64,000 nt of DNA from Candidatus Eiseniibacteriota bacterium. Lineage in GTDB: Bacteria > Eisenbacteria > RBG-16-71-46 > CAVPCR01. Positions 1-64,000 of the stretch are shown here, one piece after another. Numbering within the stretch: the stretch's first letter is position 1; every line of letters starts with the position of its first letter. The notes under the pieces are model-generated. The model had not been told where the DNA came from. It made no database searches and worked only from the letters and a program-made list of their open reading frames with translations. The stretch lies in the NCBI GenBank assembly GCA_963823555.1, contig CAWGMA010000001.1, positions 2,176,001-2,240,000 of the forward strand, read 5' to 3'. A program made the translations under genes and the position numbers.

Positions 1-5
1 ATGAA

Positions 6-452
6 GTGATCGTCAGACGGCTCAAGCCGGAAGACCTGGAAGCGGTGATCCACCTCGACGCCAAGCTCACGGGCCGCCGGCGCACCGAGTACTTCAAGCT
101 CAAGCTGAATCAGAACCTGACCGCAACCGGCATCGTGGTGTCGCTGGCCGCCGAGATCGACCGCCTCTTCGTCGGGTTCCTTCTCGCCCGCGTCTACTAC
201 GGCGAGTTCGGCATGATCGAACCGGCGGCGGTTCTCGACACCTTCGGCGTGCACCCCGACTTCCGCCGCCGCGGCGTCGGGGCGGCCCTCTTGGGCCAGC
301 TCTCGACCGATCTCCGCGGGCTCGGCGTGCCGCGCCTGCAGACCGAGGTCAGCTGGAGCGACCCCGAGCTCCTGACCTTCTTCCAGCACCAGGGATTCCG
401 CCCGGCCGAGCGCTTCTGCCTCGATCTCGATCTCACGACTCCGCGGGAGTGA
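6..452 (+). CDS. GNAT family N-acetyltransferase (possibly 5'-truncated by the window edge)
   Basis: Acetyl-CoA-binding motif A 'GVHPDFRRRGVGAALL' and C-terminal 'FFQHQGF'; the frame is open to the window start. Confidence 0.85.
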   Translation: MIVRRLKPEDLEAVIHLDAKLTGRRRTEYFKLKLNQNLTATGIVVSLAAEIDRLFVGFLLARVYYGEFGMIEPAAVLDTFGVHPDFRRRGVGAALLGQLSTDLRGLGVPRLQTEVSWSDPELLTFFQHQGFRPAERFCLDLDLTTPRE

Positions 453-674
453 CGATCCGCCCAGCACACGGCGCCCGCTGACAGGCGTCGGCACGGTGAG
501 GTCACGCCTGCGGTCCGACTGCCATCGTGACAGCCCCCATCGGACCGACAGACGCCACTGTGACAGGACAGCATCCCGGCTCCCATCAGGCCGACAGCCG
601 TTGCCGATTTTCAAGTCCTTGTCCGGGAACCGGTAAGCGACATTTCACAGGGAAGCGCAAATTCCTTGATCAGC

Positions 675-690
675 CGGTATGCCGAGTGCA
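675..690 (+). promoter_or_regulatory. Putative sigma-54 (-24/-12) promoter
   Basis: cGGtatgccgagtGCa = GG(676-677)-N10-GC(688-689), about 140 bp upstream of the cytochrome start. Confidence 0.45.
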
Positions 691-828
691 TGCTGCGAAG
701 GTTGGTCCGGTGGAAAACCGGGACCGACCCGGCCCACCGCCAACGAGGAGCGTCCGCACGTCAGAGGCTCCGCCTCTCTCGGAGAGGCGATGTCGAGGGA
801 TGTCCCGGGTGGAGGAGGACTGAGTGCG

Positions 829-1881
829 ATGTTGTGGACGAAACGACTGATCTGGCTTGCCGTGATCTTGTTCCTGCCCCTCGGTTTCTTCGGCTGCGAC
901 GATGATGAGAGCCCGCAGCCCGTGCCGCCGACCGTCGAGGAGCTTCTCACCGCCTCCCTGCACAACACGACTCGCGGCATGGAGTACTTCTACGAGACGG
1001 AGCAGGGCGGGTTCGAGGCCCTGACCGGGGTTTCCTACGACGCCCTGAGCTGCAAGAACTGCCACGTGACACCCGCCACCTGCAGCCAGTGCCACACCGA
1101 TGACACACCCACGGCCGGAGCCGAGGTGGAGGACTCGAAGTGCCTCGTCTGCCATGGCCGACAGGGCGCCGAGTCGAACCAGGGCTTCTCGGACGTGCAT
1201 CGCACGGCGGGCATGGGGTGCGGCGATTGCCACAGCGCCGATGACGTGCATGGAGACGGCGCGACGCACAACTCGATGCTCGAGCCGGGGGTGATCCTCG
1301 CCAAGTGCACGAACTGCCACGGCACGGACAGCTCGCCCCTGCCCGAGAACCTATACCACTCGACCCACGGGGCAAACATGGAGTGCTCCGCCTGCCACGT
1401 GCAGAGCATCGTCACCTGCTACAACTGCCACTTCGAGACCGAGGTCAACGAGCAGCGGAAGGTCGCTTACGGGCAATTCAAGAACTGGAAGTTCCTCTTG
1501 AAGCGCAAGGATACCGGCAAGATCGATGTCGGCAACTTCATGACCCTGACCTACGAGGGGAAGGCCCAGCTCGTCTTCGCGCCCTTCTACGCCCACACGG
1601 TGTCCTCGAACGCCATCTCTTCCTGCGGCGACTGTCACAACAACGCGTTCGTGCAGGAGTACACGAATACGGGCGAGATCCAGGTCGTCACCTGGAATGG
1701 CACGGCGCTCGAGCACCCGGAGGGCATCATCCCGGTGCCTCCCGACTGGGAGACCGCCCTCCAGTTCGATTACGTGACGATCACCGCGCCCGGAACGCCG
1801 CCGACCTGGGGGTCCATCACGCCGACCGAGGTCGGGAAACAGATGCTGTTCGCCGAACCGCTCGACGGCATGCCGCAGTAG
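829..1881 (+). CDS. Octaheme c-type cytochrome lipoprotein
   Basis: RBS GGAGGAGG at 811-818 and ATG 829. Signal peptide with lipobox FFG-C. Eight CxxCH motifs (CKNCH, CSQCH, CLVCH, CGDCH, CTNCH, CSACH, CYNCH, CGDCH). Confidence 0.9.
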   Translation: MLWTKRLIWLAVILFLPLGFFGCDDDESPQPVPPTVEELLTASLHNTTRGMEYFYETEQGGFEALTGVSYDALSCKNCHVTPATCSQCHTDDTPTAGAEVEDSKCLVCHGRQGAESNQGFSDVHRTAGMGCGDCHSADDVHGDGATHNSMLEPGVILAKCTNCHGTDSSPLPENLYHSTHGANMECSACHVQSIVTCYNCHFETEVNEQRKVAYGQFKNWKFLLKRKDTGKIDVGNFMTLTYEGKAQLVFAPFYAHTVSSNAISSCGDCHNNAFVQEYTNTGEIQVVTWNGTALEHPEGIIPVPPDWETALQFDYVTITAPGTPPTWGSITPTEVGKQMLFAEPLDGMPQ

Positions 1882-1911
1882 GGAGCGGTTTCGTCCACAG
1901 GCACGGTCATC

Positions 1912-1939
1912 GGGCCGCCCGGCGGGAGCCGGGCGGCCC
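1912..1939. terminator. Hairpin between convergent genes
   Basis: gggccgcccggc-ggga-gccgggcggccc, a 12-bp perfect stem. Confidence 0.65.
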
Positions 1940-1967
1940 CGCTGCTTTGGGGCTGGCAGGACTGAGG

Positions 1968-2726
1968 TCACTCGCCGCGGTGGATGCCGAGCGGTCCCCA
2001 GGCCTGGCAGGTGGGCATCACTTCGAGGCTGTTGACATTGACGTGAGGGGGGAGATTCGTCACCCAGTAGACCATGTCTGCGATGTCCTCCGCTCGAAGC
2101 GGGGCCGTACCCTTGTAGACCGCTGCGGCGCGCTCGGCGTCGCCGTGAAAACGCACGATCGAGAACTCGGTCTCGGCAAGCCCGGGCTCCAGGTTGGTGA
2201 CCCTGACCGCCGTGCCGAGGAGGTCAGCGCGCAGGTTGCGCGAGAACTGGGCGACGAAGGCCTTGGTCGCGCCGTAGGCGTTGCCTCCCGGGTAGGGCCA
2301 GGCACCGGCGGTCGAACCGATGTTGACGACATGGCCGCGGTTCCGGGCTCGCATGCCGGGGAGGATGGCGCGCGTCACGTACATGAGGCCCTTGACGTTG
2401 GTGTCGACCATCGTCTCCCAGTCATCGAGCTCGGTCTGATCCGCCGGGGCCAGGCCGAGGGCGAGGCCGGCCGAGTTCACGAGCACATCGACCTCGCGGA
2501 ACCCGGCGGGCAGCCCTCCCAGCTGCTCGAAGACCGCCGCCCGATCGCGCACATCGAGCGGGAGCGGATGCACGGCGCTGGATGAACCCGCTTCGTCGGC
2601 CAGCGCGCGGAGCCGCTCCGCGCGGCGCCCGACCAGCACGAGCTTGTGACCGTGGCGTCCGAACAGACGAGCTGCCGCCGCCCCGAAACCGGATGAAGCT
2701 CCCGTGATCAGAACCGTTTGCGTCAT
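1968..2726 (-). CDS. ydfG: SDR, NADP-dependent 3-hydroxy acid dehydrogenase (YdfG-like)
   Basis: TGASSGFG, NSAGLALG, YGATK, 'NLEPGLAETEFSIVRFHGD', 'LPPHVNVNSLEVMP'; AGGAGG RBS upstream of ATG 2726. Confidence 0.88.
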   Translation of the reverse strand: MTQTVLITGASSGFGAAAARLFGRHGHKLVLVGRRAERLRALADEAGSSSAVHPLPLDVRDRAAVFEQLGGLPAGFREVDVLVNSAGLALGLAPADQTELDDWETMVDTNVKGLMYVTRAILPGMRARNRGHVVNIGSTAGAWPYPGGNAYGATKAFVAQFSRNLRADLLGTAVRVTNLEPGLAETEFSIVRFHGDAERAAAVYKGTAPLRAEDIADMVYWVTNLPPHVNVNSLEVMPTCQAWGPLGIHRGE

Positions 2727-2838
2727 GGGGCACACCTCCTCACATCATCGTCCGATGTTGAGACTCCGCTCGCGCCAAGGAGTAAACCGCGCGGGGAGGC
2801 CAGTCAAGTAGCGCCCCGCTCGACCTCGACCCCAGGGG

Positions 2839-2867
2839 TTGGCGCTCGAGTCCCCGTGGTCTATAAT
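2839..2867 (+). promoter_or_regulatory. Sigma-70 promoter
   Basis: TTGGCG(2839-2844)-17 bp-TATAAT(2862-2867) upstream of the gene at 3016. Confidence 0.7.
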
Positions 2868-3015
2868 GCGACCCATTCGCGCAGCCCATCGGCATCCCGG
2901 CCGGGGCCCGCGGTCACCACGGACGGTTCTGCCGCCCACCGCGCCCCTCGAACCGGTGCGCTCGCGCCCAACGCAACACGCAACCGGCTTCGCCCAGAAG
3001 CCAGGAGGTATCCCC

Positions 3016-3844
3016 ATGCGACTCTGGCTTGCGTTGATCGTCGCCCTCTGTCTGACCCCGGCTCTGGCTCTCGCCGAGCTCGATGACGCCGGAAACATCA
3101 TCTACGACCCCGGCCAGAATCCGGTCGAGCCTGGGGACGCCCCGGGGGATCCCTGCGGTCAGTGCCAGACTCCGGGCACCGGTCAGAAGGGCGTCACCTT
3201 CAAGGGCGGCGACCTCTGGACCATCGACAGCGCCGGTCTCCTCTCCCACTACGTCAACTGCGTGATCGTCGAGCAGCAGGGCACGCAGACCGGGGCCTCG
3301 ACCTTCGGTCTCGGCTACGACTCGAACCGGAACCTGTGGGTGATCACGAGCCCGTCGCACCGATCGCGTCTACCAGGTCGATATGGGAGGGGGGCTCGTC
3401 AACTCCTGGCCCACGCCGGGATCGGGACCGGTGGGCGCCGCCTACGACCCGAGCCGTGATCTCTACTGGATCACGGACTTCAGCACCTCCCAGATCTACT
3501 CCATCAACCCGAACACCGGGCTTCCCGGTCCGGCCATCAATGTTCCTGCCGGCTCGCGCCTTGCCGGCACCGGCTACAACGCCGGTGGGGACATCCTCTT
3601 CTATCACGGGCGCAACGAGGCCATGAGCTACTGCATCTCGGCCTCGAACGGGCAGCTCCTGTTCTCCTTCCCCATTCCCGCTGGCGGGGGAAACAACGGG
3701 CAGGGAGCGGGCTGCGCGCCCGGCACCGGCAACGGCTGGCTCACCCACTACGAGCAGCCGTTCGTCTACTGCGTCGAGAGCTGCGGCGGCGCGACCCCGG
3801 TCGAGGCCTCGACCTGGGGCACGATCAAGTCGCTCTACGACTGA
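3016..3844 (+). pseudogene. Secreted beta-propeller-like protein with C-terminal TWGxIK tail; +1 frameshift near 3346-3359 (real lesion or assembly indel)
   Basis: AGGAGG RBS and signal peptide MRLWLALIVALCLTPALALA. Removing 1 nt joins the two ORFs into about 275 aa and restores repeat alignment (GYDSNRNLWVITSPSTDRVY vs AYDPSRDLYWITDFSTSQIY). Ends ATPVEASTWGTIKSLYD. Confidence 0.75.
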
Positions 3845-3867
3845 GGGGACTGACGGGGAGAGCACGG

Positions 3868-3895
3868 CGGGCCGGGCTCGGACGAGCCCGGCCCG
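3868..3895. terminator. Intrinsic terminator hairpin
   Basis: cgggccgggctcg-ga-cgagcccggcccg inverted repeat followed by ttcctctt, between convergent genes. Confidence 0.7.
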
Positions 3896-3932
3896 TTCCT
3901 CTTGCTCCCGATCTGTCGCCGTGATCGAGCAG

Positions 3933-5003
3933 CTACGCCGCCTTCCGCTCCGGGCCGGCCTCCATCGCGCCGCCCAGGCGCTCAGGCGGAACCACCAGTC
4001 CATCCGGAGGGATCGACGCCGCACGCAGCGCCGACTCGATCTCGCCGGCATGTCGCGTGAACGCCTCGACCATCGCCGGGTCGAGCTGGGTGCCGGCCGC
4101 CGCGGCGAGCACGGCCAGGGCCGCCTCCAGCCCACGATCGCCGCGGTGGCTCCGCCGGCTCACGACGGCATCGAAGGTATCGGCGACGGCGATGATGCGC
4201 GCGACGAGAGGGATCGCGTCGCCAGCGATCCGATCCGGATAGCCGGCGCCGTCGAAGCGCTCGTGATGATGGCGCACGCCGCGGCGGGCGCCAGCCAGCC
4301 AGCGGATCGGCCCCAGCATCTCGTCCCCGCGCACCGGGTGCTCCTGCATCACGAGATGCTCCGCGGCAGTCAGCTTGCCGGGCTTCTTCAAGATACGGTC
4401 GGGAACCCCGATCTTCCCGATGTCGTGCAGGAGCGACGCCCAGTAGAGGTCGCGGCGGGTCATGGCGTCGAGCCCGAGCGCCTGCCCGAGCTGGATGGAA
4501 GCGAGATGGACTCGCTCGGAATGGCCGCGCGTGAACGGGTCCCTGGCATCGACGGCGGCGATCAAGCTACGCATGGTGGCATCGAGGATCCCGCCCGATT
4601 GCTCGGGCGCCGGCTCCACCATGTCCCCCGCGGCCGCAGCCAGGGCCAGCAGGCGCTCGAGCAGAGCGTGGAAGCCGGCGATGCGCCGCGCGGGAGCAAT
4701 GGCGAGAAAACGTCCCTGTGCGACCACGCGCAGCACCTGTCCATGCGGGCAGAGATGCGATTCGTCGCGCGCCAGTGCGGGCCGCGTCTCGGCGTGACAG
4801 CGCACGTGGACGGCAGGTGTCTCGCCGCGACAGCGCTGGCAGGCGGGAGCCACCGCCATGCTCAAGCTGCCCTCACGGGCGACATGCCGCTCGATCCCGG
4901 CTCCGGCGCACTCCGCGGCCTGGCGGAGAAGGTCACCGAGGGGATCGAGGGCTGGTGAAGAGGATGGGCCCGGGACCAGGGCCAGGGGGACTCTCGCCGA
5001 CAT
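3933..5003 (-). CDS. HD-GYP domain cyclic-dinucleotide phosphodiesterase with Cys/His-rich N-terminus
   Basis: 'TRGHSERV', 'LLHDIGKIG', 'HHHERFDGAGYP', 'IIAVADTFDA', 'GTQLDP'; AAGGAGG RBS. Confidence 0.9.
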   Translation of the reverse strand: MSARVPLALVPGPSSSPALDPLGDLLRQAAECAGAGIERHVAREGSLSMAVAPACQRCRGETPAVHVRCHAETRPALARDESHLCPHGQVLRVVAQGRFLAIAPARRIAGFHALLERLLALAAAAGDMVEPAPEQSGGILDATMRSLIAAVDARDPFTRGHSERVHLASIQLGQALGLDAMTRRDLYWASLLHDIGKIGVPDRILKKPGKLTAAEHLVMQEHPVRGDEMLGPIRWLAGARRGVRHHHERFDGAGYPDRIAGDAIPLVARIIAVADTFDAVVSRRSHRGDRGLEAALAVLAAAAGTQLDPAMVEAFTRHAGEIESALRAASIPPDGLVVPPERLGGAMEAGPERKAA

Positions 5004-5063
5004 GGACCTCCTTCAGACCGACCGGGCTCGAGATCGCATCGAGCCCGACCGGGCCGTGCAGAG

Positions 5064-5080
5064 TGCAACCCGGTCTTGCA
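5064..5080. promoter_or_regulatory. Palindromic operator, possible enhancer-binding-protein site
   Basis: TGCAA-cccggtc-TTGCA (TGCA-N9-TGCA, NtrC-box geometry), about 190 bp upstream of a sigma-54 motif. Confidence 0.4.
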
Positions 5081-5269
5081 AGCCGCCCGCGGTCGGACCG
5101 CCGCAAACGGGATAGCCACGGCCTGCTGCCAGAATGGACCGGGGGTATGCACAGCCTGTGCCGTCGGGTCGGGGTACGGGATCGGAGCGCAGACCTCCCC
5201 TGTGGCCGCGGGCACCGACCGCGCCGCCGGCGCCCGGGTCCAGGCCGATCCGGCCGCCATGGCCCGTTC

Positions 5270-5285
5270 CGGCATGCGGTTTGCT
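5270..5285 (+). promoter_or_regulatory. Sigma-54 (-24/-12) promoter
   Basis: cGGCAtGcggtTTGCt, close to consensus TGGCACG-N4-TTGC, directly upstream of the HAMP/pilin genes. Confidence 0.65.
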
Positions 5286-5299
5286 TCGCTTGCCGCGAG

Positions 5300-5968
5300 A
5301 TGGATACCTCACCGAACCGGCGCCGCCCTCGCGCCTTCTTGCAGAACCGCCGGGCACAGGTCCTGCAGGCCTTCCTGATTGTCACCTATCTGGTCGTCTA
5401 CACCGCGGCGCTGTCGGCGGCGGCCATCGGCCCCACGGTCCTCGCGCTCCTGCGTCACCCGGCCAGCTTCGAGACGGCGCCTCACCGCGCGGTCGCCGCC
5501 GCCAACGAGCTCTTCTTCTTCGAGGAACGATTCTGGCCGATCGCCGTCGTCCTCATCGTGGTCTTCGGGCTGCACTCGATCTACATGTCGCACCGCGTCT
5601 ATGGTCCCCTCGTTCGCGTGCGAGCGGAGGCGGACCTGGTCGCCACCGGGGATCTGACGCGGCGCGTCGTATTCCGCCGCGGTGACCAGCTGAGCGACCT
5701 GCAGGACTCCATGAACGATATGATCGAAGCGATGGACTCCCGGGTTGCCGCGGCTCAGATCGCGGCCCGCGATTGCGAGGGCGGCCTGCGGCGACTTCAC
5801 GAAGCCCAGTTCACGGGGAGCCCCGCCGGCCGCCTCGCCGCTCATGAGCAGATGGTTGCCGAGTTCGAAGCGCTGAAGCGCCGGCTCGACGATTTCAAGA
5901 CCAGCGCCAACCCGGCCGGCGCTCGTGCAGAAGAGGGCGAGCCGCCCCAGGTGGCCATCGCCTCCTGA
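5300..5968 (+). CDS. Two-TM membrane protein with HAMP domain and short coiled coil
   Basis: Basic N-terminus, two hydrophobic segments, HAMP 'SHRVYGPLVRV...GDLTRRVVFRRGDQLSDLQDSMNDM'; no output domain. Start is uncertain (no RBS). Confidence 0.7.
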   Translation: MDTSPNRRRPRAFLQNRRAQVLQAFLIVTYLVVYTAALSAAAIGPTVLALLRHPASFETAPHRAVAAANELFFFEERFWPIAVVLIVVFGLHSIYMSHRVYGPLVRVRAEADLVATGDLTRRVVFRRGDQLSDLQDSMNDMIEAMDSRVAAAQIAARDCEGGLRRLHEAQFTGSPAGRLAAHEQMVAEFEALKRRLDDFKTSANPAGARAEEGEPPQVAIAS

Positions 5969-5985
5969 GGGGGCGAGACAGGCGC

Positions 5986-6384
5986 ATGCACCACTCTCAC
6001 GCGGCCAAGACTCGTGCCGGGGTAGGCTTCGTCGAGCTGTCGATCGTGCTCGTGATCGTCGGCCTGCTCACCCTGGGCGGCATGGCGAAGGTGCGTGAGG
6101 CCAAGAAGAGCGCCTACCGCATTCGCGCCACCATTGCGCTCGAAGACGTGCATCGCATGGAAGTGCTGCATGCCGCGGTGCACAGCGGTTACACGGCTGA
6201 TTTCGCCGCGCTTCATTCCCTTGGACTGGCCAGCGAACTCGATCCGGTCTATCGATTCAGTCTCGTTTCACCGGATGCCAGTCAATTCACCTGCACGGCG
6301 GCCGCCAACCTCGATCGCGATGCGGCGATCGATTCCTTGATCGTGGACGAGAGCGGCGTTGTGGCGACGGTGGTCAAGGACTGA
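5986..6384 (+). CDS. Type IV pilin-like protein
   Basis: Class III signal-like G|VGFVE with Glu+5 and hydrophobic helix (LSIVLVIVGLL); pilin-like C-terminus 'FTCTAAANLDRDAAID'. Confidence 0.7.
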   Translation: MHHSHAAKTRAGVGFVELSIVLVIVGLLTLGGMAKVREAKKSAYRIRATIALEDVHRMEVLHAAVHSGYTADFAALHSLGLASELDPVYRFSLVSPDASQFTCTAAANLDRDAAIDSLIVDESGVVATVVKD

Positions 6385-6424
6385 AGCGCCTCCCCGCCGC
6401 TCCCGCGTGCAGTCACCGGAGCCG

Positions 6425-7195
6425 TCAATCGCTGAAGTTCGACTTGATGGCTCCCCACGTCGACGCTTCCACGGCGGCCGTCCCCTCCCCGGCGAGATCG
6501 CAGCCGTCCGGTGACCCATAGAGTCGCCCGTTGACCACAGCAGAGCACAGGCTCCAGACCTGGGTTCCGGTGAAGGTGGAAACGGTCCGGCGCACCAGGC
6601 CCAGTCCCGGGACCAGCGTCTCGGACAGCACCTGCGAATCAGCGCAGGGATGATCGTAGTAGTTCAACGTCACCGACCACGGATAGCTGCCCGCGGGCAC
6701 GGTGATGGGCATGGCGGCAGCGGTCACACAGCCCCGAACCCCGTGGACGCAATCCGCAGCCATCGCCGGAATCTCGAACTCGGCGCCAAGATTCTCGAGG
6801 AAACCCTCCTGACAGCAATACCATGCACCCGAGATCGGCTCGACCGGTCCCAGCTTCTGATGGGCATTGACGAGGCGAGGATTCACTTCGCAGGTCTTGC
6901 CGCAGCAGTCGGTGAAGAAGAACATCTCTGCGCCGTTCATCGGAAACATGTAGTTCTCGATTCGGCTCAGGCTGATCCCGCGATCCAGGAATGCCCCCGT
7001 GACGCGAACGGTCTGCGGCGTCCGGAAGCCTGGGTGCGGCGTCTCACAGACGTAGGTCCACTGGTTCCCATCCGTGAGCGGCATCATGCACGTGTGGGTG
7101 TCGTGCGCCCATGCCGCGGCGGAGACAAGAAGTGCCAGAAGGCAAACGGAGGCTGCGGTGATCGCAGCCGATGAATGATGCGCGGCCCTGCTCAT
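6425..7195 (-). CDS. Secreted Cys-rich beta-sheet protein with C-terminal TWGxIK tail
   Basis: Signal peptide ending AWA; motifs 'MPLTDGNQWTY', 'ITVPAGSY', 'PGLGLVR'; ends TAAVEASTWGAIKSNFSD. Confidence 0.75.
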   Translation of the reverse strand: MSRAAHHSSAAITAASVCLLALLVSAAAWAHDTHTCMMPLTDGNQWTYVCETPHPGFRTPQTVRVTGAFLDRGISLSRIENYMFPMNGAEMFFFTDCCGKTCEVNPRLVNAHQKLGPVEPISGAWYCCQEGFLENLGAEFEIPAMAADCVHGVRGCVTAAAMPITVPAGSYPWSVTLNYYDHPCADSQVLSETLVPGLGLVRRTVSTFTGTQVWSLCSAVVNGRLYGSPDGCDLAGEGTAAVEASTWGAIKSNFSD

Positions 7196-7548
7196 GATCG
7201 AACCCCCCGGGCTCTCCCTCGAGATGCGGCATCCGCCGGGTACGAGGGGAACCGATTGTCGCGCGGCTCCGTCGCGCGCGCCCGGCCGCCGGACAGGGGA
7301 ACGCAACCGCTCGGCCCCTCTCCGTTCCGGCGACTGCCCCGACTCCTGCTGTGCTGCGGCGGAGAAGACGCAGCCTTCTACCCCTAACAACGCAGCGGCG
7401 ACCGCCGGGGAACAGGCTTCCGCGGACCCTGCGGGCCGGCGGGGGGCCCTCGCCAGGCGCGCCCTGGTGGCGTAGACTCCGGGTCGTCCCTCGCCCGACC
7501 CCGAACGATTTCCAGGCGCCGCATTGGAACTAGGAGGGATTCACCGCC

Positions 7549-8739
7549 ATGGCATGCTCGCCTGTTCCGTTCCACCCGCCCGCGCGCCTGCTCATGGGCC
7601 CCGGGCCCTCGAATCTCCACCCCCGGGTGGTTGAAGCCCTGGCCTCCCCCCTCCTCGGCCACATGGACCCGCTCGTCCTCGGCCTTCTTGCCGAGGTGCA
7701 GGAACTGCTGCGAGGTGTTTTCGGCACGCGGAATCCACTCACGCTCGCGGTGTCGGGCACCGGATCGGCTGGCATCGAGGCTTGCCTCACGGGGCTCATC
7801 GAACCGGGCGACCCGGTCGTCGTCGAGGTCCACGGCTTCTTCGGCGGACGGCTGGCCGACATGGCGGCCCGGGCCGGCGCTGACGTGACGCGGGTGGAGG
7901 CACCATGGGGCCGCGCCGCCGATCTCGAAGCGCTCCGCCTGGCCGTCAAGAAATCGCCGCCCAGACTCATCGCGGTCGTCCACGCCGAGACCTCGACCGG
8001 CGTGCTTCAGCCCCTGGCCGACGTGGCGGCGATCGCCCGGGAGGCTGGCTCCGCTCTCTTCGTCGACTGCGTCACCTCGCTTGGCGGCATGCCCATCGAG
8101 GCCGAGGAGCTCGGCCTCGCCGCCGCCGCCTCTTGCTCGCAGAAGTGCCTGGGCGCACCGCCAGGGCTCGCCCCCATCACGATGAGCCCCGAAGCCGCCG
8201 CTCGTCTTCGCGACCGCGCGCAACCGCTTCCGTTCTACCTCGATCTGTCGCTCATTGCCCGCTACTGGAACGGCGATCACGCCTACCACCACACGCTCCC
8301 GGTCAACCTGATCTACGCGCTCCACGAGGCGCTGCTCCTGGCCGCAGAGGAGGGCGAGAGCGAGCGCCGCCGCCGTCACGAACGGCACGGCGCCGCGCTG
8401 GCTGCCGGGCTCGAGGATCTCGGTCTCACCATCCTCGCCGCCCCCGGCGACCGCCTGCCGATGCTCACCGCGGTCCGCATACCGGATGGGGTCGATGACG
8501 CGGCCGTGCGGCGCCGGCTGCTCGAGGACTTCAACCTCGAGATCGGAGGCGGGCTCGGAGAGCTCAAGGGCCGGGTCTGGCGTATCGGACTCATGGGCGA
8601 GACCAGCCGCATGAATCACGTGATCCTGCTGCTGGCGGCACTCGGACGCCTGCTCGGGCGCAGCCCGGAGAAGGTCGGGCAGGCCATCGACGCCGCCGGC
8701 GCCCGGGCCGAGGCTACGACCACCAGCGGAGCGCGATGA
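7549..8739 (+). CDS. Alanine-glyoxylate/serine-pyruvate aminotransferase (PLP class V)
   Basis: 'LLMGPGPS', 'HAETSTGV', 'DCVTSLGG', 'SQKCLGAPPGL', 'YHHT', 'WRIGLMG'; AGGAGG RBS. Confidence 0.92.
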   Translation: MACSPVPFHPPARLLMGPGPSNLHPRVVEALASPLLGHMDPLVLGLLAEVQELLRGVFGTRNPLTLAVSGTGSAGIEACLTGLIEPGDPVVVEVHGFFGGRLADMAARAGADVTRVEAPWGRAADLEALRLAVKKSPPRLIAVVHAETSTGVLQPLADVAAIAREAGSALFVDCVTSLGGMPIEAEELGLAAAASCSQKCLGAPPGLAPITMSPEAAARLRDRAQPLPFYLDLSLIARYWNGDHAYHHTLPVNLIYALHEALLLAAEEGESERRRRHERHGAALAAGLEDLGLTILAAPGDRLPMLTAVRIPDGVDDAAVRRRLLEDFNLEIGGGLGELKGRVWRIGLMGETSRMNHVILLLAALGRLLGRSPEKVGQAIDAAGARAEATTTSGAR

Positions 8740-10229
8740 CCCTCGCCGCCATCCGGGAACGGCTCGCGGCCTGCTTGAGCGCTCTGGCGAGCGAGCACCA
8801 TGCCGCCGCCTCCGGGCGGCGCGATAAGCCGCGTTTCAGCGCGATCTTCGATCGCTACGCCGATCTCGCGCGTCGAGAGCCCTTCGACCTCGTGAGCGAG
8901 CACCTGTCGGCAGCCACCGACGTCGACGACGAACGCCGCTTGCGTCATCTGCGGGAGGGCCTCGCCGTTCACGGCGAGGAGTTCCGCCTCCATGCGCTGG
9001 AGCAGCAGCTCGCCGCCCTCAGGGCCTCCTACCGGGTCCAGGTCGAAGGCGAACCGGTGGCCTACCGCGACCTGGAGGCGCGGCTGCATGCCAGCACGGA
9101 CCGCGGCCAGCGGCGGGCCATCCAGCGCGCGATCAACGCGGCGCTCGCCGGTCCGTTCCGTTCCTTGCATGTTGAACGCGCCCGGAGCGCACAGGCCATG
9201 GCCCGGGAGCACGGGTCCGCGAGCTACAGCGATTTCTGGCGCGAGATGTCGGGGATCGATCTCGCAGCGCTGGCGCGGCAGTTCGACCTCTTCTCCGCAC
9301 GCACGAGCGCCCGGATGGTCTCTCTCGTGACGAACGCGCTCCCGGCGGCAGCGGGCATCCCGATCGGCGAGGCGGAGAGCCACGACGCGATCCCGCTCTT
9401 GCGTGGGGCGCGGTTCGATCACGCCTTTCCACGAGGAGGGGCGCTGGCGCTGGCGCGGAGCATCGTCGAAGGCGGGCTGGGTCTCGACCTCATGGCCGGC
9501 GGTCGCATCCACATCGACGTCGAGCCCCGGCGCGGAGCGGGGCCGCTCTTCTTCACGGCGGCGGTCAGGGTACCGGATCACGTCATTCTGTATGGTGCTC
9601 CGGCTGCAGGCATCGAATCCTGGACTGCCCTCTTCCACGAGCTGGGACACGCGCTCCACCTCGCTCACATCGACCCGGATCGGCCCTTCGAGGATCGTCA
9701 CCTCGGCGACAGCTCGGTGAGCGAGGGCTTTGCCGCGCTCTGGGCGGGCATCCTCCACGAGCCCGCATTCGCCCGTCGTCATCTCCGCGACGAGGCGGAG
9801 GCCTATCTCGAGCAGGCCGCTCTGCGCGAGCTCTGGGTCATGCGCCGCTACGCCGCCAAACTGGCCTATGAGCTCGAACTGTGGAGCCCACCGCATGGTA
9901 TGATCAGGGACGCTGCGGCCCGCTACCAGGCGCGGCTCGAGGCGGCGACCCCCCTACCCGTGGACCAAGAACGCTGCTGGGCCGACCTCGGCCTCCGCTT
10001 CCAACCGGCACGCTATCTCCGCGGCTGGCTCCTGGCGGCCGAGCTCCGAGCCCGGCTCCGCGCCGACTTCGGAGAGTGCTGGTTCGAGAGCCGGCGAGCC
10101 GGGAGGCACCTGCGTGAGATCTGGTCCTACGGACAGCAGTGGAACGCGGAGGATCTGGCGCGCCAGCTCGGGGCCGATGGACTCGTGATCGAGCCCCTGC
10201 TGGCTGAAGTCGAGATCCTCGCTGGCTGA
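8736..10229 (+). CDS. M3/M32-like zinc metallopeptidase
   Basis: HELGH zincin motif with downstream 'SEGFA' third ligand; ATGA overlap with the upstream gene. Confidence 0.75.
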   Translation: MTLAAIRERLAACLSALASEHHAAASGRRDKPRFSAIFDRYADLARREPFDLVSEHLSAATDVDDERRLRHLREGLAVHGEEFRLHALEQQLAALRASYRVQVEGEPVAYRDLEARLHASTDRGQRRAIQRAINAALAGPFRSLHVERARSAQAMAREHGSASYSDFWREMSGIDLAALARQFDLFSARTSARMVSLVTNALPAAAGIPIGEAESHDAIPLLRGARFDHAFPRGGALALARSIVEGGLGLDLMAGGRIHIDVEPRRGAGPLFFTAAVRVPDHVILYGAPAAGIESWTALFHELGHALHLAHIDPDRPFEDRHLGDSSVSEGFAALWAGILHEPAFARRHLRDEAEAYLEQAALRELWVMRRYAAKLAYELELWSPPHGMIRDAAARYQARLEAATPLPVDQERCWADLGLRFQPARYLRGWLLAAELRARLRADFGECWFESRRAGRHLREIWSYGQQWNAEDLARQLGADGLVIEPLLAEVEILAG

Positions 10230-10323
10230 ACCGTCTTGCGTCCGGCCCCGTAACTCAAGTGAATATTGACGCCTTGGCGCAGCAAATGACCCATCTGGAT
10301 CATCCTCGATGGAGGTTGCTACG

Positions 10324-10950
10324 ATGATGCAGTCCCGGATATCGACGCGGAAGCGGAACCCGCGCGGCGGCGGATGGCGGGCTCCGGCCGCAGCCGTTCT
10401 GGTCGCCGCGGCTCTCAGCCTTCTCGCCGCTCCCCCGTCGCCGCTGGTTGCGGCCGCGGCGGCCGAGCTCATCGACCTCGGCTCACCGATTCCGGTCGAA
10501 GTCCACTTCCTCTTCGATCCGCTCACCCTGGTCCGGATCCCGCCCGGAGCCTTCGGCTCCTACCCCGAGGGGACCCTGGCCGAGATCCAGGTCGACATGC
10601 CATCGTGCAACGGCCCCAATTGCATCAGCGGGCAAGGCTTGCTCGTGGCGTTCGACGGCCGCTACAGCGGGGACCTGGTCTCCCCCGTCACCATGCAGAT
10701 TCGCTACGACGAGGAGGCCGTGCGGCTCTTCGGGGTCACCGAGGAGGATCTCGTGATCGCCCGCTGGGACGAGCGCTTCCGGGACTGGCGGCCCTATGCC
10801 GGGCAGGAGATCGACCCCGAGAGAAACCTGATCTCCGCCCCCGAGACCGAGAACATCCGCGCCTTCGTGGCGGTCTTCGCGGGAAATCCCGCCCCGGTCG
10901 CGCCCCGGAGCTGGGGGGCGATCAAGGCTCTCTACGCGGTGGAGCCCTAG
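10324..10950 (+). CDS. Secreted protein with ZU5/S-layer-associated-like domain and C-terminal SWGxIK tail
   Basis: GGAGG at 10311-10315; signal peptide; 'VRIPPGAF...PVTMQIRY...EEDLVIARWDE'; ends PAPVAPRSWGAIKALYAVEP. Confidence 0.72.
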   Translation: MMQSRISTRKRNPRGGGWRAPAAAVLVAAALSLLAAPPSPLVAAAAAELIDLGSPIPVEVHFLFDPLTLVRIPPGAFGSYPEGTLAEIQVDMPSCNGPNCISGQGLLVAFDGRYSGDLVSPVTMQIRYDEEAVRLFGVTEEDLVIARWDERFRDWRPYAGQEIDPERNLISAPETENIRAFVAVFAGNPAPVAPRSWGAIKALYAVEP

Positions 10951-11018
10951 GCCCAGGGCACCGCTCTCAGCTCCGGGCGAGCACCCCGCAGCGGGGCCGT
11001 CCCAACCCGCAAAGCCTT

Positions 11019-11038
11019 TGTCAAGAAATCGGTTGACA
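11019..11038. promoter_or_regulatory. Inverted repeat containing a perfect -35 box upstream of the lipid cluster
   Basis: TGTCAA-gaaatcgg-TTGACA; only an imperfect -10 (TAAAAC at 11057). Confidence 0.5.
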
Positions 11039-11228
11039 GCGCTGGCCCGTGCTCCGTAAAACTACCTTCATCCTTGGCCCGACTCATCCTGACTGTGTGC
11101 GCGACCTCCCGGCTGGGCGGAGATGGATCGCCGCCTCCGGAAGAGCGCGCGGTGACATGGACCCATCTCGGTCGCCGGCGCGGCTCCCGAGCGAAAGGCC
11201 GCGGTGAGGCTCTTCGCCAACCCCCACC

Positions 11229-12914
11229 ATGGGTAGCATCGCCCACTTCCTCAGAGGCAAGGTCCTCTTGGTGACCGGAGCCACCGGCTTCCTGGCCGGG
11301 GGCCTCGTCGAGAAGATCCTGCGTGCCGCGCCGGGCGTCACCCGCATCTACCTTCTCATCCGCTCCAGCAAGCAAGGCACCGCCACCGAGCGGTTCGAGC
11401 GGGAGATCCTCAAGGCCAGTGTCTTTTCCCGTCTGCGCGAGGTCCATGGGGCCCACTTCGAGGAGTTCGCGCGCCAGAAGATGGTTCCCATCGCCGGGGA
11501 TCTGACTCACGACCGGATCGGACTCACAGACGACGACTACGCCCGCCTCACCCGTGAAGTCGACATCGTCATCAATAGCGCGGCGAGCGTCGTCTTCGAC
11601 GAGCAGCTCGATCAAGCACTCAACCTGAACACCCTGGGCCCAAGACGCCTCGTCGAGTTCGCCCGGAGCTGTCGCGACGCGATCTTGCTCCATGTCTCCA
11701 CGGCCTATGTCAACGGGCAGCGCATCGGACACGTCCCCGAACAGCTTCTGCCCGCCGATCGCTCGCTCGCGCAGATCATCGATCCCCGCTCCAAGGTCGA
11801 CTTCGACCTCGAGAGCGAGATCGAGTCGATCGCCGCCTTCGGCCGCAGGGCCTATGAAGATGCCATGCGTCCCGAGCTGGAGGCGGAATTCGAGCGGGTC
11901 GTGGAGCGCACGCATGCCGGACGGCCGCTCTCCGAGAGCAGACGCAAGCATCACATCGAAGCGCAACGCGGACGCTGGATCAAGAAGCGCCTTGTCGACG
12001 AGGGGATGCGACGAGCTCGCCGCCTCGGCTGGACGGACAGCTACACCTTCACCAAGGCGATGGGCGAGATGGTCGTGGCCAAGACTCGGGGGAACCTGCC
12101 CACCGCCATCGTCCGCCCCTCGATCATCGAGTCGAGCCTCGCCGAACCGGTGCCGGGCTGGCTCGACGGGCTCAAGGTGGCCGACCCGCTCATCATGCAT
12201 TACTCGAAGGGCCGTCTCCCGGACTTCCCGGCCGATCCCAACATCGTGCTCGATCTGATCCCGGTCGACATGGTGGCCAACGCGATCCTGGCTGCATTGC
12301 CCCGGATCCGCGAGAGCCGGGAGATCATGGTCTACCAGGTGGCCAGCGGCTCCGAGAACCCGTTGACGCTCGGTCAGATGTTCGATCTCATCTACGATCA
12401 CTTCCAGAAGCACCCGCAACAGAACCGCCAGGGCGAGGCGATCCGCGTGCAGCGCTGGACCTATCCCAGTCTCGAGCAGTTCCGGCGCTCATTCCGTCTC
12501 AAGTACGTGATGCCGGTGAGCGCGGCATCGTGGCTCATCACCCATTTCGCCGGGCTGCCCTGGACGCCCAGATTCAGGCAACGTGTCCTGCTCATGGCAG
12601 CCACTCTCGACCGGGTCCAGAGCTTGCTCCACATCTACAGCCCCTACATGCATCTCGATTTCCAGTTCGACACCAGCAACACGCGCCGGCTCTACGAGTC
12701 GCTCGATGCCGAGGACCAGGGGGCCTTCGACTTCGACGTGCGGGGTATCGACTGGCGTGAATACATCGAGGACATTCACCTGCCGACACTGATGCGCAAC
12801 TTCTCCAAGGAAGGAAACGGACAGCGGCCGGCCGGACCCCCGTCGACCAACGGCCCGCGGCAGTTGACCGGGCCATCGGCCGTGAGCAGCACCGGCGCCT
12901 CGCTGTCGACCTAG
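11229..12914 (+). CDS. Fatty acyl-CoA reductase (NAD_binding_4 plus Sterile C-terminal domain)
   Basis: 'LVTGATGFLA', 'NSAASVVFD', 'HVSTAYVNG', catalytic 'YTFTK', 'IVRPSIIES', 'IPVDMVANA', 'FDVRGIDWREYI'. Confidence 0.92.
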   Translation: MGSIAHFLRGKVLLVTGATGFLAGGLVEKILRAAPGVTRIYLLIRSSKQGTATERFEREILKASVFSRLREVHGAHFEEFARQKMVPIAGDLTHDRIGLTDDDYARLTREVDIVINSAASVVFDEQLDQALNLNTLGPRRLVEFARSCRDAILLHVSTAYVNGQRIGHVPEQLLPADRSLAQIIDPRSKVDFDLESEIESIAAFGRRAYEDAMRPELEAEFERVVERTHAGRPLSESRRKHHIEAQRGRWIKKRLVDEGMRRARRLGWTDSYTFTKAMGEMVVAKTRGNLPTAIVRPSIIESSLAEPVPGWLDGLKVADPLIMHYSKGRLPDFPADPNIVLDLIPVDMVANAILAALPRIRESREIMVYQVASGSENPLTLGQMFDLIYDHFQKHPQQNRQGEAIRVQRWTYPSLEQFRRSFRLKYVMPVSAASWLITHFAGLPWTPRFRQRVLLMAATLDRVQSLLHIYSPYMHLDFQFDTSNTRRLYESLDAEDQGAFDFDVRGIDWREYIEDIHLPTLMRNFSKEGNGQRPAGPPSTNGPRQLTGPSAVSSTGASLST

Positions 12915-12952
12915 CGGCCCCGAAACCCGCCGCATGGCGGCAGGGCGGTTCC

Positions 12953-14954
12953 ATGGAACGGAACGGCGACCAGTCAACACCCCCGCTGCACGTGGCTCTG
13001 CTCGGAGACCCGGCGCAGATGCTCGATGTCTTCGACGGCGCGGCCCGCGAGATCATCGAGGTCGGGAAGCCGGAGGGCTACTTCGATGGCTGGGCGCCGG
13101 ATGAATCTGAGCTGGCCACCGAGTCGGGACGAGACCGGCCCCATCAGCCTCGACGGGCTCTTGAAGCAGGCGCGCATCGTCCATGCGATCTACTCCGGGG
13201 TTCCGCGCCGCCGCGAGACCCGGCTCGCCGACGCGCACGCCCAGTTCGTCAAGGCCACCCCCGGCTATCATGCCGCCTCGCGCCTCTACCTCGAGATCGA
13301 GAAGCTCTATGTCGAACGCGGCGCCGGCACCGCCCTCGATTTCCTCCATCTCTATCAGGAGCTCTATCTCGATGCCCTGGCCCGAGCCGGCCTCTACACT
13401 CCCGACGAGGGTGAAGCAGCCCTCGAGCGCGCCCGGATCACGCGCGCACCGCTCGCTCACGCGCAGGCGAGTGCGGAGGCGCTGGCCGTCGCCGCCGCAG
13501 CCGGCGATCCCCGCCTCGATCAGACCTATGCGGCCGGCGATCCGGCACGTGAAGCGCCGCTGCGCGAGCACCTGCAACAGGTCGCCCAGGGTACGATCGA
13601 AGCCATCGCCGCCGGAGATCTGCTCGCCACGCGTTACAACACCTATACCAATCTGGCCTGGTTCGGATGCTCGGCCTGGAAGACCATCCTCGACGTGCAG
13701 ATCCTGCTCCGCCGGATCGCGGGTTCCCCCCTCGCCCGGCGCGCCGATGCCAAGGAGACCGCCGGACTGGAAGGCGACATCCGCCGCGCCCAGGGGATGT
13801 TGATCGAGTTCTTCGCCGCTCATCGCGAGGATCCCGCGCGCATCAAGCCGGCGAGCTACTGGTACGGTCATCGTTACAGCTACTTGACACGCGACATGAT
13901 CGATGCCTGCCGTGCCCTCGTTGCCCGTGCCAACCGTCTGGTGCGCGAGCTGGTACGCATGGCAGTGCCGGGAGGCGAGGAGATCGCCGAGATCGCCCTT
14001 CCACCGCTCCTCGCCGGGCGCCTGAGCGGACGCTATCTCGAGTATCCCCACGTCGGACCCCAGCGCCGGTTCTCGACCTGGCAGCGCGTCACTCGCCTCG
14101 GGCGCTGGATCGGGCCGTCGCTGGCCAACGGCCGCAGGAAGCGGGCCCTGGGCAGCTCTCCCCTCTCCCCGCCCGAACGCCGGCGCATCATCTGGCGCGA
14201 GAACGTGCGCTGGGCCGAAACCACACTCCGCACTTTCGGCATCGAGGTTCGGGTCACCATCGATCCCGAGTTCCACTCGATCGCGCGCGCCCTGGATCTG
14301 GGCAACAGGAAGCGAAAGATCCTCTTCCTGCCCACACACCAGGGCCTGCTTGATCATCCCATCATGTACCGGGCGCTGGCCTCGCCCGAACTCGTGGCGG
14401 CCATGGGCTGGGCCGAACCGGCGCCCTGCGCCATGTTCGCGCGAGCAGGCCTCGGCATGGCCGGGCTACGCATCGGCAAGTGGTCGACCACCATGTTCGG
14501 GGTCTCGGCCCGGGAGTTCGATCACCTGCTCGAGACCGTCGATGGATATGTGATCGCCGACCGCACCGGGGACGCGCGCAACGCGATCCAGCGCTTCGCC
14601 AAGGTGCTGGAGGATCGTCCCGGAGTCCTCTATCCGGCGCTCACCACCGCCGCCTTCGACATCCAGTCGCCACCTCTTCAGCACATTCTCTTCGCTCTCC
14701 TACCCCAGGATGTCGTCATCATCCCGGCCGCCATCCGCGGCAGCCACGGGCTCTGGCCCAAGTCTCCGAAGGGAAATCTCCACCTGAATCCCGGGCTTGC
14801 CGAGGTGGTGTTCGCGCCTCCCATGCTCGGCGAGACGACGCTCCTGCCCCGCCGGCGGTCGCTTCGCATCCAGATCGAGGCCGCCGCGCTCTTCCAGGCC
14901 GTGCACTTGCACTACCTTCTGAATCCCGAACCAGCGGCTGCGCAAGCCGGCTAG
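12953..14954 (+). CDS. Large protein with C-terminal PlsC-type glycerolipid acyltransferase domain; apparent +1 frameshift at GGG 13126-13128 (alternative in-frame ATG 13101)
   Basis: Coding-like codon usage from ATG 12953 switches frame at gagtcgggacgag. HxxxxD motif 'PTHQGLLD', 'IIPAAIRGS', 'VVFAPP'. Confidence 0.7.
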
Positions 14955-14958
14955 ACGG

Positions 14959-15672
14959 ATGGAGACCTCACATTCGAAGCTTCTCCCGCCCGCCGCATTC
15001 TTCGATGTGGACGGCACCCTCATGTCCACGAACATCACGATGTACTACGTCCATGTCGCCACCCGTGGCTACTCACCGCTGCGCCGCCTCCTGTGGACCC
15101 TCGGTGTGGGCCCCAAGGCCCTCTACTACCTGCTCCTCGACAAGATGAGCCGCGGCGCCTTCAACCGCGTCTTCTATCGCAACTACCGCGGCCTCGATGC
15201 GGCCCACGTGCGGTCTCTCGCCGACGAGATCTTTGCCGCCGTCATGCGTCCGCGACTCTATCCCGGCGCCCTCGAGGCCATCGCCGAGCACAGGGCGCGC
15301 GGCGAACGGGTGGTGCTGGTCACTGGATCGGTCGATTTCCTGATGTGGCCCCTTGCCCGATTCCTGGACATCGATCCCAGCGATGTGATCGCCGTCGAGC
15401 TCGGCGAAGAGAACGGACGGTTCACCGGTGAGCTCACCGGGCCGCCGCTGGCCGCGGAGGAGAAGGCCCGTGCCGCGCGCGAGCATGCCGCGCGGCACGG
15501 CATCGACCTTGCCGCGTCCTCCGCCTATGGGGACTCGGGAGCGGACATCCCGCTCCTCGAGGCCGTCGGGCACGCGGTCGTCGTCAATCCGACACAGAAG
15601 CTCGAGCAGCTCGCCCGCGAGCGCGACTGGCGCGTTGTGACCTGGTCGCCGGCAGCGGGTGACAGGACATGA
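14959..15672 (+). CDS. HAD subfamily IB phosphatase (SerB-like)
   Basis: 'FFDVDGTL', 'LVTGS', 'EEKA', 'AYGDSGADIPLLEAVGHAVVVNP'. Confidence 0.92.
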   Translation: METSHSKLLPPAAFFDVDGTLMSTNITMYYVHVATRGYSPLRRLLWTLGVGPKALYYLLLDKMSRGAFNRVFYRNYRGLDAAHVRSLADEIFAAVMRPRLYPGALEAIAEHRARGERVVLVTGSVDFLMWPLARFLDIDPSDVIAVELGEENGRFTGELTGPPLAAEEKARAAREHAARHGIDLAASSAYGDSGADIPLLEAVGHAVVVNPTQKLEQLARERDWRVVTWSPAAGDRT

Positions 15673-17738
15673 TGAGGCGCGAACGGCGCGGCGTCCGGAT
15701 CGCCCTGGCCGTCGCCGGTGTGCTCTTCGCCCTCGTCATCACCTTCGCCACCACGACCCACCGCCTCCGCTATCTCTCCCGCGTGAATGCGCTCGGGGCC
15801 GGGAGTCTGCCCGCATCGAGCTTGACCTTGCCGGTACGTCCCATCCTGCCCGCTCCCTACCTCGACGGCTATGCCTGGGTCACTCTCGCCCGCCACATGG
15901 CGGAGTCGGGGCGCACGCGCATCCACTGGACGGACGATGACAATGCTCCGGACGGACGCCGCGTCGACTGGAGCTCGCTCTACGCGTGGTGGCTCCTCGC
16001 GCTCGGCGCCGCAACCGGGCAAGGGGACCTGCTGGCGGTCGCGCGGGCCGCGCCGCTGGCGGGACCGGTGCTTCTCGCCGTCCTCTTGCCGCTCCTGGCC
16101 TGGTTCGCCTACCGGGGGTCGGGTGCGGCGGGCGCGCTCGTCATCGCGCTCTCCCTCGCCGGCGCCTTTCCGCTCGCCGAGAGCTTCTTCGCCGGCAACG
16201 TCGATCATCACGGGCTCGTGGTCGCTGCCGTCATGGCGACGGGGCTCGCCCTCGCCGCCGCCGGCGGCGGCTGGATCGGCGGCGGAGACGCGACCCGGCG
16301 CACGGCCCGCCGCTGGATGATCGTCTCCGGAGTGGCCGCGGCGGTCGGGCTCTGGGTGAGCGCGGTCACGCTCGCCGTGGTGCTCGCCGGCATCGGGCTC
16401 GGTGCCCTGGCGAGCGCCCTTCTCGCGCGCTCGCCGCAAGCCGCACTCGAAACATCGATCACACCGTGGCCAGAGGCCTGGCGGGTATGGGGCTGGTCGG
16501 GGGCGATGGCGAGTCTCGCCTTCTATCTCATCGAGTACTTCCCGGGCGACCTCGGCATGCATCTCGAGGTCAACCATCCGCTCTACGCTCTCGCCTTCGC
16601 CGGCGGCGGCGAACTCCTGACGGGCTGGTGGCGCTGGGTCCGCGACAGGCGGCTCACCGGCGGCGATCTCTTTCGGACTTCAGCCGGGGCCATCGCGGTC
16701 TCGTTGTTGCCTGTGGCCATCATCGTTGCCGGGCCTTCCTGGTACGCGCTCCGCGATCCCTTTCTCTGGAGCCTGCATCAAGACATCGAGGAGTTCCGTC
16801 CCCTCATCACGCTCTTCGCAGAGGCCAGGACGGGAGTGCTGTTCGCCGCGCTGAGCCCGCTCCCGCTCGTCCTCTTCGCGGCGGTGCTCTTGTTCCGGGG
16901 CGGGCATCCCGGCGCCCATGGCGATCAGGCAGCGAGCGACAAGCTCGACCCGCCGGCCGGCGATCCGGTACGAGCGCGGGCCCAGCTCACCCTCGGCCTC
17001 GGCCCGGCTCTCCTTCTCGGCGTCCTCGCCCTGTGGCAACTCCGATGGGTGGGGATCTGGCTCGCAGCACTCGCCGTCCTCGGCTCGGTGGTGGCGGGCG
17101 AGCTCGCGCCCTGGTCGGGTCGCCGCCGCGCCCCGACCAGAGCCCGGACCCGCGCGGCGATCGCTCTCGCCGTGCCCCTGGTCCTCCTCGTCGCCGGGGC
17201 CTTCGATATCGTATCGAGCGCGAGCGCTCAGGCTCGGGGGCGCGCCTTCGTTCCCGACGATATCGTCTCCGCCCTGCTCCGCGACATGGCGCTCGTGATC
17301 GCCCCAGCGCCGGATGCCCAGGGAGGAGATACGGACCACGGCCGGCCCATCGTGCTCGCCAGCCCGGATGCCACGGTCGCCCTGACCTACTTCGCCGATC
17401 TGCGCGGAATCGGCACCCTGTACTGGGAGAACCTGCCCGGTCTTCGTTCGAGCGCCGAGATGTTCGCGACCTCGAGCGCCGATAGCGCGCGCGCCTTGCT
17501 CGCCTCGCGACAGGTCACGCATGTCGTCCTCCTCTCGGAACGCAGCTTCATCGGGACCTACTACCGCCTGATCCACGGCCGCCTCGATGTCGATGCGGCG
17601 CGCAGCACCCTGTTCGGCCGGATCCTGTTCGCCGGCGAGGCGCCGCCCCCCTGGCTTCGCCCCATCCCCTACCGGCTCCCCATCGATCGTCTCGGCGACC
17701 GGCCGCTCCGCGCCGTTCTCCTCGAGGTCACGCCGTGA
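15669..17738 (+). CDS. Polytopic membrane GT-C glycosyltransferase, STT3/AglB-like
   Basis: Many TM segments; 'DGYAW', 'DNAPDGRRVDW', 'GNVDHH'; soluble C-terminal domain with 'TLYWEN' and no WWDYG; ATGA-coupled to the HAD gene. Confidence 0.6.
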   Translation: MMRRERRGVRIALAVAGVLFALVITFATTTHRLRYLSRVNALGAGSLPASSLTLPVRPILPAPYLDGYAWVTLARHMAESGRTRIHWTDDDNAPDGRRVDWSSLYAWWLLALGAATGQGDLLAVARAAPLAGPVLLAVLLPLLAWFAYRGSGAAGALVIALSLAGAFPLAESFFAGNVDHHGLVVAAVMATGLALAAAGGGWIGGGDATRRTARRWMIVSGVAAAVGLWVSAVTLAVVLAGIGLGALASALLARSPQAALETSITPWPEAWRVWGWSGAMASLAFYLIEYFPGDLGMHLEVNHPLYALAFAGGGELLTGWWRWVRDRRLTGGDLFRTSAGAIAVSLLPVAIIVAGPSWYALRDPFLWSLHQDIEEFRPLITLFAEARTGVLFAALSPLPLVLFAAVLLFRGGHPGAHGDQAASDKLDPPAGDPVRARAQLTLGLGPALLLGVLALWQLRWVGIWLAALAVLGSVVAGELAPWSGRRRAPTRARTRAAIALAVPLVLLVAGAFDIVSSASAQARGRAFVPDDIVSALLRDMALVIAPAPDAQGGDTDHGRPIVLASPDATVALTYFADLRGIGTLYWENLPGLRSSAEMFATSSADSARALLASRQVTHVVLLSERSFIGTYYRLIHGRLDVDAARSTLFGRILFAGEAPPPWLRPIPYRLPIDRLGDRPLRAVLLEVTP

Positions 17739-17805
17739 TACGGTGGCCGGTAAGGTCCTTCCCGCCCCCGCTCTCCGCGCTCCCCTTAAGCTCCGCGCGG
17801 CGTTG

Positions 17806-17814
17806 TGCTAGCGT
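17806..17814 (+). promoter_or_regulatory. Extended -10 promoter, probable leaderless transcript
   Basis: TGc-TAGCGT ending 6 nt before ATG 17821, with no SD sequence. Confidence 0.5.
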
Positions 17815-17820
17815 GCGCCC

Positions 17821-19044
17821 ATGAAGGCGATCCAGTACCGGCGAAGCGTGCCGCGCTACCTCCTCGTGCGAGCGATCGCCGGGCACTGGTCCCCGATCGC
17901 CACCGGCCCGCTCGCCATGATCGGCCTGCGCGAGCTCGAGGAGCCTCGTCTCATCACCGATTCGTGGGTGCGCATCCGCACGCGCCTCTGCGGCATCTGC
18001 GGCTCGGATCTGGCCACGATCCTCGCGCAAGGAAGCCCCTACTTCTCGGCCCTCACGTCGTTCCCATTCGTCCTCGGGCACGAGATCGTGGGCACCATCG
18101 ACGAGTTGGGCCCCGCCGTCACCGGACTCGCGCCGGGCGATCGCGTCACCATCGAGCCGGTCCTCGGCTGCACCGCGCGCGGCATCGCCGAGACCTGCCC
18201 GCAATGCCAGGCCGGAAACTTCGGAAACTGCGAGTACACGACACGCGGCTCGCTCGCTCCCGGCATCCAGACCGGCTTCTGTCGTGACACGGGCGGCGGT
18301 TTCAGCCCGCTCTTTCTCGCTCACTCGAGCCAGGTGCACCGCGTGCCCGACGCGCTCGACGACGATGCCGCGGTCCTGATCGAACCCTTCAGCTGCGCGC
18401 TACACGCGGCACTCAAGCCGGAGCTGTCCGCGGACGCCACGGCGCTCGTGCTCGGCGCGGGAACGATGGGCCTGCTGACGATCGCCGCACTCCGCGCCGC
18501 TGGCCGCCGCGCCCGGCTGATCGCCGTCGCCAAGTACCGCCATCAGGCCGAGCTCGCCGGCGAGCTCGGTGCCGATCTCGTGATCCGGAGCGGCCGCGAT
18601 CTCTACCGCGAGGTCTGCCGCGCCACCGGGGCCGAGATCCACCGGCCCGCGCTCGGGAAACCGGTCCTCTCGGGAGGCGCCGACGTCACCTTCGATTGCA
18701 TCGGGAACTCGGGCACGATCGACGATGCGCTGCGCTTCACGCGGGCTCATGGCACGGTCATCCTCGTCGGCATGCCCGCGGTGCCACGCCAGGTCGATTG
18801 GACCTCGATCTGGTACAAGGAGCTCGCGGTCGTCGGTGCCTACACGCAAGGCACCGAGACACTCGACGGCCGGCGCATGCGTACGTTCCCGCTGGCCATG
18901 GAGCTCATGCGGGCGCGGGGCGCCGTGCTGGCGCCGCTCGTGAGCGCGCGTTTCCCGCTCCAGGACTTTCGCCAGGCCTTCGCCCACGCGGCGGCGAGCG
19001 GGCGCCTCGGTGCCGTCAAGACCGTCTTCGCATTTCCCGGATAG
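17821..19044 (+). CDS. Zinc-dependent medium-chain alcohol dehydrogenase
   Basis: 'GICGSD', 'LGHE', structural Zn 'C..CPQC..GNC', 'VLGAGTMGLL'. Confidence 0.92.
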   Translation: MKAIQYRRSVPRYLLVRAIAGHWSPIATGPLAMIGLRELEEPRLITDSWVRIRTRLCGICGSDLATILAQGSPYFSALTSFPFVLGHEIVGTIDELGPAVTGLAPGDRVTIEPVLGCTARGIAETCPQCQAGNFGNCEYTTRGSLAPGIQTGFCRDTGGGFSPLFLAHSSQVHRVPDALDDDAAVLIEPFSCALHAALKPELSADATALVLGAGTMGLLTIAALRAAGRRARLIAVAKYRHQAELAGELGADLVIRSGRDLYREVCRATGAEIHRPALGKPVLSGGADVTFDCIGNSGTIDDALRFTRAHGTVILVGMPAVPRQVDWTSIWYKELAVVGAYTQGTETLDGRRMRTFPLAMELMRARGAVLAPLVSARFPLQDFRQAFAHAAASGRLGAVKTVFAFPG

Positions 19045-19092
19045 CCGGGCGCAGAGATCCGCGATCAGTCACCGGGAGGAAGAGGAGGAGAG

Positions 19093-20640
19093 ATGAAGTA
19101 CCTGACCTACTCGGGAAACAGCTTGGTCGAGGCGGAGCTCCCGGAGAGCGCCCACGTGTACTTCCCGCCGCCGCCGATTCCCGGGATCAAGCGCCCCGAC
19201 CTGCCGGCAGCGCTCCGCCGCACGGTCGAGAACCCGCTCGGCATGCCGCCGCTCCGCGAGCTGGTGGGCCCCACGGCCAAGGTCCTCATCCTCTTCGATG
19301 ACAACTGCCAGCCGTTCCCACCCATGCAACGGCCCGACATCCGCGAGACCCTGATCACAGAACTCCTCGCGATCCTGGGCGAGCACGGTGTCCGGCGGGA
19401 GAACGTCACGCTCATGTGCGCCGTCGCGCTCCATCGCAAGATGAAAGAGAGCGAGCTCACGCACATGCTCGGCGAGCGGCTGATGCGGGAGTTCCACCCC
19501 ACCCGCTGCCGGAACTTCGACGCCGAGGATCCCGACGCGATCGTCTACCTCGGCGACACCGAGAAGGGAGAGCCGGTCGAAACCGACCGCGCCGTCATCG
19601 ACTCCGACCTCGTCATCTATGTGGACACGGTCCAGATCCCGCTCAACGGCGGCCACAAGTCGGTGGCGGTCGGGCTCGGCACCTATCGCTCGATCGCGAG
19701 CCACCACGCCCCGCAGATGACCCTGGAGAGCCCCCATGTCATGCAACCCGACGGCTCGCACATGCATGAGCTCATCGAGCGACTGAGCCACGTGATCCTG
19801 AAACACGCGCGGATCATGGTGATCGAGGCGGCGATGAACGGGGCCACCTATCCGCCGGCGCTCGCCCATCTCGGCAAACCGCGCTCGCAGATGTCCGATC
19901 TCGAGCGGGCGCTCAACACGGCAACCCCCGTCGCCATGGGGCTCCTCCCCGAGCCGGCGCGCTGCGCCATTCTCCGCGGCATGCGCTCGGTGTACGAGCC
20001 GATCGAGATCCACGCCGGCGCGATCGACGCCGTGCACCCCCTGACCCTGGCCGCGCTCGACCGCCAGCTCCGGGTCCAGATGCCGCAGCAGTACGACACG
20101 CTGGTGTTCGGCCTCCCGGATCTGAGCCCCTACTCGGTCGGCGCGCGGGTGAACCCGGTGCTCGTGGTGAGCGATGTCCTCGGCTACGTCTTCAACTGGT
20201 TCTACAACAAGCCGTACGTCAAGCCCGGCGGCGCGGTCATCATCCTGAACCCGGTCTTCGAGATCTTCCATCCCGAGTATCACGTCGCCTATCGCCGCTT
20301 CTACGACGACGTGCTACTCGCGACCAAGGATCCGCTCGAGATGCAAGCGACGTTCCAGGAGAGGTTCGCCAAGGATCCGGTGCTCGTGGATTGCTACCGG
20401 AACCGCTTCGCCCATCACGGCTTCCATCCCTTCACGGTGTGGTACTGGGCGACCTATCCGCTCCGGTACCTGTCCAAGGTGATCCTGGTGGGGCCGCCGG
20501 ATGACCGGCAGGCGAAGCGGCTCGGGGTGTCGTGGGCGAAGAGCCTCGCCGATGCGCTGGCGATGGCGCGCGAGGCGACCGGTGGGAACGACGTCGTGGG
20601 GCTCACCATTCCGCCGTTCCTCTATGCGGAGGTGGCGTGA
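19093..20640 (+). CDS. Lactate racemase (LarA/DUF2088) domain protein
   Basis: 'ENPLGMPPLRELV', 'ILFDD', 'ALHRKM', 'NFDAED', 'LGDTEKGEPVE', 'GGHKS', 'ASHH'; strong GAGGAGG RBS. Confidence 0.82.
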   Translation: MKYLTYSGNSLVEAELPESAHVYFPPPPIPGIKRPDLPAALRRTVENPLGMPPLRELVGPTAKVLILFDDNCQPFPPMQRPDIRETLITELLAILGEHGVRRENVTLMCAVALHRKMKESELTHMLGERLMREFHPTRCRNFDAEDPDAIVYLGDTEKGEPVETDRAVIDSDLVIYVDTVQIPLNGGHKSVAVGLGTYRSIASHHAPQMTLESPHVMQPDGSHMHELIERLSHVILKHARIMVIEAAMNGATYPPALAHLGKPRSQMSDLERALNTATPVAMGLLPEPARCAILRGMRSVYEPIEIHAGAIDAVHPLTLAALDRQLRVQMPQQYDTLVFGLPDLSPYSVGARVNPVLVVSDVLGYVFNWFYNKPYVKPGGAVIILNPVFEIFHPEYHVAYRRFYDDVLLATKDPLEMQATFQERFAKDPVLVDCYRNRFAHHGFHPFTVWYWATYPLRYLSKVILVGPPDDRQAKRLGVSWAKSLADALAMAREATGGNDVVGLTIPPFLYAEVA

Positions 20641-21548
20641 GCACGAGCGGGGCCATGAACGCCGGGGGCGAGACCCTGGTCATCGCCAACCCGGTTTCGG
20701 GAGGCGGTCGCGGGCACACGCTCGGCGACCAGGCGGCGGCCCTCATGCGGGAACGCGGGATCGCCGCGCGGCTCGAGTTCACGACCGGCCCCGGCGAGGC
20801 GGAGCGGATCGCGCGCCAGGCGCTCGCCGCCGGGGGCAGGCGTTTCGCCGTCGTGGGCGGGGACGGCACGGTGCATGAGGTGGCGAACGCGCTCGCCGGA
20901 TCGGAGGCGGCGCTCGGCCTCCTCCCCTGCGGGCGCGGCAACGATCTGGCGCGGGTCCTCGGGGTGCCGGGCGAGGTCGAGCGCGCGGTTGGGATCGTCG
21001 TTTCTGGGCGTCAGCGGCGGATCGATCTCGGGCGCGTCGGCGGGCGGCATTTCGCCACCGTCGCCTCGATGGGGTTCGACTCCGAAGCAGCCGAGCTCGT
21101 GCACTCGGGGGCCGCTCCCCTGGGCGGAACGGCAGGCTACATCTATGCGGTGCTCCGCACCCTCGCGAGCTACAAGAGCCCGACGGTGACGATCCGCGGC
21201 GACTTCGGCGAGTTCACGGGCGAGGTGCTCCTCGCCGCGACCGGCAACACCTCAACCTACGGCGCCGGCATGAAGATCGCGCCGCGCGCAGTCTGCGATG
21301 ATGGATTGCTCGATGTATGCATCGTGCGGGCGCTCCACCCGCTCACCGTGCTCCGCTACTTCCCGCGCATCTTCGCCGGGACGCACGAGGATCTGCCGTT
21401 CGTGGCGATGCACCGCACGCGCCGGGTCGCGATCGAGACCTCGCGCCCGATCTGGATCTACGCCGATGGGGAGCCGATCTGCCGCACCCCAGCGGCGATC
21501 GAGGTCGTGGCAGGGGCCCTCACGGTGCTGTGTCCGGCGGGGGGGTAG
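20637..21548 (+). CDS. Diacylglycerol/lipid kinase (YegS/DgkB family)
   Basis: 'ANPVSG', 'GGDGTVHEV', 'PCGRGND', 'GFDS', 'YGAGM', 'DDGLLD', 'ADGE'; GTGA overlap with the upstream stop. Confidence 0.92.
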   Translation: MSTSGAMNAGGETLVIANPVSGGGRGHTLGDQAAALMRERGIAARLEFTTGPGEAERIARQALAAGGRRFAVVGGDGTVHEVANALAGSEAALGLLPCGRGNDLARVLGVPGEVERAVGIVVSGRQRRIDLGRVGGRHFATVASMGFDSEAAELVHSGAAPLGGTAGYIYAVLRTLASYKSPTVTIRGDFGEFTGEVLLAATGNTSTYGAGMKIAPRAVCDDGLLDVCIVRALHPLTVLRYFPRIFAGTHEDLPFVAMHRTRRVAIETSRPIWIYADGEPICRTPAAIEVVAGALTVLCPAGG

Positions 21549-21627
21549 TCGACGCGCCGCCCCTCCTCTCGATCTCCAGGAATAGCGCAGAGGGCCACAC
21601 GACCCGAGCGTGGCCACCGGGTCTTCC

Positions 21628-21655
21628 TTCACCCCGGCCGGGACCCTGCTAGAAT
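21628..21655 (+). promoter_or_regulatory. Sigma-70 promoter with extended -10
   Basis: TTCACC-16 bp-TAGAAT preceded by TG. Confidence 0.55.
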
Positions 21656-21742
21656 GGTCGCGGGCGGGATGCCGCGACCGGCTGTCCCGAGCCGCCATCC
21701 AACATGGCAACGGCCTGGGCGGCTCCCCCGGAGGAATGCACG

Positions 21743-24700
21743 TTGGCCGCGAATCGCAGGATTGGGCTCCTGGGTGGTCTCCGCGTCATCGACGGTGATC
21801 GAGAGATCACGCACTTCGTCACGCAGAAGACCGCTTCTCTCCTCGGCTTTCTGGCCTATCATCGCGAGCAAGCGCATCTCCGCGACACCGTGATCGAGAT
21901 GCTCTGGCCCTGGGCCAGTCCCGGAGCCGGCCGCCAGAGCCTGAGCACCGCGCTATCCGCCCTCCGCCACCAGCTCGAGCCGATCGGTTTCTCCCCCGGT
22001 TCCGTCCTCCTCACGGATCGCAACACCGTGCGCTTGAACCCTGAGACGACCGTCACCGATGTCCAGGAGTTCGAGACAGCACTGGCAAATGCTGACAAGG
22101 CGGGACCATCCACCAGGAGGCGACAGCTCGAGCGAGCCATCACCCTCTATCGCGGCGACCTGCTCGCCGGGCTCTATGAAACCTGGATTCCACCCGAGGC
22201 GGAACGTCTTGCAGAGCGGTTCCAGGCGGCAGCCTCGGAACTGGCCCGGATCCTCGCGGCTCGCGGCGAGAAGGAGCTCGCCGCCACTCACCTGGAGCGG
22301 GCCATCGAAACAGCGCCGCAGCGCGAGGAACTCTACCGGCAGCTGATGTGCCTCTATTCGGCACTCGGCGATCCTCATCTGGCGCTCGATCTCTACGCGG
22401 AACTGGAAGCCGGCCTGCGTCAGGGTCGGAGGCAGACCCCGGCGGCGGCGACCCAGGAGCTGGCGCAGGAGCTCAAGCATAGCGTCGTGGCTCGCCCCAT
22501 GGCGACGGCGGCACGCAGGCGAATCATCGATCGCAGGGCGCTGCGTGGAGCTCCCGCCACACTGCCCACCGGGACTGTGACCTTCATCGCCATTCTCGCC
22601 GCCAGCGGGTCCGAGCCCGAGCTCCGCGACCTTGGGTTCGATGAAGAGATGCGACGCCATGGCGGCGTGATGGTCGAACCCGAATCCAACAACGCCGCAT
22701 TGCATGTGATGGCGTTCTCGCATGCCGGCGACGCGCTGAACTGCGTCGCGGCGTGCCAGCTGAGAGCGGCACGGTCTCCGAGCAGGGACGCGTCGCGGCC
22801 GGCCATGGCCGTTCACACCTGCCAAGCGGACGTCGGAACTGACGGGCGCTATCCACGCGGCACCCTCGAACATGTGTTGAGCCTCCTGGCCGTGAGCCAT
22901 CCCGGGCAGATCTTGTACACGGAGACCGCCGCGGCCCTCGTCCGCCATGGATTGAGCGGTGGATTCGGGATGCGCAAACTCGGCCGCTATCGCCTACCGG
23001 GCGGCGCGGCTCCTGAACCCCTCTGTCAGATCGATTACCCGGGCGGTCCCGAGAGCTTTCCCCCGCTCAGAGCCGAACCCGGCCCTGCCAACCATCTGCC
23101 CGTCCGCATGACACGCTTCTTCGGACGCGAGGGCGAGATACTCCAGATCGAGGCCATGCTCTCGAGTGGGGCCCGGCTCATAACCCTCGTCGGCGCGCCG
23201 GGATGCGGAAAGACACGCCTCGCACTCGAGATGGCGAATCGGATGGTCGAGGCGTTCGCTGGTCGTGTGTGGTTCGTGCCACTGACCGACCTGCCCGAGG
23301 GTAGTGGCATCCACGACCGGACTCTCGACTCGCTCCGGATCACGCGTTCTCCTCGGATCCCACCCCTCGGTCGAATCGAGTCGGAACTCGCCGATCACCG
23401 GGCGCTCATCGTGTTCGACAACTTCGAACACCTGCTTGGAGCAGCGGGTGAACTGAGCACTCTGCTCGAACATCTACCGCACCTCCATTGCCTCGTCACC
23501 TCGCGACGGCGGCTGAACCTCCCGGAAGAGGAGTGCTTCGGGGTCTATCCCCTGCCGACGCCGATGGACTCCTCCATGAAGACCCTGCTCGCCAATGAGA
23601 GCATCCGGTTGTTCATCGATCGGGCCCAGGCCGTCGCGCCCGAGTTCGATTTGACTGCCGACAACTCCGGGGCTGTGGCGGAGATCTGCGCGCGTCTGGA
23701 TGGCATCCCGCTGGCCGTCGAGCTCGCTGCTGGCCGCCTCAACGTACTGGCGCCGGATCAGATCCTGGAACACCTGGGGGGGCCAGGAACCCTCATGTCC
23801 AGCCGCATTCGAGACGATGACACGCGGCATCGCACCCTGCGGGCAGCCGTGGACTGGAGTTACTCCCTGCTCGATCCCGAGCTCCAGACGTTCTTCGCGC
23901 AGCTCTCCGTGTTCGCGGGGGGGTGGACCACCGAGGCTGCCGAGGCGGTGTGCGATCAGCCGCTGGCCGAGGACCGCCTCTCCGAGCTCTCCGCCTGGTC
24001 GCTGGTCCTCTTCAGGGAAGCGAGCGAAATCGGAGCACAAGCGGGAACCGGTTCCGAGCCTCGCTTCGAGATGTACGCGAGCCTCCGGGAGTTCGCGCGC
24101 GAGAAGCTGCATGCGCTCGACGCTGACCTGGAGCGCCAGGCAGAGGAGCGGCATGGACGGTGGTATGCGCAGCATGGCACCGACGCGGCCATCACGGCGC
24201 TCGACCTGCACGGTGGAGTGGAGCGCCGCAAGAAGCTGGGAAGGGAGCTGGAGAACCTGGTCGTTGCCTGCCAGCGAGCCAGCGAGCGTGGCGATGGCGA
24301 GATCGCCGGGGATGCCTATTGTGGCGCGGCGGCGGTGCTCCTCTTCCAGGGGCCCTTCCACAGGGCCATCTCCCTCGGCGAGCGGGTGGGGGCACTGCCG
24401 CTCGATCAGCCGCACCGGATCCGGGTACTCAGGTATCTGGGGATCGCGGAACTTCGTTCCGGACAACACGATCAGGCAAGGGGCCACTTCGAGGCCGGGC
24501 TTGCGCTGGCGCGAGAGACGGGTCAGCGGCGCGATGAGGGCATGCTCCTCGCATGCCTGTACAGCCTTTGCCGGGAGCAGAACCGATTTCAAGAAGCACG
24601 CTCGCTCATCGAGGGCGCCCTGGCCATCGCCCGGGAGGTCGGAGATCGGATCAATGAGGGCATCTTCCTCGGAAACCTGGGTTCTCTGGACTTCACTGTG

Positions 24701-25669
24701 GGTCGGGTGAGAGAGGCGGAATCCCATACCAAGGCGGCGATCGCCATCCATCGCGAGGTCGGCAACCGCAGTCAGGAGGGTCTCTGCCTCGGAAACTTCG
24801 GCGTCATCTGCCGCGAGCAGGGCCGCACGAGCGAGGCACGCACCCATTATGAGTCGGCGCTCGCCATCCATCGCGAGGTCGGCAACCGGCGGCTGGAAGG
24901 GGTTCTCCTCGGTTATCTGGGGAATCTGTGCCGCTCTCAGGGGAAGCGCGACGAGTCCCGCACCTATCTCGAGGCGGCGCTCGCCATCCACCGGGAAGTC
25001 GGCAACCTCGCCTCCGTCGGGATCACGCTCGGTTTTCTGGGCAATCTGCATCGCGAGCAGGGCAGGATCGACGAGGCGGTCACGCTCTACGATGATGCCC
25101 TGGCCGTGGCGCGGAAGATCGGTGACAGGCGAACTGAGGGCACGATCCTGGGCAATCTCGGCATCTCGCAGTATGGCCGAGAGCGGATGCAGGAAGCCGA
25201 GTCGTACTACCGAGCGGCCATCGCCATTCATCGGGAGACATCTGACAGCGGAGGGGAAGGCCGTACGCTTCACAGCCTGGGGTTGCTCTGCCTCGAACAG
25301 AACCGACTGGACGAGGCGCAGAGTCATTTCGAGTCTGCGCTCGATACCGTGAAGGCAGGAGGCAACACGCGAAGCGAGGGTGCCATCCTCGAGAGTCTGG
25401 GCTCCGTGTTCATGGCCAAGGGCCTGATCCAGCAGGCAAGGGAAGCGATCGACCGCGGTGAGGAGATTCTCCGCGCGGTCGGCAACCCATGGGAACTGGC
25501 AAGCCTCTACTGCACGCGGGCTCAACTGGAGATGAAGATCGGCAACCCGTCCGCCGCCATCACGGCGCTCAGGAGGGCGGAGGACCTGGCCGTCCAGGCG
25601 GGGGCGGGACCGGAATCGGAACTGGCGAAACGGCTGGCCGAAGCCCGCCTGATCTGCCCGGCGCTCTAG
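21743..25669 (+). CDS. AfsR-like STAND regulator: wHTH+BTAD (SARP), degenerate class III cyclase, NB-ARC-like ATPase, TPR array
   Basis: 'TQKTASLLGFLA', 'LYRGDLLAG', Walker A GAPGCGKT, Walker B 'LIVFDNFEH', 'LDGIPLAVELAA', 40-aa TPRs. TTG 21743 follows GGAGG; alternative ATG 21704. Confidence 0.88.
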   Translation: MAANRRIGLLGGLRVIDGDREITHFVTQKTASLLGFLAYHREQAHLRDTVIEMLWPWASPGAGRQSLSTALSALRHQLEPIGFSPGSVLLTDRNTVRLNPETTVTDVQEFETALANADKAGPSTRRRQLERAITLYRGDLLAGLYETWIPPEAERLAERFQAAASELARILAARGEKELAATHLERAIETAPQREELYRQLMCLYSALGDPHLALDLYAELEAGLRQGRRQTPAAATQELAQELKHSVVARPMATAARRRIIDRRALRGAPATLPTGTVTFIAILAASGSEPELRDLGFDEEMRRHGGVMVEPESNNAALHVMAFSHAGDALNCVAACQLRAARSPSRDASRPAMAVHTCQADVGTDGRYPRGTLEHVLSLLAVSHPGQILYTETAAALVRHGLSGGFGMRKLGRYRLPGGAAPEPLCQIDYPGGPESFPPLRAEPGPANHLPVRMTRFFGREGEILQIEAMLSSGARLITLVGAPGCGKTRLALEMANRMVEAFAGRVWFVPLTDLPEGSGIHDRTLDSLRITRSPRIPPLGRIESELADHRALIVFDNFEHLLGAAGELSTLLEHLPHLHCLVTSRRRLNLPEEECFGVYPLPTPMDSSMKTLLANESIRLFIDRAQAVAPEFDLTADNSGAVAEICARLDGIPLAVELAAGRLNVLAPDQILEHLGGPGTLMSSRIRDDDTRHRTLRAAVDWSYSLLDPELQTFFAQLSVFAGGWTTEAAEAVCDQPLAEDRLSELSAWSLVLFREASEIGAQAGTGSEPRFEMYASLREFAREKLHALDADLERQAEERHGRWYAQHGTDAAITALDLHGGVERRKKLGRELENLVVACQRASERGDGEIAGDAYCGAAAVLLFQGPFHRAISLGERVGALPLDQPHRIRVLRYLGIAELRSGQHDQARGHFEAGLALARETGQRRDEGMLLACLYSLCREQNRFQEARSLIEGALAIAREVGDRINEGIFLGNLGSLDFTVGRVREAESHTKAAIAIHREVGNRSQEGLCLGNFGVICREQGRTSEARTHYESALAIHREVGNRRLEGVLLGYLGNLCRSQGKRDESRTYLEAALAIHREVGNLASVGITLGFLGNLHREQGRIDEAVTLYDDALAVARKIGDRRTEGTILGNLGISQYGRERMQEAESYYRAAIAIHRETSDSGGEGRTLHSLGLLCLEQNRLDEAQSHFESALDTVKAGGNTRSEGAILESLGSVFMAKGLIQQAREAIDRGEEILRAVGNPWELASLYCTRAQLEMKIGNPSAAITALRRAEDLAVQAGAGPESELAKRLAEARLICPAL
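24601..25260 (+). repeat. 120-bp periodic TPR-coding repeats
   Basis: tcgccatccatcgcgaggtcggcaaccg is identical at 24741 and 24861, with related units at 24621, 24981, 25101 and 25221. Confidence 0.85.
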
Positions 25670-25804
25670 ACCGCCTGTGGAGACCGCCCGGGCTCGATTC
25701 CAGGGGCCGAGCGGAAGCCTGCACTCCGCACGTCCGGAATGAAGCCGTAAGACATTATAAAAAGATCACTTACAGGAACATCAAGAACGATTTAAGACTT
25801 TTGT

Positions 25805-25992
25805 GAGAGTGAGCGCGCATCGTCACTTCACGCGCAACGAAGGTGATGAAGCCGCAAGCAAGCTCCGGCCAGGAGGGCCGGATCAGGCCGGGAGGTGCGC
25901 GGTTGGGTCGTCGGGGGAAGGCCGCTACCCCCGACCGCGCGCCAGGACGAGAAGCCCCGGCGGGTGGTGCCCCGCCGGGGCTTCTGCTTGTT
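25805..25992 (+). ncRNA. Candidate structured small RNA with multiple GGA motifs
   Basis: Follows an AT-rich patch (25748-25803), has several hairpins (tccggcc-aggag-ggccgga), ends in a strong terminator, and contains no coding-like ORF. Confidence 0.3.
25950..25985 (+). terminator. Intrinsic terminator
   Basis: agaagccccggcggg-tggtgc-cccgccggggcttct, a 15-bp stem followed by gcttgtt. Confidence 0.75.
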
Positions 25993-26141
25993 CGAGATGG
26001 CCTGCGATCCGCAACGATGCGGGCTATTCCCATTTCTCCCCTGTGGATGATATTCTCAGCAAGTGGCTCTGCGGGAACGCCTTCTTTCCCGCCTGAGTCG
26101 GTCGGTCCATCCCCGGCCCAGACCCATTCGGGAATCGAGCC

Positions 26142-29100
26142 ATGGCCGCAAGCTGGCACATTCGGTTCTTTGGCGGACTGGTCCTCCAGGGACCGGATCG
26201 TACGATCACTCGCTTCCGCACCCAGAAGACAGCGGCGCTTCTGGCGTACCTGGCTTATCACCTCGGCCGCACTTTCCCGCGCGAGACCCTGGTCGACATG
26301 CTGTGGCCGGGCGACTCGATCTCGGGACGCCACAGCCTGAGCACAGCCCTCACTTCGCTTCGCCGTCAGGTCGAGTTGCCCGGGCTCCCTGCCGACTCCG
26401 TTCTCGTCGCCGATCGATACTGCGTGGCACTCAGCGCCGACACCGTCTCTACGGATGTCATCCAGTTCAGAGCAGCACTCCTGCGCGCGGAGCGCGCACG
26501 AAACGCCGAGGAGCGCATCCACGCGCTGGAACATGCGGTCGGGCTCTATCAAGGCGAGTTTCTCCCCGGTCTCTATGAGGAATGGGTTGGCCGGGAGAGC
26601 CTGGCTCACTCCGAGCGATTCGCCAACGCTCTCTGTGAGCTCACGATTCTTCTCGAGAAGCGCGGGGACAGCGTGGCCGCTATCGAGTTTGCGCGGCGTG
26701 CCATCCAGGCCGATCCGCTGCGCGAGGAGCCCTACCGGGAGCTGATGCGCCTCTATGCCGGGATGGGTGAACCGAGCACGGCCGTCCGCTATTACCACGA
26801 CCTCGTGCAGGTCTTTCGCACTGAACTCGACGAATCGCCGTCGCCTGAGACGCGTGCGCTGGCGAAGAAGATCCAGGATGAGCTCTCCCTGAGTGACGGC
26901 TCCCAACCGGCCGAGACGGATTCGACTCGAAGGGGCGACCGGGACCGTGCCGACAGATCAGCAACCGCAGCGACCGCCCCTGCCGGCACGGCGGCCCTCC
27001 TATGGGTCGAGATCACGCCCGCGGACCAGGCGCACGAGCGCGTGGCCACGCCGACACCTGGGCGGCTCCGGAAAGTGCTGCGACGAGAGATCCCCAGTCA
27101 CGGCGGCCACATCGGGACCACACCGGAGGGCCAGCATCTCGGCGTCTTCGCGCGGGCCGCGGACGCGGTCGCCTGCGCTGCCGCGTGCCAGTGCGCACTC
27201 GCTGGAAAGAGTGGACACCCGGCCCGCAACACGACCTTCCGCGGCGCCATCCATACCGGGGATGTCGAGACGACGGGCAGCATCTACAGCGGCTCTGCGG
27301 TCGAGCATCTGGCGCACCTCCTCACGACCGCTTGCGGGGGACAGATCCTCTGCTCGGAGGCAACGGCAGGACTGCTGCGACCCATTCTGGATGGGGGCGT
27401 CACGATACAGAGCATCGGCACCTATCGAATCGGAGAGAAGGCGGTCGCCGAGCGCATCTACCAGATCAACTATCCAGGCCAGAAGATCACCAGGTTTCCA
27501 CCGCCACGCGCCGCCCATGGCCGCCCCAGCAATCTTCCCCTCCAGTTGCCGCGATTCTTCGGCCGGGAAGAGGAGCTCCGGCAACTGGTAGGACTACTCA
27601 CCACAAGCGACATCCGTCTCATTACCCTGGCCGGTCCGCCCGGCGTCGGCAAGTCCCGGCTCGCCATCGAGACGGGGACGCGAGCCCTCGAATCGTTCGG
27701 CGGCGCCGTCTGGTATGTGGACGTCGGCCATCTGCGTGATGCCGCCCGCATCCCTCACGAGATTCTCGAGGCGCTTGCCATCGAGCCCGATGGCAAGATC
27801 GGACTCCTGACGCAGTTGACCCGGGCCCTGGCCGAAGAACGCGGACTGCTCATCCTCGACGACATGGAGCACCTTGCCGCGGGGGCTCCCCTGATTCGAT
27901 CCCTGCTCGAAGACTGCCCACAGCTCAGGGTCCTCGTCACCTCGCGCGAACTGCTCCACCTTCCCGGCGAGCGCGAGGTCATGGTCGCGCCCCTACCGAT
28001 CCCTGTCGCGGACGACGCACCGGAGAAGCTCGCCGTGACCCCGAGCGCCCAGCTCCTGGTCGACCGGGCCCGATCCGTGAGACCAGACTTCGAGCTCACG
28101 GCCCATAACGCCCCCTACCTGGCCGCCATTTGCCAGCAGCTCGAGGGGCTTCCCCTGGCCATCGAGCTTGCCGCTTCCTGCATTCACAAGATGGGCTTCC
28201 CTGATACGCTCGAATTCTTCGCGCACGAACTCGATCTCCCCATCAACAATGGAGAGATCAGGACTCGCCATGGCACACTGCGGGCGGCGCTCGACTGGAG
28301 CTTCGATCGCCTCGGTCCGGATCACCAGCGCTTCTTCGCCTGCCTCGCCGTGTTCCGCGGCGGGTGGACAGCAGAGGCCGCCGAGGCAGTGGGTGATGAT
28401 CCCCTGGCGCTGGACCACCTGGCAGACCTCGCCGATTGCTCACTGATCCAGACCGAGCACGGCCCCAGTGCGGTTCGCTTCCGCATGCTCGATCTGGTGC
28501 GGGAATATGCGCTGGAGCGCTTGGTGGTTCTCGGAGATGCAGGCCCTGCTGAAGCCCGGCATCGCGAGTTCTACCTGGACCTCGCCACGAGGGCGACCGC
28601 CGATCGCCACCGAGCGCTCTCCGCTGCGCAGCTGGAAGTTCTCGACGCGGAGCACGAGAACATGCTGGCCGCCATCGAGTGCTTCAGCATGACGCCTCGT
28701 TGCGCGTCCGTGGCCTTGCGCCTGGCCGTTGCCCTGCACCCATTCTGGTGCAGGCGCGGTCATCTGAAGCTCGGCCTGGCCGTCATTTCGCGAATTCTGA
28801 GCTTGCCGGAAGCTCCTCGGCACTCGCAGCTACGTGCTGAAGCGCTCCATGCCCTGGGACTGCTGTCCCGGGAGCAGGGCGCCTGCCCCATCGCCCAGCG
28901 GCATCTGGAAGATAGCCTCGCCATCTATCGGGAACACGATGACGCAAGAGGCGCCGCTAGTGTGCTTCACGAGCTCGGGATTCTCTTCGCTCGGCGGCAC
29001 GAGTGGGACCGGGCCCAGGACCGCTTCATGCAGGCCTTGTCCCTCGTCCTCGAGTCAGGAGACCTCTGGCTCGAGGCACGGATCCGCGGAGATCGCGGCG

Positions 29101-29756
29101 CCGCCTACCTCGACGAAGGTCGACCTGAGAAGGCAAAGGACGACCTGGAGAGAGCGGCGGCGATACGGCGCCAGCTTGACGACAAGGAGGCTCTGGCAAC
29201 GCAGCTCGTCACCCTCGCCCGCGCCCTGCAGAGCATGGGAGAGGATACGCGCGCCGATTCCCTGTGGCGGGAGTGCCTGGCAATCAGGCGAGAGATCGAT
29301 GATCTCCCCGGGGCGGCCCAGGTATTGCTCGAACTGGCAGCCGCCAGAGCGACCGCCGGGGATCATGAGGCGGCTGCGCGACGCATCGGAGAGTGCCTCG
29401 CTTTCGCTCGCGATCTGGGTGCCCACCCCACGGCAACGGATGCGTGCGCGACGCTCGCGGAAACCGCCGCTGCGATCGGCAGGACCGATCCAGCCGACTC
29501 CGCTTCAGCACTCTGGACATGCGCGGTCAAGCTGGCTGGGGCAGCCGAGTCACTGCGGGGAGAATCACAAGCCGCGCCGACAACGGATGCGGCACGGCCG
29601 GACGAGCGACTGCTGAGGGAAGCGCGGGCCGCTCTCGGTGCAGCGGCCTTCACGAGTGCCCTGGCGGAGGGTCGGGCCATGAGCTTCGATCAAACCATTA
29701 CCTACGCGCTCGGTGCCGTGAAGGAGCTTCGCTCGGACTCCAGCTTGCCGACATGA
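26142..29756 (+). CDS. Second AfsR-like SARP-degenerate cyclase-STAND ATPase-TPR regulator
   Basis: 'TQKTAALLAYLA', 'LYQGEFLPG', 'DPLREE', Walker A GPPGVGKS, 'LLILDDMEH', 'LEGLPLAIELAA', 'RFRMLDLVREYA'; own extended -10 TGaTATTCT at 26048-26056. Confidence 0.9.
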   Translation: MAASWHIRFFGGLVLQGPDRTITRFRTQKTAALLAYLAYHLGRTFPRETLVDMLWPGDSISGRHSLSTALTSLRRQVELPGLPADSVLVADRYCVALSADTVSTDVIQFRAALLRAERARNAEERIHALEHAVGLYQGEFLPGLYEEWVGRESLAHSERFANALCELTILLEKRGDSVAAIEFARRAIQADPLREEPYRELMRLYAGMGEPSTAVRYYHDLVQVFRTELDESPSPETRALAKKIQDELSLSDGSQPAETDSTRRGDRDRADRSATAATAPAGTAALLWVEITPADQAHERVATPTPGRLRKVLRREIPSHGGHIGTTPEGQHLGVFARAADAVACAAACQCALAGKSGHPARNTTFRGAIHTGDVETTGSIYSGSAVEHLAHLLTTACGGQILCSEATAGLLRPILDGGVTIQSIGTYRIGEKAVAERIYQINYPGQKITRFPPPRAAHGRPSNLPLQLPRFFGREEELRQLVGLLTTSDIRLITLAGPPGVGKSRLAIETGTRALESFGGAVWYVDVGHLRDAARIPHEILEALAIEPDGKIGLLTQLTRALAEERGLLILDDMEHLAAGAPLIRSLLEDCPQLRVLVTSRELLHLPGEREVMVAPLPIPVADDAPEKLAVTPSAQLLVDRARSVRPDFELTAHNAPYLAAICQQLEGLPLAIELAASCIHKMGFPDTLEFFAHELDLPINNGEIRTRHGTLRAALDWSFDRLGPDHQRFFACLAVFRGGWTAEAAEAVGDDPLALDHLADLADCSLIQTEHGPSAVRFRMLDLVREYALERLVVLGDAGPAEARHREFYLDLATRATADRHRALSAAQLEVLDAEHENMLAAIECFSMTPRCASVALRLAVALHPFWCRRGHLKLGLAVISRILSLPEAPRHSQLRAEALHALGLLSREQGACPIAQRHLEDSLAIYREHDDARGAASVLHELGILFARRHEWDRAQDRFMQALSLVLESGDLWLEARIRGDRGAAYLDEGRPEKAKDDLERAAAIRRQLDDKEALATQLVTLARALQSMGEDTRADSLWRECLAIRREIDDLPGAAQVLLELAAARATAGDHEAAARRIGECLAFARDLGAHPTATDACATLAETAAAIGRTDPADSASALWTCAVKLAGAAESLRGESQAAPTTDAARPDERLLREARAALGAAAFTSALAEGRAMSFDQTITYALGAVKELRSDSSLPT

Positions 29757-29774
29757 GCCCCTGAATGGGGGGGT

Positions 29775-30503
29775 TCAGCTCAGGAGCTTCCCGCCATCCA
29801 CGGCGAGGACCTCGCCGGTAATGAAGTCCGACTCGCAGAGGAAGACCACCGCGCGCGCCACATCCTCCGCGGTCCCGATGCGCCGGACGAGCGCGCGCTC
29901 CGCCTCCTCGCTGACCTCGGCGTCCGTGGCATCAGGTGCGGGAAGCACGGTCCCGGGCGACACCGCATTGACGAGTACGTGCGGTGCCAGCGCCTTGGCC
30001 AGACCGTGAGTGAGGTAGTTGAGTCCGGCCTTGGTCGCCCCGTAGGGGAGATAACCTGTCCACGGCAGAACCCCGCCGACATCACCGATCATGATGACGC
30101 GACCGCCGCGGCTGCGCAGCACCGGGGCCAGGGCCTGGGTCAGCAAGAAGGGAGCGCGCAAGTTGAGAGCGAACAGCCGGTCCCAGACCTCGGGCTTCAC
30201 CGTGCCGAGCGGTGTCCGGAAGTACACGGCAGCCGAATTGACCAGGATGTCGACCCCGCCGAAGCGCTCGGCCACGTCACGGGCCAGCTGCTCGATGTCC
30301 GAGGTCTCGGTGAGATCGGCCGCGAACGTGGCGACCTCGACCCCCTTCGCCCGGATCTCAGCCGCCGTCTCTCCCGCGGCTTCGACCGACTGATTGTGGT
30401 GCAAGGCGATCGAGGCGCCGCGCCCCGCCAGCTCGAGCGCGATCGCACGCCCCACGCGGCGCGCCGCCCCCGTCACGAGAGCGATCTTTCCCGAGAGTTC
30501 CAT
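29775..30503 (-). CDS. SDR, pteridine reductase/FolM-like
   Basis: 'TGAARRVG', 'LVNSAA', 'YGATK', 'VNAVSPG', 'FITGEVLAVDGG'. Confidence 0.85.
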   Translation of the reverse strand: MELSGKIALVTGAARRVGRAIALELAGRGASIALHHNQSVEAAGETAAEIRAKGVEVATFAADLTETSDIEQLARDVAERFGGVDILVNSAAVYFRTPLGTVKPEVWDRLFALNLRAPFLLTQALAPVLRSRGGRVIMIGDVGGVLPWTGYLPYGATKAGLNYLTHGLAKALAPHVLVNAVSPGTVLPAPDATDAEVSEEAERALVRRIGTAEDVARAVVFLCESDFITGEVLAVDGGKLLS

Positions 30504-30504
30504 C

Positions 30505-31911
30505 TCACCGTCCCTCCATCACATCGCCATGCAGTGTATGCGACGTGGAACTGTGAACAAGCACCCGGACCAGACCCCCTGGCCCGACGCCGGCGGCCGG
30601 GAACACCACGGTCTTCCCATGCTCGCATTTGCCATATAGCCGGGACGGGTCGCGGCGCGACACGCCCTCAACGAGCACCTCGACCGTTCGGCCCTCCCAC
30701 AGCCGATTCTGCTCGGCGGCGATCGACTCGACCAGAGCGATCACTTCCGTCAGCCGCTCCCCCTTTTCCCCCTCACTCACCGTCTCCGGCTGTTCACGTG
30801 CCGCGTGTGTCCCTTCACGCTCCGAGTACTTGAACATGAACGCAGACTCGAACCGCACCTCACGTAACAAGCTGATCGTATCCGCGAAATCATCATGGGT
30901 CTCACCCGGGAAACCGACGATGATGTCGGTCGTGAGGGTGATGGACGGCATGGCCGCCCGCATGCGGGAGACGAGGTCGAGAAACGAGGCTCGCGTGTAA
31001 TCTCGGCGCATGGCCGCAAGCACGCGATCCGAGCCCGACTGCACCGGCAGGTGGACATGCTTCATGACCGCCGGGTGCTCGGCCATGACCGCGATCGTGC
31101 GGTCGTCGAATTCAGCAGGATGCGGCGATGTGAAACGTACGCGCTGGATGCCGTCGACACTGGCGACCTGAGCCAGGAGATCGCCGAATCCAGTATCTCC
31201 ATGCCGATAGGCGTTCACTGTCTGCCCGAGCAGAGTGACCTCGCGCCCACCTGCCCGCGCGTGCTCGGCGACCTGCCGGATCACCTCCGCCGGCGGCACA
31301 GCGCGCTCCCGCCCGCGCACATAGGGCACGATGCAGAACGTACAGAACTTGTCACAACCGCGCTCGATCGTGATCCAGGCGTGGACACTGCCCGCGCGCA
31401 CCGGATCGACGCCCTCGTAGTGCTCGCCGCGGTCGAGGTGGAGATCGCGATGGGGATGGCCGAGCCGGGCGCCATCGCCGGCCGCGGCGATCAGGCGCGG
31501 CAGGCTCCGATAGGCGTCCGGCGATGCGATCACATCGACGGCTGCGGTGTCGCCTGTCAACTCCTCCCCGACGTGCTTCGCCATGCAGCCCAGAACACCC
31601 AGGATGAGCCCCGGGCGCTTGCGTTTCCAGCCGGCGAGCTCGGCCAGGCGGCCGCGCACGCGTTCCTCGGCATGCTCGCGGATGGCGCACGTGTTCATGA
31701 GGATGACATCGGCCTCGCGCGCGCTCGCGGCCGTGCGATACCCGGCCGGACCGAGGATGCCAAGGATGAGCTCCGAGTCGGAGATATTCATCTGGCAGCC
31801 ATAGGTCTCGATGAACACGCGGGGCCCGCCCACCACCCCGGGCACGAGCCCGCCTTCGGGCGCTGGTCGGGGCGCGCCGCCATCGGCTCTGATCGGAATC
31901 CGCATCGTCAT
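30505..31911 (-). CDS. miaB: tRNA-2-methylthio-N6-dimethylallyladenosine synthase
   Basis: 'ETYGCQMN', 'NTCAIRE', radical SAM 'GCDKFCTFC', 'RFTSPHP', 'HLPVQSGS', TRAM domain. Confidence 0.95.
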   Translation of the reverse strand: MTMRIPIRADGGAPRPAPEGGLVPGVVGGPRVFIETYGCQMNISDSELILGILGPAGYRTAASAREADVILMNTCAIREHAEERVRGRLAELAGWKRKRPGLILGVLGCMAKHVGEELTGDTAAVDVIASPDAYRSLPRLIAAAGDGARLGHPHRDLHLDRGEHYEGVDPVRAGSVHAWITIERGCDKFCTFCIVPYVRGRERAVPPAEVIRQVAEHARAGGREVTLLGQTVNAYRHGDTGFGDLLAQVASVDGIQRVRFTSPHPAEFDDRTIAVMAEHPAVMKHVHLPVQSGSDRVLAAMRRDYTRASFLDLVSRMRAAMPSITLTTDIIVGFPGETHDDFADTISLLREVRFESAFMFKYSEREGTHAAREQPETVSEGEKGERLTEVIALVESIAAEQNRLWEGRTVEVLVEGVSRRDPSRLYGKCEHGKTVVFPAAGVGPGGLVRVLVHSSTSHTLHGDVMEGR

Positions 31912-31922
31912 CGCCCCACAGT

Positions 31923-34631
31923 CTAGATCGGACCCTGCGCGTCGACCAGCGCGAGTCGCTCGATGCGAGCCGCCGCCACCTGCTCCCGGTCGAGGCCGAA
32001 CAGCGTCCGGAGGACGAAACTCGCACTGGCCTGGTGCCCCTCGGCCTGGTTCACGGCCAGCCGGAAGGTAACCTCGCCACCCCGGGTTGTCGCTTGCAGC
32101 ACGGCGCGCTTGAGATCGATCGTCCGATCGGGGCGTCCATGGCGCTCCTTGGCCACGGGCATCGTCTCTGCTCCGACGAAGGCCGCGAGCCGCTCGCCCA
32201 GGACCACCGGGTCCGCATCCGCCGGCAGAGAGACCCGGTAGTCGGCCGCCACCACCGCTGCCGCCAGCGCCGCCCCGCTCGGGGCCGGCGCCACCTGGAG
32301 CACTTCGAGCCCCTCCGGCAGCGCCGCGTTCAGCTGATTCAGCACATGCTCGGCCGCGGGGATCCTCCCGGGCTCGACTTCGACATCGAAGGCCTCGCGC
32401 GCCCCGATCACACCGACCGGGAGCGGCGGCCCGAACGCCGCACGCGGCCTCGGGTTGAAACCCTGACTGAAGACCACAGGCAATCCGGCCACGCGGAAGG
32501 CCCGATGGAAGACTCGCATCAGATCACCGTGCGGCAGGAACCGAAGCGACTCCCCGGTGGCATACCAGATGCGGAGGCAGACCCGCTCCCCCGCCGATCG
32601 TGTTCCCTCGGCCTCATCGCCGGAGGCCGCGCCTCCGTCGACCTGGGCGCCACTCGCTGCCACCTCGCTCCGGCCGCTCCCCACCACGGCCGGCTCGATC
32701 TGGATCTTGCGCGCGAATCCGGCCTTGGTGATCGGATTGCCATCGAGCCCGATGCGGCCTTCGACGCCGAGCGCCTCCTCGCGATCCACGGACAGGACGA
32801 TGTCCTCGGGCGCGTTCGGGATCCCGCACATATGGCAGTCGCCCCACCGGCAGTCGTTCGTGAGCCGCTCCTCGAGTGCCTTTCTGCGCTCCCGCTCGAG
32901 GAACTTCTTGGTCAGATCCGCGTCCAGGAGATCCCACGGCAGCACGTCGGCCACGTCGCGCCCGCGCGTATAGAAGGAGGGGTCGATCCCCGTGTCCGCA
33001 AAGGCGGCATTCCAGGTGTTCCAGGAGAACTGCTCACCCCAGCCATCGAAGCGGGCACCGCGCCGCCAGGCGGCCTCGACGACCGCCGATACGCGGCGAT
33101 CTCCGAGTGAGAAGACGGCCTCGAGGAGGCTCGGCTTCAGATCATGCCACTTGAGCCGGACGAAACGGTGCCTACCGAGCGAGCGCTTCAGGTGGGCGAG
33201 CTTGGCCTCGAGGCTCTCGAGCCCCTCGAACCCTTCCCACTGGAAGGGCGTGAAGGCCTTCGGCACGTGGGTGCCGACCGAGGCGTTCACTCGCTTGCCG
33301 CCGCCGACGCGACGGCCCACCTCGTTCACGCGGTTGACGAGCCGCACGATCGAATCCACGTCCTCCATGGTCTCGGTCGGGAGCCCGATCATGAAGTAGA
33401 GCTTGACCAGATTCCAGCCGCGCCGGTAGGCGGTCTCGACCGCATCGAGCAGATTGGCATCGGTGATGTTCTTGTTGATGACCCGCCTGAGGCGTTCCGA
33501 ACCGGTCTCGGGAGCGAACGTGAAGCCGTTTTTCTTGACCTCCCCCGCCGCCTCGGCGAGCCCGACCGAGAACGAATCGGCGCGCAGCGAGGGCAGGGAG
33601 ATCGAGACCTGCTTCGGCTTCATCGCCGCCGTCACCTTGCGCGCCATCTCGTCCGCTTGACTGTGGTCGGCCGTGGAGAGCGAGACCAGGCTCACGTCGT
33701 CCCAGCCCCCGCTCCGGATACCGGCCTCGGCGATGGCGGTCACCTGGTCGGCCGAACGCTCGCGGACCGGACGGTACCAGTAGCCAGCCTGGCAGAACCG
33801 GCAACCCTGCGTGCATCCGCGGACCACCTCGATCGCGAGCCGGTCCTGGACCACCTCGGCCAGCGGCACCGGGGTATCGACGGGAAAGGGCGCTGTCGCG
33901 AGATCCGCAATCCAGACCCGCTTCACCCGCTCGGGGACACCGGAGGCAAGCGGGCGGAAGCCCGCGATCTTGCCGTCATCACGATAGTCGACCGCGTAGA
34001 GCGATGGCACGTAGACCCCGGCGATGCCCGCGAGCGCCAGGAGCAAGCGCGCCCGGTCGCCGCGGTGCTCCCGCACGACCTCGGTGATCGCGATCACCGC
34101 TTCCTCGCCATCTCCGATCAGGAACGCATCGAAGAAGTCGGCCAGCGGCTCGGGATTGGCCATGCAGGGTCCGCCGCCGATCACGAGCGGATCACCGTCC
34201 CGGCGCTCGACGGCACGGAGCGGCAGGCCGGCCAGGTCGAGCATGGTGAGCACGTTCGTGTAGGTGAGCTCGTACTGGAGCGAGAAGCCGAGGACGTCGA
34301 AGGCCCGGAGCGGCGCCCGCGATTCGTGGCCGAACGCCGGCACGCCGCGCCGGCGCATCTCCGCCTCCATGTCCGGCCACGGGCAATAGGCCCGATCGGC
34401 CATGGCGCTCGGGTGCTCGTTGAGGATCTGATAGAGGATCTTGAGCCCGAGATGGCTCATCCCGATCTCGTACACCTCGGGAAAGCACAGCGCCCACTTG
34501 ACGGCGGCGGCCGCGAGCGGCTTCCGGCGCGCGTTGCGTTCGCCGCCCGTGTAGCGCTGCGGTTTCTCGACGAGCGCGAGGAAGTCCTCGATGGCGACAG
34601 TCAGGGGTGTTTCCGGGACGGATGGTTGCAT
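31923..34631 (-). CDS. TIGR03960 B12-binding radical SAM protein fused to TIGR03936 (DUF2344) domain
   Basis: 'KPQRYTGGE', 'YEIGMSHLG', 'SLQYEL', 'RGCTQGCRFCQAG', 'FTFAPETG', C-terminal 'FSQGFNPRP'. Confidence 0.92.
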   Translation of the reverse strand: MQPSVPETPLTVAIEDFLALVEKPQRYTGGERNARRKPLAAAAVKWALCFPEVYEIGMSHLGLKILYQILNEHPSAMADRAYCPWPDMEAEMRRRGVPAFGHESRAPLRAFDVLGFSLQYELTYTNVLTMLDLAGLPLRAVERRDGDPLVIGGGPCMANPEPLADFFDAFLIGDGEEAVIAITEVVREHRGDRARLLLALAGIAGVYVPSLYAVDYRDDGKIAGFRPLASGVPERVKRVWIADLATAPFPVDTPVPLAEVVQDRLAIEVVRGCTQGCRFCQAGYWYRPVRERSADQVTAIAEAGIRSGGWDDVSLVSLSTADHSQADEMARKVTAAMKPKQVSISLPSLRADSFSVGLAEAAGEVKKNGFTFAPETGSERLRRVINKNITDANLLDAVETAYRRGWNLVKLYFMIGLPTETMEDVDSIVRLVNRVNEVGRRVGGGKRVNASVGTHVPKAFTPFQWEGFEGLESLEAKLAHLKRSLGRHRFVRLKWHDLKPSLLEAVFSLGDRRVSAVVEAAWRRGARFDGWGEQFSWNTWNAAFADTGIDPSFYTRGRDVADVLPWDLLDADLTKKFLERERRKALEERLTNDCRWGDCHMCGIPNAPEDIVLSVDREEALGVEGRIGLDGNPITKAGFARKIQIEPAVVGSGRSEVAASGAQVDGGAASGDEAEGTRSAGERVCLRIWYATGESLRFLPHGDLMRVFHRAFRVAGLPVVFSQGFNPRPRAAFGPPLPVGVIGAREAFDVEVEPGRIPAAEHVLNQLNAALPEGLEVLQVAPAPSGAALAAAVVAADYRVSLPADADPVVLGERLAAFVGAETMPVAKERHGRPDRTIDLKRAVLQATTRGGEVTFRLAVNQAEGHQASASFVLRTLFGLDREQVAAARIERLALVDAQGPI

Positions 34632-34704
34632 GATCACCTCGGAGGGGGGGCCGGCCAGTATAGGGGATCTGCTCGGCCGAAGGAAAGCACCTACGCGGAG
34701 CGGA

Positions 34705-35799
34705 TCACACCCCGGGGGGCAATGGCTCCGGGGACCGGATCACACCTCGTACCGTATCCGCCCCGGCGGCCGTGAGGCGGGCCGAGTGCACGGCCAGAAG
34801 CTCACGAGCCGTCGCATGGATGGTCGGCACCGGAAACGCGCGGAGATCGCAGTCCTCGGCCGCATCCTCGGTGCACAAGGAGCGCGACAGGTCACGGACC
34901 ACAGCATGGCTGGCGTAGGCGTGCGGGGCATCCGGGTTCGGATCCCCACTACCCTTGAAGTGCCGCAGTATGTCGAACAGGGAATCCTCGGCATAGGCCA
35001 GCTCGGTGAGCTTGGCGCGATACTCGAGATCGATCTGCTCGAGCGCCGGGAACCGCCCGTAGTCCGCATAGTGCCGGCATTCATGCTTGAGATAGCTGAC
35101 GAGGAACTTCTCCGAATCGAGATCGTAGTCTTCGCGCAGGCAGTACAGAGCATCGCTCGTGGCCCAGCCACCCGTATAGGCGCGTCCGAACGTGGCGAAG
35201 TGGGACCAGCCCTTGATCAGGAAATCGCTCAAGAAGATCACGGTCACCTGCTGCACGGTGTCGGTGATCTCGACCTCGTAGCGGACGGTGTCCGCTCGAG
35301 CCCAGATCATGAGATCGAAGTAGGGCAGCGTCACGCCGTCAAGAGCATGGAGTCCGCCCTGTTCGATCTCGGCAATCGCTCTTGCGATGACCTCTTCGTC
35401 CCCTCCCTCCTCCGCGATCCCGTGGGTGGCCAGCACCGTTCTGAGCTCGGCGGCCAGAAACGCCTCCCCCTCCGCTCGGTCCACCTCCCCCATCAGCGCC
35501 CGGGTCCAGTACGAGCGATAGGCGCGCATCACATCCCGCGCCAAGGGCGAGGCCAGGGGATCCTCCCAGGTCTCATTCCGCGCGATGAAGCGCCGGTGGA
35601 AACGGGCCGCGAGCTCGGTCTCCTTCGTGAAGAGGGAATCGGCCCCGCGCAGGTCGCCCTGGAGCGCGCGCGAGTCGTATTCGCGGCTGCGGTCCGGCTC
35701 TGCGGGTTCAAGCACGGGTCCGCGAATCGTGAGGGCCAGCGCCGCGGCGATGGCGGTGACGGCGATCAGGAGCAGCATCCGCAGTGGGACCATCCTCAC
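34705..35799 (-). CDS. Exported hypothetical protein with HExxH motif (putative metallopeptidase)
   Basis: N-terminal hydrophobic anchor; 'YLKHECRH' plus downstream 'LEYRA'; GTGA overlap with the GH20 stop. Confidence 0.6.
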   Translation of the reverse strand: MRMVPLRMLLLIAVTAIAAALALTIRGPVLEPAEPDRSREYDSRALQGDLRGADSLFTKETELAARFHRRFIARNETWEDPLASPLARDVMRAYRSYWTRALMGEVDRAEGEAFLAAELRTVLATHGIAEEGGDEEVIARAIAEIEQGGLHALDGVTLPYFDLMIWARADTVRYEVEITDTVQQVTVIFLSDFLIKGWSHFATFGRAYTGGWATSDALYCLREDYDLDSEKFLVSYLKHECRHYADYGRFPALEQIDLEYRAKLTELAYAEDSLFDILRHFKGSGDPNPDAPHAYASHAVVRDLSRSLCTEDAAEDCDLRAFPVPTIHATARELLAVHSARLTAAGADTVRGVIRSPEPLPPGV

Positions 35800-37568
35800 C
35801 TCTCCTGGCGATACAGCGCGAGCAGATTCTCGAGCCGGCCTGCCGAGTCATCCAGACCACCGGGACGGCTCCGGGCGAGCCACAGTCCTCGGTATTCGGC
35901 GACGAGGGCCCGGAGTTCATCGGCCAGCGCGCGCCGCACGGCCGGCGCGATCGCTGCGATCGCCCCGCCGGAGCCGCCGCCCGCAGACGCCTCCAGGCGT
36001 GCGATGCCGAGCCGCGCCGCATGGCGGGACAGACCCGCAGCCAGCCGGAACTCCGCTCTGACGAGTTCCGCATCCCCGCGCGTCATGCGCCCGGAGGGAA
36101 GCCGCGCCATGACGTCATCGATGGCGCTTTGGGCCCGCTCGAGGCCGTCCACGTCGAGACCCGCGAATCGTCCCTCGCCGATCGGCCGCCGGGGATGGAT
36201 GAGCAGCTCCGCGAGCACCGACCCATTGCGCACGAGCGGCAGCCCTTCGACCCGATAGACGTTGCCGAGATCGTGGGCCAGCCGTCCCATGACCGCGGCA
36301 CGGTCGTGGAACACATGGCGATCGAGCGCGGTCGCGAGGTCGAGGTCGCGGTTGGCCTTTCCGGCCCAGGCCATGGCCGCACCCTCGGCGATGCCCAACC
36401 AGGCGATCGGCGGCGGCTGCCAGTGTCCGTTGTCGCCCCAGTCGGTGATGAGATACCCCGTCGCGCCGTGCTCGCATCCGGCGACGGCGGCCCGCTCGAG
36501 GTTCGCCACGGCATTGGCCGTGCGCCCGGCGATCGAGTTCCAGCTCGAGGTTCCAGGGCAGACAAAGAACGGCACGCCGGCGCGCGCGAAACGCTCGCAC
36601 TCGGCGGCGAACGGATGATCCGCCTCGTATCCCCAGTCGAGGGCCACCACTCCCGGCGGCAGCTCGGGGATCAGCTCCGGGTGATTGAGGATCACGTCGC
36701 CCCAGAACATCATCGTGCGCCCGTGTCTTGCCACCTCGCGCGAGATCGCGATCAGGAAGTCGAGATAGACGCGCCCCTTGCCACGCGCCGCACACGCCGC
36801 GGCGCTCCGGCCCTGACCGAGGTCGAAGGTCTCATCGCAGCCGACATTGAAGCGCCGGCTCGAGAACTGAGGCAAGAGCTCGGCGTAGAGCCCGCGCAGG
36901 AAGGCGATCGCCGCGGGATCGGTCGGACACAGGCTGAACGGCTCGGGGCGGAACTCTCCCCAGGGATCGACGAAGCCCTCCGGAGCTTCGGCCAGAGGAC
37001 GGTAACGCGGCAGGCGGAGCCAGCGGGTGAGGTGGCCACAGGAGTTCTGGTTGGGCACGAGCTCGATCATCCGCTCGCGGCAGTAGCGATCGAGCTCGCG
37101 TACGTCATCGGCCGTGAGCGGCGAAGCGTGCCGCCACACCTCCGTATGATCGGCGTAGGCGAACGTGTGCTCGGTGTAGAGCTGGAGCTCGTTGAGCTTC
37201 CATTCGGCGATCAGGTCGACGAGCTCGCAGAGCGCCGTCATCGTCGGCACCCGATCGCGGCTGACATCGATCATCAGGCCCCGATGCGGGAAATCCGGCC
37301 AGTCCTCGATGGCCAGGCAGGAGAGCTCGCCGCCGGGGAGCGCCTGCCGGCGGATCTGCCGCAAGGTCTGCTCGGCATGGAAGGCCCCGGCGCCATCCCG
37401 CGCCGTGATCGTGGTGCGATCGGCCTGGATCAGAAGCCGGTAGCCCTGGGGCGCGAGCGACACCGCCGGATCGACGATGACCTCCGGGGGCCGGGCAGCG
37501 GTGGCCGCCGGCTGCCTGCCACCCTGGAACTCGAGCCGCTGTGGGCGCGGGAGGAGAGAGAGATCCAC
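35796..37568 (-). CDS. Glycoside hydrolase family 20 (beta-hexosaminidase-like), no signal peptide
   Basis: 'IEDWPDFPHRGLMIDVSR', catalytic 'NVGCDE', 'MFWGD', 'CPGTSSW', 'TDWGDNGH'; GTG start after GAGAGGG. Confidence 0.88.
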   Translation of the reverse strand: MDLSLLPRPQRLEFQGGRQPAATAARPPEVIVDPAVSLAPQGYRLLIQADRTTITARDGAGAFHAEQTLRQIRRQALPGGELSCLAIEDWPDFPHRGLMIDVSRDRVPTMTALCELVDLIAEWKLNELQLYTEHTFAYADHTEVWRHASPLTADDVRELDRYCRERMIELVPNQNSCGHLTRWLRLPRYRPLAEAPEGFVDPWGEFRPEPFSLCPTDPAAIAFLRGLYAELLPQFSSRRFNVGCDETFDLGQGRSAAACAARGKGRVYLDFLIAISREVARHGRTMMFWGDVILNHPELIPELPPGVVALDWGYEADHPFAAECERFARAGVPFFVCPGTSSWNSIAGRTANAVANLERAAVAGCEHGATGYLITDWGDNGHWQPPPIAWLGIAEGAAMAWAGKANRDLDLATALDRHVFHDRAAVMGRLAHDLGNVYRVEGLPLVRNGSVLAELLIHPRRPIGEGRFAGLDVDGLERAQSAIDDVMARLPSGRMTRGDAELVRAEFRLAAGLSRHAARLGIARLEASAGGGSGGAIAAIAPAVRRALADELRALVAEYRGLWLARSRPGGLDDSAGRLENLLALYRQER

Positions 37569-37585
37569 GATGCGTTCCCTCTCGC

Positions 37586-38218
37586 TCAAGCCTCGGACAG
37601 GCTCCAGAACCGGTGCTCGTAGTCGACGACTCGGCGCAGCGTCCGTTCCACGTGGGCGCGCTGGGTCGTGGCGATGCCCTGCGCCAGCCGGTCCAGTGCG
37701 GCGGCGAGTGCCGCCACGTATCCAGCGAACCCGTCGCTCGTCCAGTTGTCGATGAACGACTGGTAGGGACTCGCCCCCTTCTGATCCGACTTCACCCGCC
37801 GCCAGCAATCGAGGTAGGCCTGTTCCTGAGCGTAGAAGGCGGCCCATGCCTCGACCAGATCGGCCCGCGCCGTGGTGGCCTGGAGGAACGAGATGTAATC
37901 GAGACAGGTCGGAGCCATGTCGACCTTGAGATCCACGCCGCGCGCTCGGGCCTCACGCTCGAACAGCCCCAGCTCGCTCTTCATCGCGGTGAACCCATCG
38001 ACCAGCAACCACACCATCTCATGGGGGACCCGCGCCAGGAGGATCCCCATCACTCGCAATAATTCACGTGCATAGTGGAAATCCTGCACCAACCAGCGAT
38101 GGAAGGCTTGCTGCTCGATCGTTCCGTTTGCCGTCTTCTCGAGGAAGGGATGGGCGAGCATGCGGGTCCATTCCGGCTCGACCGCGCGCAGTAGCTCTTC
38201 ATGAAATGTCGAGGCCAT
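37586..38218 (-). CDS. TenA/THI-4 family protein (Cys-less TenA_E-like)
   Basis: 'HPFL', 'WLVQD', 'ELGLF', 'EQAY', 'PYQSFIDNW', 'EHRFW'. Confidence 0.85.
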   Translation of the reverse strand: MASTFHEELLRAVEPEWTRMLAHPFLEKTANGTIEQQAFHRWLVQDFHYARELLRVMGILLARVPHEMVWLLVDGFTAMKSELGLFEREARARGVDLKVDMAPTCLDYISFLQATTARADLVEAWAAFYAQEQAYLDCWRRVKSDQKGASPYQSFIDNWTSDGFAGYVAALAAALDRLAQGIATTQRAHVERTLRRVVDYEHRFWSLSEA

Positions 38219-38264
38219 GTCATCTCTCCCCCGGCTCCTCTCCCGGGCCGGGACGGGGGCCACC

Positions 38265-39551
38265 TTACCCCATCTTCTCGCTGGCCGCCGGCTGCGGGTG
38301 ACGCGGTCCCACTTCCCGCATCTCGCGCGCTGCCAGCGCTCGGAGCCGGAGGAAGACCCAGCCGGCGCCCCCGAGCAGCACCGCCGCGGACAGGGTCGTC
38401 GCCGCGGGGGCGCCCGCCATCTGGGCGATCCACCCGGATACTAGCGCGCCGAGCGGTGCCGTGCCGATGAATACGAACGTATAGAAGCTCATCACCCGGC
38501 CGCGGAAGCGATCCTCGGTGGTGAGCTGGATCAAGGTATTGGTGCTGATGACGTACAGGATGAGGCCGAACCCGGCAGCAAACCCCATGGCCAGGGTCAG
38601 CGGCAGGAGTCGCGACCAGGCGAATCCGAGCATGCCGGCACCCGCGGTGATGAGCCCGAAGAGGAGATTCCGCCGCAGTTGCCAGCGGTCGTGCTTGCGG
38701 GTCATGCGCACGGCAGCCAGGAGCGAACCGAGGCCGAATGCCGACACCATGAGCCCATAGCCTCCGGCGTCCGTGCGCAGGATCTCGCGCGCATAGACCG
38801 GCAGGAGAACCATGTACTGAAAACCGAGCCCGGCCGTCAGCCCCAGCAACAGGAGCAGATTGCGAATCTGGCGCACGCCTCGCGCGTATTCCACTCCCTC
38901 CCGAAATGTGGAGAGGCTGAAGCTGGCCTTCGTTGAAGCCGCTCTTGGCATCTGCATCCGCCAGAGGGCGGCGATCACGGCCAGGTAGGACACGGCGTTG
39001 AGCCAGAAGCAGGTCGCCTCGCCGTAAACGGCGAGGAGCAGCCCCGCCACCATCGGTCCCACGATCCGCGCCGAGTTGAAGGAAGCCGAGTTGAGGGCGA
39101 TGGCGTTGGGCAGGTCGTCCTTGCCCACCATCTCGACGATGAAGGACTGGCGCGCCGGCAGGTCGAAGGCGTTGATCAGGCCGAAGAAGAGCGCGAGCGC
39201 GATCACCATCCATGGCTCGACCACATCCATCGAGACAATGATGGCGAGGAGCACTGCCTGGACGAGGGCCAGAGACTGGGTGGCGATGATGAGTCGCCGC
39301 TTGTCGGCGCGGTCGACGAGGACACCCGCCCACAATGAGAAGAGCATGACGGGCAGGAACTGGGCGAACCCGAGGAGGCCCAGCATGAAGGCGGACGCCG
39401 TGAGCCGGTGCATGAGCCAGCCCTGGGCGACGCTCTGCATCCAGGTGCCGGTGACCGATATGATCTGCCCCGAGAAGAACAGCCGGTAGTTGGGATAGCG
39501 GAGCGCCCGGAAGCTCTGGCGGAAGGCGGTGATGGCCGGCACGGTCGTCAT
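38265..39551 (-). CDS. MFS transporter (DUF894/H+ antiporter-like)
   Basis: 'NYRLFFSGQIISVTGTWMQ', 'PARQSF', 'NAIALNS', 'RGRVMS'; about 12 TM. Confidence 0.92.
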   Translation of the reverse strand: MTTVPAITAFRQSFRALRYPNYRLFFSGQIISVTGTWMQSVAQGWLMHRLTASAFMLGLLGFAQFLPVMLFSLWAGVLVDRADKRRLIIATQSLALVQAVLLAIIVSMDVVEPWMVIALALFFGLINAFDLPARQSFIVEMVGKDDLPNAIALNSASFNSARIVGPMVAGLLLAVYGEATCFWLNAVSYLAVIAALWRMQMPRAASTKASFSLSTFREGVEYARGVRQIRNLLLLLGLTAGLGFQYMVLLPVYAREILRTDAGGYGLMVSAFGLGSLLAAVRMTRKHDRWQLRRNLLFGLITAGAGMLGFAWSRLLPLTLAMGFAAGFGLILYVISTNTLIQLTTEDRFRGRVMSFYTFVFIGTAPLGALVSGWIAQMAGAPAATTLSAAVLLGGAGWVFLRLRALAAREMREVGPRHPQPAASEKMG

Positions 39552-39601
39552 CGGAAAAGAGACGCTAGCACGGCGCGTCGCCGGCGCCAATCGGGAGCTA
39601 C

Positions 39602-40084
39602 TCAGCCCATGGTCTCGGCGATCAGAAGCTCCTGCAGCCAGCCGAGGATCGCGATCCGGGCCAGGGCCGACTGCTTGTGCGGGTCGGTGACGGACACCAC
39701 ATCCTCCTCGATCTCGTCGGGATCGATGGCGTGCATGATGAACAGCGCGTGCCGCGCCCCGTTGAGCGCCGAGAGCCAGGCGCTCTCGTGGCCGTGCGCG
39801 ATGCGAAAGCGGAGTCCTCCGCCGAGCCGCTTGCGGGCGAGGGTCGCCAGATCCTGGCGCAGGATCTGCTCCCGGGAGAGGAACAGCCGCTCGAGTTCCG
39901 GTGCTCCGTAACGCCGCCACTCCGCCTCGACCTCGGGATCCGAGGCCGCCGGCGGCCGGAGCCGGCTCCGCACACCGGGGTCTTCGCTTGCCAGCCACTC
40001 CGGGATGCGCGTGAATGTATCGGCGCAGAAGAGCGGAAGATCTTCGAGCCAGATGTCACCCTGGCGGTCCCGGCGCAGCTTCAT
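39602..40084 (-). CDS. DUF2017-like protein
   Basis: 'VRSRLRP', 'EWRRY', 'AWLSALNGAR', 'LGWLQELL'; immediately downstream of clpS. Confidence 0.7.
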   Translation of the reverse strand: MKLRRDRQGDIWLEDLPLFCADTFTRIPEWLASEDPGVRSRLRPPAASDPEVEAEWRRYGAPELERLFLSREQILRQDLATLARKRLGGGLRFRIAHGHESAWLSALNGARHALFIMHAIDPDEIEEDVVSVTDPHKQSALARIAILGWLQELLIAETMG

Positions 40085-40085
40085 C

Positions 40086-40409
40086 TCACTCATCAACCTG
40101 CTCGATGGTGGACAGCAGGTGGTAGCCGTGAAGCGTGACGAGATAGGTCTCCGCTCGTTCGCGATCTCCCGTCCACACGATGGAGCTGCCCCGCGTATGC
40201 ACCTCCATCATGAGCCGATGAGCCTTGGGCCGCGGGTAACCGAAGACCTTCATGAACACGGCGGTGACATAGGACATGAGCGTCACCGGATCGTTGTGCA
40301 CGATCACCTTCCATGGCCGGGCGAGTTGCGTCTCGCTCGCGGTGAGATCCTGCGGCCGGGGCAGCGTATGGGCTCCCGCTCCGGCGTTCGCTCCGAACTT
40401 GCCGTCCAT
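40086..40409 (-). CDS. clpS: ATP-dependent Clp protease adaptor ClpS
   Basis: 'WKVIVHNDPVTLMSYV', 'LMMEVHTRG', 'AETY'. Confidence 0.92.
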   Translation of the reverse strand: MDGKFGANAGAGAHTLPRPQDLTASETQLARPWKVIVHNDPVTLMSYVTAVFMKVFGYPRPKAHRLMMEVHTRGSSIVWTGDRERAETYLVTLHGYHLLSTIEQVDE

Positions 40410-40437
40410 GACCTTATGATGGCACAAATCCGCGGCG

Positions 40438-41295
40438 CTAGACAGCAGGCGGGAGATGGCGCCGGAGGAAGTCGAGCGTGGCACCGAGGCCCAGAGCCAA
40501 CTGCTCGCTGCGGCCGCGGAACGGGTGCCCGGCCCCGAACGTGTGGCCCGCGGCCGGGATCTCGAGCAACTCTCCGCGCCCCCAGGCCGCCATTTGCCGG
40601 CCCTCGGTCACCGGCACGGATTCATCAGCGGCTCCGTGCACGATCAGATGCGGAGCGGATAGCTCGCGAGCGGCCCGCTCGAGGCTGAGCCGCCCATCCT
40701 GATGGGCCTCGATGTCATCGAGGATGGCCGTCGACAGCTTGAAGACCTGACCCGTGCGGGCATTCACCACATCGAGGACCCCCTGCTCGCGCCAAGCGCG
40801 TCGTGTCTCCTCATCCCAGCGATCGAAGTGGGAAACCGCCGCCCAGGTCACCAGGCAGGCAACGCGCGGATCGCCGGCTGCCACCAGCAAGGACACTGCC
40901 CCGCCGCGCGAGTGGCCAAGGAGACCGAGGCGGCGGGGGCGCGGCCCCGGGAGCGCGCCGCGTGCCGCCGTGTCCAGGACGCACTTCAAGTCATCGACAT
41001 CGCCGCTCAGCGTCGCCTGCTCGAATCGCTCGGGGTCCGTGAACTCGAAGAGGCCTGGCCCGATGCCGCTCCCGGAGAAGTTGAAGCTGATGGCGATGTA
41101 TCCGGATCCGGCCAGCTCGGTGGCGACCTCGGGGAAGAAGCCCCAGTCCTTGAAGCCCTTGAACCCGTGACAGATCACGACGGCCGGCGCCCCGTCTCCG
41201 AGCCCATCGCGGTGCCTGACGTCGCCGCGCAGGGGATAGCCGTCACGGCTGGCGATGGCGAAGCGGTGATGCAGGATGTCCGAACCCGGGATCAT
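40438..41295 (-). CDS. Alpha/beta hydrolase
   Basis: 'HGFKGFKDWG', nucleophile 'GHSRGG', 'HGAADESV', 'AGHTF'. Confidence 0.9.
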   Translation of the reverse strand: MIPGSDILHHRFAIASRDGYPLRGDVRHRDGLGDGAPAVVICHGFKGFKDWGFFPEVATELAGSGYIAISFNFSGSGIGPGLFEFTDPERFEQATLSGDVDDLKCVLDTAARGALPGPRPRRLGLLGHSRGGAVSLLVAAGDPRVACLVTWAAVSHFDRWDEETRRAWREQGVLDVVNARTGQVFKLSTAILDDIEAHQDGRLSLERAARELSAPHLIVHGAADESVPVTEGRQMAAWGRGELLEIPAAGHTFGAGHPFRGRSEQLALGLGATLDFLRRHLPPAV

Positions 41296-41696
41296 CAGAG
41301 GGGCGCCACGCTGAGGCCGAGCGATGCGACTAGACCCGGAAGGTTCCCCGAGACCTGGCCGTTGGTGACCACCAGATCGGCGCCGGCTCGAGCCGCGGCA
41401 CCGAGCCGCTCGACTTCGAGATGACCCGCGAAGGCGATGAGCGGGATGCTGCGCGTCGCGGCGGCGGCGGCCTTGAGCCGGCCGACGAGTTCGCCCGCGT
41501 CCAGGCTCTTGATCGTGAGGTCGACGATGATGAGGCTCGGCATGCCGGCATCCAGGGCCGCTTCGATCTCCGCATCCACGCGCGCGGTCGTGGCGCTATA
41601 GCCGAGGTGCTTGAGAATGTCTCGCAGGCGGGAGCTGAAGAAAACATCACCCACCACGAGCAGCGCCTGCTTGGGCGAGGGTAAGGCTGCATTCAT
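41295..41696 (-). CDS. Stand-alone atypical receiver domain protein
   Basis: 'LIIVDL', 'IPLIAFAGH', 'AGADLV'; lacks the canonical Lys-Pro. Confidence 0.7.
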   Translation of the reverse strand: MNAALPSPKQALLVVGDVFFSSRLRDILKHLGYSATTARVDAEIEAALDAGMPSLIIVDLTIKSLDAGELVGRLKAAAAATRSIPLIAFAGHLEVERLGAAARAGADLVVTNGQVSGNLPGLVASLGLSVAPL

Positions 41697-41864
41697 GGCC
41701 TTCTCCGGTGGTCCTACCACCTTGGGATCCCAGGGGCGAGGCCCCCACCTCGCGCCGGACAGGGTAGCATACACGGCCGCCGCGAGAATGCTCCGCTGCT
41801 ATACTGGCGCCCGCCTCGCCCCCCCCGGGGTCACGATCGAGTCCAGCGGAAGAGAGATGATGCA

Positions 41865-42875
41865 ATGACCATTCACTCGCCTGAAGAGGAATACCGCGCC
41901 GCGCGTGAAGCGGCGATCATCGTCGACCTCGATCGCCGAGGGCGAGTCCGGGTCAGCGGGCGCGATCGCACGGACCTGATCCAGCGGCTCTCGACCAATG
42001 ACATGCGCGATCTGGTTCCCGGCCGGGGTATCTCCAACCTCTTTCTCACCAACAAGGGGCGCATCTTCAGCTTCTTCGACGCGCTCGCCTTCCCTGATCA
42101 TCTCCTCCTCTTCCTGCCGGGAGGTGACGCGCCCGCGGTCGCGGAGTGGATCACGCGCTTCGTCTTCGTCGAGGATGTCGTCGCCGAGGACGTGACGGCG
42201 AGCACGTTCGAGTTCGGTCTGTTCGGCCCGCAGGCCGCCGCCGCGCTCGCCGCGGCCGGAGCGGACGTCCGCGGTCTCGGTGCGCGCGATCACCGGGTCG
42301 CTCCCGGTCTCGGCGGAGCCATGGTCGGAGCCGCCGAGCGCCTCGCCGGATCCGGATTTCGCGTCTGCGGCGAGCGGGGCCACGGCGAGCGGATCTGGTG
42401 GCAACTGATCGAGCTGGGCGCGGCCTCAGGGCTCCGTGCCGCCGGACCCGAGACGGTGGAGACCCTGCGCGTCGAGGCCGGAATTCCCGCACCGGGCGCG
42501 GAGCTCAGCGAGCAGTGGAATCCCCTCGAGGCGGAGCTGCGCTCGGTGATCAGCTTCACCAAGGGTTGCTACACCGGGCAAGAGGTCGTGGCCCGCCTCA
42601 ACACGTACAAGAAGGTGCAGCGTGCGCTGCGTTGTCTGCGCCTGAGCGGCGATGAGGTGCCGGCCCGCGGCGGCCGCATTCTGGCTGACGGCAAGGAAGC
42701 CGGAATGGTGACCAGCGCCGCCCACTCCCTGGCACTCGCCGCACCCATCGTTCTCGCCTATGTCGACCTCGCCGCAAGCCCACCAGGCACCGAGCTGGCC
42801 GTGGAGATCGAGCCCGGCGGCCGCACGGCCAGCGCCGAGATCATCACGCCACCCCTCGCCGCCACCCCGAGCTAG
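41865..42875 (+). CDS. ygfZ: YgfZ/GcvT folate-binding Fe-S maintenance protein
   Basis: Signature 'KGCYTGQE', 'LRVEAGIP'; extended -10 TGcTATACT at 41797-41805. Confidence 0.88.
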   Translation: MTIHSPEEEYRAAREAAIIVDLDRRGRVRVSGRDRTDLIQRLSTNDMRDLVPGRGISNLFLTNKGRIFSFFDALAFPDHLLLFLPGGDAPAVAEWITRFVFVEDVVAEDVTASTFEFGLFGPQAAAALAAAGADVRGLGARDHRVAPGLGGAMVGAAERLAGSGFRVCGERGHGERIWWQLIELGAASGLRAAGPETVETLRVEAGIPAPGAELSEQWNPLEAELRSVISFTKGCYTGQEVVARLNTYKKVQRALRCLRLSGDEVPARGGRILADGKEAGMVTSAAHSLALAAPIVLAYVDLAASPPGTELAVEIEPGGRTASAEIITPPLAATPS

Positions 42876-43885
42876 CTGGCCGGCTGCTTCCCCTGGATGA
42901 AGGTCAGGGCATCGCGCACGTCCTCGACGCTCCCGATCACGAGCGGCGTCCGCTGATGGAGACCCTCGGGCGCGATGTCGAGGATGCGGCGCCGGCCGTC
43001 CGAGGCCGCCCCTCCCGCCCGCTCGGCGATCAGGGCAAGCGGCGCCGCCTCGTAGAGCAGTCGCAGCTTCCCTTGCTTGTTCTTGTGGTCGGCGGGATAG
43101 AGGAAGATGCCCCCGTAGAGCAGGTTGCGGTGGAAGTCGGACACCAGGGAGCCGATGTAGCGCGAGCTGTACGGCCTCCCGGTCGCCGGATCGTCGCTCT
43201 TGAGATGAGCGATGTACCGCCGCACGCCGTCCTCCCAGCGCTCCGTATTGCCCTCGTTGATGCTGTAGAGCTTGCCCCGGGGAGGGATACGGATGTTCTC
43301 GTGGCTCAGGAGGAACTCACCCACCGAAGGATCATACGTGAACCCGTGCACTCCCTGGCTGGTGGTATAGACGAACATCGTGCTCGGGCCGTAGACGATG
43401 TAACCAGCCGCCACCTGGCGGCTTCCGGGCTGCATGCAGTCCCGCTCTTCGCCGGGGCCGGACCCCGGGCTCACGCGCCGATGGATGGAGAAGATGGTCC
43501 CGGTGGAGATGTTGGCATCGATGTTCGACGAGCCATCGAGCGGATCGTAGTTGAGCACATAATGGCCGCAAGGATAGTCGTCGGGAATGTGCCGCGGCTC
43601 CGCATCCTCCTCGGAAGCCATGATGCAGAGATGGCCGGTGTGGTCCAGAGCCCGGAACATCGTCTCGTTGGCGAAGACATCGAGCTTCTGCACCTCCTCG
43701 CCCTGCACATTGACTTCCCCGGTCTTGCCGAGGATGTTGACGAGGCCGGCCTTGGCCACCTCCCGCATGATGATCTTGGCTGCCAGCGTGATGTCGGAGA
43801 GCAGGTCGGAGAACTCACCGGTGGCGCTGGGGAACTTGCGCTCCTGCTCCATGATGTGGCGGGAGATGGTGACAACCTTGGCCAT
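42872..43885 (-). CDS. fbp: Fructose-1,6-bisphosphatase class 1
   Basis: 'NVQGEEVQKLD', 'ASEE', 'DPLDGSSN', 'RYIGSLV', 'GKLRLLYE'. Confidence 0.97.
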   Translation of the reverse strand: MAKVVTISRHIMEQERKFPSATGEFSDLLSDITLAAKIIMREVAKAGLVNILGKTGEVNVQGEEVQKLDVFANETMFRALDHTGHLCIMASEEDAEPRHIPDDYPCGHYVLNYDPLDGSSNIDANISTGTIFSIHRRVSPGSGPGEERDCMQPGSRQVAAGYIVYGPSTMFVYTTSQGVHGFTYDPSVGEFLLSHENIRIPPRGKLYSINEGNTERWEDGVRRYIAHLKSDDPATGRPYSSRYIGSLVSDFHRNLLYGGIFLYPADHKNKQGKLRLLYEAAPLALIAERAGGAASDGRRRILDIAPEGLHQRTPLVIGSVEDVRDALTFIQGKQPAS

Positions 43886-44026
43886 AGCTGGAGCTCCTCA
43901 TCACGCCGGCGGGAGAGTCGCGGCGCGGTTAGATCCCTGACCAGAGGAAGAGGCCTCAGCGGCCGCCGCTGCGGCGGCCGCGCAACACCCGATACCCACG
44001 CGGACCCGTTCTTCCACCCGCAGATC

Positions 44027-44872
44027 TTACCGCCGCAAGACAGCGAGAGCGAGCGCCAGCACACGCGGGGCTGAGCGGAGAAGCCCCTTCGCGGCGAGCT
44101 CGCCCCGACCCACGGCGTGGAAGAGAACCCCCGGCGGCGGGAGCTCCCCGCCGGCAAACCGGGTGAGGAGCCCATACGGCATCCGGACCCGCAGGTTGGG
44201 ACTCTCGGCTGCACCTCGCTCGAGGCGAAATCCGGAGGCGGCCAGCACCACATGGCAGGGCGGGAAGCTCTCGATCTCGAGGTCCACGACCAGCGGGTGC
44301 CGGAGCGCGCGCCGCAACGCCGGCCGCTCGAGCAAGCGGGCGCCGAGGTCCTTCACGCGCGGTGCGAGAGGGCCGGGCCCCAGATAGCGGCGGAACTGGG
44401 TCGTCACGCTCGGCACGAAGACGTAGCCGAAGCGCCGGTGGTAGAGCCGCTCGTTGAGCTCGCGTGAGGTGAAGCCGCCGCGGAAGACCACGTGCCGGGC
44501 GCGCAGTCGCTCATCGGTCAGATCATGGGCGCGCACGGCGACGTCATGTCCCCGGTAGGCGGGCAGCACGGCGAAGTCGCCGTCGAAGCTCACCGGGACA
44601 TGGAGCCCGGCTTCGAGCTTGAGTTCCAGCACGCCGCCATGGAAGCACCCGATCGCCTTCCCGTCGGCGCGGGCCACGAGCACCTCATCGTCACGGAACC
44701 CGGGCCGATGCCCGTGCTTCCAGCGCCACCAGGTCGCATCGCCCCAGCCTTCCCGCTGGCAGCTCTCGAGCACCTGCGCGATCGCCTCCTCGTCTCCAGC
44801 ACGATAGTCGGCGAGGGAGATCTCAGCTCCGCCCTGCTCCGGCGTCTCCGCCTTGCCTGCTTCGTCGCTCAT
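44027..44872 (-). CDS. GNAT family acyltransferase with C-terminal SCP2-like region
   Basis: 'YRAGDE', 'WWRWKH', 'DFAVLPAYRG'. Confidence 0.7.
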   Translation of the reverse strand: MSDEAGKAETPEQGGAEISLADYRAGDEEAIAQVLESCQREGWGDATWWRWKHGHRPGFRDDEVLVARADGKAIGCFHGGVLELKLEAGLHVPVSFDGDFAVLPAYRGHDVAVRAHDLTDERLRARHVVFRGGFTSRELNERLYHRRFGYVFVPSVTTQFRRYLGPGPLAPRVKDLGARLLERPALRRALRHPLVVDLEIESFPPCHVVLAASGFRLERGAAESPNLRVRMPYGLLTRFAGGELPPPGVLFHAVGRGELAAKGLLRSAPRVLALALAVLRR

Positions 44873-44881
44873 GCCGTCCTC

Positions 44882-45685
44882 TCACCGCCCGTCGGCGGGC
44901 GGGGTGTACCAGGGGTTCTTGAGCACGAGCCAGTCGCACAGCGTTCGCGCGTCCTGCTCGCGCGCCGCCGGCACCACCTCGATCCGCCCCAGCGAACGCG
45001 CCTCCTCGAATCGAACGCGGCGGAACATGAGGTCGGTGAGGGTCGAGAGATCCGTTCGCACCGTGACATCCGCCACGACATCGGGAGCGGATCGGACCAC
45101 GGTCTCCGCCTCACCGGGGGCGATCCGCAGGATCAGGGGTCCGGACCGCCGGTAGTGCCCGGGGGCGAGCTCGAACCGGAAGACGGGGCGCCAGTCGTGG
45201 GGCAGGCGTCCGCGCCGGTGCGCCAGGAGGCGCCGGATCGCCTCCTCGACATCGACGAGGATGAGTTGCAGCGACTGACTCTCTTCCTGGCGGTAGCCGT
45301 CCGCGGCGAGGAGCGCCCGCACCCGTCCATCGCTGTGCGGGAGCTCGAACACGATGGTCTCCTGGCCGGTGGCCAGGCAGCGTTCTTCCAGGGCGCGCTT
45401 GAGGGCGCGCGCCGCTTCGGTGCGGGCTTCCCCGGTGAGCTTCGGCTCGAGACAGAACTCGAGCACCACGCCGCCCCTGCCGAGCACGGCATAGCCCAGG
45501 GTCTCGCCCGTGGCCGCGCCGAGAATCAAGATGTCATCGGAAGCAATGCCCGGCCGGTCGAGGATCGACCAGCGCCAGTGCGCCACCGTGCGCGGGACGG
45601 ATCCGCCGTAGGGCGCATGGGCGCGCTCGGCGATCTCGACGAGGATCGCCTCGTCTCCAGCCCGGTAGCTACGGATGTGGTGCAC
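44882..45685 (-). CDS. GNAT-like protein with SCP2 sterol-binding-like C-terminus
   Basis: 'IRSYRAGDE', 'RTVAHWRW', 'ADVTVRTD...FEEARSLGRIEV'. Confidence 0.65.
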   Translation of the reverse strand: MHHIRSYRAGDEAILVEIAERAHAPYGGSVPRTVAHWRWSILDRPGIASDDILILGAATGETLGYAVLGRGGVVLEFCLEPKLTGEARTEAARALKRALEERCLATGQETIVFELPHSDGRVRALLAADGYRQEESQSLQLILVDVEEAIRRLLAHRRGRLPHDWRPVFRFELAPGHYRRSGPLILRIAPGEAETVVRSAPDVVADVTVRTDLSTLTDLMFRRVRFEEARSLGRIEVVPAAREQDARTLCDWLVLKNPWYTPPADGR

Positions 45686-45697
45686 GCGCCCCCCGCC

Positions 45698-46801
45698 TCA
45701 CGCGCTCCGCCGGAGCGCGCGCGATGGCCTGAGAGCGCCCAGGTTCTCGCGGGCGCCGCTCAGGTACATGTCGAAGAGAGCCCGCGAGAAGCGGCCGTTC
45801 GGAGCCTGCCAGCGTTCATGCGACTCGCAGAAGCGTCTGAGCGCGAAGAGATCGTCGCCCGGCCGCACGAGGCCGTAGACGACGGTGAATGCGGCCCGAA
45901 AGCCGGCGTCGCGCACGCTCGCCTTCACCTCGTCGGTATAGTCATTGGCTGGATTCCCGAAGGGATAGGCGAAGAGGTCGACCGTCCCTCCCAGTTCGCG
46001 CTCGAGGACGGCCCTGGAGTCGCTGATCTCGCGCCGCGCCTCGGCCAGCGGCAGGTGCTTCAGGTTGCGATGCGTCATCGTGTGCGCCCCCATCGTCACG
46101 AGGCCGCTCGCCACGAGGGCGCGCGCCTCCTCCCAGCTCATCATGCGATCTTCGGTATTGGCCCGCGGGTCGACGCCCAGATCGGCGGCGATGCGGTTCA
46201 CGACTTCCTGCTTCTCCGACTCGGAGACCCGCTTGAGGACGACGACGAGGCCCTCGGCATTGCCCGCCGCCCAGTCCGGAGCCGGCAGCTGGTGGCGCTC
46301 GGCGAGGAGGCGTTCGATCTCGGCGGGGCTCTGGCGCGCCGCGCGCAGGACATAGCTCAGCTTATCCCACCACATGGTCTCTTCCGAGCCGATGAAGCCG
46401 GCGGTGAGGAAGATGGTGGCCGGGCAATCGAGGGCGCGGAGCACGGGAAAGGCCACTGTTGCGTTGTCCCGGTAGCCGTCGTCGAACGTCACCGCCACGG
46501 TGCGCGGCGGCAGCGGGCGGCGGCGAGAGAGGGCATCGACCATCTCGGCGAGCGGCAGCACGCGGTAGCGGCGCACCAGGTGTTCGATGTGGGCGGCGAA
46601 GTGACGCTGCTCGAGTTGCCAGCCGGCTCCCGCGCCGTCGGCATGAACGCGATGGAACATGAGGATCGCGCCGGCGCCCCCGGCACGATCGTGGAGGGGA
46701 CCCAGGCGGCGGTCGAGACCGGTGTAGTGCAGACCGGCGCAGGCCGCCCACTCGGCAAGACGATAGAGCCTGGAACGACCGTAGGGATTCGCTGGGCGCA
46801 T
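45698..46801 (-). CDS. Polysaccharide deacetylase (CE4/NodB)
   Basis: 'LMFHRV', 'VTFDDGYRDN', 'HTMTH', 'FAYPFG'. Confidence 0.9.
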   Translation of the reverse strand: MRPANPYGRSRLYRLAEWAACAGLHYTGLDRRLGPLHDRAGGAGAILMFHRVHADGAGAGWQLEQRHFAAHIEHLVRRYRVLPLAEMVDALSRRRPLPPRTVAVTFDDGYRDNATVAFPVLRALDCPATIFLTAGFIGSEETMWWDKLSYVLRAARQSPAEIERLLAERHQLPAPDWAAGNAEGLVVVLKRVSESEKQEVVNRIAADLGVDPRANTEDRMMSWEEARALVASGLVTMGAHTMTHRNLKHLPLAEARREISDSRAVLERELGGTVDLFAYPFGNPANDYTDEVKASVRDAGFRAAFTVVYGLVRPGDDLFALRRFCESHERWQAPNGRFSRALFDMYLSGARENLGALRPSRALRRSA

Positions 46802-46905
46802 ACGACCTTGATTTCCTGCCCGGAGGGCCACCTCCGCGAGACGCGATCGGCCGGGCGTCACGTTAACCGAAAGGGAGCGGCGGCGAAAGCCCCGGCCGCC
46901 GAGCT

Positions 46906-47790
46906 TCAGGCGGCTCGTTCGCCGAGCCGCCTGAGCCCGTCCATGACCGGCGGGTCGAAATGCACATCCAGCTGCGGGAAGGCGATCGTGATCGCGGCCT
47001 CCTTGAAAGCCGACCAGACGCTCTCGTGGAGATCGGAGATGGCCCGGCGATACTCCCACGGATCGCCCATCCAGATGGCCACTTCGAAGTTGACCGAGTT
47101 GTCGCCGAAACCGGTCATGAAGACGTGCGGCATCCGTCCCGGTGCCGCCCACTTGGCATTCACGTCGCTGGCGACCTGCTCCAGGATCTCACGCACGCGC
47201 GGCATGTCGGACGCATAGACGACGCCCACTGGAACGCGGATCCGGAAGGTCGAGTCCTTGAGCGTGTAGTTCTTGACGATCGACTGGATGAGCACCGAGT
47301 TGGGAACGATGAGGTCCTCGCCGTCGCGGGTGCGGGCAATGGTGGACCGGATCCCCATCTCCAGGACGCGGACCACGAGGCCTTGCACCTCGAGCACGTC
47401 TCCCGGTTTGATCGTGCGCTCGGTGAGGAGAATGATCCCGGCGACGAAGTTCTCGGCGATGCTCTGCATGGCGAAGCCGAGGCCGACGGCGAAAATGGCG
47501 CCGGCGGCGAAGAGAGCCGTGAGGTCGATACCCGCCGTCTGCAGGGCCACGGCCGAGCCGGTGATGAGGATCCCGTAGTAGAGCACCCCGGTGACGAGGC
47601 CCACGGTGCCGAGCTTGAACCCGCGCGCCCCGAGGATGCTGGCCAGAGCGCGCCGGGACACGCTGGCGAGGACGAGCGACACCAGGAACACGACGGCCAG
47701 GGTGACGAGAGTGGAGATGGTGATCGCGGTGTCACCAATGTCGAACAAGCGAACGTCAAGCGTCGAGCGGAGCGCCTCCATCCATACCAT
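46906..47790 (-). CDS. mscS: Small-conductance mechanosensitive channel
   Basis: 'AVGLGFAMQSIAENFVAG', 'IVPNS', 'IAFPQLDVH'; GGAGG RBS. Confidence 0.9.
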   Translation of the reverse strand: MVWMEALRSTLDVRLFDIGDTAITISTLVTLAVVFLVSLVLASVSRRALASILGARGFKLGTVGLVTGVLYYGILITGSAVALQTAGIDLTALFAAGAIFAVGLGFAMQSIAENFVAGIILLTERTIKPGDVLEVQGLVVRVLEMGIRSTIARTRDGEDLIVPNSVLIQSIVKNYTLKDSTFRIRVPVGVVYASDMPRVREILEQVASDVNAKWAAPGRMPHVFMTGFGDNSVNFEVAIWMGDPWEYRRAISDLHESVWSAFKEAAITIAFPQLDVHFDPPVMDGLRRLGERAA

Positions 47791-47995
47791 CGCGATCCCT
47801 CCTGTTCCTGGTCCTGTTAGGCCGAAGGTGGCGGAAGGGATCTTAGGTGATGAGGGGGGTCCGGGAAACGCGGCCTGCCGGGCGGGGCCTCTGGGAGCGG
47901 CGGCGGTGGCGGGATCCGGGGGGCGATCGACGCGGCCCGCCCCCCGGGCGGCCTCTCCCCGCGTACTGTATGAGTCGCCCAAGAGGAGCAAGAAG

Positions 47996-50743
47996 TCACA
48001 GCGAAACGGGGCGGGACCGACGGGAAGCCGCGAAGAGCGCGGCGGTGAGGAGAAGGACCACGAGGAGGAGCCGGTCCCGGCCCGGGCCCCGCGGCTCGAG
48101 GGAGACCTCGACGTCCGGATCTCCGGTCACGATGAACCCCGCCCAGTAGAAGGGATGGCTGGTTTCGGGACGCCGCTCGAGAGCACGCTGGGCATGGCCG
48201 AGCGCGGCCGCCACCGGCTCGCCACGTGCCAGATGGGCATAGAGGCAGGCCATGAAGTCGGCGGTCACGCGGTCGTCGACCGGCCACAGGGTGGCCACGA
48301 TCGAGGAAGCTCCGGCGCTCAGGAACGCGCTCGAGATACCGAGCACCCCCTCCCCGGAGAGAACGCGCCCCCCGGCCGAGGCGCAGCTCGAGAGGACGAC
48401 GAGACGGGCCCCCAGCTCCATGGCCGAGATCTCGCCGGCGCGCAGGACGGTGGGTTCGCCGGCGGAGCCGAGGAGGAGGCCGGATTGCCATGGACGCTGA
48501 TCATCCAGCTTGAGGTGCGAGGCGAAATGCAATACATCAGCACCACTTAGCAGAGAGTCATCGATGGCCGGCCCCACCCCGCCAGCGACGGTCACGCCGC
48601 GATAGCTGCGGAGAGCAGCGAGCTCGATGTCGACGCCGGGTAGCTCGACGCCGTTCGCCGCCTGGCGCCCGGCGATGGCCAGCACCCGGGATGCCGGGAC
48701 CACCTCGTGTCCTCGCAGGTGGAGCCAGGTGCTCGCCGAGGGAATGCGCAGCCAGGTCCGGGGTGATGACCCGCTGCCTGAATCACCCGACGCGGAATCC
48801 ATGTAGGCAAAGGGCAGCATCGTGACCACGCCATCGGGGGCGACGATCACGGTGCGATGCCGGTCGAGCAGGTCGCGGACTCCATCGCACAGGACTCCCA
48901 GCAGGTGATGCGCGGAGGCCCTGAGCGCCGCCTCATCGCCGGCTCCTGGCTCCGGGGGCGCCGAGACGAGCTCCAGGAAGCGATGCCCTCTCGACTCCAG
49001 GTCGGCACCCTCGAGGCGCATGGCCCGCGCATCGTCGCGGGACACGGCCAGGACCAGCGAGCACTCGGTGCCCAAGTAGAAATCGAGAAAGAGCTCCCCC
49101 GGTCGGAGGGCCGTGCTCCTGAGGTCCTCGAGCGTGGCCAGTGGCATGGCTTCCCGGTCCGTGGCGGCAGCTCGACCCGGACCGGCCATGCGCTCCTGAA
49201 GCGTCCTCGCCTTGAACGACTGCAGCCGATCGAAGAGCTCCGCCGTCCGGCGCTCGGCCATCTCCGGATCGTTCTCCGCCAGTTGCTCGATGTCATCGAG
49301 GTAGAGCGCTGCCAGGAGCGAATAGAGGCGCCGCCCGGCTCGTCCGCGGCTCTCCCGCCACTCGGGATCCAGTGGGACGCCGCGCTCGGCGTACCACCGG
49401 CGTGCCGCTTCGTCGAGCCTGGCCATCGCTTCATCCGGGCGACCCGCACCACGGGCCGCCGCCGCGGCGACCACGAGCACCTCGACCTGGAGCGGGCTCG
49501 ACGTCGGGACCGCTCCGGCACCGAGATGAGGCGCAAGCTCGGCCTGGGCGGCCTCGTAGCGACCCAGAGCCGTTAGCAGGTCCGCCCGCTGGAGGGCGAC
49601 GCGTGCATTGATCTCACCGAGGGCGCGACCGGCCACGAGTTGCTTGGCCTCCGCGTTGATGGCGAGCGCTGAAGCGGTGCTGTCGAGCTCGGCCAGCACC
49701 TCGGCACGGCCGAGGCGGCACTCGACCTGGGTACGCAAGCGGATCCCGGGCTCGAGGGCCAGCGCCTCGTTGAAGGTCCTCGCAGCAAGATGCCGCCGCC
49801 CGCGGCGCCGTTCGAGATCAGCCAGCATGTAGAGGACATCGCCCTCGACATCGGTGAAGCCCCGCTCCCGGCATTCGACGAGCAGATCGTGGAGACCGAC
49901 TTCGGCCTCCCTGTAACGGCCGAGCTCGAGATGGCAGATGGCGACGTTCAGCGCCGGCATCAAGGCCTCTCGGACGTGACCGCCCGCCCGCTGCAGATCC
50001 TCGGCCGTGGCGAAGTACGGGCCGGCGATTCCGGGGTCGCCGAGCATGAACTCGAGGGTGGCCAGGTTGTTGAGCGCCATGGCCTCGACCATCTGGAACC
50101 GCGCCTCGCGCGCCCGCACCGCCGCCCGCTCGAAGGAGAGCTTCGCCTCTTCGTAGCGAGCGAGCCGCTGCTCGGCGACACCGAGGCCGTTCAGCGCCCA
50201 GGCCTCACCCTCCCGATCCTCGAGGGCCGCGAACAGCTCGCTGGCGCGGGCATAGTGCGTGGCTGCAAGAAGGCTCTCCCCGGTCCCGAGGGCATCCCAT
50301 CCCAGGCCGACCAGGGCCCAGGCCTCGTGCCGGCGGTCTCCGCTGGCGAGCGACCGGTCGTGGAGCCGCTGATAGAGCTGCCTCGCCTCATCCGCTCGCC
50401 CGGCAAGGCCGACAGCAACGCTCAGCCAGCGGAGCGCCGCCAGAGCCCGGGCCGAGTCCCCGCGAGCGGTGGCCCGATCGAGGGCCGAGCGGGCCTTCGC
50501 CTCCGCCCGGCGCGGCTCCCCGACGGATGCATAGCGGGAAGCGGCGCGCAGGAGAAGATCGAGCTCGACTTCGGGATCCTGAGGGCGAGCGAGCAGGGAG
50601 TCGGTGACGTGGAGGGAAAGCGCTCTGTTGCCCGCGTCCCACAGCGAATCGACATCTGCCAGCTGAGCTGCGGCCGGCAGCGAATGGGCGAAGACGAGAA
50701 GGGGGATGGCAGCAAACAGGAACGTCGCGGCCCGTTCCCTCAT
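47996..50743 (-). CDS. Exported TPR-CHAT (caspase-HetF-like) protease with C-terminal membrane anchor
   Basis: Signal peptide; TPRs; 'IVAPDG..LPF', catalytic 'HFASH' and 'LSSC', 'ATLWPVDD', 'HPFYWAGF'; C-terminal hydrophobic helix followed by RRSR. Confidence 0.9.
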   Translation of the reverse strand: MRERAATFLFAAIPLLVFAHSLPAAAQLADVDSLWDAGNRALSLHVTDSLLARPQDPEVELDLLLRAASRYASVGEPRRAEAKARSALDRATARGDSARALAALRWLSVAVGLAGRADEARQLYQRLHDRSLASGDRRHEAWALVGLGWDALGTGESLLAATHYARASELFAALEDREGEAWALNGLGVAEQRLARYEEAKLSFERAAVRAREARFQMVEAMALNNLATLEFMLGDPGIAGPYFATAEDLQRAGGHVREALMPALNVAICHLELGRYREAEVGLHDLLVECRERGFTDVEGDVLYMLADLERRRGRRHLAARTFNEALALEPGIRLRTQVECRLGRAEVLAELDSTASALAINAEAKQLVAGRALGEINARVALQRADLLTALGRYEAAQAELAPHLGAGAVPTSSPLQVEVLVVAAAAARGAGRPDEAMARLDEAARRWYAERGVPLDPEWRESRGRAGRRLYSLLAALYLDDIEQLAENDPEMAERRTAELFDRLQSFKARTLQERMAGPGRAAATDREAMPLATLEDLRSTALRPGELFLDFYLGTECSLVLAVSRDDARAMRLEGADLESRGHRFLELVSAPPEPGAGDEAALRASAHHLLGVLCDGVRDLLDRHRTVIVAPDGVVTMLPFAYMDSASGDSGSGSSPRTWLRIPSASTWLHLRGHEVVPASRVLAIAGRQAANGVELPGVDIELAALRSYRGVTVAGGVGPAIDDSLLSGADVLHFASHLKLDDQRPWQSGLLLGSAGEPTVLRAGEISAMELGARLVVLSSCASAGGRVLSGEGVLGISSAFLSAGASSIVATLWPVDDRVTADFMACLYAHLARGEPVAAALGHAQRALERRPETSHPFYWAGFIVTGDPDVEVSLEPRGPGRDRLLLVVLLLTAALFAASRRSRPVSL

Positions 50744-51471
50744 CGCGACCGGGCGAGCGGCTGTGGTCGCGAATGCGCGATCTCATCCCCGTCACGCAGC
50801 GCGAGAACCTGCCAGAAGGGGGGGCTACCCGGGGAGGCGCCTGGCGACGCGAGCTCCTGCTCAGCGACGCGAAGGCTGGTCTCGGGAGCCAGCACCTCGC
50901 GGCGCGACCGCTCGGCGAGATCGGTTCCGAGGAAGATGAGAGCATAGCCGTCCGCCTCGTCGACGGGGACCCAGCGGAAGAGCCACTCTCCGGGTCCCGC
51001 CACCTCGACGGTGGCCGCCAGAACGGTCCCGGGCTCGGCGGCTTCCTGGCGCAGAACGATGCGTTCGCCGGCCGGGCCCCCGGCGCGGTGGAGCGCGTTC
51101 AAACCGACGACCACGAGAGTGATCGCCGCTGCCACAGCGAGCGCACCGCGCCACCGCACCGGGGATCGACGCCCTGTCAAGACATCGAGAACCTTCTCCC
51201 ATCCGGTCATTTCCCGCGCCGACCTCGATTCGCGTCCGGTGACCATCCTGCGCTCGGGAAAGATCTCGCGCTCGAGGGCCGCTTGGAGACGGCGATCCAT
51301 CACATCAGCGGCGGCGTCGCCCGGAAGGTCGCCGCCACGCAGGAACAGCGCATAGGAATCGAGGAGGCTGCGACAGCGGGGACAGCCCGCAATGTGCTCT
51401 CGCCGCGGGTCATCCTCCGGCCACGACCGGACCTCTTCCAGATCTTCGACGGGGAGACACTCTCTAGTCAT
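50740..51471 (-). CDS. Zinc-finger (zf-HC2) transmembrane anti-sigma factor
   Basis: N-terminal Cys plus 'HIAGCPRC' (HxxxCxxC), single TM, extracytoplasmic beta domain; overlaps both neighbours. Confidence 0.8.
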   Translation of the reverse strand: MTRECLPVEDLEEVRSWPEDDPRREHIAGCPRCRSLLDSYALFLRGGDLPGDAAADVMDRRLQAALEREIFPERRMVTGRESRSAREMTGWEKVLDVLTGRRSPVRWRGALAVAAAITLVVVGLNALHRAGGPAGERIVLRQEAAEPGTVLAATVEVAGPGEWLFRWVPVDEADGYALIFLGTDLAERSRREVLAPETSLRVAEQELASPGASPGSPPFWQVLALRDGDEIAHSRPQPLARSR

Positions 51472-52060
51472 TTTCCCACCGCTGGCGCAGCACTACCTTG
51501 AGCTTCCGGCGCGCCCGCTGCAGAACCGCCCGCGCGCCGGTCCGCCCGGACAGATTGAGGATGCTCGTGATCATCACGACCGACATCCCTTCGAAATAGC
51601 GCAGCCAGATCGCCTCCTGCTCCACAGGGTCGAGCTTCCGGCCGACCAGTTCCCAGAACTCGCGCTCGGCGATCCGCCGAGCCGGATTCGCATCCGCGTC
51701 CGCGCAGTCGGCGACATCGACATCGCCCGAACTCACCAACTCGATCCCGAGCTGCGCCGGGGAGCGCCGGAGAGCGCTCCGGCAACGGTTGCGAGTAATG
51801 GCGAAGAGCCAGGAGCTGAACCGCGCCTTACCCTCGAACGCAGGGAGTCCCCGGTATGCGGCGATCAAGACGTCCTGCGCCAGATCAGCAGCCGATTCCG
51901 GATCCTGGACGACCTGATAGCACCAGGCATAGATGCGCCGCCGGTAGCGAGCGAGAAGCTCGGAAGCCGCCGCCCGCACCGATTCGCTATCCGCTCCTCT
52001 CCGCGCGATTTGCAGGAGCTCATCGTCGCTCGGAGGGTTGCGCCCGGTGTGTGTTCTCAT
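51464..52060 (-). CDS. ECF RNA polymerase sigma factor
   Basis: 'SDDELL', 'AADLAQDV', 'FSSWLFAITRNRC', region 4 'LRYFEGMS...RARRKL'. Confidence 0.92.
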   Translation of the reverse strand: MRTHTGRNPPSDDELLQIARRGADSESVRAAASELLARYRRRIYAWCYQVVQDPESAADLAQDVLIAAYRGLPAFEGKARFSSWLFAITRNRCRSALRRSPAQLGIELVSSGDVDVADCADADANPARRIAEREFWELVGRKLDPVEQEAIWLRYFEGMSVVMITSILNLSGRTGARAVLQRARRKLKVVLRQRWEND

Positions 52061-52063
52061 CCG

Positions 52064-52094
52064 ATTAGACGCCGCGTCGGTGGAAAAAGTCACA
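52064..52094 (-). promoter_or_regulatory. Putative autoregulatory ECF promoter
   Basis: Minus strand reads tGTGAC-17 bp-CGTCTAAT-cgg-ATG, with no SD sequence. Confidence 0.55.
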
Positions 52095-52198
52095 GTGGGG
52101 GACGATCACACCCGCCCCCGCCGCTCTTGGCATTGTCGCACACCGAGACGTGACCGGCAGCCCCGGCGGGAGGCGAGCGGAGCGGAGCCCCTCGCCGT

Positions 52199-52711
52199 TC
52201 AGTGGTCCCCGCGTTCCACCCGCGTCTTGAGCCCGAGGAGCCCACCGCGCACCAGCAGATGGTGCCACCGCACCTCCCACTTGCGGACGAGCAGGCGGGC
52301 CACCCACCCCATCGGACGCACGCCGTACCAGGCGAAACGCACCGCCGTGAGCGCTCCGTAGGGCTCGATCTCCCAGGCCGCCCGGCCGACGAGATCGCCG
52401 CGCAGATCCAATTGAATGAAATCCGGATCGCGAATCTCGGTCACGCGAAAGCGCCACCGCGGACAGCGCCAGGGGCCGATCGACATACGGCCCTCGGCTC
52501 CCACGCCGGCCACCGTGTTGGGAACGCTGAGCGCGACGTTGAGGCCAGGCCACCAGCTGTCATAGCGGTCCATGTCCCGCAGCAATCGCATGACCAGACG
52601 CGGGCTCGAAACCACCGCAATCTCGTCGGATGTGGCCCAGCTGCCATCGCCCAGACGCTGATCCATGGTGACACGCACGAAGTCACGGGCGTCTCTGGCC
52701 GGCTCTCGCAT
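52199..52711 (-). CDS. SRPBCC/START-fold protein
   Basis: 'LRDMDRYDSWWP', 'GDLVGRAAWEI', C-terminal helix 'GLKTRVE'; TGATG coupling to the upstream gene. Confidence 0.7.
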   Translation of the reverse strand: MREPARDARDFVRVTMDQRLGDGSWATSDEIAVVSSPRLVMRLLRDMDRYDSWWPGLNVALSVPNTVAGVGAEGRMSIGPWRCPRWRFRVTEIRDPDFIQLDLRGDLVGRAAWEIEPYGALTAVRFAWYGVRPMGWVARLLVRKWEVRWHHLLVRGGLLGLKTRVERGDH

Positions 52712-53634
52712 CAACGATCACTCTCGACGCAGTCGTAGATGAGAACGCCGTCGAAGCGCGCGCGACCGGCCAGGGCCGGATCCGGATCGCCGGGACGGAA
52801 GAAGTAGTCGAGGATATCGACGAGCGCGACCTTCCCGTTCTCGCTCGATGCGTGCAGGAGGCATCGCCCGTCGAGGAGGAACCCCTCGTGGGACACGAGC
52901 AGTCCCTTGGCGACATTGGCCTCGCGCACGAAGGCAATGCCACAGGTTGCCGGCACTCGCTGGAGCACCGCCCGCAGGTGCGCGGCCGGGACGTAATCGA
53001 GCGTGAGCTCGCGCTCCCATCCGAGCGGCAGGAGCTCCTCGCCATCGGCCTTCCGGTTCAGGATCACGTGGACCGACTTCCGCTCGCCGGGGGCCGCCAC
53101 CTGGCAAGTGAGATCGACGAAGAGAGGCGAACCGGTCAGCCGGTCAGCCGTGAAATGGAGGCGGTTCTCGTACTCGACGGGGAACGTATCGCCTTGCTGC
53201 CGGTAGTTGGCAGGACCCATCCAGTGGCGGGCCGCGGCCGCATCTCGGGCGTGCGCCATCGCCACGGTGGTGAGGACGAGCACCGTGCAGTCGGCCTCGT
53301 CGACGCGGAAGACGGGATCCGGATCCGCTGCACTCTCCTCGCCGAGCGTGCCGAGCCGGTAGGGCGCGCCGAGCCGGGCCAGGGCGAGGGCGCGCAGGCG
53401 CGCGGCGAACGAGGGCTCCGCGGCGCGGAGTCGGCCGAGAACGCTGTCGAGCTCGACCGGCGAGAGGGTGTGGAGAGGCGGTAGGGACGAGGAAGCGACG
53501 AGCGTCGCGCAATCCCCTACCGCTTCCTTGCTGCCCGCGGCCGAGACCATGGTGACCGTCCCTGAGCAGAGGATGAGGGCGCCCGCCACCCACAGGAGGG
53601 TCCAGGATCCATATCGAAACTCGTCTCGCTTCAT
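52711..53634 (-). CDS. DUF1460 NlpC/P60-type N-acetylmuramoyl-L-alanine amidase-like protein
   Basis: Signal peptide; 'LGAPYRLGTLGE', 'DCT', 'RLHF', 'SHEGF', 'LHASS'. Confidence 0.8.
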   Translation of the reverse strand: MKRDEFRYGSWTLLWVAGALILCSGTVTMVSAAGSKEAVGDCATLVASSSLPPLHTLSPVELDSVLGRLRAAEPSFAARLRALALARLGAPYRLGTLGEESAADPDPVFRVDEADCTVLVLTTVAMAHARDAAAARHWMGPANYRQQGDTFPVEYENRLHFTADRLTGSPLFVDLTCQVAAPGERKSVHVILNRKADGEELLPLGWERELTLDYVPAAHLRAVLQRVPATCGIAFVREANVAKGLLVSHEGFLLDGRCLLHASSENGKVALVDILDYFFRPGDPDPALAGRARFDGVLIYDCVESDR

Positions 53635-53673
53635 TTCTCTCCCCGATGTGCCACCGAGCCTAGCACACGACAA

Positions 53674-53704
53674 GAGGGGAGCCATCCCGAGGATGGCTCC
53701 CCTC
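53674..53704 (-). terminator. Intrinsic terminator
   Basis: gaggggagccatcc-cga-ggatggctcccctc, a 14-bp stem 23 bp after the stop at 53728. Confidence 0.75.
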
Positions 53705-53727
53705 CGTCGATACGAGCCTGGACGCTC

Positions 53728-55635
53728 CTACTTCATGAGCGTGATCTTGTGCGTGGACTCGACGTCGCCGGCCTCGAACCGAACCAGGTAGACGCCGCTG
53801 GGAAGTTGCTTGCCGGAACCGGAACGACCGTCCCAGGTGATGGCCTGCTCCCCGGCCGCGAACCGCTCGCCGGCGGCGAGCGTCCGCACCAGGCGTCCGG
53901 AGAGATCGTAGACGGCGATGTCGACCGGTCCCTCCTGGCGCAGGGCGAAGCGGATCTGGGTGGCCGGGTTGAACGGATTCGGCGTGTTGCCCTTGAGCTC
54001 GGTACGCGCCGAGACGAGCGGCGTTCCCGAATCGTCCACCGCGACCCCGCCCGAGGCGATGTCATCGGGCGAGCGCGGCTGGATGCGATAGGTCGCGAAG
54101 GCGAAGTCGAGCGGGCCCCGGACGTACGGCAGCGGATCGCCGATCGTCGGATCGTAGAAGTAGAGTCCTTCGTCGCCGATGAGCACCGTATCCGGGCTGG
54201 CGGCCGCCTTCACCTTCCATTCGCCAAAGCCGATCGACGTGTCCGCGGCCACGACCACATTGTTGACGCGGACGAAGACGCCCTCGTAGGCCTCCGCGGT
54301 GAGCGTGTCCTTGAGGGTGGCGACCGTGACCACATCGGGACCGGGAATCGGCTGCCCGCTGGCCATCACCTCCACGAACCAGGGGTTCGAGATCTCGGTC
54401 TTGCGGTTGAACTCGAGCACCCGGCCTGCCACCTTGAGCTGATCACCGCGCAGCACGAGGTGGCGGCGATCGAAGACGTAGACAGCAGAGCGGGGTCCAC
54501 CGCCCGGCTTCTCGATGTAGTAGCGGCTGCCGTCGGCGCCGAAGTAGTCGTGGGTGTTGTCCCCGGTGACGATGCCGGTCACCGTCACGACCTGGTTGGC
54601 GACCGGGGAATCCCGGCCCGTCCCCTGCACGAAGTCGATGGTCGAGACGCCGCCGATGAACGTCAGCGACTGCGTCGTCACCATCGGCGTGCCCTCCTCG
54701 TTCTCGACGCCGGAGACGTCCAGGATCTCGGGCGTCGGGTTGTTGGGCACGAACGGTGTGGCCACCGTCAGATGGACGAGGTCGTGCTCGACGGCATCGC
54801 GCACGGCCGTGCTGGGGAATTCACCCAGGTTGTTGAAGAAGTAGTTGAGCTCGTCGCCGGCGCTCACCGCATCCACATCGCGGTCGAAGCGGACATCGAC
54901 CTGGGTGTTGGACGTGCAGTAGGCCACCTCGACCTCGGGCGCCGGTTCGCCCGAAGCCCAGTCGAGGTCGTCGTTGTCACGCGGGTTGAGCTTGAACTCG
55001 CCGAACGAGAAGTGGATGACACCCGTCATGAAGTTGAACACCGATCCGACGGGCGGGCGCGGCGGAGTGTTGAGACAGGTGTCATCGCAGGTCAGGGTGT
55101 CGGTAGGAACGGTCGCATCCTCGTCGATCTCGATCACCGTGTACTGCCCGAACCCCTGGTGCAACGTGACGCGCACCGAGTCCACCTTCACCAGCACCCC
55201 TTCCCAGTCCTCGGCCGTGGGGCTGCCGGTGTGGATGGTGTTGACGTCGAGGAGCGCCGGTTGCGGCACCGCCACCACGCCCTCCAGGACGACCGAGCCG
55301 CCCCCCGCCGGCACGTCGAGCTCGCTGACATCGAAGTACTCGATGTACTTGCCCTTGACGCGGACCTTGTCCCCGACCTCGACGGCCGGGGTCGATCCCG
55401 TGTAGCACCAGATGCCGCTCCGCGGGAAGGAAGTGGCTGCGGGTTCCTGCACCCACACCCCGAAGGGAGCCAGGGCGGTGACGACGACGCCGCGCACGGT
55501 CACGATCGTATTCTCCGGATAGACGCCGTTCTGGATATCGGGAATGAAGGCGTCTTCCGGGTCCTGGGCCCAGGCCCCGCCCGCGGCGAGGAGGAGCACA
55601 GCTCCGACGAGGGGGATCCAATTTCGCGCTCTCAT
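53728..55635 (-). CDS. Secreted protein with duplicated OB-fold modules and C-terminal FlgD-Ig (T9SS type A-like) domain
   Basis: Signal peptide AWA; two repeats of 'VTVxGxV...GDxxxVxG...E(Y/F)...AExxEGVxVxV'; CTD 'NTPNPFNPAT...YDLSGRLVRTL...WDG...SGVY...KITLMK'. Confidence 0.85.
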   Translation of the reverse strand: MRARNWIPLVGAVLLLAAGGAWAQDPEDAFIPDIQNGVYPENTIVTVRGVVVTALAPFGVWVQEPAATSFPRSGIWCYTGSTPAVEVGDKVRVKGKYIEYFDVSELDVPAGGGSVVLEGVVAVPQPALLDVNTIHTGSPTAEDWEGVLVKVDSVRVTLHQGFGQYTVIEIDEDATVPTDTLTCDDTCLNTPPRPPVGSVFNFMTGVIHFSFGEFKLNPRDNDDLDWASGEPAPEVEVAYCTSNTQVDVRFDRDVDAVSAGDELNYFFNNLGEFPSTAVRDAVEHDLVHLTVATPFVPNNPTPEILDVSGVENEEGTPMVTTQSLTFIGGVSTIDFVQGTGRDSPVANQVVTVTGIVTGDNTHDYFGADGSRYYIEKPGGGPRSAVYVFDRRHLVLRGDQLKVAGRVLEFNRKTEISNPWFVEVMASGQPIPGPDVVTVATLKDTLTAEAYEGVFVRVNNVVVAADTSIGFGEWKVKAAASPDTVLIGDEGLYFYDPTIGDPLPYVRGPLDFAFATYRIQPRSPDDIASGGVAVDDSGTPLVSARTELKGNTPNPFNPATQIRFALRQEGPVDIAVYDLSGRLVRTLAAGERFAAGEQAITWDGRSGSGKQLPSGVYLVRFEAGDVESTHKITLMK

Positions 55636-55741
55636 GCTGCGTGACCTCCAGTGCTCAGGTGAAGAACCCGCTCCTCGTGAGCAGGCTCAGGTTCGTGGGT
55701 GCATTCCTCCGGACCGAGCCCGGCAGACGGCTGGCCCGTCC

Positions 55742-57190
55742 TCATAGACCGAGCTCGGTGTGAAGGATGACCCGCATGGCCTCCCGATGCCGATTCTCGA
55801 AGGTGCAGCGATCGAGCGGGAAGCCCAGGAAGACAAGGGTACCACCACCGGCCGACCGCACGCGCGTGCCCACCGTCGCCTCAGCCTGATCGGGGGTGAC
55901 GATGCCGGCCGGAATCGAGTAGGCAACGTCGGCGCCGGGAGCGGCCGCGAAGAGCTCGAGCCCCCAGAACGAGCCGACGACCCGCACGCTCACGAGCCCG
56001 GAGACGGCTCCGGGGAGGATATCCCAGAGCGGCTGCCCCGGCACGTAGCGAGTCTTCAGGAAGAAGTTGGTGTCGTCCGGTCCCGCATCCGGGTTCAGCC
56101 GGATCGACCCGGGATCCACTCCGAGGACCTCGCGAACGAACTCGCCATCGAGCTGGCTGCCGGTTCCGATCGCGTTCATCGTCGAGAGATACATGCCCCC
56201 GCCGCGGTCGAGGAGAGCACCAATGCCCGCAGCGGCCTCATGGAGGGAAGCGGTATCGACCGCCTGATTCTCCCCACCCACGACCGCATTCGTCCCCTGA
56301 TACCAGATGACGACGTTGAACAGAGCCAGGATGGCCCCCGCCTCATCCGCGGTGCGGAACGGGGCATCCTCGATCCGATGGATGGTGTAGGGCCTGCCGG
56401 CGAGCGCCGTGTCGAGCTCGGTGCGATAGAACGGATCCGTGAAGGTGAGTGCGCCCGCGATGTCGTCCGGCATGTCATCGATGAGCAGCACCTCGCCCAC
56501 CGGTTCGGTCACCGTCCAGCTGCTCGAGAGGGTATCACTCGGGGCCAGGGCGTCATCGATGGCACGCGCGTAGAAGGTGCGCGACCCGTAGCGGGAGAAG
56601 TCCTCCGGGTAGAACGTGACGAGGCTCTCCGGCCAGGCCACGGTCTTCTTCCGATCCTCCTCGCCGTCGAGCCAGGCTTCGATCCTGTCGATCGTGTCCT
56701 GCCCATCGATATCGCGAACGCTGCAGGCGACGGTGATCGCGGGCAGGGTCACGGGCGGCAGGCCAGCGGGATCGCCGAAGGCGATCGTCGGCGGCGTGTT
56801 CTCGACCGGGAAGGTCTGGGCGGCCGGCGTCGGATCGGAGAGCCGCTCGTCGTCCACCGCTCGCACCTCGAAGACGTGACGGGCCGCACCTGTCGGAGCC
56901 GGCAGGGCGAAGGAATCCGTCGTCGCCGTCGTGAACACCCACGCCTCCGGCGCCCGGCCGCCGTAGGTCCAGCGGTACTCGTAGCCCACCACCCGGCCGT
57001 CCGCGTCCTCGCCCCACCACCGCACGCGGAGGTGGGAGTTGACCGTGTTGAGCGGACCCGTGTAGGTGATGAGGGTTTCCGGCGGCTGATTGGGATGCGG
57101 CTCCCCGGCATCGGTGCCGCATCCGACGACCACGACGAGACCGAGCAGGCACCACGCCAGCATGCTGTGAGCGATCACGCGCGCGCTCAT
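55742..57190 (-). CDS. Lipoprotein with Ig/Fn3-like repeats
   Basis: Lipobox VVG-C, 'PNQPPET', 'DADGRVVGY', 'FEVRAVDD', 'DPTPA'; ATGA overlap. Confidence 0.75.
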   Translation of the reverse strand: MSARVIAHSMLAWCLLGLVVVVGCGTDAGEPHPNQPPETLITYTGPLNTVNSHLRVRWWGEDADGRVVGYEYRWTYGGRAPEAWVFTTATTDSFALPAPTGAARHVFEVRAVDDERLSDPTPAAQTFPVENTPPTIAFGDPAGLPPVTLPAITVACSVRDIDGQDTIDRIEAWLDGEEDRKKTVAWPESLVTFYPEDFSRYGSRTFYARAIDDALAPSDTLSSSWTVTEPVGEVLLIDDMPDDIAGALTFTDPFYRTELDTALAGRPYTIHRIEDAPFRTADEAGAILALFNVVIWYQGTNAVVGGENQAVDTASLHEAAAGIGALLDRGGGMYLSTMNAIGTGSQLDGEFVREVLGVDPGSIRLNPDAGPDDTNFFLKTRYVPGQPLWDILPGAVSGLVSVRVVGSFWGLELFAAAPGADVAYSIPAGIVTPDQAEATVGTRVRSAGGGTLVFLGFPLDRCTFENRHREAMRVILHTELGL

Positions 57191-59079
57191 TTCAGCACCA
57201 TGAAGCGCCCCGTCTCGAGCCGTCCCGAGTCGAGATCGCGGACACTGTAGACGTAGAGCCCGGTCGCCACCGGCTGGTTGTTCCAGGAAAGGAGATCCCA
57301 GGCCGCCATCCCCCCCGACAGGACCGGATTCTCGCCCTCGGGGTTGTTGACGCCGGCGGCATTGGCCGCGTTGTACGAGATGGAATCGAACCGGATGGTG
57401 TCGACGAGATCGCCGCCCAGGGTGAAGATCCGGATCTCCGCGCGCGGCGGCAGATGGGCGAACCAGAGAAAGCGCTCGCGCTCGCTCACGCCGTCCCACT
57501 CCGCGCGTCCGCGATAGGGATTGGGGAACACGGTCACCCGATTCGGGTCGCCGTCTTTGGCCTCGGCGCCGGGAACGAAGAGCGTGCGGTTCTGGCCGAG
57601 GCCGCTCTCGAGGCTGGGCGTCTCCGCATCCCCGGTATCGTAGGAGGTGACCGCGATCCAGTACTTGTGTCCGTCCCTGAGCGCCGAGAAATCGTACCGG
57701 TAGTCGTAGCGCAGAGTGTCCACGACGACCGGATCGCGCAGGTGATCGAGCCCCGAATCGAAGCCGAGACCATTCACCTTGTCCGCCTGGCCGACCAGCG
57801 ACCAGTCGATCCCCGGGATCCCATCCTCGTCGCCGCGGCTCAGGTAGATGCGGTAGCCCTCGAAGTCCTCGATCTGGGTCGATGGATCCCGGACCGACTC
57901 CGGGCTCTCATCCCAGCGGATCAAGAGCGAGCGAGGGGCGGGATCCACCACCAGCCGCGGTGAAGGCGGCGGCAGCGGCACCACGTAGTCGCGCCGGAAC
58001 GCCTCGCGCGCCCAGTCGGCCTTGGCCTGGATGTCGGTGTAGTCCATACCGCCGATGAAGGCGAAGGCCACGGTCACGCTCTCACCGGACCCGAGGAACG
58101 GCCACGGACCGACGGTCAAGAGCTCGGCGGGGTCGTCCTGCAGCTGGATCACGCTCACATCCATGAAGCCCGGCGTGGAAAGCTCGACATAGCGCTCCAC
58201 ATCCTGATCGCGATCCTGAGATCCCGGGTCCCAGGCCCACCAGCGGAAGCCGGGGCGCATGGCGCCGAGCGAATCGGGACGCGTCCCGAGGAGCGCGATC
58301 CCCCCGTGCTGCGGCGCCTGGCCGTTGTCGTAGGTCACATGGTGCTCGACCACGAGCAGGCGCTCGGGATCGAACTCGAGGATCTTGTTGTCGAACCAGG
58401 CCCCGCCCGGCGGCCACTCCTCGTAGCGCCCCTTGTAGCCGCTCGCGAGCTCGGCGTACATGCCGACGTGAAGGTTCAGGAGATCGACATCGGGGTTCAG
58501 GTTCGTGACCTCGACCTCGACGATGATGAAGCCGTCCGCCGGCTCGTAGCTCCAGCCGAGGATCCGCTGATCGACGCGAAGACCGAGCGGGTTGTGGTCC
58601 TCGCCCTCGCGATCGAGGAAGGTGGTATCGGTGTAGGAGCAGACGAAGTCCTGTTCGGAGATGGCATCCGGAGAATAGTAGCGATCGTTGATCAGGATGG
58701 AACGGCGGGTGATCTGGGTGCCCGGTCGCCACTCGGTGGCGGCATCGGTGCGCCCGCCGACCCGGCCGTCCGTGGTCCCCGTGGTGACGAGCGTGTCACC
58801 GTTGTCGGCGCGCACCGCCCCCACCCACAGCCCGGCGCGCACCAGATGCTCGACCTCGCTGCCGAGGGGGAACTCGAAGGAGGGCGATCGATCGACGAAG
58901 TTGTTACCCAGGAAGCCGAAGTTGGACACCGTGAGCCCGACCAGACCGACATCGGTGACCGACGTCTCGAACTCCGCGTCCTCGGCGCCGGGAGCGGCGG
59001 CGATCGTGGCGAGAACACATGCCACGGCGAGCGCGAGAGGCCCCTTGAGGCTGGCCTTCATGTGCCCGCGTCCCCTCAT
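57187..59079 (-). CDS. Secreted protein with Fn3-like region and T9SS-like C-terminal domain (alternative start 59061)
   Basis: Signal peptide; 'SNFG', 'FEFPLGS', 'DFEGYRIY', 'AVTSYD'; CTD 'VFPNPY...IRIFTLGGDLV...WDL...ATGLY...GRFMVLK'. Confidence 0.78.
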   Translation of the reverse strand: MRGRGHMKASLKGPLALAVACVLATIAAAPGAEDAEFETSVTDVGLVGLTVSNFGFLGNNFVDRSPSFEFPLGSEVEHLVRAGLWVGAVRADNGDTLVTTGTTDGRVGGRTDAATEWRPGTQITRRSILINDRYYSPDAISEQDFVCSYTDTTFLDREGEDHNPLGLRVDQRILGWSYEPADGFIIVEVEVTNLNPDVDLLNLHVGMYAELASGYKGRYEEWPPGGAWFDNKILEFDPERLLVVEHHVTYDNGQAPQHGGIALLGTRPDSLGAMRPGFRWWAWDPGSQDRDQDVERYVELSTPGFMDVSVIQLQDDPAELLTVGPWPFLGSGESVTVAFAFIGGMDYTDIQAKADWAREAFRRDYVVPLPPPSPRLVVDPAPRSLLIRWDESPESVRDPSTQIEDFEGYRIYLSRGDEDGIPGIDWSLVGQADKVNGLGFDSGLDHLRDPVVVDTLRYDYRYDFSALRDGHKYWIAVTSYDTGDAETPSLESGLGQNRTLFVPGAEAKDGDPNRVTVFPNPYRGRAEWDGVSERERFLWFAHLPPRAEIRIFTLGGDLVDTIRFDSISYNAANAAGVNNPEGENPVLSGGMAAWDLLSWNNQPVATGLYVYSVRDLDSGRLETGRFMVLK

Positions 59080-60056
59080 CGATCCAGCTCGAAGGTGACG
59101 ATCTTTCCCGAGTCGCGGTCGAGCACGAAGACGAGCGTGGCGCTGGCGCTCAAGGCCACCGGAGCCGTCAGATGTCCTTCGGATCCCTCCGGGGCATTGG
59201 CGTCGACGCGCTGGTCGAACTCGGGATCGCCCGTGTACTTGAGCACGGCACCCAGGGCGGTGTCGGCGACGTAGACATTGTCCTCCTCGTCCCCCGCCAC
59301 ATCGCTCACTCCCTGGAAGACCCCGAGCGGGCTGTCGATACCGGTCAGGAAGAACTCGGCTGCGTTGGGGATCCAGGGATCGAGGACCTGGACCCAGTTC
59401 TTGCCGCTATCGGCGACGAGAACGCGTCCGGGCCTCCACTCGAGTCCGGCGGGTGCGTCAACGTAGCCCGCGCCCGAACCCTCGTCGGCGAGCTGGACCA
59501 GGAACTCCCCTTCGCGCGAGTACTTGAGGACCCGGCTGAGCGCCCGATCGGAGACGTAGACATGGGACGAGTCATCGGCGGCCACCCCGCCGATCTCGAC
59601 CCACGCCGTATCGGTGAACGCGGCGACCTCCGTCAAGGAACGCAGATCCACGATGCGGACGCTGCCGCCGCCAGCCGGATCCAGGTCCGCGATCACGAGC
59701 TCGCGTCCCGAGACCTCGGCCAGGTAGCTCGGGCGACCGCCGGTGATGACGACCCCGTTGGGGCGGGGTTCGGGGCTCGAGCGGTAGTAGCCCACGACCT
59801 GCCCCGAATCGGGCAGTGCGACGAAGACCTGGCTGCCGCTCGTCAGGAGCACATCGCTGGCGGCGCCGAAGCCGTCCCACACCTGCTTGACACGATAGGT
59901 ATTGCTCGGGGGAATGGTCCCGCCCCTGGTCTCGAGCGGGAGCTCGGTGCGGTGGCCGCAGCCGGCGACGAGCAGCGCGAGTCCGACCAGCGCTCCCGGG
60001 AGCCATGCGCCGATCCGGTATCCGGCCTGCCTTCTGTACCAGAACTTGCTCATCAT
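59076..60056 (-). CDS. NHL-repeat beta-propeller lipoprotein
   Basis: Lipobox VAG-C; repeats 'VYVSD', 'VLVADSG', 'VYVADT', 'VFVLD'. Confidence 0.8.
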   Translation of the reverse strand: MMSKFWYRRQAGYRIGAWLPGALVGLALLVAGCGHRTELPLETRGGTIPPSNTYRVKQVWDGFGAASDVLLTSGSQVFVALPDSGQVVGYYRSSPEPRPNGVVITGGRPSYLAEVSGRELVIADLDPAGGGSVRIVDLRSLTEVAAFTDTAWVEIGGVAADDSSHVYVSDRALSRVLKYSREGEFLVQLADEGSGAGYVDAPAGLEWRPGRVLVADSGKNWVQVLDPWIPNAAEFFLTGIDSPLGVFQGVSDVAGDEEDNVYVADTALGAVLKYTGDPEFDQRVDANAPEGSEGHLTAPVALSASATLVFVLDRDSGKIVTFELDR

Positions 60057-60058
60057 CT

Positions 60059-61069
60059 CTAGAACTCGAAGCGCAGCGAGATCCGGTCTACTCGATCGAA
60101 GTACTCGGAGCTCGAGAACGCATAGTCGATGTGGGTAGCCACTCGATCGCCACCGAAGTGAACGCCGACACCTCCCGACCAGGGCAAGGCGTCGGAAGCT
60201 CCGTCATAACCGCCGCGCAGCTCGAGCACGTCGACGACCTCGACCTCCGCTCCGAAACGCAGGGTCTCGTCATTGTCCGCGGGGCGCACGAATTCCCCGG
60301 TCACGAAGAGCGCGGCCCGGCGATCGGTCCATGCTCGGTAGGAAGAAGCCAGCGTGAACGTGGTCGGGGGCGAGAAGCCGGCGAAATCGACCTCGGTGCC
60401 GCCGCCGGACCGGGGGTCGACGTAGGAGCCTCCGGGCTTGAAGTCCGGCCCGAAGCTGGTGATCGACATGGCGAGAACGACTCCGCGGAATCCGGTGTCG
60501 AACGTCGTACCCATGTCGACGAGCCAGGTCTTGGTCGAGGGCCCGCCGATCTCGGTGCCGAGCGCTTCGTAGGCGTAACGGCCCGAGACGCCGAACGTGA
60601 AGCGATCGGTGAGGTGGCGAGCGTAGCTCAGACCGAAGGCCAGGTCGCGATGGGTGAAGCTGCGGCCGGTGCCGTCGGGCTGGAGCTCGGTCGTCTCCTC
60701 GAGGTCGCTCGCAAGGGAGAGCGCCGACAGTCCGATGACACCGCCCCAGGGGATCTCGGATACGACCCCGGCTGCGGTCATGTCGACGCCGGCGAGCCAG
60801 CTCACGTGCTCGACCACGAACGTCGGCCGCCTCAGGTCGGAGAGTCCGGCCGGATTGTTGAAGAGGCTCATCGGATCGCCGAGGATCGCGGTCGAGGCGC
60901 GCCCCATCGCCACCGAGCGCGCCCCGATCCCGATCTTCAGGAAGGTGCCGGAGGACGTGCCGACGCGCTGCGAGCCGATCGGCCCGGCAGCGGCCGGAGC
61001 GGCGGCCAGAACGAGGGCGAGAGCCACCGCGCCGAGGCGGCGCCTCCCTGTGCCCGCTCGCATCACCAT
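60059..61069 (-). CDS. PorV/PorQ family outer-membrane beta-barrel
   Basis: 'GTSSGTFLKIGIGARSVAMG', 'NNPAGL', 'ETTELQPDGTG', terminal Phe (LRFEF). Confidence 0.85.
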   Translation of the reverse strand: MVMRAGTGRRRLGAVALALVLAAAPAAAGPIGSQRVGTSSGTFLKIGIGARSVAMGRASTAILGDPMSLFNNPAGLSDLRRPTFVVEHVSWLAGVDMTAAGVVSEIPWGGVIGLSALSLASDLEETTELQPDGTGRSFTHRDLAFGLSYARHLTDRFTFGVSGRYAYEALGTEIGGPSTKTWLVDMGTTFDTGFRGVVLAMSITSFGPDFKPGGSYVDPRSGGGTEVDFAGFSPPTTFTLASSYRAWTDRRAALFVTGEFVRPADNDETLRFGAEVEVVDVLELRGGYDGASDALPWSGGVGVHFGGDRVATHIDYAFSSSEYFDRVDRISLRFEF

Positions 61070-63813
61070 GCGAGGTTCACTCCCAGCCGCACCTGGCGGG
61101 ACGGGGTCAAGTACGAAGGATTGGAGAGCAGGGCCGCGCGGTACTCGGCGGCGCTCTCCGAGGATGGCGGGGTCGTGTACTCCCCCTGCCCGTCCTCCGG
61201 CTTCTCGCCGGTCTGCGGATCGATGCGCCGCGGGGCCCGGTTGTTGAAGAGATTGCGGATGTCGAGCTGGACCGCGAGCCGGCTGCCCCACACCTCGAAG
61301 CCCTTCTCGAGCTTGGTATCGACGACGTGCTCGATCGCGGCGTTCTTCGAGTATCGCTTGTCGGTGCGGTTGCCGCGCGAATCCTCGGGAGTGTAGGCCC
61401 GTCCCGAGCGCATCCCGTAGTAGAGGCTGGCGGTGAAATCGTCGGGGACCGCGAGCCCGTAGATCTCAGGTCGCTGGTCCCCGCGGCGGACCTGGTAATC
61501 GACCGAGAGATTGAGCTGGTGCGGCCGGTTCCAGTAAGTGAATCCCTCCTCGAGTCCGATCTGACCGGCCGCCCCGAGGATCTCCTGCAGCTCCACCGCC
61601 TCGTTCGGATCCGAGCTGCGCCCGGTCGACACCGAGTAGCTGTACGAGATCGAACCGCCGAGATACGGCGCCGGACGGCGCTCGAGCTCGATCTCGATGC
61701 CCCGCGTCCGCGCGTAGTCGGAGTTCCGGTAGATGAAGAAGTCGCCGTGCCCCAGGCGGCTGAAGCGGGTGGCGGTCGGATAGTCGTACTGGTCCTTGAA
61801 GAAGAAGGTGAGGTTGCCCGCCAGGCGGTCGGAGAACGTATGGGCGCCGCCGAACTCCCACTGGCTCGACACCTCGGGGTCGAGGTTGATGTTCCCGATC
61901 AGCGGAAAGTCCTCGCTCGAGACCGACCCGATCTTCGAGTAGATGTAGAAGTAGGTCGGCCACTGCGAGAAGCGCCCGTAGTTGAAGAAGAGCTTGTCGC
62001 GATCCGTGACCGGATGGGAGACCGAGAGCCGTGGGCTCCACCTTCCCTTGAGATGCCGGCCGAAGAGGCCGAAGGTATCCTCTTCGAAGGCATTGACGAG
62101 AAGCGGGGTGATCGCCGGCCGGCTGGTGTCGGCGATCGCCTCCTCCACCTCGGGGCCGGGATACCAGTAGTCGAAGCGGAGCCCGACGTTGCCGACGAGC
62201 CCCTCGTAGGCGAACTGGGCCTGCGCGTAGCCCGCCCCCACCTGCGGGTGGACATTGTAGAGATCGTGAATGCCGCCGAGACCGTCCGGGTCCTCGATCC
62301 AGGGATCGATGATATCGATGTACTGGATGTTCTGGAACGAGTGCACGACACCCGACTTGAAGGTGTAGCGACCGCGCTTGGCCGTCATGTCCCAGTCGAG
62401 CGCCCACTCGGTGATCGAGTGATCGTGCCAGCGATTGTCGTCCCCGGTGTCGGCGAAGTAGGGATGGTCCTCCCCCGGGGGCAGCGCCTGGTCGTCGGGC
62501 TCCTCGTAGTCGTACCAGGGCTTGCCGTTGACGTCGTAGTGGTAGGTCGTGAAGTAGCGCGAGAGCCGGAACTCGTGCAGGGTCCGCTCCGACTGCAGGT
62601 GGTTCCAGACCATCGATAGCGAGTTCTTGTCCTCGGTGTAGGTGAGAAAGTGGTCCAGACGCTGGTGCCACTCCCAGGGATAGGTGGTGTTGGCGGTGGG
62701 ATCGACGCGGGCGATGGGCTGGAAGAAGTAGCCCGAGTTGATGTTCAGCACCTTGTTGAAGGTGAGTAGGTACTTGTTCTTCTGGCTCGTCTTCCACGCG
62801 AGCTTCAAGAGCGCCTGCCAGTCGTTCTGGGAACGCGAGTCGAAGGGCGTCCCGTAGCGGAAGAGCTGCCCGAGGAAGCGATCCTCGTAGCTCGAGACCC
62901 GGGCCTTGGCGCCGGGCACCGAGGACCAGCCCGGAAGGTTGGTGTCGGAGACGCGACCGGACAGCTCCCCGAAGTAGGTGAGCTGCCCGGGGACCTTGAG
63001 CGAGCCCTTGGCCAGGAGCGGCCCCTCGAGCTGCATCGTCATGTAGTCCGAGCGGAATCCGTCCCAGCCCCCCACCACGTGATCGGTGGTCCAGCTCAGG
63101 TAGCCATGGGGCTCGTCCCCGCCCTCGCGCGTGGTGATGTTGACGATCCCCGAGAGGGCCTGGCCGTACTCCGCCGGGAACCCGCCGGTCAGGATATCCA
63201 GCTCGGCCACCGAACGAGCCGAGAGATCACCGGCCCGGGACTGCCCGGTGACATAGTCCTTGATGACGACCCCGTCGACGACATAGACGACCTCGTCCTG
63301 CCGGCCGCCGCGGATGTGGGTCTGGTTGTCGTAGAGCGTGACTCCGGCCTGCCGCCCGACGACGGCGAGCACCTCGTCCACCGGCATGCGCAGGATCTCC
63401 TCGCGCTCGACGGTGCGCACCGTCGAGGCTTCCTTGACGTCGACCATCTTCTGCTGGCCGAGCACCTCGATCTCGCTCATCAACCGCGGTTCGGCCTCGA
63501 GCACGAAGGCGAGCTTGATGCCGTTCTCGCCGAGCATCACCTGCCGCGTCTCCGAGTTGTAGCCGACGAAGCTGGCTTTGATCGAGTAGTTCCCGGCCGG
63601 AGCGGTGAAGGTGAAGCGGCCCTCCTCGTCGGTGGAGGCGCCGTAGCCGGTGCCGAGCGCGACGACGCTGGCGAAGGGCAGCGGCTCGCCGCCCTTGCTG
63701 CGAACTTCGCCGTTGATCTCGGCGGCGAGGGCACCATCAGGGAGGCTCAGGGCGAGGACCACGCAGGCGACCAGGAGCAGCGCGACCGAGGCGCAGCCCG
63801 TCTGCTTCATCAT
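61063..63813 (-). CDS. TonB-dependent receptor with N-terminal carboxypeptidase-regulatory-like domain
   Basis: 'GEPLPFASV', plug 'HIRGGR..E', 'TGGFPAEYG..LSG', 'SPRLSVSHP', 'FFNYGRF', terminal Trp. Confidence 0.92.
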   Translation of the reverse strand: MMKQTGCASVALLLVACVVLALSLPDGALAAEINGEVRSKGGEPLPFASVVALGTGYGASTDEEGRFTFTAPAGNYSIKASFVGYNSETRQVMLGENGIKLAFVLEAEPRLMSEIEVLGQQKMVDVKEASTVRTVEREEILRMPVDEVLAVVGRQAGVTLYDNQTHIRGGRQDEVVYVVDGVVIKDYVTGQSRAGDLSARSVAELDILTGGFPAEYGQALSGIVNITTREGGDEPHGYLSWTTDHVVGGWDGFRSDYMTMQLEGPLLAKGSLKVPGQLTYFGELSGRVSDTNLPGWSSVPGAKARVSSYEDRFLGQLFRYGTPFDSRSQNDWQALLKLAWKTSQKNKYLLTFNKVLNINSGYFFQPIARVDPTANTTYPWEWHQRLDHFLTYTEDKNSLSMVWNHLQSERTLHEFRLSRYFTTYHYDVNGKPWYDYEEPDDQALPPGEDHPYFADTGDDNRWHDHSITEWALDWDMTAKRGRYTFKSGVVHSFQNIQYIDIIDPWIEDPDGLGGIHDLYNVHPQVGAGYAQAQFAYEGLVGNVGLRFDYWYPGPEVEEAIADTSRPAITPLLVNAFEEDTFGLFGRHLKGRWSPRLSVSHPVTDRDKLFFNYGRFSQWPTYFYIYSKIGSVSSEDFPLIGNINLDPEVSSQWEFGGAHTFSDRLAGNLTFFFKDQYDYPTATRFSRLGHGDFFIYRNSDYARTRGIEIELERRPAPYLGGSISYSYSVSTGRSSDPNEAVELQEILGAAGQIGLEEGFTYWNRPHQLNLSVDYQVRRGDQRPEIYGLAVPDDFTASLYYGMRSGRAYTPEDSRGNRTDKRYSKNAAIEHVVDTKLEKGFEVWGSRLAVQLDIRNLFNNRAPRRIDPQTGEKPEDGQGEYTTPPSSESAAEYRAALLSNPSYLTPSRQVRLGVNLAW

Positions 63814-64000
63814 CGACCCTCGCTGCGGCCGCGGTCGGCATCCCGGGCGATCCCGCCGCCGGATCCGGGCTCGGCGGCCGGCTCGCAGGCGAAGCTCGCG
63901 ATGCGCGGAGTCGTCGCCGGCAGATCGTCGTCCCCGGCGCGCAGACTCTCGATCAGGACGCCGGTGGCGTCCCTCATGGCCGCCATCAGCTCACGCAGGT
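63810..64000 (-). CDS. 3' end of an upstream CDS truncated by the window edge
   Basis: Open frame ...LRELMAAMRDATGVLIESL...EGR-stop; TGA 63810-63812 overlaps the receptor ATG. Confidence 0.55.
   Translation of the reverse strand, partial: LRELMAAMRDATGVLIESLRAGDDDLPATTPRIASFACEPAAEPGSGGGIARDADRGRSEGR

Follow-up and report, generated by a model that had tools for sequence, protein, structure and literature searches.

We analysed a 64,000-nt stretch of a Candidatus Eiseniibacteriota genome (contig CAWGMA010000001.1, positions 2,176,001–2,240,000; hereafter the window), in which three genes for secreted proteins end in nearly the same short tail. Each tail lies directly 5' of the stop codon, and the three score 33.8, 28.1 and 26.1 bits with our own tail HMM. 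Cargo protein 1 (3016–3844, plus strand) has a signal peptide from 3016, a body of no known family, and tail 1 at 3791–3844 including the stop codon. It is frameshifted in the assembly, the signal peptide and the tail ORF (3383–3844) being in different frames, and neither piece matched Pfam or NCBIfam. At the frameshift site (3355–3356, plus strand), a single low-depth contig (335 nt at depth 4.2, with two further letter differences) from a public run has one base fewer at 3356, which restores the frame. A public RNA run, X9, covered short pieces only. Cargo protein 2 (6425–7195, minus strand) has 256 residues, is Cys-rich, has a signal peptide by our own heuristic, and ends in tail 2 (6425–6481 including the stop codon); a paralogue with 41% identity at C1:1395094–1395849 has the tail too. 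Cargo protein 3 (10309–10950, plus strand; about 208–213 residues), with a signal peptide by the same heuristic, ends in tail 3 (10888–10950 including the stop codon), as do all 15 of the non-self homologues found. ESM Atlas leads for cargo protein 3 were all below 0.9.

The earlier note had described this ending on three secreted proteins with unrelated bodies. The bodies gave no mutual BLASTP match at E<1e-5, and the tail set turned out to be far larger: 108 ORFs in the genome, about 105 of them distinct, end with (A/P)VExx(T/S)WGx(I/V)Kxx(Y/F). Within the last 20 residues, the strict motif [ST]WG.[ILV]K occurred 89 times among the 3,531 called genes, where composition predicts 0.045 chance occurrences; outside that stretch it occurred 3 times. 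A genome-wide count with the tail HMM gave the same C-terminal bias, with 105 of 109 matches at 12 residues or fewer from the protein end. The tail also keeps company with signal peptides, as the earlier note had proposed to check: our heuristic flagged one in 76 of the 93 called tail genes, compared with 155 of 234 genes for proteins with a type IX secretion system (T9SS) C-terminal domain (CTD) and 788 of 2,951 others. Tail ORF bodies fall into 67 families in this genome. Their folds include beta-helix and Chlamydia-PMP repeats, both typical of surface proteins.

The tail is short and amphipathic, its Trp, Ile and Tyr/Phe falling on the same face; W, G and K did not vary in any of the 40 tails aligned, and the lead-in was AVE or PVE in 66 of 108. 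The 15-residue hydropathy maximum in the last 30 residues had a median of 0.64 and exceeded 1.6 in only 3 of 108 tail ORFs, in keeping with the earlier view that this is not a transmembrane-type signal. None of 40 tails matched any NCBIfam model, and against Pfam the same number gave two chance matches alone (E 0.04 and 0.19). The exact motif strings were not found in the literature, in a search with subscription papers largely outside its coverage and supplements unopened. Searches pairing Eisenbacteria with type IX secretion, or with signal peptides, C-termini and the outer membrane together, found no papers, and the tail was absent from titles and abstract starts of papers on Poribacteria, Krumholzibacter, Latescibacter, Ignavibacteria and Rhodothermus. 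What emerges is a 17-residue tag, portable and C-terminal, with no counterpart among Pfam or NCBIfam families or in any paper found.

The nearest known signal is the T9SS type A CTD (TIGR04183, PF18962, and here the FlgD-Ig form PF13860), for which the tail had been suggested to stand in. An example used only for comparison is the secreted protein at 53728–55635 (minus strand), whose FlgD-Ig CTD exceeds the PF13860 and TIGR04183 cut-offs; the window's tail proteins matched none of the three models. Of 258 CTD ORFs and 108 tail ORFs in the genome, none carries both, which bears out the proposed mutual exclusivity. Bodies of 39 of the 108 tail ORFs have a CTD-bearing homologue, and in 23 of the 108 the alignment runs up to the same junction, so tail and CTD do stand in for one another. 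Both are C-terminal, behind a signal peptide, with a conserved Lys near the end, and occur in the same genomes as SprA, PorV and PorU. The lead-ins are similar as well: the VAVDD linker to which the tail lead-in had been likened does precede the CTD of the 53728–55635 protein, and AVE/PVE resembles the G-V/I start of our local CTD alignment. By contrast, the tail has 17 residues and is helical in models rather than a beta-sandwich, and motifs B, D and E are absent, as is a GxY motif in its column profile. Tail bodies are all below 500 residues (maximum 479, n=93), whereas 132 of 234 CTD bodies exceed 500. The type A signals compared include those of Prevotella intermedia, whose CTDs are short (PMC11969387).

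The exchange is not confined to CTDs. Among 90 homologues of one DVUA0089-type cargo, classified by regular expression, 51 had the tail and 25 a PEP-CTERM-type signal at the same junction. PEP-CTERM/exosortase, LPXTG, GlyGly-, MYXO- and WGxxGxxG-CTERM signals (bioRxiv 10.1101/2023.06.07.544157) are likewise short, numerous per genome and borne by signal-peptide proteins, but the tail differs from these tripartite signals in having neither a transmembrane segment nor an Arg cluster. The exosortase family PF09721 was not found in the source genome, which is 92.5% complete.

A candidate reader came from a conserved operon outside the window (G000 C2:173417–176930), which encodes a barrel-like protein and two lipoproteins, A and B. 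The barrel-like protein has about 660 residues, and its label comes from weak Pfam matches (E 0.001–0.07) and sequence pattern. Lipoprotein A carries its own tail-like helix, and B terminates at the residue where a tail would start. Among 51 close B homologues, 21 run on into a canonical tail by regular expression and one more by eye; the remainder, including one fragment, stop at the tail start point. A and B are homologous (HHalign 99.2%) and share an NTF2/SnoaL-like alpha-beta cone fold (Foldseek E 1e-4, probability 1.0; VIA-align Z 14.0, rmsd 1.9 over 116 residues), a fold that says nothing on function. Neither has a sequence relative in the PDB, and those of the source genome match no Pfam or NCBIfam model. 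In the ESM Atlas, B fell with unnamed clusters at 0.93–0.94 from Bacteroidota and Eisenbacteria.

Structure prediction places the tail on this domain, in cis for A and the natural fusions and in trans for B. AlphaFold2 gave the tail helix a pLDDT of 95 in a natural B-domain/tail fusion (73–76 for the linker before it) and of 94–97 in lipoprotein A. Co-folding of B residues 40–219 with the last 32 residues of cargo protein 1 scored 0.89, against 0.02 for the best of three controls, on a measure whose mark is attained by 116 of 157 solved complexes and 2 of 215 mismatched pairs. Runs agreed in at least 97% of contacts, the partner pLDDT was at least 66, and the contacts comprised exactly the tail (partner residues 18–32). 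Input alignments for the co-fold were ours, and natural fusions may have taught the model this arrangement; as a prediction, the co-fold speaks to complementarity of domain and tail, not to cargo capture in cells. Across seven distant B orthologues, the 32 interface positions were twice as conserved as the remainder (0.29 vs 0.15), which in part reflects buried core residues. Cohesin-dockerin pairing and donor-strand complementation are comparable designs, in which a small portable element docks non-covalently on a scaffold and is also found in cis in scaffold relatives. The tail and B differ from them in setting a helix into an NTF2-like cone, and no sequence similarity was found.

We surveyed the distribution of tail and lipoproteins. 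In the organism's own phylum the tail was present in 120 of 121 genomes and A/B-type matches in 116. Five genomes had tails but no A/B match (G061, G077, G081, G094 and G095, 85–94% complete); three of these also lacked the barrel gene, and in G095 the barrel gene ends at a contig end. The pattern fits assembly gaps, without proving them. The tail was also found in Poribacteria, Latescibacterota and Fermentibacterota records, and is conserved across phyla at 30–72% GC. Among 201 Bacteroidota genomes, 76 had the A/B pair, all of them SprA-positive and 75 without GldM. Of nine pair-positive Bacteroidota tested, six gave a weak barrel match. Sixty-one of the 62 tail-positive Bacteroidota genomes had the pair, in a profile that follows clades and comprises few independent events. 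The tail carrier in part of this phylum is a conserved, single-copy, small Ig-like protein, with no tail-bearing counterpart among its matches in the source genome. No tail matches occurred in 38 SprA-positive Bacteroidota genomes lacking both GldM and the pair, and one borderline match (E 0.0495) occurred in 49 GldM-positive genomes. Phylogenetic profiling, which the earlier note had suggested against T9SS genes, therefore ties the tail to the A/B pair but not to SprA alone. We also considered the tail as a marker of motor-less T9SS in general, and rejected this on account of the same 38 genomes.

In Poribacteria, a profile made of five of their own sequences detected a related lipoprotein in all 31 genomes. 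It was tail-less in the 25 loci read, and there was one domain-tail fusion. The relationship to A and B is weak, with a cross-profile E of about 1e-9 at best and E≤0.1 in 13 of 31 genomes; the lipoprotein A profile had no match in genome G126, where the lineage-specific profile alone found one. Our own-phylum tail profile gave no match at E≤0.01 in genome G123 and missed the Poribacteria tail variant. The Poribacteria tails come from a DNA pattern scan that read 5 of the 64 parts of the collection; 20 of 20 were C-terminal, a tally that is not per genome.

The earlier note had also proposed that a T9SS-like machine or a PorV paralogue handles the tail. A T9SS core is indeed present, with SprA, a PorU-like C25 protein adjoining PorV, and at least six PorV-family genes. 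GldM was not found in the source genome by the same family search that was positive in 49 Bacteroidota genomes. A PorV paralogue is not favoured as the reader; rather, because of the natural fusions, the co-fold and the co-occurrence, the likely reader is the NTF2-like lipoprotein. On balance we favour a mechanism in which the tag helix fits the empty pocket of lipoprotein B, cargo being captured after export and delivered to or held at the surface beside a motor-less T9SS. Cargo would cross the inner membrane by Sec export, its tail is predicted to dock in B as a short helix, and B would capture it non-covalently and then likely deliver it to the cell surface or hold it there. Crossing of the outer membrane, the least supported step, might use either SprA or the barrel-like protein. 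The tail may have originated as the last helix of the lipoprotein family and then been copied onto cargo. A ratio of one B gene to about 105 cargoes suits a shuttle more easily than a one-to-one anchor. The T9SS type B CTD with its PorP/SprF-like shuttles (PMC12618676) is likewise a second C-terminal signal class with its own reader beside the PorV route; there the reader is a barrel, and signal and shuttle come from cognate gene pairs, whereas the reader proposed here is a single NTF2-like lipoprotein for about 105 cargoes.

The alternative that survives best is that the tail docks on B but cargo never crosses the outer membrane and stays periplasmic, with B tethering it or acting as a scaffold on that membrane's inner face. 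Every B result is compatible with this, the different sizes of tail and CTD bodies show that the two tags serve different cargo ranges, and the barrel-like gene had no match in the three Poribacteria tested. We nevertheless think it rather unlikely, given the surface-typical cargo folds and the fact that all 76 Bacteroidota genomes with the pair have SprA. In addition, the same bodies bear CTDs in same-genome paralogues, and CTDs direct outer-membrane crossing (PMC10994853).

We give still less credence to the tail as a minimal T9SS signal for a PorV paralogue or SprA, possibly cut at the lead-in by a PorU-type sortase, with the lipoproteins as further cargo. The swap at one junction and the T9SS genes of this genome would fit, as would SprA-like matches in all five genomes tested from other tail-bearing lineages (one below cut-off). 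The lead-in recalls not only the local CTD start but also the PT/GI cleavage consensus of Prevotella CTDs (PMC11969387, section 3.5), and the invariant Lys recalls the one near the CTD end (PMC10994853). However, the PorV-bound CTD described there is a beta-sandwich and the tail is helical in models, and tails were absent from the 38 SprA-positive Bacteroidota genomes lacking GldM and the pair and nearly so from the 49 GldM-positive ones, as noted above. This reading also leaves unexplained a conserved paralogue that ends right before the tail, and the internal tails behind each lipoprotein domain. The neighbourhoods of PorV paralogues showed no regular clustering, with two tail genes in nine inspected, and the window's own PorV/PorQ-family gene (60059–61069, minus strand) serves here as context, with no tail link shown.

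It is very improbable that the tail binds membrane or an envelope polymer by itself, as an amphipathic helix with no protein reader. Its one-sided amphipathic pattern and many cargoes per genome, with no one-to-one partner required, are compatible with this, but W, G and K invariance is stricter than a lipid-binding helix requires, and both the specificity of the predicted pocket and the close co-occurrence of tail and lipoprotein pair count against it. A relic without function, propagated as genes duplicated or domains were shuffled, could account for the cargo families that are tandem paralogues (15 and 10 members), but is scarcely credible, being already contradicted by the 67 body families in one genome, the conservation across phyla and GC contents, and the single-copy carrier in Bacteroidota.

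A broader version of lipoprotein capture, which we put forward tentatively and think rather unlikely, is that small proteins are exported and displayed at the outer membrane by a pathway of their own, made up of the barrel-like protein with A and B. B would read the helical tag of 17 residues through complementation of its fold, and the barrel would be the conduit; the pathway would accompany motor-less type IX systems across FCB-related phyla, reduced to a single small Ig-like cargo in part of Bacteroidota and expanded to about a hundred cargoes here.

If the proposed mechanism is true, it would identify a new C-terminal sorting signal together with the receptor for it. Their design, in which a helical peptide completes an NTF2-like lipoprotein and is neither sortase-cut nor read as a beta-sandwich, is absent from the signals in the literature searched. 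Peptide binding is testable in vitro, the single-cargo version in part of the Bacteroidota is open to genetics, and a tag of 17 residues would become available together with its small, soluble receptor. For the organisms themselves, type IX systems that lack the GldLM motor would gain uncharacterised parts, and hypothetical proteins numbering in the thousands would be assigned a route in Eisenbacteria, Krumholzibacteria, Poribacteria, Latescibacterota and Fermentibacterota.

All three near-identical tails that the earlier note placed at the ends of proteins in the window are present, each immediately 5' of a stop codon, and the bodies of the three proteins are, as it held, mutually unrelated, with no similarity among them. 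A frameshift splits protein 1, whose signal peptide starts at 3016, in another frame than the tail ORF (3383–3844). The base at 3356 is absent from one contig of a public run (a single contig, depth 4.2), and because of that missing base protein 1 reads through there. The source genome (4.62 Mb, 67% GC, 92.5% complete; the window is 2176001–2240000 of its contig C1) has short truncated ORFs elsewhere, suggesting further indel errors in the assembly. The window also encodes a multiheme cytochrome c, probably a lipoprotein (679–1881), and, at 21704–29756 and 47996–50743, two adjoining BTAD/ATPase/TPR regulators and a TPR-CHAT protein next to a probable ECF sigma factor pair.

Genome-wide, the tail is nearly always C-terminal. 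An HMM from 104 seed tails, searched against 73,655 six-frame ORFs, gave 109 matches of at least 15 bits, 105 of them no more than 12 residues from the C-terminus. The tail lay within 25 residues of the end in 108 ORFs, of which about 105 are distinct, since three pairs are duplicates: the overlapping contig ends C2:715931–723060 and C4:565–8775 repeat three tail genes. In 3,531 genes called with our own codon model, the strict motif [ST]WG.[ILV]K had 89 occurrences in the final 20 residues (0.045 expected from composition) and 3 outside them. A crude, home-made signal-peptide rule (not SignalP) picked out 76 of the 93 called tail genes, 155 of 234 genes with a type IX secretion (T9SS) C-terminal domain (CTD), and 788 of 2,951 others. 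Tail bodies sort into 67 families and have at most 479 residues; CTD bodies exceed 500 in 132 of 234. A lamin-tail-domain protein (C1:312559–313191; loci L059–L062) is the conserved carrier in genomes of family f7, which retain just 1–5 tails.

Tails exchange with established signals. The expected mutual exclusivity with the FlgD-Ig/T9SS type A CTD held, with tails in 0 of 258 CTD-ending ORFs. For 39 of the 108 tail bodies this genome also has a homologue that bears a CTD, and in 23 cases the two align up to the same junction, about half of these being one beta-helix family. Of 90 homologues of one DVUA0089-type cargo, regex sorting assigned 51 to the tail, 25 to a PEP-CTERM-type end and 14 to neither; the changeover falls at the same residue. 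The tail resembles CTD and PEP-CTERM in position and exchangeability, but it lacks the beta-sandwich of the one and the TM segment of the other, the earlier note having rightly set it apart from TM-type signals, and has no family match to either. The genome encodes SprA, a C25 protein adjoining PorV, and at least six PorV-family genes; neither exosortase nor GldM was found in it at 92.5% completeness. Peptidase C25 has 21 matches on C1, including a tandem run (C1:490795–516153). An operon-like run on the minus strand of the window (55742–63813) adjoins the CTD protein at 53728–55635 and comprises a TonB-dependent-receptor-like gene, a PorV-family gene and genes for an NHL-repeat protein, for one whose end weakly resembles a CTD and for a probable lipoprotein; comparable receptor, PorV and CTD clusters lie at C1:971701–977712 and C4:620597–627673.

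Some proteins carry several tails; these are lipoproteins, each domain trailed by one tail, of a family with five genes in the source genome. Three with canonical tails lie in tandem (C1:1650359–1653512); two of this trio repeat the order domain-tail-domain-tail, and relatives in databases finish with three or four tails. Proteins of this kind might bridge several pockets or join into head-to-tail chains. The other two share an operon downstream of rsmA with a barrel-like gene of 663 residues (C2:174939–176930): lipoprotein A (C2:174327–174911) has a degenerate tail, and lipoprotein B (C2:173417–174076) ends where a tail would begin. A and B are homologous and NTF2-like, without a match in Pfam, NCBIfam or PDB sequences. 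In 21 (22 by eye) of 51 close B homologues the sequence runs on into a canonical tail. Single-sequence search found the barrel-like gene in 51 of 61 genomes of the phylum; seven misses were retested by profile, six giving strong E-values and the seventh a weak one. Of 30 barrel loci fetched, 24 show a complete A next and 7 a complete B without a tail; the others are cut by the 1.5-kb flank.

AlphaFold2 models suggest that the tail packs in cis both in a natural B-tail fusion, as a confident helix (pLDDT 95) after a linker of 73–76, and in A (tail helix pLDDT 94–97). When residues 40–219 of B were co-folded with the 32 C-terminal residues of protein 1, the score was 0.89 and that of the best control 0.02. 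Of solved complexes, 116 of 157 attained the mark, as did 2 of 215 mismatched pairs; with our own alignments these counts are only approximate. Agreement between runs was at least 97% of contacts, with partner pLDDT at least 66, and confident contacts cover partner residues 18–32, the tail itself. The model may have learned this arrangement from natural fusions. Interface positions of B are conserved above the remainder (0.29 versus 0.15, seven distant orthologues). The tag with its C-terminal position, the signal swaps, the operon, the natural fusions and the co-occurrence are direct observations; helix-in-pocket binding is a prediction. Cargo would be exported by Sec; its tail, whose putative origin is the final helix of these lipoproteins, would bind as a helix in a pocket of B, and B would capture it; passage across the outer membrane, via SprA or the barrel-like protein, is the least supported step. 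We somewhat favor this chain as a whole. The same docking would serve if cargo were retained in the periplasm, an unlikely but serious alternative.

Homologue names suggest that the source genome belongs to Eisenbacteria/Krumholzibacteriota. The tail profile matches 120 of 121 genomes of the source phylum (1 to at least 73 copies each) and, among 1.84 billion representatives, 782 clusters at E ≤ 0.001; in 147 of the best 150 clusters it is no more than 15 residues from the C-terminus. Scanning 5 of the 64 parts of the genome collection for the pattern gave 125 loci, with C-terminal matches in Eisenbacteria (32/33), Krumholzibacteriia (5/5), Poribacteria (20/20), Latescibacterota (2/2), Fermentibacterota (2/2), Acidobacteriota-labelled records (2/2), records without taxon name (36/40) and just 4 of 21 from other named taxa. 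For two Acidobacteriota-labelled and one Hyphomicrobiales-labelled MAG contigs with C-terminal tails (L170, L180, L214), transfer and misbinning are both conceivable.

A/B-type matches occur in 116 of the 121 genomes; the five others (85–94% complete) have tails and count against strict dependence, unless they reflect assembly gaps. Among 201 Bacteroidota genomes, sampled from the phylum to which an Ignavibacteriaceae-labelled record belongs, the pair occurs in 76, in exactly two copies in 75; all 76 have SprA and 75 lack GldM above cut-off, G311 being the sole sampled genome to combine GldM above cut-off with the pair. The pair was found in none of the 39 SprA-negative genomes of the set, nor, lineage-specific profile included, in a further 38 SprA-positive genomes without GldM. 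The tail profile (E ≤ 0.05) matches 62 of the 201, 61 of them pair-positive and the other borderline (E 0.0495). By these counts the tail tracks the pair closer than SprA or motor absence; direct reading by PorV or SprA, both encoded by the source genome, appears less likely still than periplasmic retention. These 201 genomes are kin, so the pattern amounts to a few events. The carrier in 29 of 30 Bacteroidota loci read is a single small Ig-like protein that has a signal peptide and a near-canonical tail at its end, its domain resembling those preceding CTDs in the source genome. In pair-positive genomes (L295–L324) it is single-copy, its tail hardly varies, and it often adjoins a gene that we take to be Maf-like. 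Poribacteria have a distant lipoprotein relative in 31 of 31 genomes with their own profile and 13 of 31 with a cross-phylum one; in all 25 loci read it lacks a tail, and one domain-tail fusion was found. It sits in a conserved gene run (L270–L294), flanked, to judge from sequence pattern, by the gene of a small, conserved, presumably secreted protein on one side and by one resembling a polysaccharide chain-length regulator on the other. Membrane binding by the tail helix with no reader is very improbable beside the co-occurrence of tail and pair, and a tail without function, recurring at one end of 67 body families, is scarcely credible.

A search of mainly open-access literature, which took in PMC10994853, PMC11969387, PMC12618676 and PMC8545088, found neither the tail nor the lipoprotein pair described; T9SS, Eisenbacteria and Poribacteria do not occur in the passages covered of bioRxiv 10.1101/2023.06.07.544157. 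Our analysis adds the operon, a controlled co-fold and a profile that sets the lipoprotein pair apart from motor-less SprA. The tail is real and uncatalogued in the libraries searched; it is a putative C-terminal sorting signal whose reader is probably of a new kind.

Follow-up and report, generated by a model that had tools for sequence, protein, structure and literature searches.

Genes at the locus

The window, i.e. the whole stretch of 64,000 nucleotides analysed here, contains seven co-oriented genes separated by gaps of -4 to 82 nt (Table 1), all of them within the span that a preliminary description had given for the cluster. Because loci L001 and L007 keep the same gene order, the genes have not come together by chance. 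FAR–acyltransferase–(HAD–Zn-dehydrogenase–LarA-like)–DAG-kinase-like forms the core, and the kinase most likely starts at the GTG at 20637.

Table 1. Genes of the cluster, with window coordinates and the matches on which each name is based.
Feature	Coordinates	Strand	Matches
FAR, 561 aa, stand-alone fatty acyl-CoA/ACP reductase	11229..12914	+	PF07993 E 1e-73, PF03015
PlsC-fold acyltransferase, large N-terminal helical domain outside known families	12953..14954	+	predicted model match PlsC 5kym
HAD-IB phosphatase, ElbB equivalent	14959..15672	+	PF12710, TIGR01490
STT3/Dpy19-like GT-C membrane protein, accessory	15669..17738	+	TIGR04154 E 8.5e-5, below cut-off
Zn-dependent medium-chain dehydrogenase (MDR)	17821..19044	+	PF08240, PF00107
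ElbC-like LarA-superfamily protein	19093..20640	+	PF09861; NF052592
YegS/DAG-kinase-like lipid kinase	20637..21548	+	PF00781, PF19279, TIGR00147 above cut-off

The FAR carries a Rossmann motif (TGATGFLA) and YTFTK at 272, and shares 48% identity with the FAR domain in the ElbD of genome G238; as judged from this likeness, it is the equivalent of the N-terminal domain of ElbD. No AMP-binding or PP-binding gene was found within the operon, and the nearest acyl-CoA synthetase gene is on another contig. The acyltransferase had no Pfam and no NCBIfam match in profile searches. However, its AlphaFold model (pLDDT 90.5) matched the PlsC of T. maritima (5kym) in a Foldseek search (E 8e-5, TM 0.64 by target), and structure comparison also showed a resemblance to GPAT1. 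The HX4D motif corresponds to H438-D443 (numbering of ORF 13026); among 82 acyltransferase sequences H438 is invariant and D443 is conserved in at least 90%. The reading frame is broken by one extra base near 13104-13107, which is missing in two independent contigs, one of them otherwise identical over 373 nt; the frameshift is thus probably an assembly error. In most of 14 loci with AGPS the acyltransferase lies directly upstream of AGPS, and since AGPS needs acyl-DHAP the enzyme is a probable (GNPAT-like) source of acyl-DHAP, a preference for DHAP that is deduced only from this pairing.

The phosphatase scored 153 bits against TIGR01490 (cut-off 98) and is accordingly an ElbB-type HAD-IB protein. 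The residues C60, H87 and E88 of the MDR, together with its four structural cysteines, are invariant in 13 sequences. The GT-C gene, predicted to encode about 11 TM-like segments, is the least clear member. An STT3-type oligosaccharyltransferase was considered and rejected, given the score against TIGR04154 (21 bits, cut-off 450) and the absence from the protein of WWD, the acceptor motif of these enzymes. Its Atlas neighbours (score 0.99) are in unnamed and STT3/Dpy19 clusters, so the assignment of the preliminary description to the GT-C superfamily is likely right, even though the identification is weaker than for the other genes. Its place in the pathway did not hold up: the gene is present in two of six metagenome or genome loci with the LarA cassette (L001 and L007) and was not found in L008, L010, L055 or L069, nor in the regions examined in G037, G215, G238, G244, G246 and G356-G360. 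It is a genus-level extra, an insertion limited to the window and its closest relatives.

The ElbC-like protein

The elbABCDE genes of M. xanthus are MXAN_1531-1527 (Lorenzen 2014, via PMC9131029 and PMC13012113). In the accessible parts of these two sources, the ether lipids of M. xanthus are described as barely lowered by disruption of AGPS and strongly lowered by loss of elbD, neither fatty alcohol nor acyltransferase activity was detected with the purified ElbD protein, and no elbC mutant is reported. The statement of the preliminary description that HAD and DUF2088 genes neighbour elbD was correct, as elbB encodes a HAD protein and MXAN_1529 (elbC) is a member of LarAH group 15.

The LarA-like protein of the window matched NF052592, the model of LarAH14/15/16, over its full length (505 bits, E 1e-151), below the cut-off of 740 that is passed by its relatives in G238 and G359 (770 and 783 bits); other LarA models gave at most 97 bits. 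An NGGHKS motif is common to the protein and MXAN_1529 when the two are compared by eye. By the model, the grouping of MXAN_1529 and this motif, the protein qualifies as an ElbC homologue. Among 62 LarA-like sequences D69, H114, K189, H205, Y347 and H445 are invariant. The best solved relatives are the single-His proteins LarA-Sp (9q2u, E 1.6e-39) and LarA-Bw (9q3j, E 5e-34; PMC12611868), and the cofactor-linking lysine, the nickel-ligand histidine and the first catalytic histidine of these relatives align with K189, H205 and H114, respectively, the first two at the Lys/His positions of the holo relative. LarA-Sp and LarA-Bw have an asparagine for the second histidine, whereas the window family lacks residues at this point and has an insertion of about 40 residues; moreover, they are found in a context of sugar metabolism and the window family among lipid genes. 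As the His174 segment is deleted, the pair of catalytic histidines (His108, His174) is incomplete, and a 2-hydroxyacid racemase of the LarA type was rejected on this ground. The absence of His174 has been reported for LarAH groups 14 and 15, and seven racemase/epimerase assays of the Frankia LarAH14 showed no activity.

The larB, larC and larE genes were found above cut-off in all three genomes searched, G000 (the genome of the window), G036 and G037. In the phylum of G206 nearly all genomes (158 of 168) have larC, which is therefore no sign of cofactor dependence, and Table S1 of PMC7583248 lists no neighbouring larBCE for LarAH groups 14-16. The conserved residues suggest that the ElbC-like protein probably binds the nickel-pincer cofactor.

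Exchange with AGPS

The preliminary description stated that a FAD-dependent AGPS is missing, and this was borne out: G000 has no AGPS orthologue (best match 21% over 309 aa), and none was found at E 1e-50 in the 206 genomes of its phylum with a query that matched 125 of the 168 genomes of the G206 phylum. The cluster itself occurs in 3 of the 206. Among 83 acyltransferase loci, 14 have AGPS, 6 have HAD-MDR-LarA and none has both; the HAD is present in all six LarA loci and in none of the 14 AGPS loci, where the AGPS is a true one (match to 4bby, E 3.5e-157). In the 168 genomes we counted the acyltransferase in 132, FAR in 131, AGPS in 125, the ElbC-like protein in 8 and the MDR in 8, the last two in the same genomes, although the alignment used for the MDR search contained six of these eight. 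The independent HMM NF052592 gave full-length matches (at least 452 bits) only in the same eight genomes, the next score being 98.5 bits. Of the acyltransferase-positive genomes 123 have AGPS only, 7 LarA only, none both and 2 neither, but as the genomes are kin they represent about three independent contrasts (at least three forced changes on a quick acyltransferase tree) and not 132. In the two genomes with neither, the acyltransferase lies at the end of a contig, which in G269 shows the beginning of AGPS. The expected co-occurrence of the genes elsewhere was seen in further loci and genomes with the LarA cassette. M. xanthus carries both routes, AGPS and elb, so the exclusion is not universal.

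The exchange can be followed at the nucleotide level. The sister contigs L055 and L056 share 93.9% identity over a stretch of 5.1 kb (FAR–acyltransferase) up to the acyltransferase stop, after which one continues with HAD-MDR-LarA and the other with AGPS-SDR, a low-GC block (0.47 vs 0.69), and then homology resumes. FAR and acyltransferase are 91-93% identical between LarA-type and AGPS-type sister genomes. G358 has lost HAD-MDR-LarA on a contiguous contig, has acquired AGPS-SDR at a site unoccupied in G356 and retains the kinase, which follows both the LarA and the AGPS-SDR cassettes and is thus common to the two operon types. In G245 the HAD is a leftover behind AGPS-SDR, so the minimal exchanged unit is MDR plus LarA, and in G238 a true multidomain ElbD precedes the same cassette (ElbD-HAD-MDR-LarA-kinase). 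The preliminary description did not assign the ether bond to any one gene; these swaps single out the LarA-like protein, together with the MDR, as the candidate for the ether-forming step of the elb pathway, and the cassette probably replaces AGPS and SDR functionally. The MDR is proposed to be an alkyl-DHAP/alkyl-dihydroxyacetone reductase; its earlier designation as the keto-reductase gains support, since the swaps also trade it for the SDR behind AGPS.

Relation to known systems and proposed pathway

The operon shares with elb the FAR activity, a PlsC-superfamily acyltransferase, a HAD-IB protein (ElbB), an NAD(P)-dependent oxidoreductase, a LarA-superfamily protein without His174 (ElbC, group 15) and the lack of AGPS in the operon. 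However, it has no multidomain ElbD (FAR-ACS-ACP-acyltransferase): FAR stands alone, acyl-CoA synthetase and ACP are missing from the operon, and the acyltransferase comes from another family, one without a Pfam model, for which BLAST against the ElbD acyltransferase domain gave nothing significant (E 0.37). A Zn-MDR takes the place of the SDR-type NAD-dependent epimerase/dehydratase ElbA/ElbE, and the lipid kinase and the GT-C gene are additional. The AGPS route is represented by eukaryotic FAR/GNPAT/AGPS/alkyl-DHAP reductase, by MXAN_1676-1674 of M. xanthus and by the FAR-AT-AGPS-SDR-kinase operons found here, which arrange the orthologues of FAR, acyltransferase and kinase as the window does but have FAD-dependent AGPS and SDR in place of its HAD, MDR and LarA-like genes. 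Ger/PlsAR, the anaerobic ester-to-ether reduction, also gives bacterial alkyl ethers without AGPS, but its proteins are unrelated, of Fe-S activase type, and lie outside the operon. Ger/PlsA-like proteins, a possible ether source, are encoded in G036, G215 and G238 as well as elsewhere in G000. COG1063 proteins, mislabelled in the published table of LarAH neighbourhoods, are presumably Zn-dehydrogenases. In LarAH group 14 of Actinobacteria (Frankia, Rubrobacter, Acidimicrobium, Kribbella) the neighbours are PlsC (88%), HAD (88%), COG1063 (88%) and thioester reductase (50%; PMC7583248 Table S1, Dataset S2). This group has another acyltransferase family, the window protein stays below the NF052592 cut-off, and the group is given there as of unknown function, with no ether-lipid link in the portions accessible to us. 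The suggestion that the architecture is distinct to one uncultured lineage is not supported, as the combination had already been tabulated, uninterpreted, in Actinobacteria, and G238 has a full ElbD before the same cassette.

We consider it quite probable that the operon encodes an AGPS-independent alkyl-ether lipid pathway, as kinship to elb and cassette exchange with AGPS support the ether-lipid reading of the preliminary description. With fair probability, it would be a split-ElbD variant of elb in which the MDR and the LarA-like protein, along with the HAD, stand in for AGPS and SDR. FAR, clear as to family, would provide fatty alcohol, and the acyltransferase, by fold a PlsC, would acylate DHAP, the acceptor suggested by the pairing with AGPS. 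The ElbC-like protein would then swap the acyl group for fatty alcohol with no net redox change, the nickel-pincer cofactor serving as electron sink as FAD does in AGPS; cofactor-binding residues and genomic equivalence are the observations behind this step. The Zn-dehydrogenase would reduce the C2 ketone. Least certain is the last step, in which the HAD would remove and the kinase restore a phosphate; the exchange would most likely take place on the dephosphorylated substrate, with the kinase then making 1-O-alkyl-glycerol-3-phosphate. The chemistry of the cassette cannot equal the AGPS route, since the latter needs no HAD. That the LarA-like protein itself catalyses bond formation (acyl/alkyl exchange) is, in our estimate, an evenly balanced proposition. 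Slightly more tentatively, ElbC-like LarA proteins may be nickel-pincer-dependent alkyl-ether synthases, a convergent, flavin-free counterpart of AGPS, which would form the C-O ether bond by trapping the carbanion of acyl-dihydroxyacetone(phosphate) on their cofactor, and so provide the missing elb step across Myxococcota, Actinobacteria, Acidobacteriota, Planctomycetota and candidate phyla.

A different chemistry has to be weighed, in which a glycerol hydroxyl set free by the HAD reacts with the FAR aldehyde to give a hemiacetal, which MDR and LarA-like protein together reduce to the ether, the latter as a hydride shuttle or auxiliary subunit and not as an AGPS mimic. MDR and LarA are indeed never separated in the eight genomes, the HAD is tied to LarA groups 14-16 (88-100%, PMC7583248 Table S1) and absent from AGPS loci, purified ElbD gave no detected fatty alcohol, and intermolecular hydride transfer is described as possible for nickel-pincer enzymes in the part of PMC13524815 available. 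Nevertheless, we find this unlikely, because the AGPS of sister genomes is served by the same FAR and acyltransferase and requires fatty alcohol and acyl-DHAP (PMC3509576, as far as accessible), and because an SDR-type epimerase takes the place of the MDR in the myxobacterial group 15, which fits an exchangeable ketoreductase better than a partner that is obligate (PMC7583248 in part).

LarA-family enzymes are racemases or epimerases, and the Ger/PlsA-like gene of G000 could cover ether synthesis. Wax esters can be made by a FAR plus an acyltransferase. The cassette might therefore make a non-ether lipid (a wax ester, or a glycerolipid whose backbone is epimerised) from the same precursors, AGPS being excluded only via competition for fatty alcohol and the same membrane role. 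This is a little less probable again: the homologous cassette is in the elb operon, in the available accounts genetically tied to ether lipids, one catalytic histidine required for racemisation is absent, the predicted acyltransferase fold is PlsC and not wax synthase, and G037, G244, G246, G356, G357, G359 and G360 have neither a PF09989 match nor AGPS. We give very little weight to the cassette degrading or salvaging ether lipids or fatty alcohols, or being a mobile passenger that excludes AGPS by accident. The independent contrasts are few, dehydrogenase, phosphatase and kinase could serve salvage, and the rarity in its own phylum suggests lateral gain, but two separate lineages show reciprocal gain and loss at precise junctions, almost all acyltransferase-positive genomes have one module and not the other, and the cassette is tightly coupled to a biosynthetic FAR.

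The question of the elb ether bond has stood since 2014, as no domain of ElbD resembles AGPS and M. xanthus ethers persist after AGPS disruption. The displacement evidence for the MDR and LarA pair versus AGPS and SDR is new here: natural swaps name a two-gene ether-forming candidate, sister operons differing in that cassette only. If true, this would be a new type of group-transfer reaction for the nickel-pincer cofactor, undescribed in the literature as far as consulted. ElbD alone would then supply precursors and AGPS or ElbC would close the bond, which would change the genome-based prediction of ether-lipid producers and bear on where the bacterial ether-lipid biomarkers of soils, sediments and sponges are taken to come from.

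The operon, its acyltransferase and its host

The seven co-oriented genes claimed in the preliminary description are all present and fill the operon, with intergenic gaps of -4 to 82 nt. FAR, HAD-IB, Zn-MDR, LarA-N and YegS/DAGK were each confirmed by profile matches to the window ORFs, while the product of the fourth gene resembles STT3-type GT-C proteins weakly, according to profile search and comparison with Atlas. The latter had been proposed as a member of the pathway, but it is missing from most LarA-type loci and was rejected as a core step. A promoter and terminator scan of the operon gave nothing above chance, and no RNA data set was listed among the sequencing runs that contain it. 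The WGAIK-containing tail of two nearby, probably secreted proteins is possibly a lineage-specific sorting signal (see table).

Features of the window and of related loci (L, retrieved loci; G000:C1, contig of the window's own genome)
Sequence	Coordinates	Strand	Genome position	Observation
Window	6425-7390	-		Probable secreted protein, short WGAIK-containing C-terminal tail
Window	8736-10229			497-aa ORF, no Pfam/NCBIfam match, with a counterpart (42% conserved) in the same place in L001; HELGH motif, zinc-peptidase-like
Window	10309-10950	+		Probable secreted protein, tail similar to that of 6425-7390
Window	11229-21548	+		Operon: FAR, acyltransferase, HAD-IB, GT-C, Zn-MDR, LarA-like, YegS/DAG-kinase-like
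Window	12953-14954			Acyltransferase; Pfam-less PlsC-fold family, N-terminal helical bundle of ~390 residues
Window	21704-25669 and 26142-29756			Two AfsR/SARP-like regulators in tandem (BTAD-ATPase-TPR), immediately downstream of the kinase end of the operon
L055	12907-13338			Small ORF between HAD and MDR, the slot of GT-C in the window; presumably a DUF559-like endonuclease
L067	3259-9582			Complete eukaryote-like ether route, FAR-acyltransferase-AGPS-SDR-kinase (also L009, L023, L050)
L092	682-8301		G359:C333	Second ElbC-like gene (783 bits, above the NF052592 cut-off) adjoining a gene of the cytidylyltransferase family and an NRPS-like protein (AMP-binding, ACP, luciferase-like, methyltransferase, reductase domains); neither HAD nor MDR detected at this locus
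L108	6184-7947		G302:C428	Second AGPS copy, GC 0.36, in addition to the native AGPS elsewhere in the genome
L109	5405-8605		G000:C1 ~1697400-1702600	Ger/PlsA-like activase gene, 2x PF01869 + PF09989
L110	4493-5827		G000:C1 ~1600500-1601800	Second, ordinary two-domain LarA homologue
L111			G000:C1 ~2160200	Second Ger/PlsA-like copy, apparently frameshifted, ~16 kb upstream of window

The acyltransferase encoded by the second gene had no profile match in Pfam or NCBIfam. A structure model built from 82 homologues (pLDDT 90.5) matches PlsC (5kym, E 8e-5) as well as further structures of the GPAT family, and the histidine of the HX4D motif is invariant in the homologue alignment; for the N-terminal helical bundle nothing matching was found in PDB or Atlas. 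The first 45-50 residues are encoded in another frame (start 12953). This frameshift is probably an assembly error, since one base at 13104-13107 is absent from contigs of two other runs, both of low depth, one of which is otherwise identical to the window over 373 nt. Genuine pseudogenisation is unlikely, as the extra base is missing in these independent contigs and the genes of relatives are intact.

The nearest named record, titled Ca. Eisenbacteria (L001), has the same gene order and an acyltransferase 80% identical to that of the window, and its match coordinates coincide with those in the same-genus genome G036. Among the 206 genomes of the window's phylum, the acyltransferase and the LarA-like gene are each restricted to 3 genomes of a single family, and the FAD-dependent ether-forming enzyme AGPS occurs in 0/206, in agreement with the absence originally claimed. 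The acyltransferase family is near-core elsewhere, i.e. in 132 of the 168 genomes of the phylum around genome G206, taken to be Latescibacterota because of the names on protein matches, though in the retrieved loci it is mostly unlinked to FAR or AGPS. The LarA-like subfamily is wider than the acyltransferase (488 matches among 7997 scored candidates, including names from Acidobacteriota, Planctomycetota and Gemmatimonadota); a plasmid search gave no match to the LarA-like gene.

Two exchangeable cassettes

We retrieved 86 acyltransferase loci and tallied 83 (L003 among them duplicates L001), leaving out a reverse-strand fragment and two loci that belong to the genome of the window itself. True AGPS (structure match 4bby, E 3.5e-157) is present in 14 loci and the HAD-MDR-LarA cassette in six, the two are never found together (0/83), and 60 acyltransferases have none of these cassette neighbours in the retrieved DNA. 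AGPS is followed by an SDR in 13 of the 14 loci (the contig ends in the 14th); the kinase gene is present in eight of the 14 and HAD in none. The expectation that the window's genes co-occur elsewhere thus held for the cassette, and the complete gene order recurs in L001. The eukaryote-like ether route is near-core in the G206 phylum (125/168 genomes); we take its SDR to resemble the mammalian alkyl-DHAP reductase DHRS7B.

The same exclusion is seen at the level of whole genomes. FAR was found in 131 of the 168 genomes, AGPS in 125 and an ElbC-like LarA in 8. The MDR subfamily occurs in the same 8, six of which were contained in the MDR alignment, so that its absence from the other 160 is the informative part. 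Scores of at least 452 bits with NF052592, the curated model for LarAH groups 14-16, are likewise confined to these 8 genomes; the next matches, at 98.5 bits and below, are nearly all N-terminal and to ordinary LarAs. Of the 132 genomes with the acyltransferase, AGPS alone is present in 123, LarA alone in 7, both in none and neither in 2; the acyltransferase of the last two borders a contig end, and in G269 the first 95 codons of AGPS are visible. The nominal Fisher p of 3e-10 overstates the exclusion, given the relatedness of the genomes. A quick, preliminary tree of the acyltransferase (76 rows, each with at least 550 aligned residues) forces at least three changes of the LarA label, and the independent contrasts number about three. 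Against exclusion counts M. xanthus, which is described as holding both routes (PMC9131029, PMC13012113).

Direct swaps are seen in closely related loci. In the sister contigs L055 and L056 the 5134 nt up to the acyltransferase stop agree at 93.9% (identity of FAR 93%, of the acyltransferase 91%), past which L055 has HAD-MDR-LarA and L056 has AGPS-SDR, and homology returns at the same methyltransferase-like gene (88.8%, 797 nt). The AGPS block of L056 is foreign to its surroundings, since its GC is 0.47 against a background of 0.69 and its AGPS shares no more than 45-47% identity with the AGPS usual in the phylum. Genome G245 has the same foreign AGPS-SDR with HAD retained behind the block, which narrows the exchanged unit to MDR and LarA; as L055 and L056 fall together within G245 in the acyltransferase tree, more than one order of events would fit this clade. 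HAD-MDR-LarA(-kinase) is a free-standing cassette in G356, G357, G359 and G360. In their sister G358 a single contig carries the kinase and the two flanks, with HAD-MDR-LarA missing, and its AGPS-SDR sits between flanks that in G356 lie close together without AGPS-SDR. The second AGPS copy of G302 indicates that AGPS genes move laterally in the G206 phylum.

The LarA-like protein as a candidate ether synthase

AGPS swaps acyl for alkyl on acyl-DHAP with zero net redox change, and the reaction passes through a carbanion adduct on the oxidised flavin (PMC3509576). The window LarA-like protein retains the cofactor-linking K189, the Ni ligand H205 and the catalytic H114, all invariant in 62 LarA-like sequences, and the second catalytic His is absent. 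Its score of 505 bits is below the NF052592 family cut-off of 740. The closest relatives of known structure are LarAs with a single His; one of these was shown to bind the cofactor, which can form a covalent adduct with sulfite (PMC12611868). The genes larB, larC and larE are encoded in G000, the window's own genome, and in G036 and G037; larC, present in 158/168 genomes of the G206 phylum, is too widespread for its distribution to bear on cofactor dependence, and the ordinary LarA homologue of G000 could alone explain larBCE there.

From families, motifs, gene order, exclusion and swaps, which are direct observations, we infer every catalytic assignment. Because the Lys, the Ni ligand and one His are kept, the relatives are single-His LarAs, the cofactor forms adducts and larBCE are present, we propose that the LarA-like protein may stand in for AGPS, the pincer ring serving as the electrophile, while MDR would take the SDR role. 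The linkage of HAD to LarA and not to AGPS suggests that acyl/alkyl exchange could take place on a dephosphorylated substrate, to which the kinase would then restore the phosphate. An ordinary racemase was rejected on the missing His and the lipid context. A Ger/PlsA-like gene, which could supply ethers by another route, occurs in G000, where it would confound native lipid profiling, and in G036, G215 and G238; it was not found in G037, G244, G246, G356, G357, G359 and G360.

Relation to elb and the published LarAH groups

The elb operon spans elbA (MXAN_1531) to elbE (MXAN_1527) (PMC13012113), therefore elbC is MXAN_1529. This protein was placed in LarAH group 15, without His174 (Desguin 2020, PMC7583248 Dataset S2). 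The neighbours of group 15 are the elb genes, and those of group 14 are PlsC, HAD, COG1063 and thioester reductase (Table S1 therein). Group 14 is labelled "unknown function" in that paper, Frankia LarAH14 was reported inactive in seven assays, and ElbC is called a protein of unknown function in a review (PMC9131029). According to the same review, ether lipids are barely lowered by AGPS disruption but strongly by loss of elbD, and an elbB insertion is only partially rescued by elbD; in our reading, this last result would agree with ElbB or ElbC being required. The available part of a sponge preprint (10.64898/2026.06.23.733905) reports elbD and agps together in Latescibacterota as well as split elbD variants, and holds nothing on ElbC as a LarA. 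No link between ElbC and LarA, or between LarA and ether lipids, was found in the openly licensed literature, and for hosts of group 14 (Rubrobacter, Gaiella) nothing usable on ether lipids turned up there.

The proposal of a distinct architecture stands only in part, since the gene neighbourhood had already been published in table form and the elb pathway itself is established. The two systems are bridged by G238, with ElbD(FAR-ACS-ACP-AT)-HAD-MDR-LarA-kinase. In many genomes with AGPS, FAR lies in a frame of ~1400 aa and ElbC is lacking; this points to ElbD as the source of precursors for whichever ether-forming module is present. The operon itself is real, and it most likely encodes an AGPS-independent alkyl-ether lipid pathway. 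MDR and LarA probably replace AGPS and SDR in it, and the chances that the LarA-like protein is the ether synthase itself appear even.

Follow-up and report, generated by a model that had tools for sequence, protein, structure and literature searches.

Described ether-lipid and LarA systems

The ether-lipid operon elbABCDE of M. xanthus corresponds to MXAN_1531-1527 (elbA-E; PMC13012113). According to a 2022 review (PMC9131029), which reports Lorenzen 2014, the elbD and elbE mutants of M. xanthus lose ether lipids; elbD rescues a mutant with an insertion in elbB, which lies upstream of elbC, no more than partly, and disruption of AGPS lowers the ether lipids just slightly. The review gives the function of ElbC as unknown, and likewise how the ElbD pathway converts a fatty acid into an alkyl ether. 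AGPS is described as replacing the acyl moiety of acyl-DHAP by a fatty alcohol in a reaction that is redox-neutral overall.

MXAN_1529 is listed in group 15 of the LarA homologues (LarAHs) in Dataset S2 of Desguin 2020 (PMC7583248), with D72, H108, K184 and H200 kept and R75, H174 and K298 absent. Since elbA-E are MXAN_1531-1527, MXAN_1529 is ElbC. In Table S1 of the same paper (PMC7583248), the neighbours of group 15 are an epimerase, a HAD and an acyl-CoA synthetase; those of group 14 (Frankia, Kribbella, Nocardioides, Rubrobacter) are PlsC (7/8), HAD (7/8), COG1063 (7/8) and a thioester reductase (4/8), and a lipid role of group 14 is not mentioned in the parts consulted. The Frankia group-14 protein is reported there as inactive in seven hydroxy-acid assays, and group 16 as comprising degenerate LarAHs without Lys and His. 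For group 17, linked to sugar-metabolism contexts, LarA-Sp is reported to hold the nickel-pincer cofactor (NPN) covalently and not to racemise lactate (PMC12611868).

No paper connecting the LarAH family with the elb operon was found in a literature search that covered few subscription journals and no supplementary files of bioRxiv preprints. Both the LarAH family and the elb operon had been described before.

General features of the operon

The window was a 64-kb stretch of DNA (C1:2176001-2240000). The LarAH gene was one of seven co-directional genes with intergenic gaps of -4 to 111 nt (Table 1). An AGGAGG was located at 19083-19088, ahead of its ATG, and the start of the kinase gene overlapped its stop by 4 nt. 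The stand-alone fatty acyl reductase (FAR) was a homologue of the ElbD reductase domain and was 41-45% identical to the N-terminal domain in ElbD proteins of 1450 aa. The 642-aa protein had no match in Pfam or NCBIfam, and its N-terminal part of about 400 aa had no match in the Atlas. BLAST analysis revealed no match of the 689-aa membrane protein in the 80 related loci described below. The set of genes was nearly that reported for the context of LarAH group 14. The COG1063 neighbour of group 14, mislabelled in the published table, was taken by us to be the Zn-dehydrogenase. Unlike in the elb operon, the reductase and the acyltransferase of the window were separate genes, without an acyl-CoA ligase or ACP domain.

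Table 1. Genes of the operon and their assignments (positions in the window)
Feature	Position	Strand	Remarks
Stand-alone fatty acyl reductase (FAR; NAD_binding_4 + Sterile)	11229..12914	+	E 1.2e-73; predicted fatty alcohol/aldehyde source
642-aa protein with C-terminal PlsC/GNPAT-like acyltransferase domain	13026..14954	+	HxxxxD at H438; Atlas feature match 0.93-0.94 to PF01553 clusters
HAD-IB phosphatase, ElbB-like, DxDGT	14959..15672	+	TIGR01490 153 bits > cut-off 98; accompanies LarAH
689-aa polytopic membrane protein	15669..17738	+	Weak STT3-like match, TIGR04154 E 8.5e-5
Zn-dependent MDR dehydrogenase	17821..19044	+	Pfam ADH_N + ADH_zinc_N; predicted C3-backbone carbonyl reductase
LarA-superfamily protein, ElbC-like	19093..20640	+	515 aa, ATG start; Lar_N; LarAH14/15/16 model
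YegS/DAGK-family lipid kinase	20637..21548	+	TIGR00147 164 bits > cut-off 119; predicted re-phosphorylation

Sequence and predicted structure of the LarA homologue

In the Pfam search, Lar_N (PF09861; E=5.9e-33, 114 bits) was the only domain found in the LarAH of the window, and LarA_C had no match. The AlphaFold model had a pLDDT of 96.4 and a pTM of 0.94. Its best structural match was 9q3k (Z 42.2, rmsd 2.1, 456 aligned, TM 0.82); twelve LarA entries gave Z of 23-42, and the next unrelated structure gave Z 6.4, so the resemblance is not due to chance. By its Lar_N domain and its modelled two-domain LarA fold, the protein is a member of the LarA superfamily.

The LarA-like DD, LHR, GGHK and HH motifs noticed in the initial annotation were located at D69-D70, L113-H114-R115, G186-G187-H188-K189 and H204-H205. 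Alignment with LarA-Sp, read by eye against the residues named in PMC12611868, showed that D73/H115/K195/H211/Y307/H401 of that protein corresponded to D70/H114/K189/H205/Y347/H445. By this alignment, D70 would be the ribose Asp, H114 the catalytic His, K189 the NPN-tethering Lys and H205 the Ni-ligand His; the NPN-ligand set D70, K189 and H205 is thus predicted to be kept. The same annotation had reported the loss of the D-x-T-R-P arginine and the PHFFAG histidine, and both losses were borne out. The position of LarA Arg75, which binds carboxylate or phosphate, was Q73, and the second catalytic His (LarA His174; Asn185 in LarA-Sp) aligned, in the same reading, with I182, inside a 3-residue deletion. 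Thus, of the two catalytic histidines of the racemases (His108 and His174), only one was retained, as H114.

In the alignment of close homologues, which took in 41 of the 120 matches listed, H114, K189, H205, Q73 and I182 were invariant (42/42) and D70 was present in 41 of 42. Y347, H442 and H445 were further conserved residues. A helical insert was found at about residues 255-295; a hydrophobic-moment scan did not single it out as a membrane anchor. Among proteins of 955-2725 aa, no longer homologues were found at E<=1e-20, which is weak evidence on fusions. Three candidates in which the C-terminal half of a LarAH was joined to acyltransferase-like sequence (P0251, P0262 and P0237) were not counted as fusions, since they look like frameshifted read-throughs of neighbouring genes.

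Relationship to ElbC and other LarAH groups

The best model for the protein was NCBIfam NF052592 (LarAH14/15/16), with 505.5 bits over residues 4-514, below the curated cut-off of 740. Placement in a LarA-superfamily tree had been suggested earlier as a check; in the FastTree phylogeny, the window protein headed a subclade of its own, with support, next to groups 14/15 and group-15-like proteins and apart from the canonical LarAs, and its clade is, by sequence, sister to groups 14/15. It shared 34-38% identity over about 505 residues with six acidobacterial proteins (L090, L091, L093, L098, L103 and L104) that scored above the NF052592 cut-off and lay in elbB-C-D-E order. From this full-length homology to group-15-like proteins in elbB-C-D-E clusters, the window protein is a relative of ElbC.

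Through NF052592 the homology to M. xanthus ElbC extended over the full length, and the kept and the lost active-site residues matched in a by-eye comparison with the first 400 residues of MXAN_1529. A HAD, a fatty acyl reductase, an acyltransferase and a reductase were shared as neighbours. However, the window protein belonged to a separate subclade from ElbC, with a Zn-dehydrogenase in place of ElbE in its operon, and it also lay in a different subclade from group 14.

The nearest structures were those of the single-His group 17 (LarA-Sp, 9q2u and 9q3k; LarA-Bw, 9q3j), with which the D/H/K/H/Y/H set aligned. However, identity to group 17 was only about 26%, the invariant Asn was replaced by Ile182, K76 by Q73 and H306 by P346, and the window protein had about 40 extra residues, which formed the helical insert. 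With LarA of L. plantarum and the characterised racemases and epimerases, it had the fold and the NPN-binding Asp, Lys and His in common; it differed from the racemases in lacking the second catalytic His, the carboxylate-binding Arg and LarA_C, with a structural identity of 16-23%.

Complementary distribution of LarAH and AGPS

The distribution of LarAH and AGPS was investigated in 201 genomes of Acidobacteriota, the phylum of one MAG; this centre genome (G046) was included, so one positive was non-random. All counted genomes were MAGs, in which absences may reflect assembly gaps. The LarAH model matched 23 of the 201 genomes and FAR matched 40, of which 32 were in frames of 1440-1515 aa (ElbD-length). 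Ligase and acyltransferase domains were present in 24 of the 32, the 24 that were checked. Seven FARs of about 800 aa and one fragment (G078), all in frames below 1400 aa, were left out of the 32.

Among the 32 genomes with an ElbD-length protein, 21 had LarAH only, 10 had AGPS only, one had both (G171) and none had neither. The unpublished genomes G098, G001 and G005 entered both the counts and the trees; with G098 left out, the tally became 20/10/1/0. ElbD was present in 22 of the 23 LarAH genomes, one of which (G106) was counted with a LarAH gene interrupted by a stop codon. The other 169 genomes had no AGPS and one LarAH (G166, with the gene at a contig end).

A 586-aa flavoprotein adjoining ElbD in two of the ten LarAH-negative genomes was AGPS (E 7e-160 to PDB 4bby). 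The AGPS search over the 201 genomes gave 11 matches, in the ten LarAH-negative ElbD genomes and G171. Among 51 genomes of the window clade, including the genome of the window itself, no AGPS-level match was found; the best was partial (1e-38).

The complementarity of LarAH and AGPS had a Fisher p of 1.7e-7, which ignores kinship. In the ElbD trees, the AGPS- and LarAH-partnered types were interleaved, with four changes. A single clade of AGPS-partnered ElbDs appeared in 0% of 200 bootstraps and was rejected by the AU test (p 2.6e-7); the later of the ElbD trees comprised 23 of the 54 rows of the first. Two independent contrasts lay on well-supported branches, and four when every branch was counted; these numbers do not permit a sign test, and significance corrected for kinship was not reached. 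LarAH and AGPS were alternative partners of ElbD in the sampled genomes, almost never found together; both systems were kept together in M. xanthus and G171.

The seven genomes with FARs of about 800 aa had neither AGPS nor a window-type LarAH, and these clusters look like a different system. A 470-aa gene in them was considered as a candidate AGPS and rejected; it had a weak PS_pyruv_trans match.

Exchange of the module around ElbD

An SDR adjoined AGPS in all ten AGPS-only genomes. A HAD was next to or fused with FAR in 24/24 LarAH-type loci and in 0/10 AGPS-type loci. An ElbB-type HAD was found nowhere in the ten AGPS-only genomes (positive control 5/5), and these genomes had solely generic Zn-dehydrogenases, with identity of at most 37%. 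The reductase slot was occupied by three unrelated families, namely the Zn-dehydrogenase, ElbE or an SDR. Because the HAD goes with LarAH but not with AGPS, and the reductase families vary, {HAD + LarAH} stands where AGPS stands. The swapped unit consists of three genes (HAD, LarAH and reductase), so the ether step is given to LarAH by elimination.

AGPS/ADPS occupies the same slot beside ElbD, is likewise paired with a reductase, and would share the proposed net reaction, a redox-neutral acyl-to-alkyl exchange in which the cofactor acts as a transient electrophile. In contrast to LarAH, AGPS belongs to an unrelated family (FAD, VAO type), is not accompanied by a HAD and has a phosphorylated substrate. 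FAD_binding_4 and FAD-oxidase_C, the domains of AGPS, were not found in the window protein, in which Lar_N alone was found; the likeness claimed here is one of function, not of family.

Proposed ether-forming reaction and alternatives

The LarAH is very likely part of an ether-lipid pathway, and it probably makes the ether bond by one chemistry or another. The fuller reading, in which the ElbC-type LarAH of the window would form the alkyl-glycerol ether bond in place of the flavoenzyme AGPS, with a predicted NPN, is the leading hypothesis and is given about even chances. An FAD-independent ether-bond step had been proposed in the initial annotation. The step itself gained from the kinship to ElbC and the complementarity with AGPS, both drawn from sequence comparison; the substrate named there was acyl-DHAP, and it may be another, as a HAD accompanies LarAH.

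For the ElbC-type LarAHs as a whole, the chances are slightly better than even that they are NPN-dependent alkyl-ether synthases. They would then represent a route distinct both from that of the flavoenzyme AGPS and from the anaerobic Ger/Pls enzymes, supply the missing elb step and form C-O bonds with NPN. {HAD + ElbC + reductase} would have been repeatedly swapped with {AGPS + SDR}, and elbC or agps, not elbD alone, would predict the makers of alkyl ethers; papers of 2025-2026 still screen genomes by elbD alone. If true, nickel-pincer chemistry would reach from racemisation to lipid bond formation, larBCE would have a use in lineages without lactate racemase, and a better genomic marker would be available for bacterial ether-lipid sources in soils, sponges and sediments. 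This reading names one gene and one cofactor for the ether bond of the ElbD pathway, which can be tested in a genetically tractable organism.

Because closely related ElbDs work with either partner, it is probable that LarAH, too, is supplied with a fatty alcohol and an acylated C3 unit, and the constant HAD together with the lost anion-binding Arg suggests a dephosphorylated acceptor. In the proposed sequence, the acyltransferase would acylate the C3 backbone and the reductase would yield the fatty alcohol; the HAD would then strip the phosphate to give a free C3 hydroxyl. A transient oxidation or enolisation of the backbone by H114 and NPN would let the fatty acid depart by beta-elimination, after which the fatty alcohol would add back by conjugate addition; this exchange of acyl for alkyl would be redox-neutral. 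The leftover carbonyl would be reduced by the Zn-dehydrogenase, or by ElbE in the myxobacterial variant, and the YegS kinase would restore the phosphate. The scheme would work without a face-switching reprotonation, in keeping with the loss of His174. An analogy for such an oxidise-eliminate-add scheme is offered by hidden-redox enzymes, SAH hydrolase among them. Elimination-addition on a dephosphorylated acceptor is put forward tentatively, as possible but doubtful in this precise form; the reaction may instead proceed through a direct AGPS-like adduct at C4 of NPN.

An accessory role for LarAH is unlikely; in it, the protein would isomerise or epimerise the C3 backbone, by a ketose-aldose shift or by sn-inversion with the Zn-dehydrogenase, and the ether bond would be made by another member of the module or spontaneously. 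The displaced unit does comprise three genes, all characterised LarA enzymes are isomerases, the nearest structures (group 17) are those tied to sugar metabolism, and an SDR lay upstream in 17/80 loci of a non-lipid sister clade with the motif GGWK. However, three unrelated families occupy the reductase slot, and no ether-forming chemistry is known for HAD phosphatases or MDR/SDR reductases. Backbone epimerisation, the alternative named in the initial annotation, would also leave the absence of AGPS where LarAH is present unexplained, and no inversion is needed for the ether lipids of M. xanthus, which are drawn with ordinary sn-glycero-3 stereochemistry (PMC9131029).

Reductive etherification is distinctly unlikely. 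In this reaction, a fatty aldehyde and a glycerol hydroxyl would form a hemiacetal, and NPN would shift a hydride from glycerol C2 to give alkyl-dihydroxyacetone, which the dehydrogenase would then reduce. It would account equally well for the missing second His and for the complementarity with AGPS. The native NPN reaction is the removal of a hydride from a carbinol using His108, and the ElbD-dependent product reported as detected in M. xanthus is the i15:0 aldehyde, with no fatty alcohol (PMC9131029). On the other hand, close ElbDs serve AGPS in other genomes, where the required substrates are a fatty alcohol plus an acylated acceptor, and this suggests that ElbD feeds both partners alike.

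Genes for the nickel-pincer cofactor

As stated in the initial annotation, larB, larC and larE were absent from the 64-kb window. The genome search for larBCE that had been suggested along with it found all three above cut-off in the genome of the window (4.62 Mb, 92.5% complete), larB at C1:260046, larC at C1:260791 and larE at C1:330956. The absence from the window is therefore uninformative on cofactor independence, and the doubt about NPN that it had implied is not supported, given these genes and the kept NPN ligands. A second, more canonical LarAH was found in the same genome (C1:1600492-1601826), and larBCE may serve that protein too.

In 50 genomes with relatives of the window protein, selected from 79, larC was present in 50 and larB in 49. 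Among the matches listed, this type of LarAH was the only Lar_N gene in 26/71 genomes, with 11 weak matches beyond those; larB was present in all 26. The baseline of larB was about 74% (150/201 Acidobacteriota and 89/121 Gemmatimonadota; the unpublished G073, G195, G302 and G342 were counted solely in these baselines). In Acidobacteriota, larB was present in 22/23 LarAH genomes versus 128/178 others (p=0.011, uncorrected). Because of this baseline and the second LarAH in the genome, the co-occurrence with larBCE is weak evidence of NPN use.

Judged from the sequence, the function of the LarAH is quite likely NPN-dependent. Formation of the ether bond without NPN, by the conserved histidines or a simple metal, is highly improbable. 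It is true that Q73 stands in place of the NPN-phosphate-binding Arg, larBCE never occurs within the operon and the degenerate relatives of group 16 exist. However, K189 and H205 are invariant in the close homologues and retained in groups 14 and 15, and the larB and larC counts above, including larB in all 26 genomes with a sole listed Lar_N gene, argue against it.

Genomic context of relatives

Eighty of 300 related loci were surveyed, from Gemmatimonadota, Poribacteria, Latescibacterota, Planctomycetota, Acidobacteriota and Eisenbacteria. Of the 80, 14 had a FAR homologue, 17 a HAD and 14 a kinase within 10 kb of LarAH, with many loci ending at contig edges; an orthologue of the Zn-dehydrogenase (at least 40% identity) was found in 37. 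A 1460-aa neighbour in one related locus had the complete ElbD architecture. At the genome level, a FAR homologue was present in 49 of the 50 genomes selected above for their close homologues. The Gemmatimonadota sample had just 3 positives in 121 genomes, too few for a test. FARs of about 1200 aa in Latescibacterota, considered as fusions with the 642-aa acyltransferase, were FAR-ligase-HAD fusions.

The LarAH gene was unlinked from elbD in Poribacteria and at several further loci. This would agree with a protein that is simply a racemase of 2-hydroxy acids, such as glycerate or a 2-hydroxy fatty acid, and lies in a lipid operon incidentally; so would the superfamily membership and the remark of Desguin et al. 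(PMC7583248) that genomic context is not always predictive. Such a racemase is extremely improbable, given the missing second catalytic His and carboxylate-binding residues, the genome-level co-occurrence with ElbD even where unlinked, the complementarity with AGPS and the inactivity of the group-14 protein on the hydroxy acids tested (PMC7583248).

The GGWK sister clade has the same ligands. Extension of the lipid context to this clade failed, as no FAR or ElbB-type HAD was found nearby in 80/80 metagenome loci (80 of 156, many of them short); besides the SDR mentioned above, a different HAD was found in 7 loci. The single-His active site is therefore not itself specific to lipids.

Degenerate relatives without Lys and His were also found among the homologues in this analysis. 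P. propionicum has a degenerate group-16 LarAH (PMC7583248) and is reported to contain ether-linked glycolipids (PMC11237483).

LarA homologues and the spread of larB

The second LarA homologue encoded by the window's own genome had the arginine of the D-x-T-R motif as well as the second-His motif. Among the genomes sampled, larB was found in about three quarters (150 of 201 Acidobacteriota; 89 of 121 Gemmatimonadota), and its carriers far outnumbered those of ElbC-like LarA homologues (LarAH) in both samples, which suggests that the nickel-pincer cofactor has other users in these two phyla.

The LarAH of loci L182-L261 formed a sister clade with a single His and a GGWK motif. Among the 80 loci listed, an SDR gene lay upstream at 17 and a HAD_2 phosphatase gene was present at 7; some loci of this clade adjoined acyl-CoA oxidation genes.

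Alignment showed that three ElbC paralogues (P0121, P0144, and P0148) were degenerate, being without the Lys and/or His ligands while keeping the C-terminal His motifs, and the group 16 rows of the published LarAH dataset are likewise degenerate, with the same ligands lost and the same motifs kept (PMC7583248). In the rows for groups 14 and 16, Frankia is represented in both (PMC7583248), which hints that the degenerate paralogues may be inactive partner subunits.

Operon members and neighboring genes

The features located in the window and elsewhere in its genome are listed below. The acyltransferase-like protein had a full-length homologue (54%) at a Latescibacterota locus (L023) with the same operon order. 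The STT3-like membrane protein, which might glycosylate the lipid product, was not found in 80 related loci among the matches listed.

Coordinates of the second LarA homologue, operon members, and downstream regulators
Feature	Location	Strand	Remark
Second LarA homologue, 444 aa	G000:C1:1600492-1601826		Lar_N and LarA_C matches
Acyltransferase-like protein, N-terminal 400 aa	window 13026-14225	+	no family match in Pfam, NCBIfam or Atlas
STT3-like membrane protein	window 15669-17738	+	within lipid operon; start overlaps HAD stop
BTAD/NB-ARC-like/TPR regulator, 1321 aa	window 21704-25669		directly 3' of operon
BTAD/NB-ARC-like/TPR regulator, 1204 aa	window 26142-29756		in tandem with the 1321-aa regulator

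Alternative FAR clusters and ElbD variants

A conserved Acidobacteriota cluster (L124-L129; genomes G121, G219, G200, G066, G064, and G227) consisted of a HAD-FAR fusion of about 790 aa, a second reductase, a 470-aa protein, and two AMP-ligases, with an enoyl-CoA hydratase in five of the six and a lipid kinase in four. AGPS and ElbC were both absent from these six genomes. The 470-aa protein matched polysaccharide pyruvyl-transferase weakly and is a candidate enzyme for a further step that uses fatty alcohol.

At L165-L167 (G018, G026, and G024), an ElbD variant of about 1210-1250 aa carried a HAD fused to the reductase and ligase in place of the ACP and acyltransferase, and was followed by the Zn-dehydrogenase gene.

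Green-algal proteins of the ElbC clade

ElbC-clade LarAH were also encoded by prasinophyte-type green algae (P0165 and P0296, both from Cymbomonas tetramitiformis; P0156; and P0158). The C-terminus of P0158 bore a chlorophyll a/b-binding domain, possibly a gene-model artefact. In P0156, the Asp/His/Lys/His ligands were kept in the alignment.
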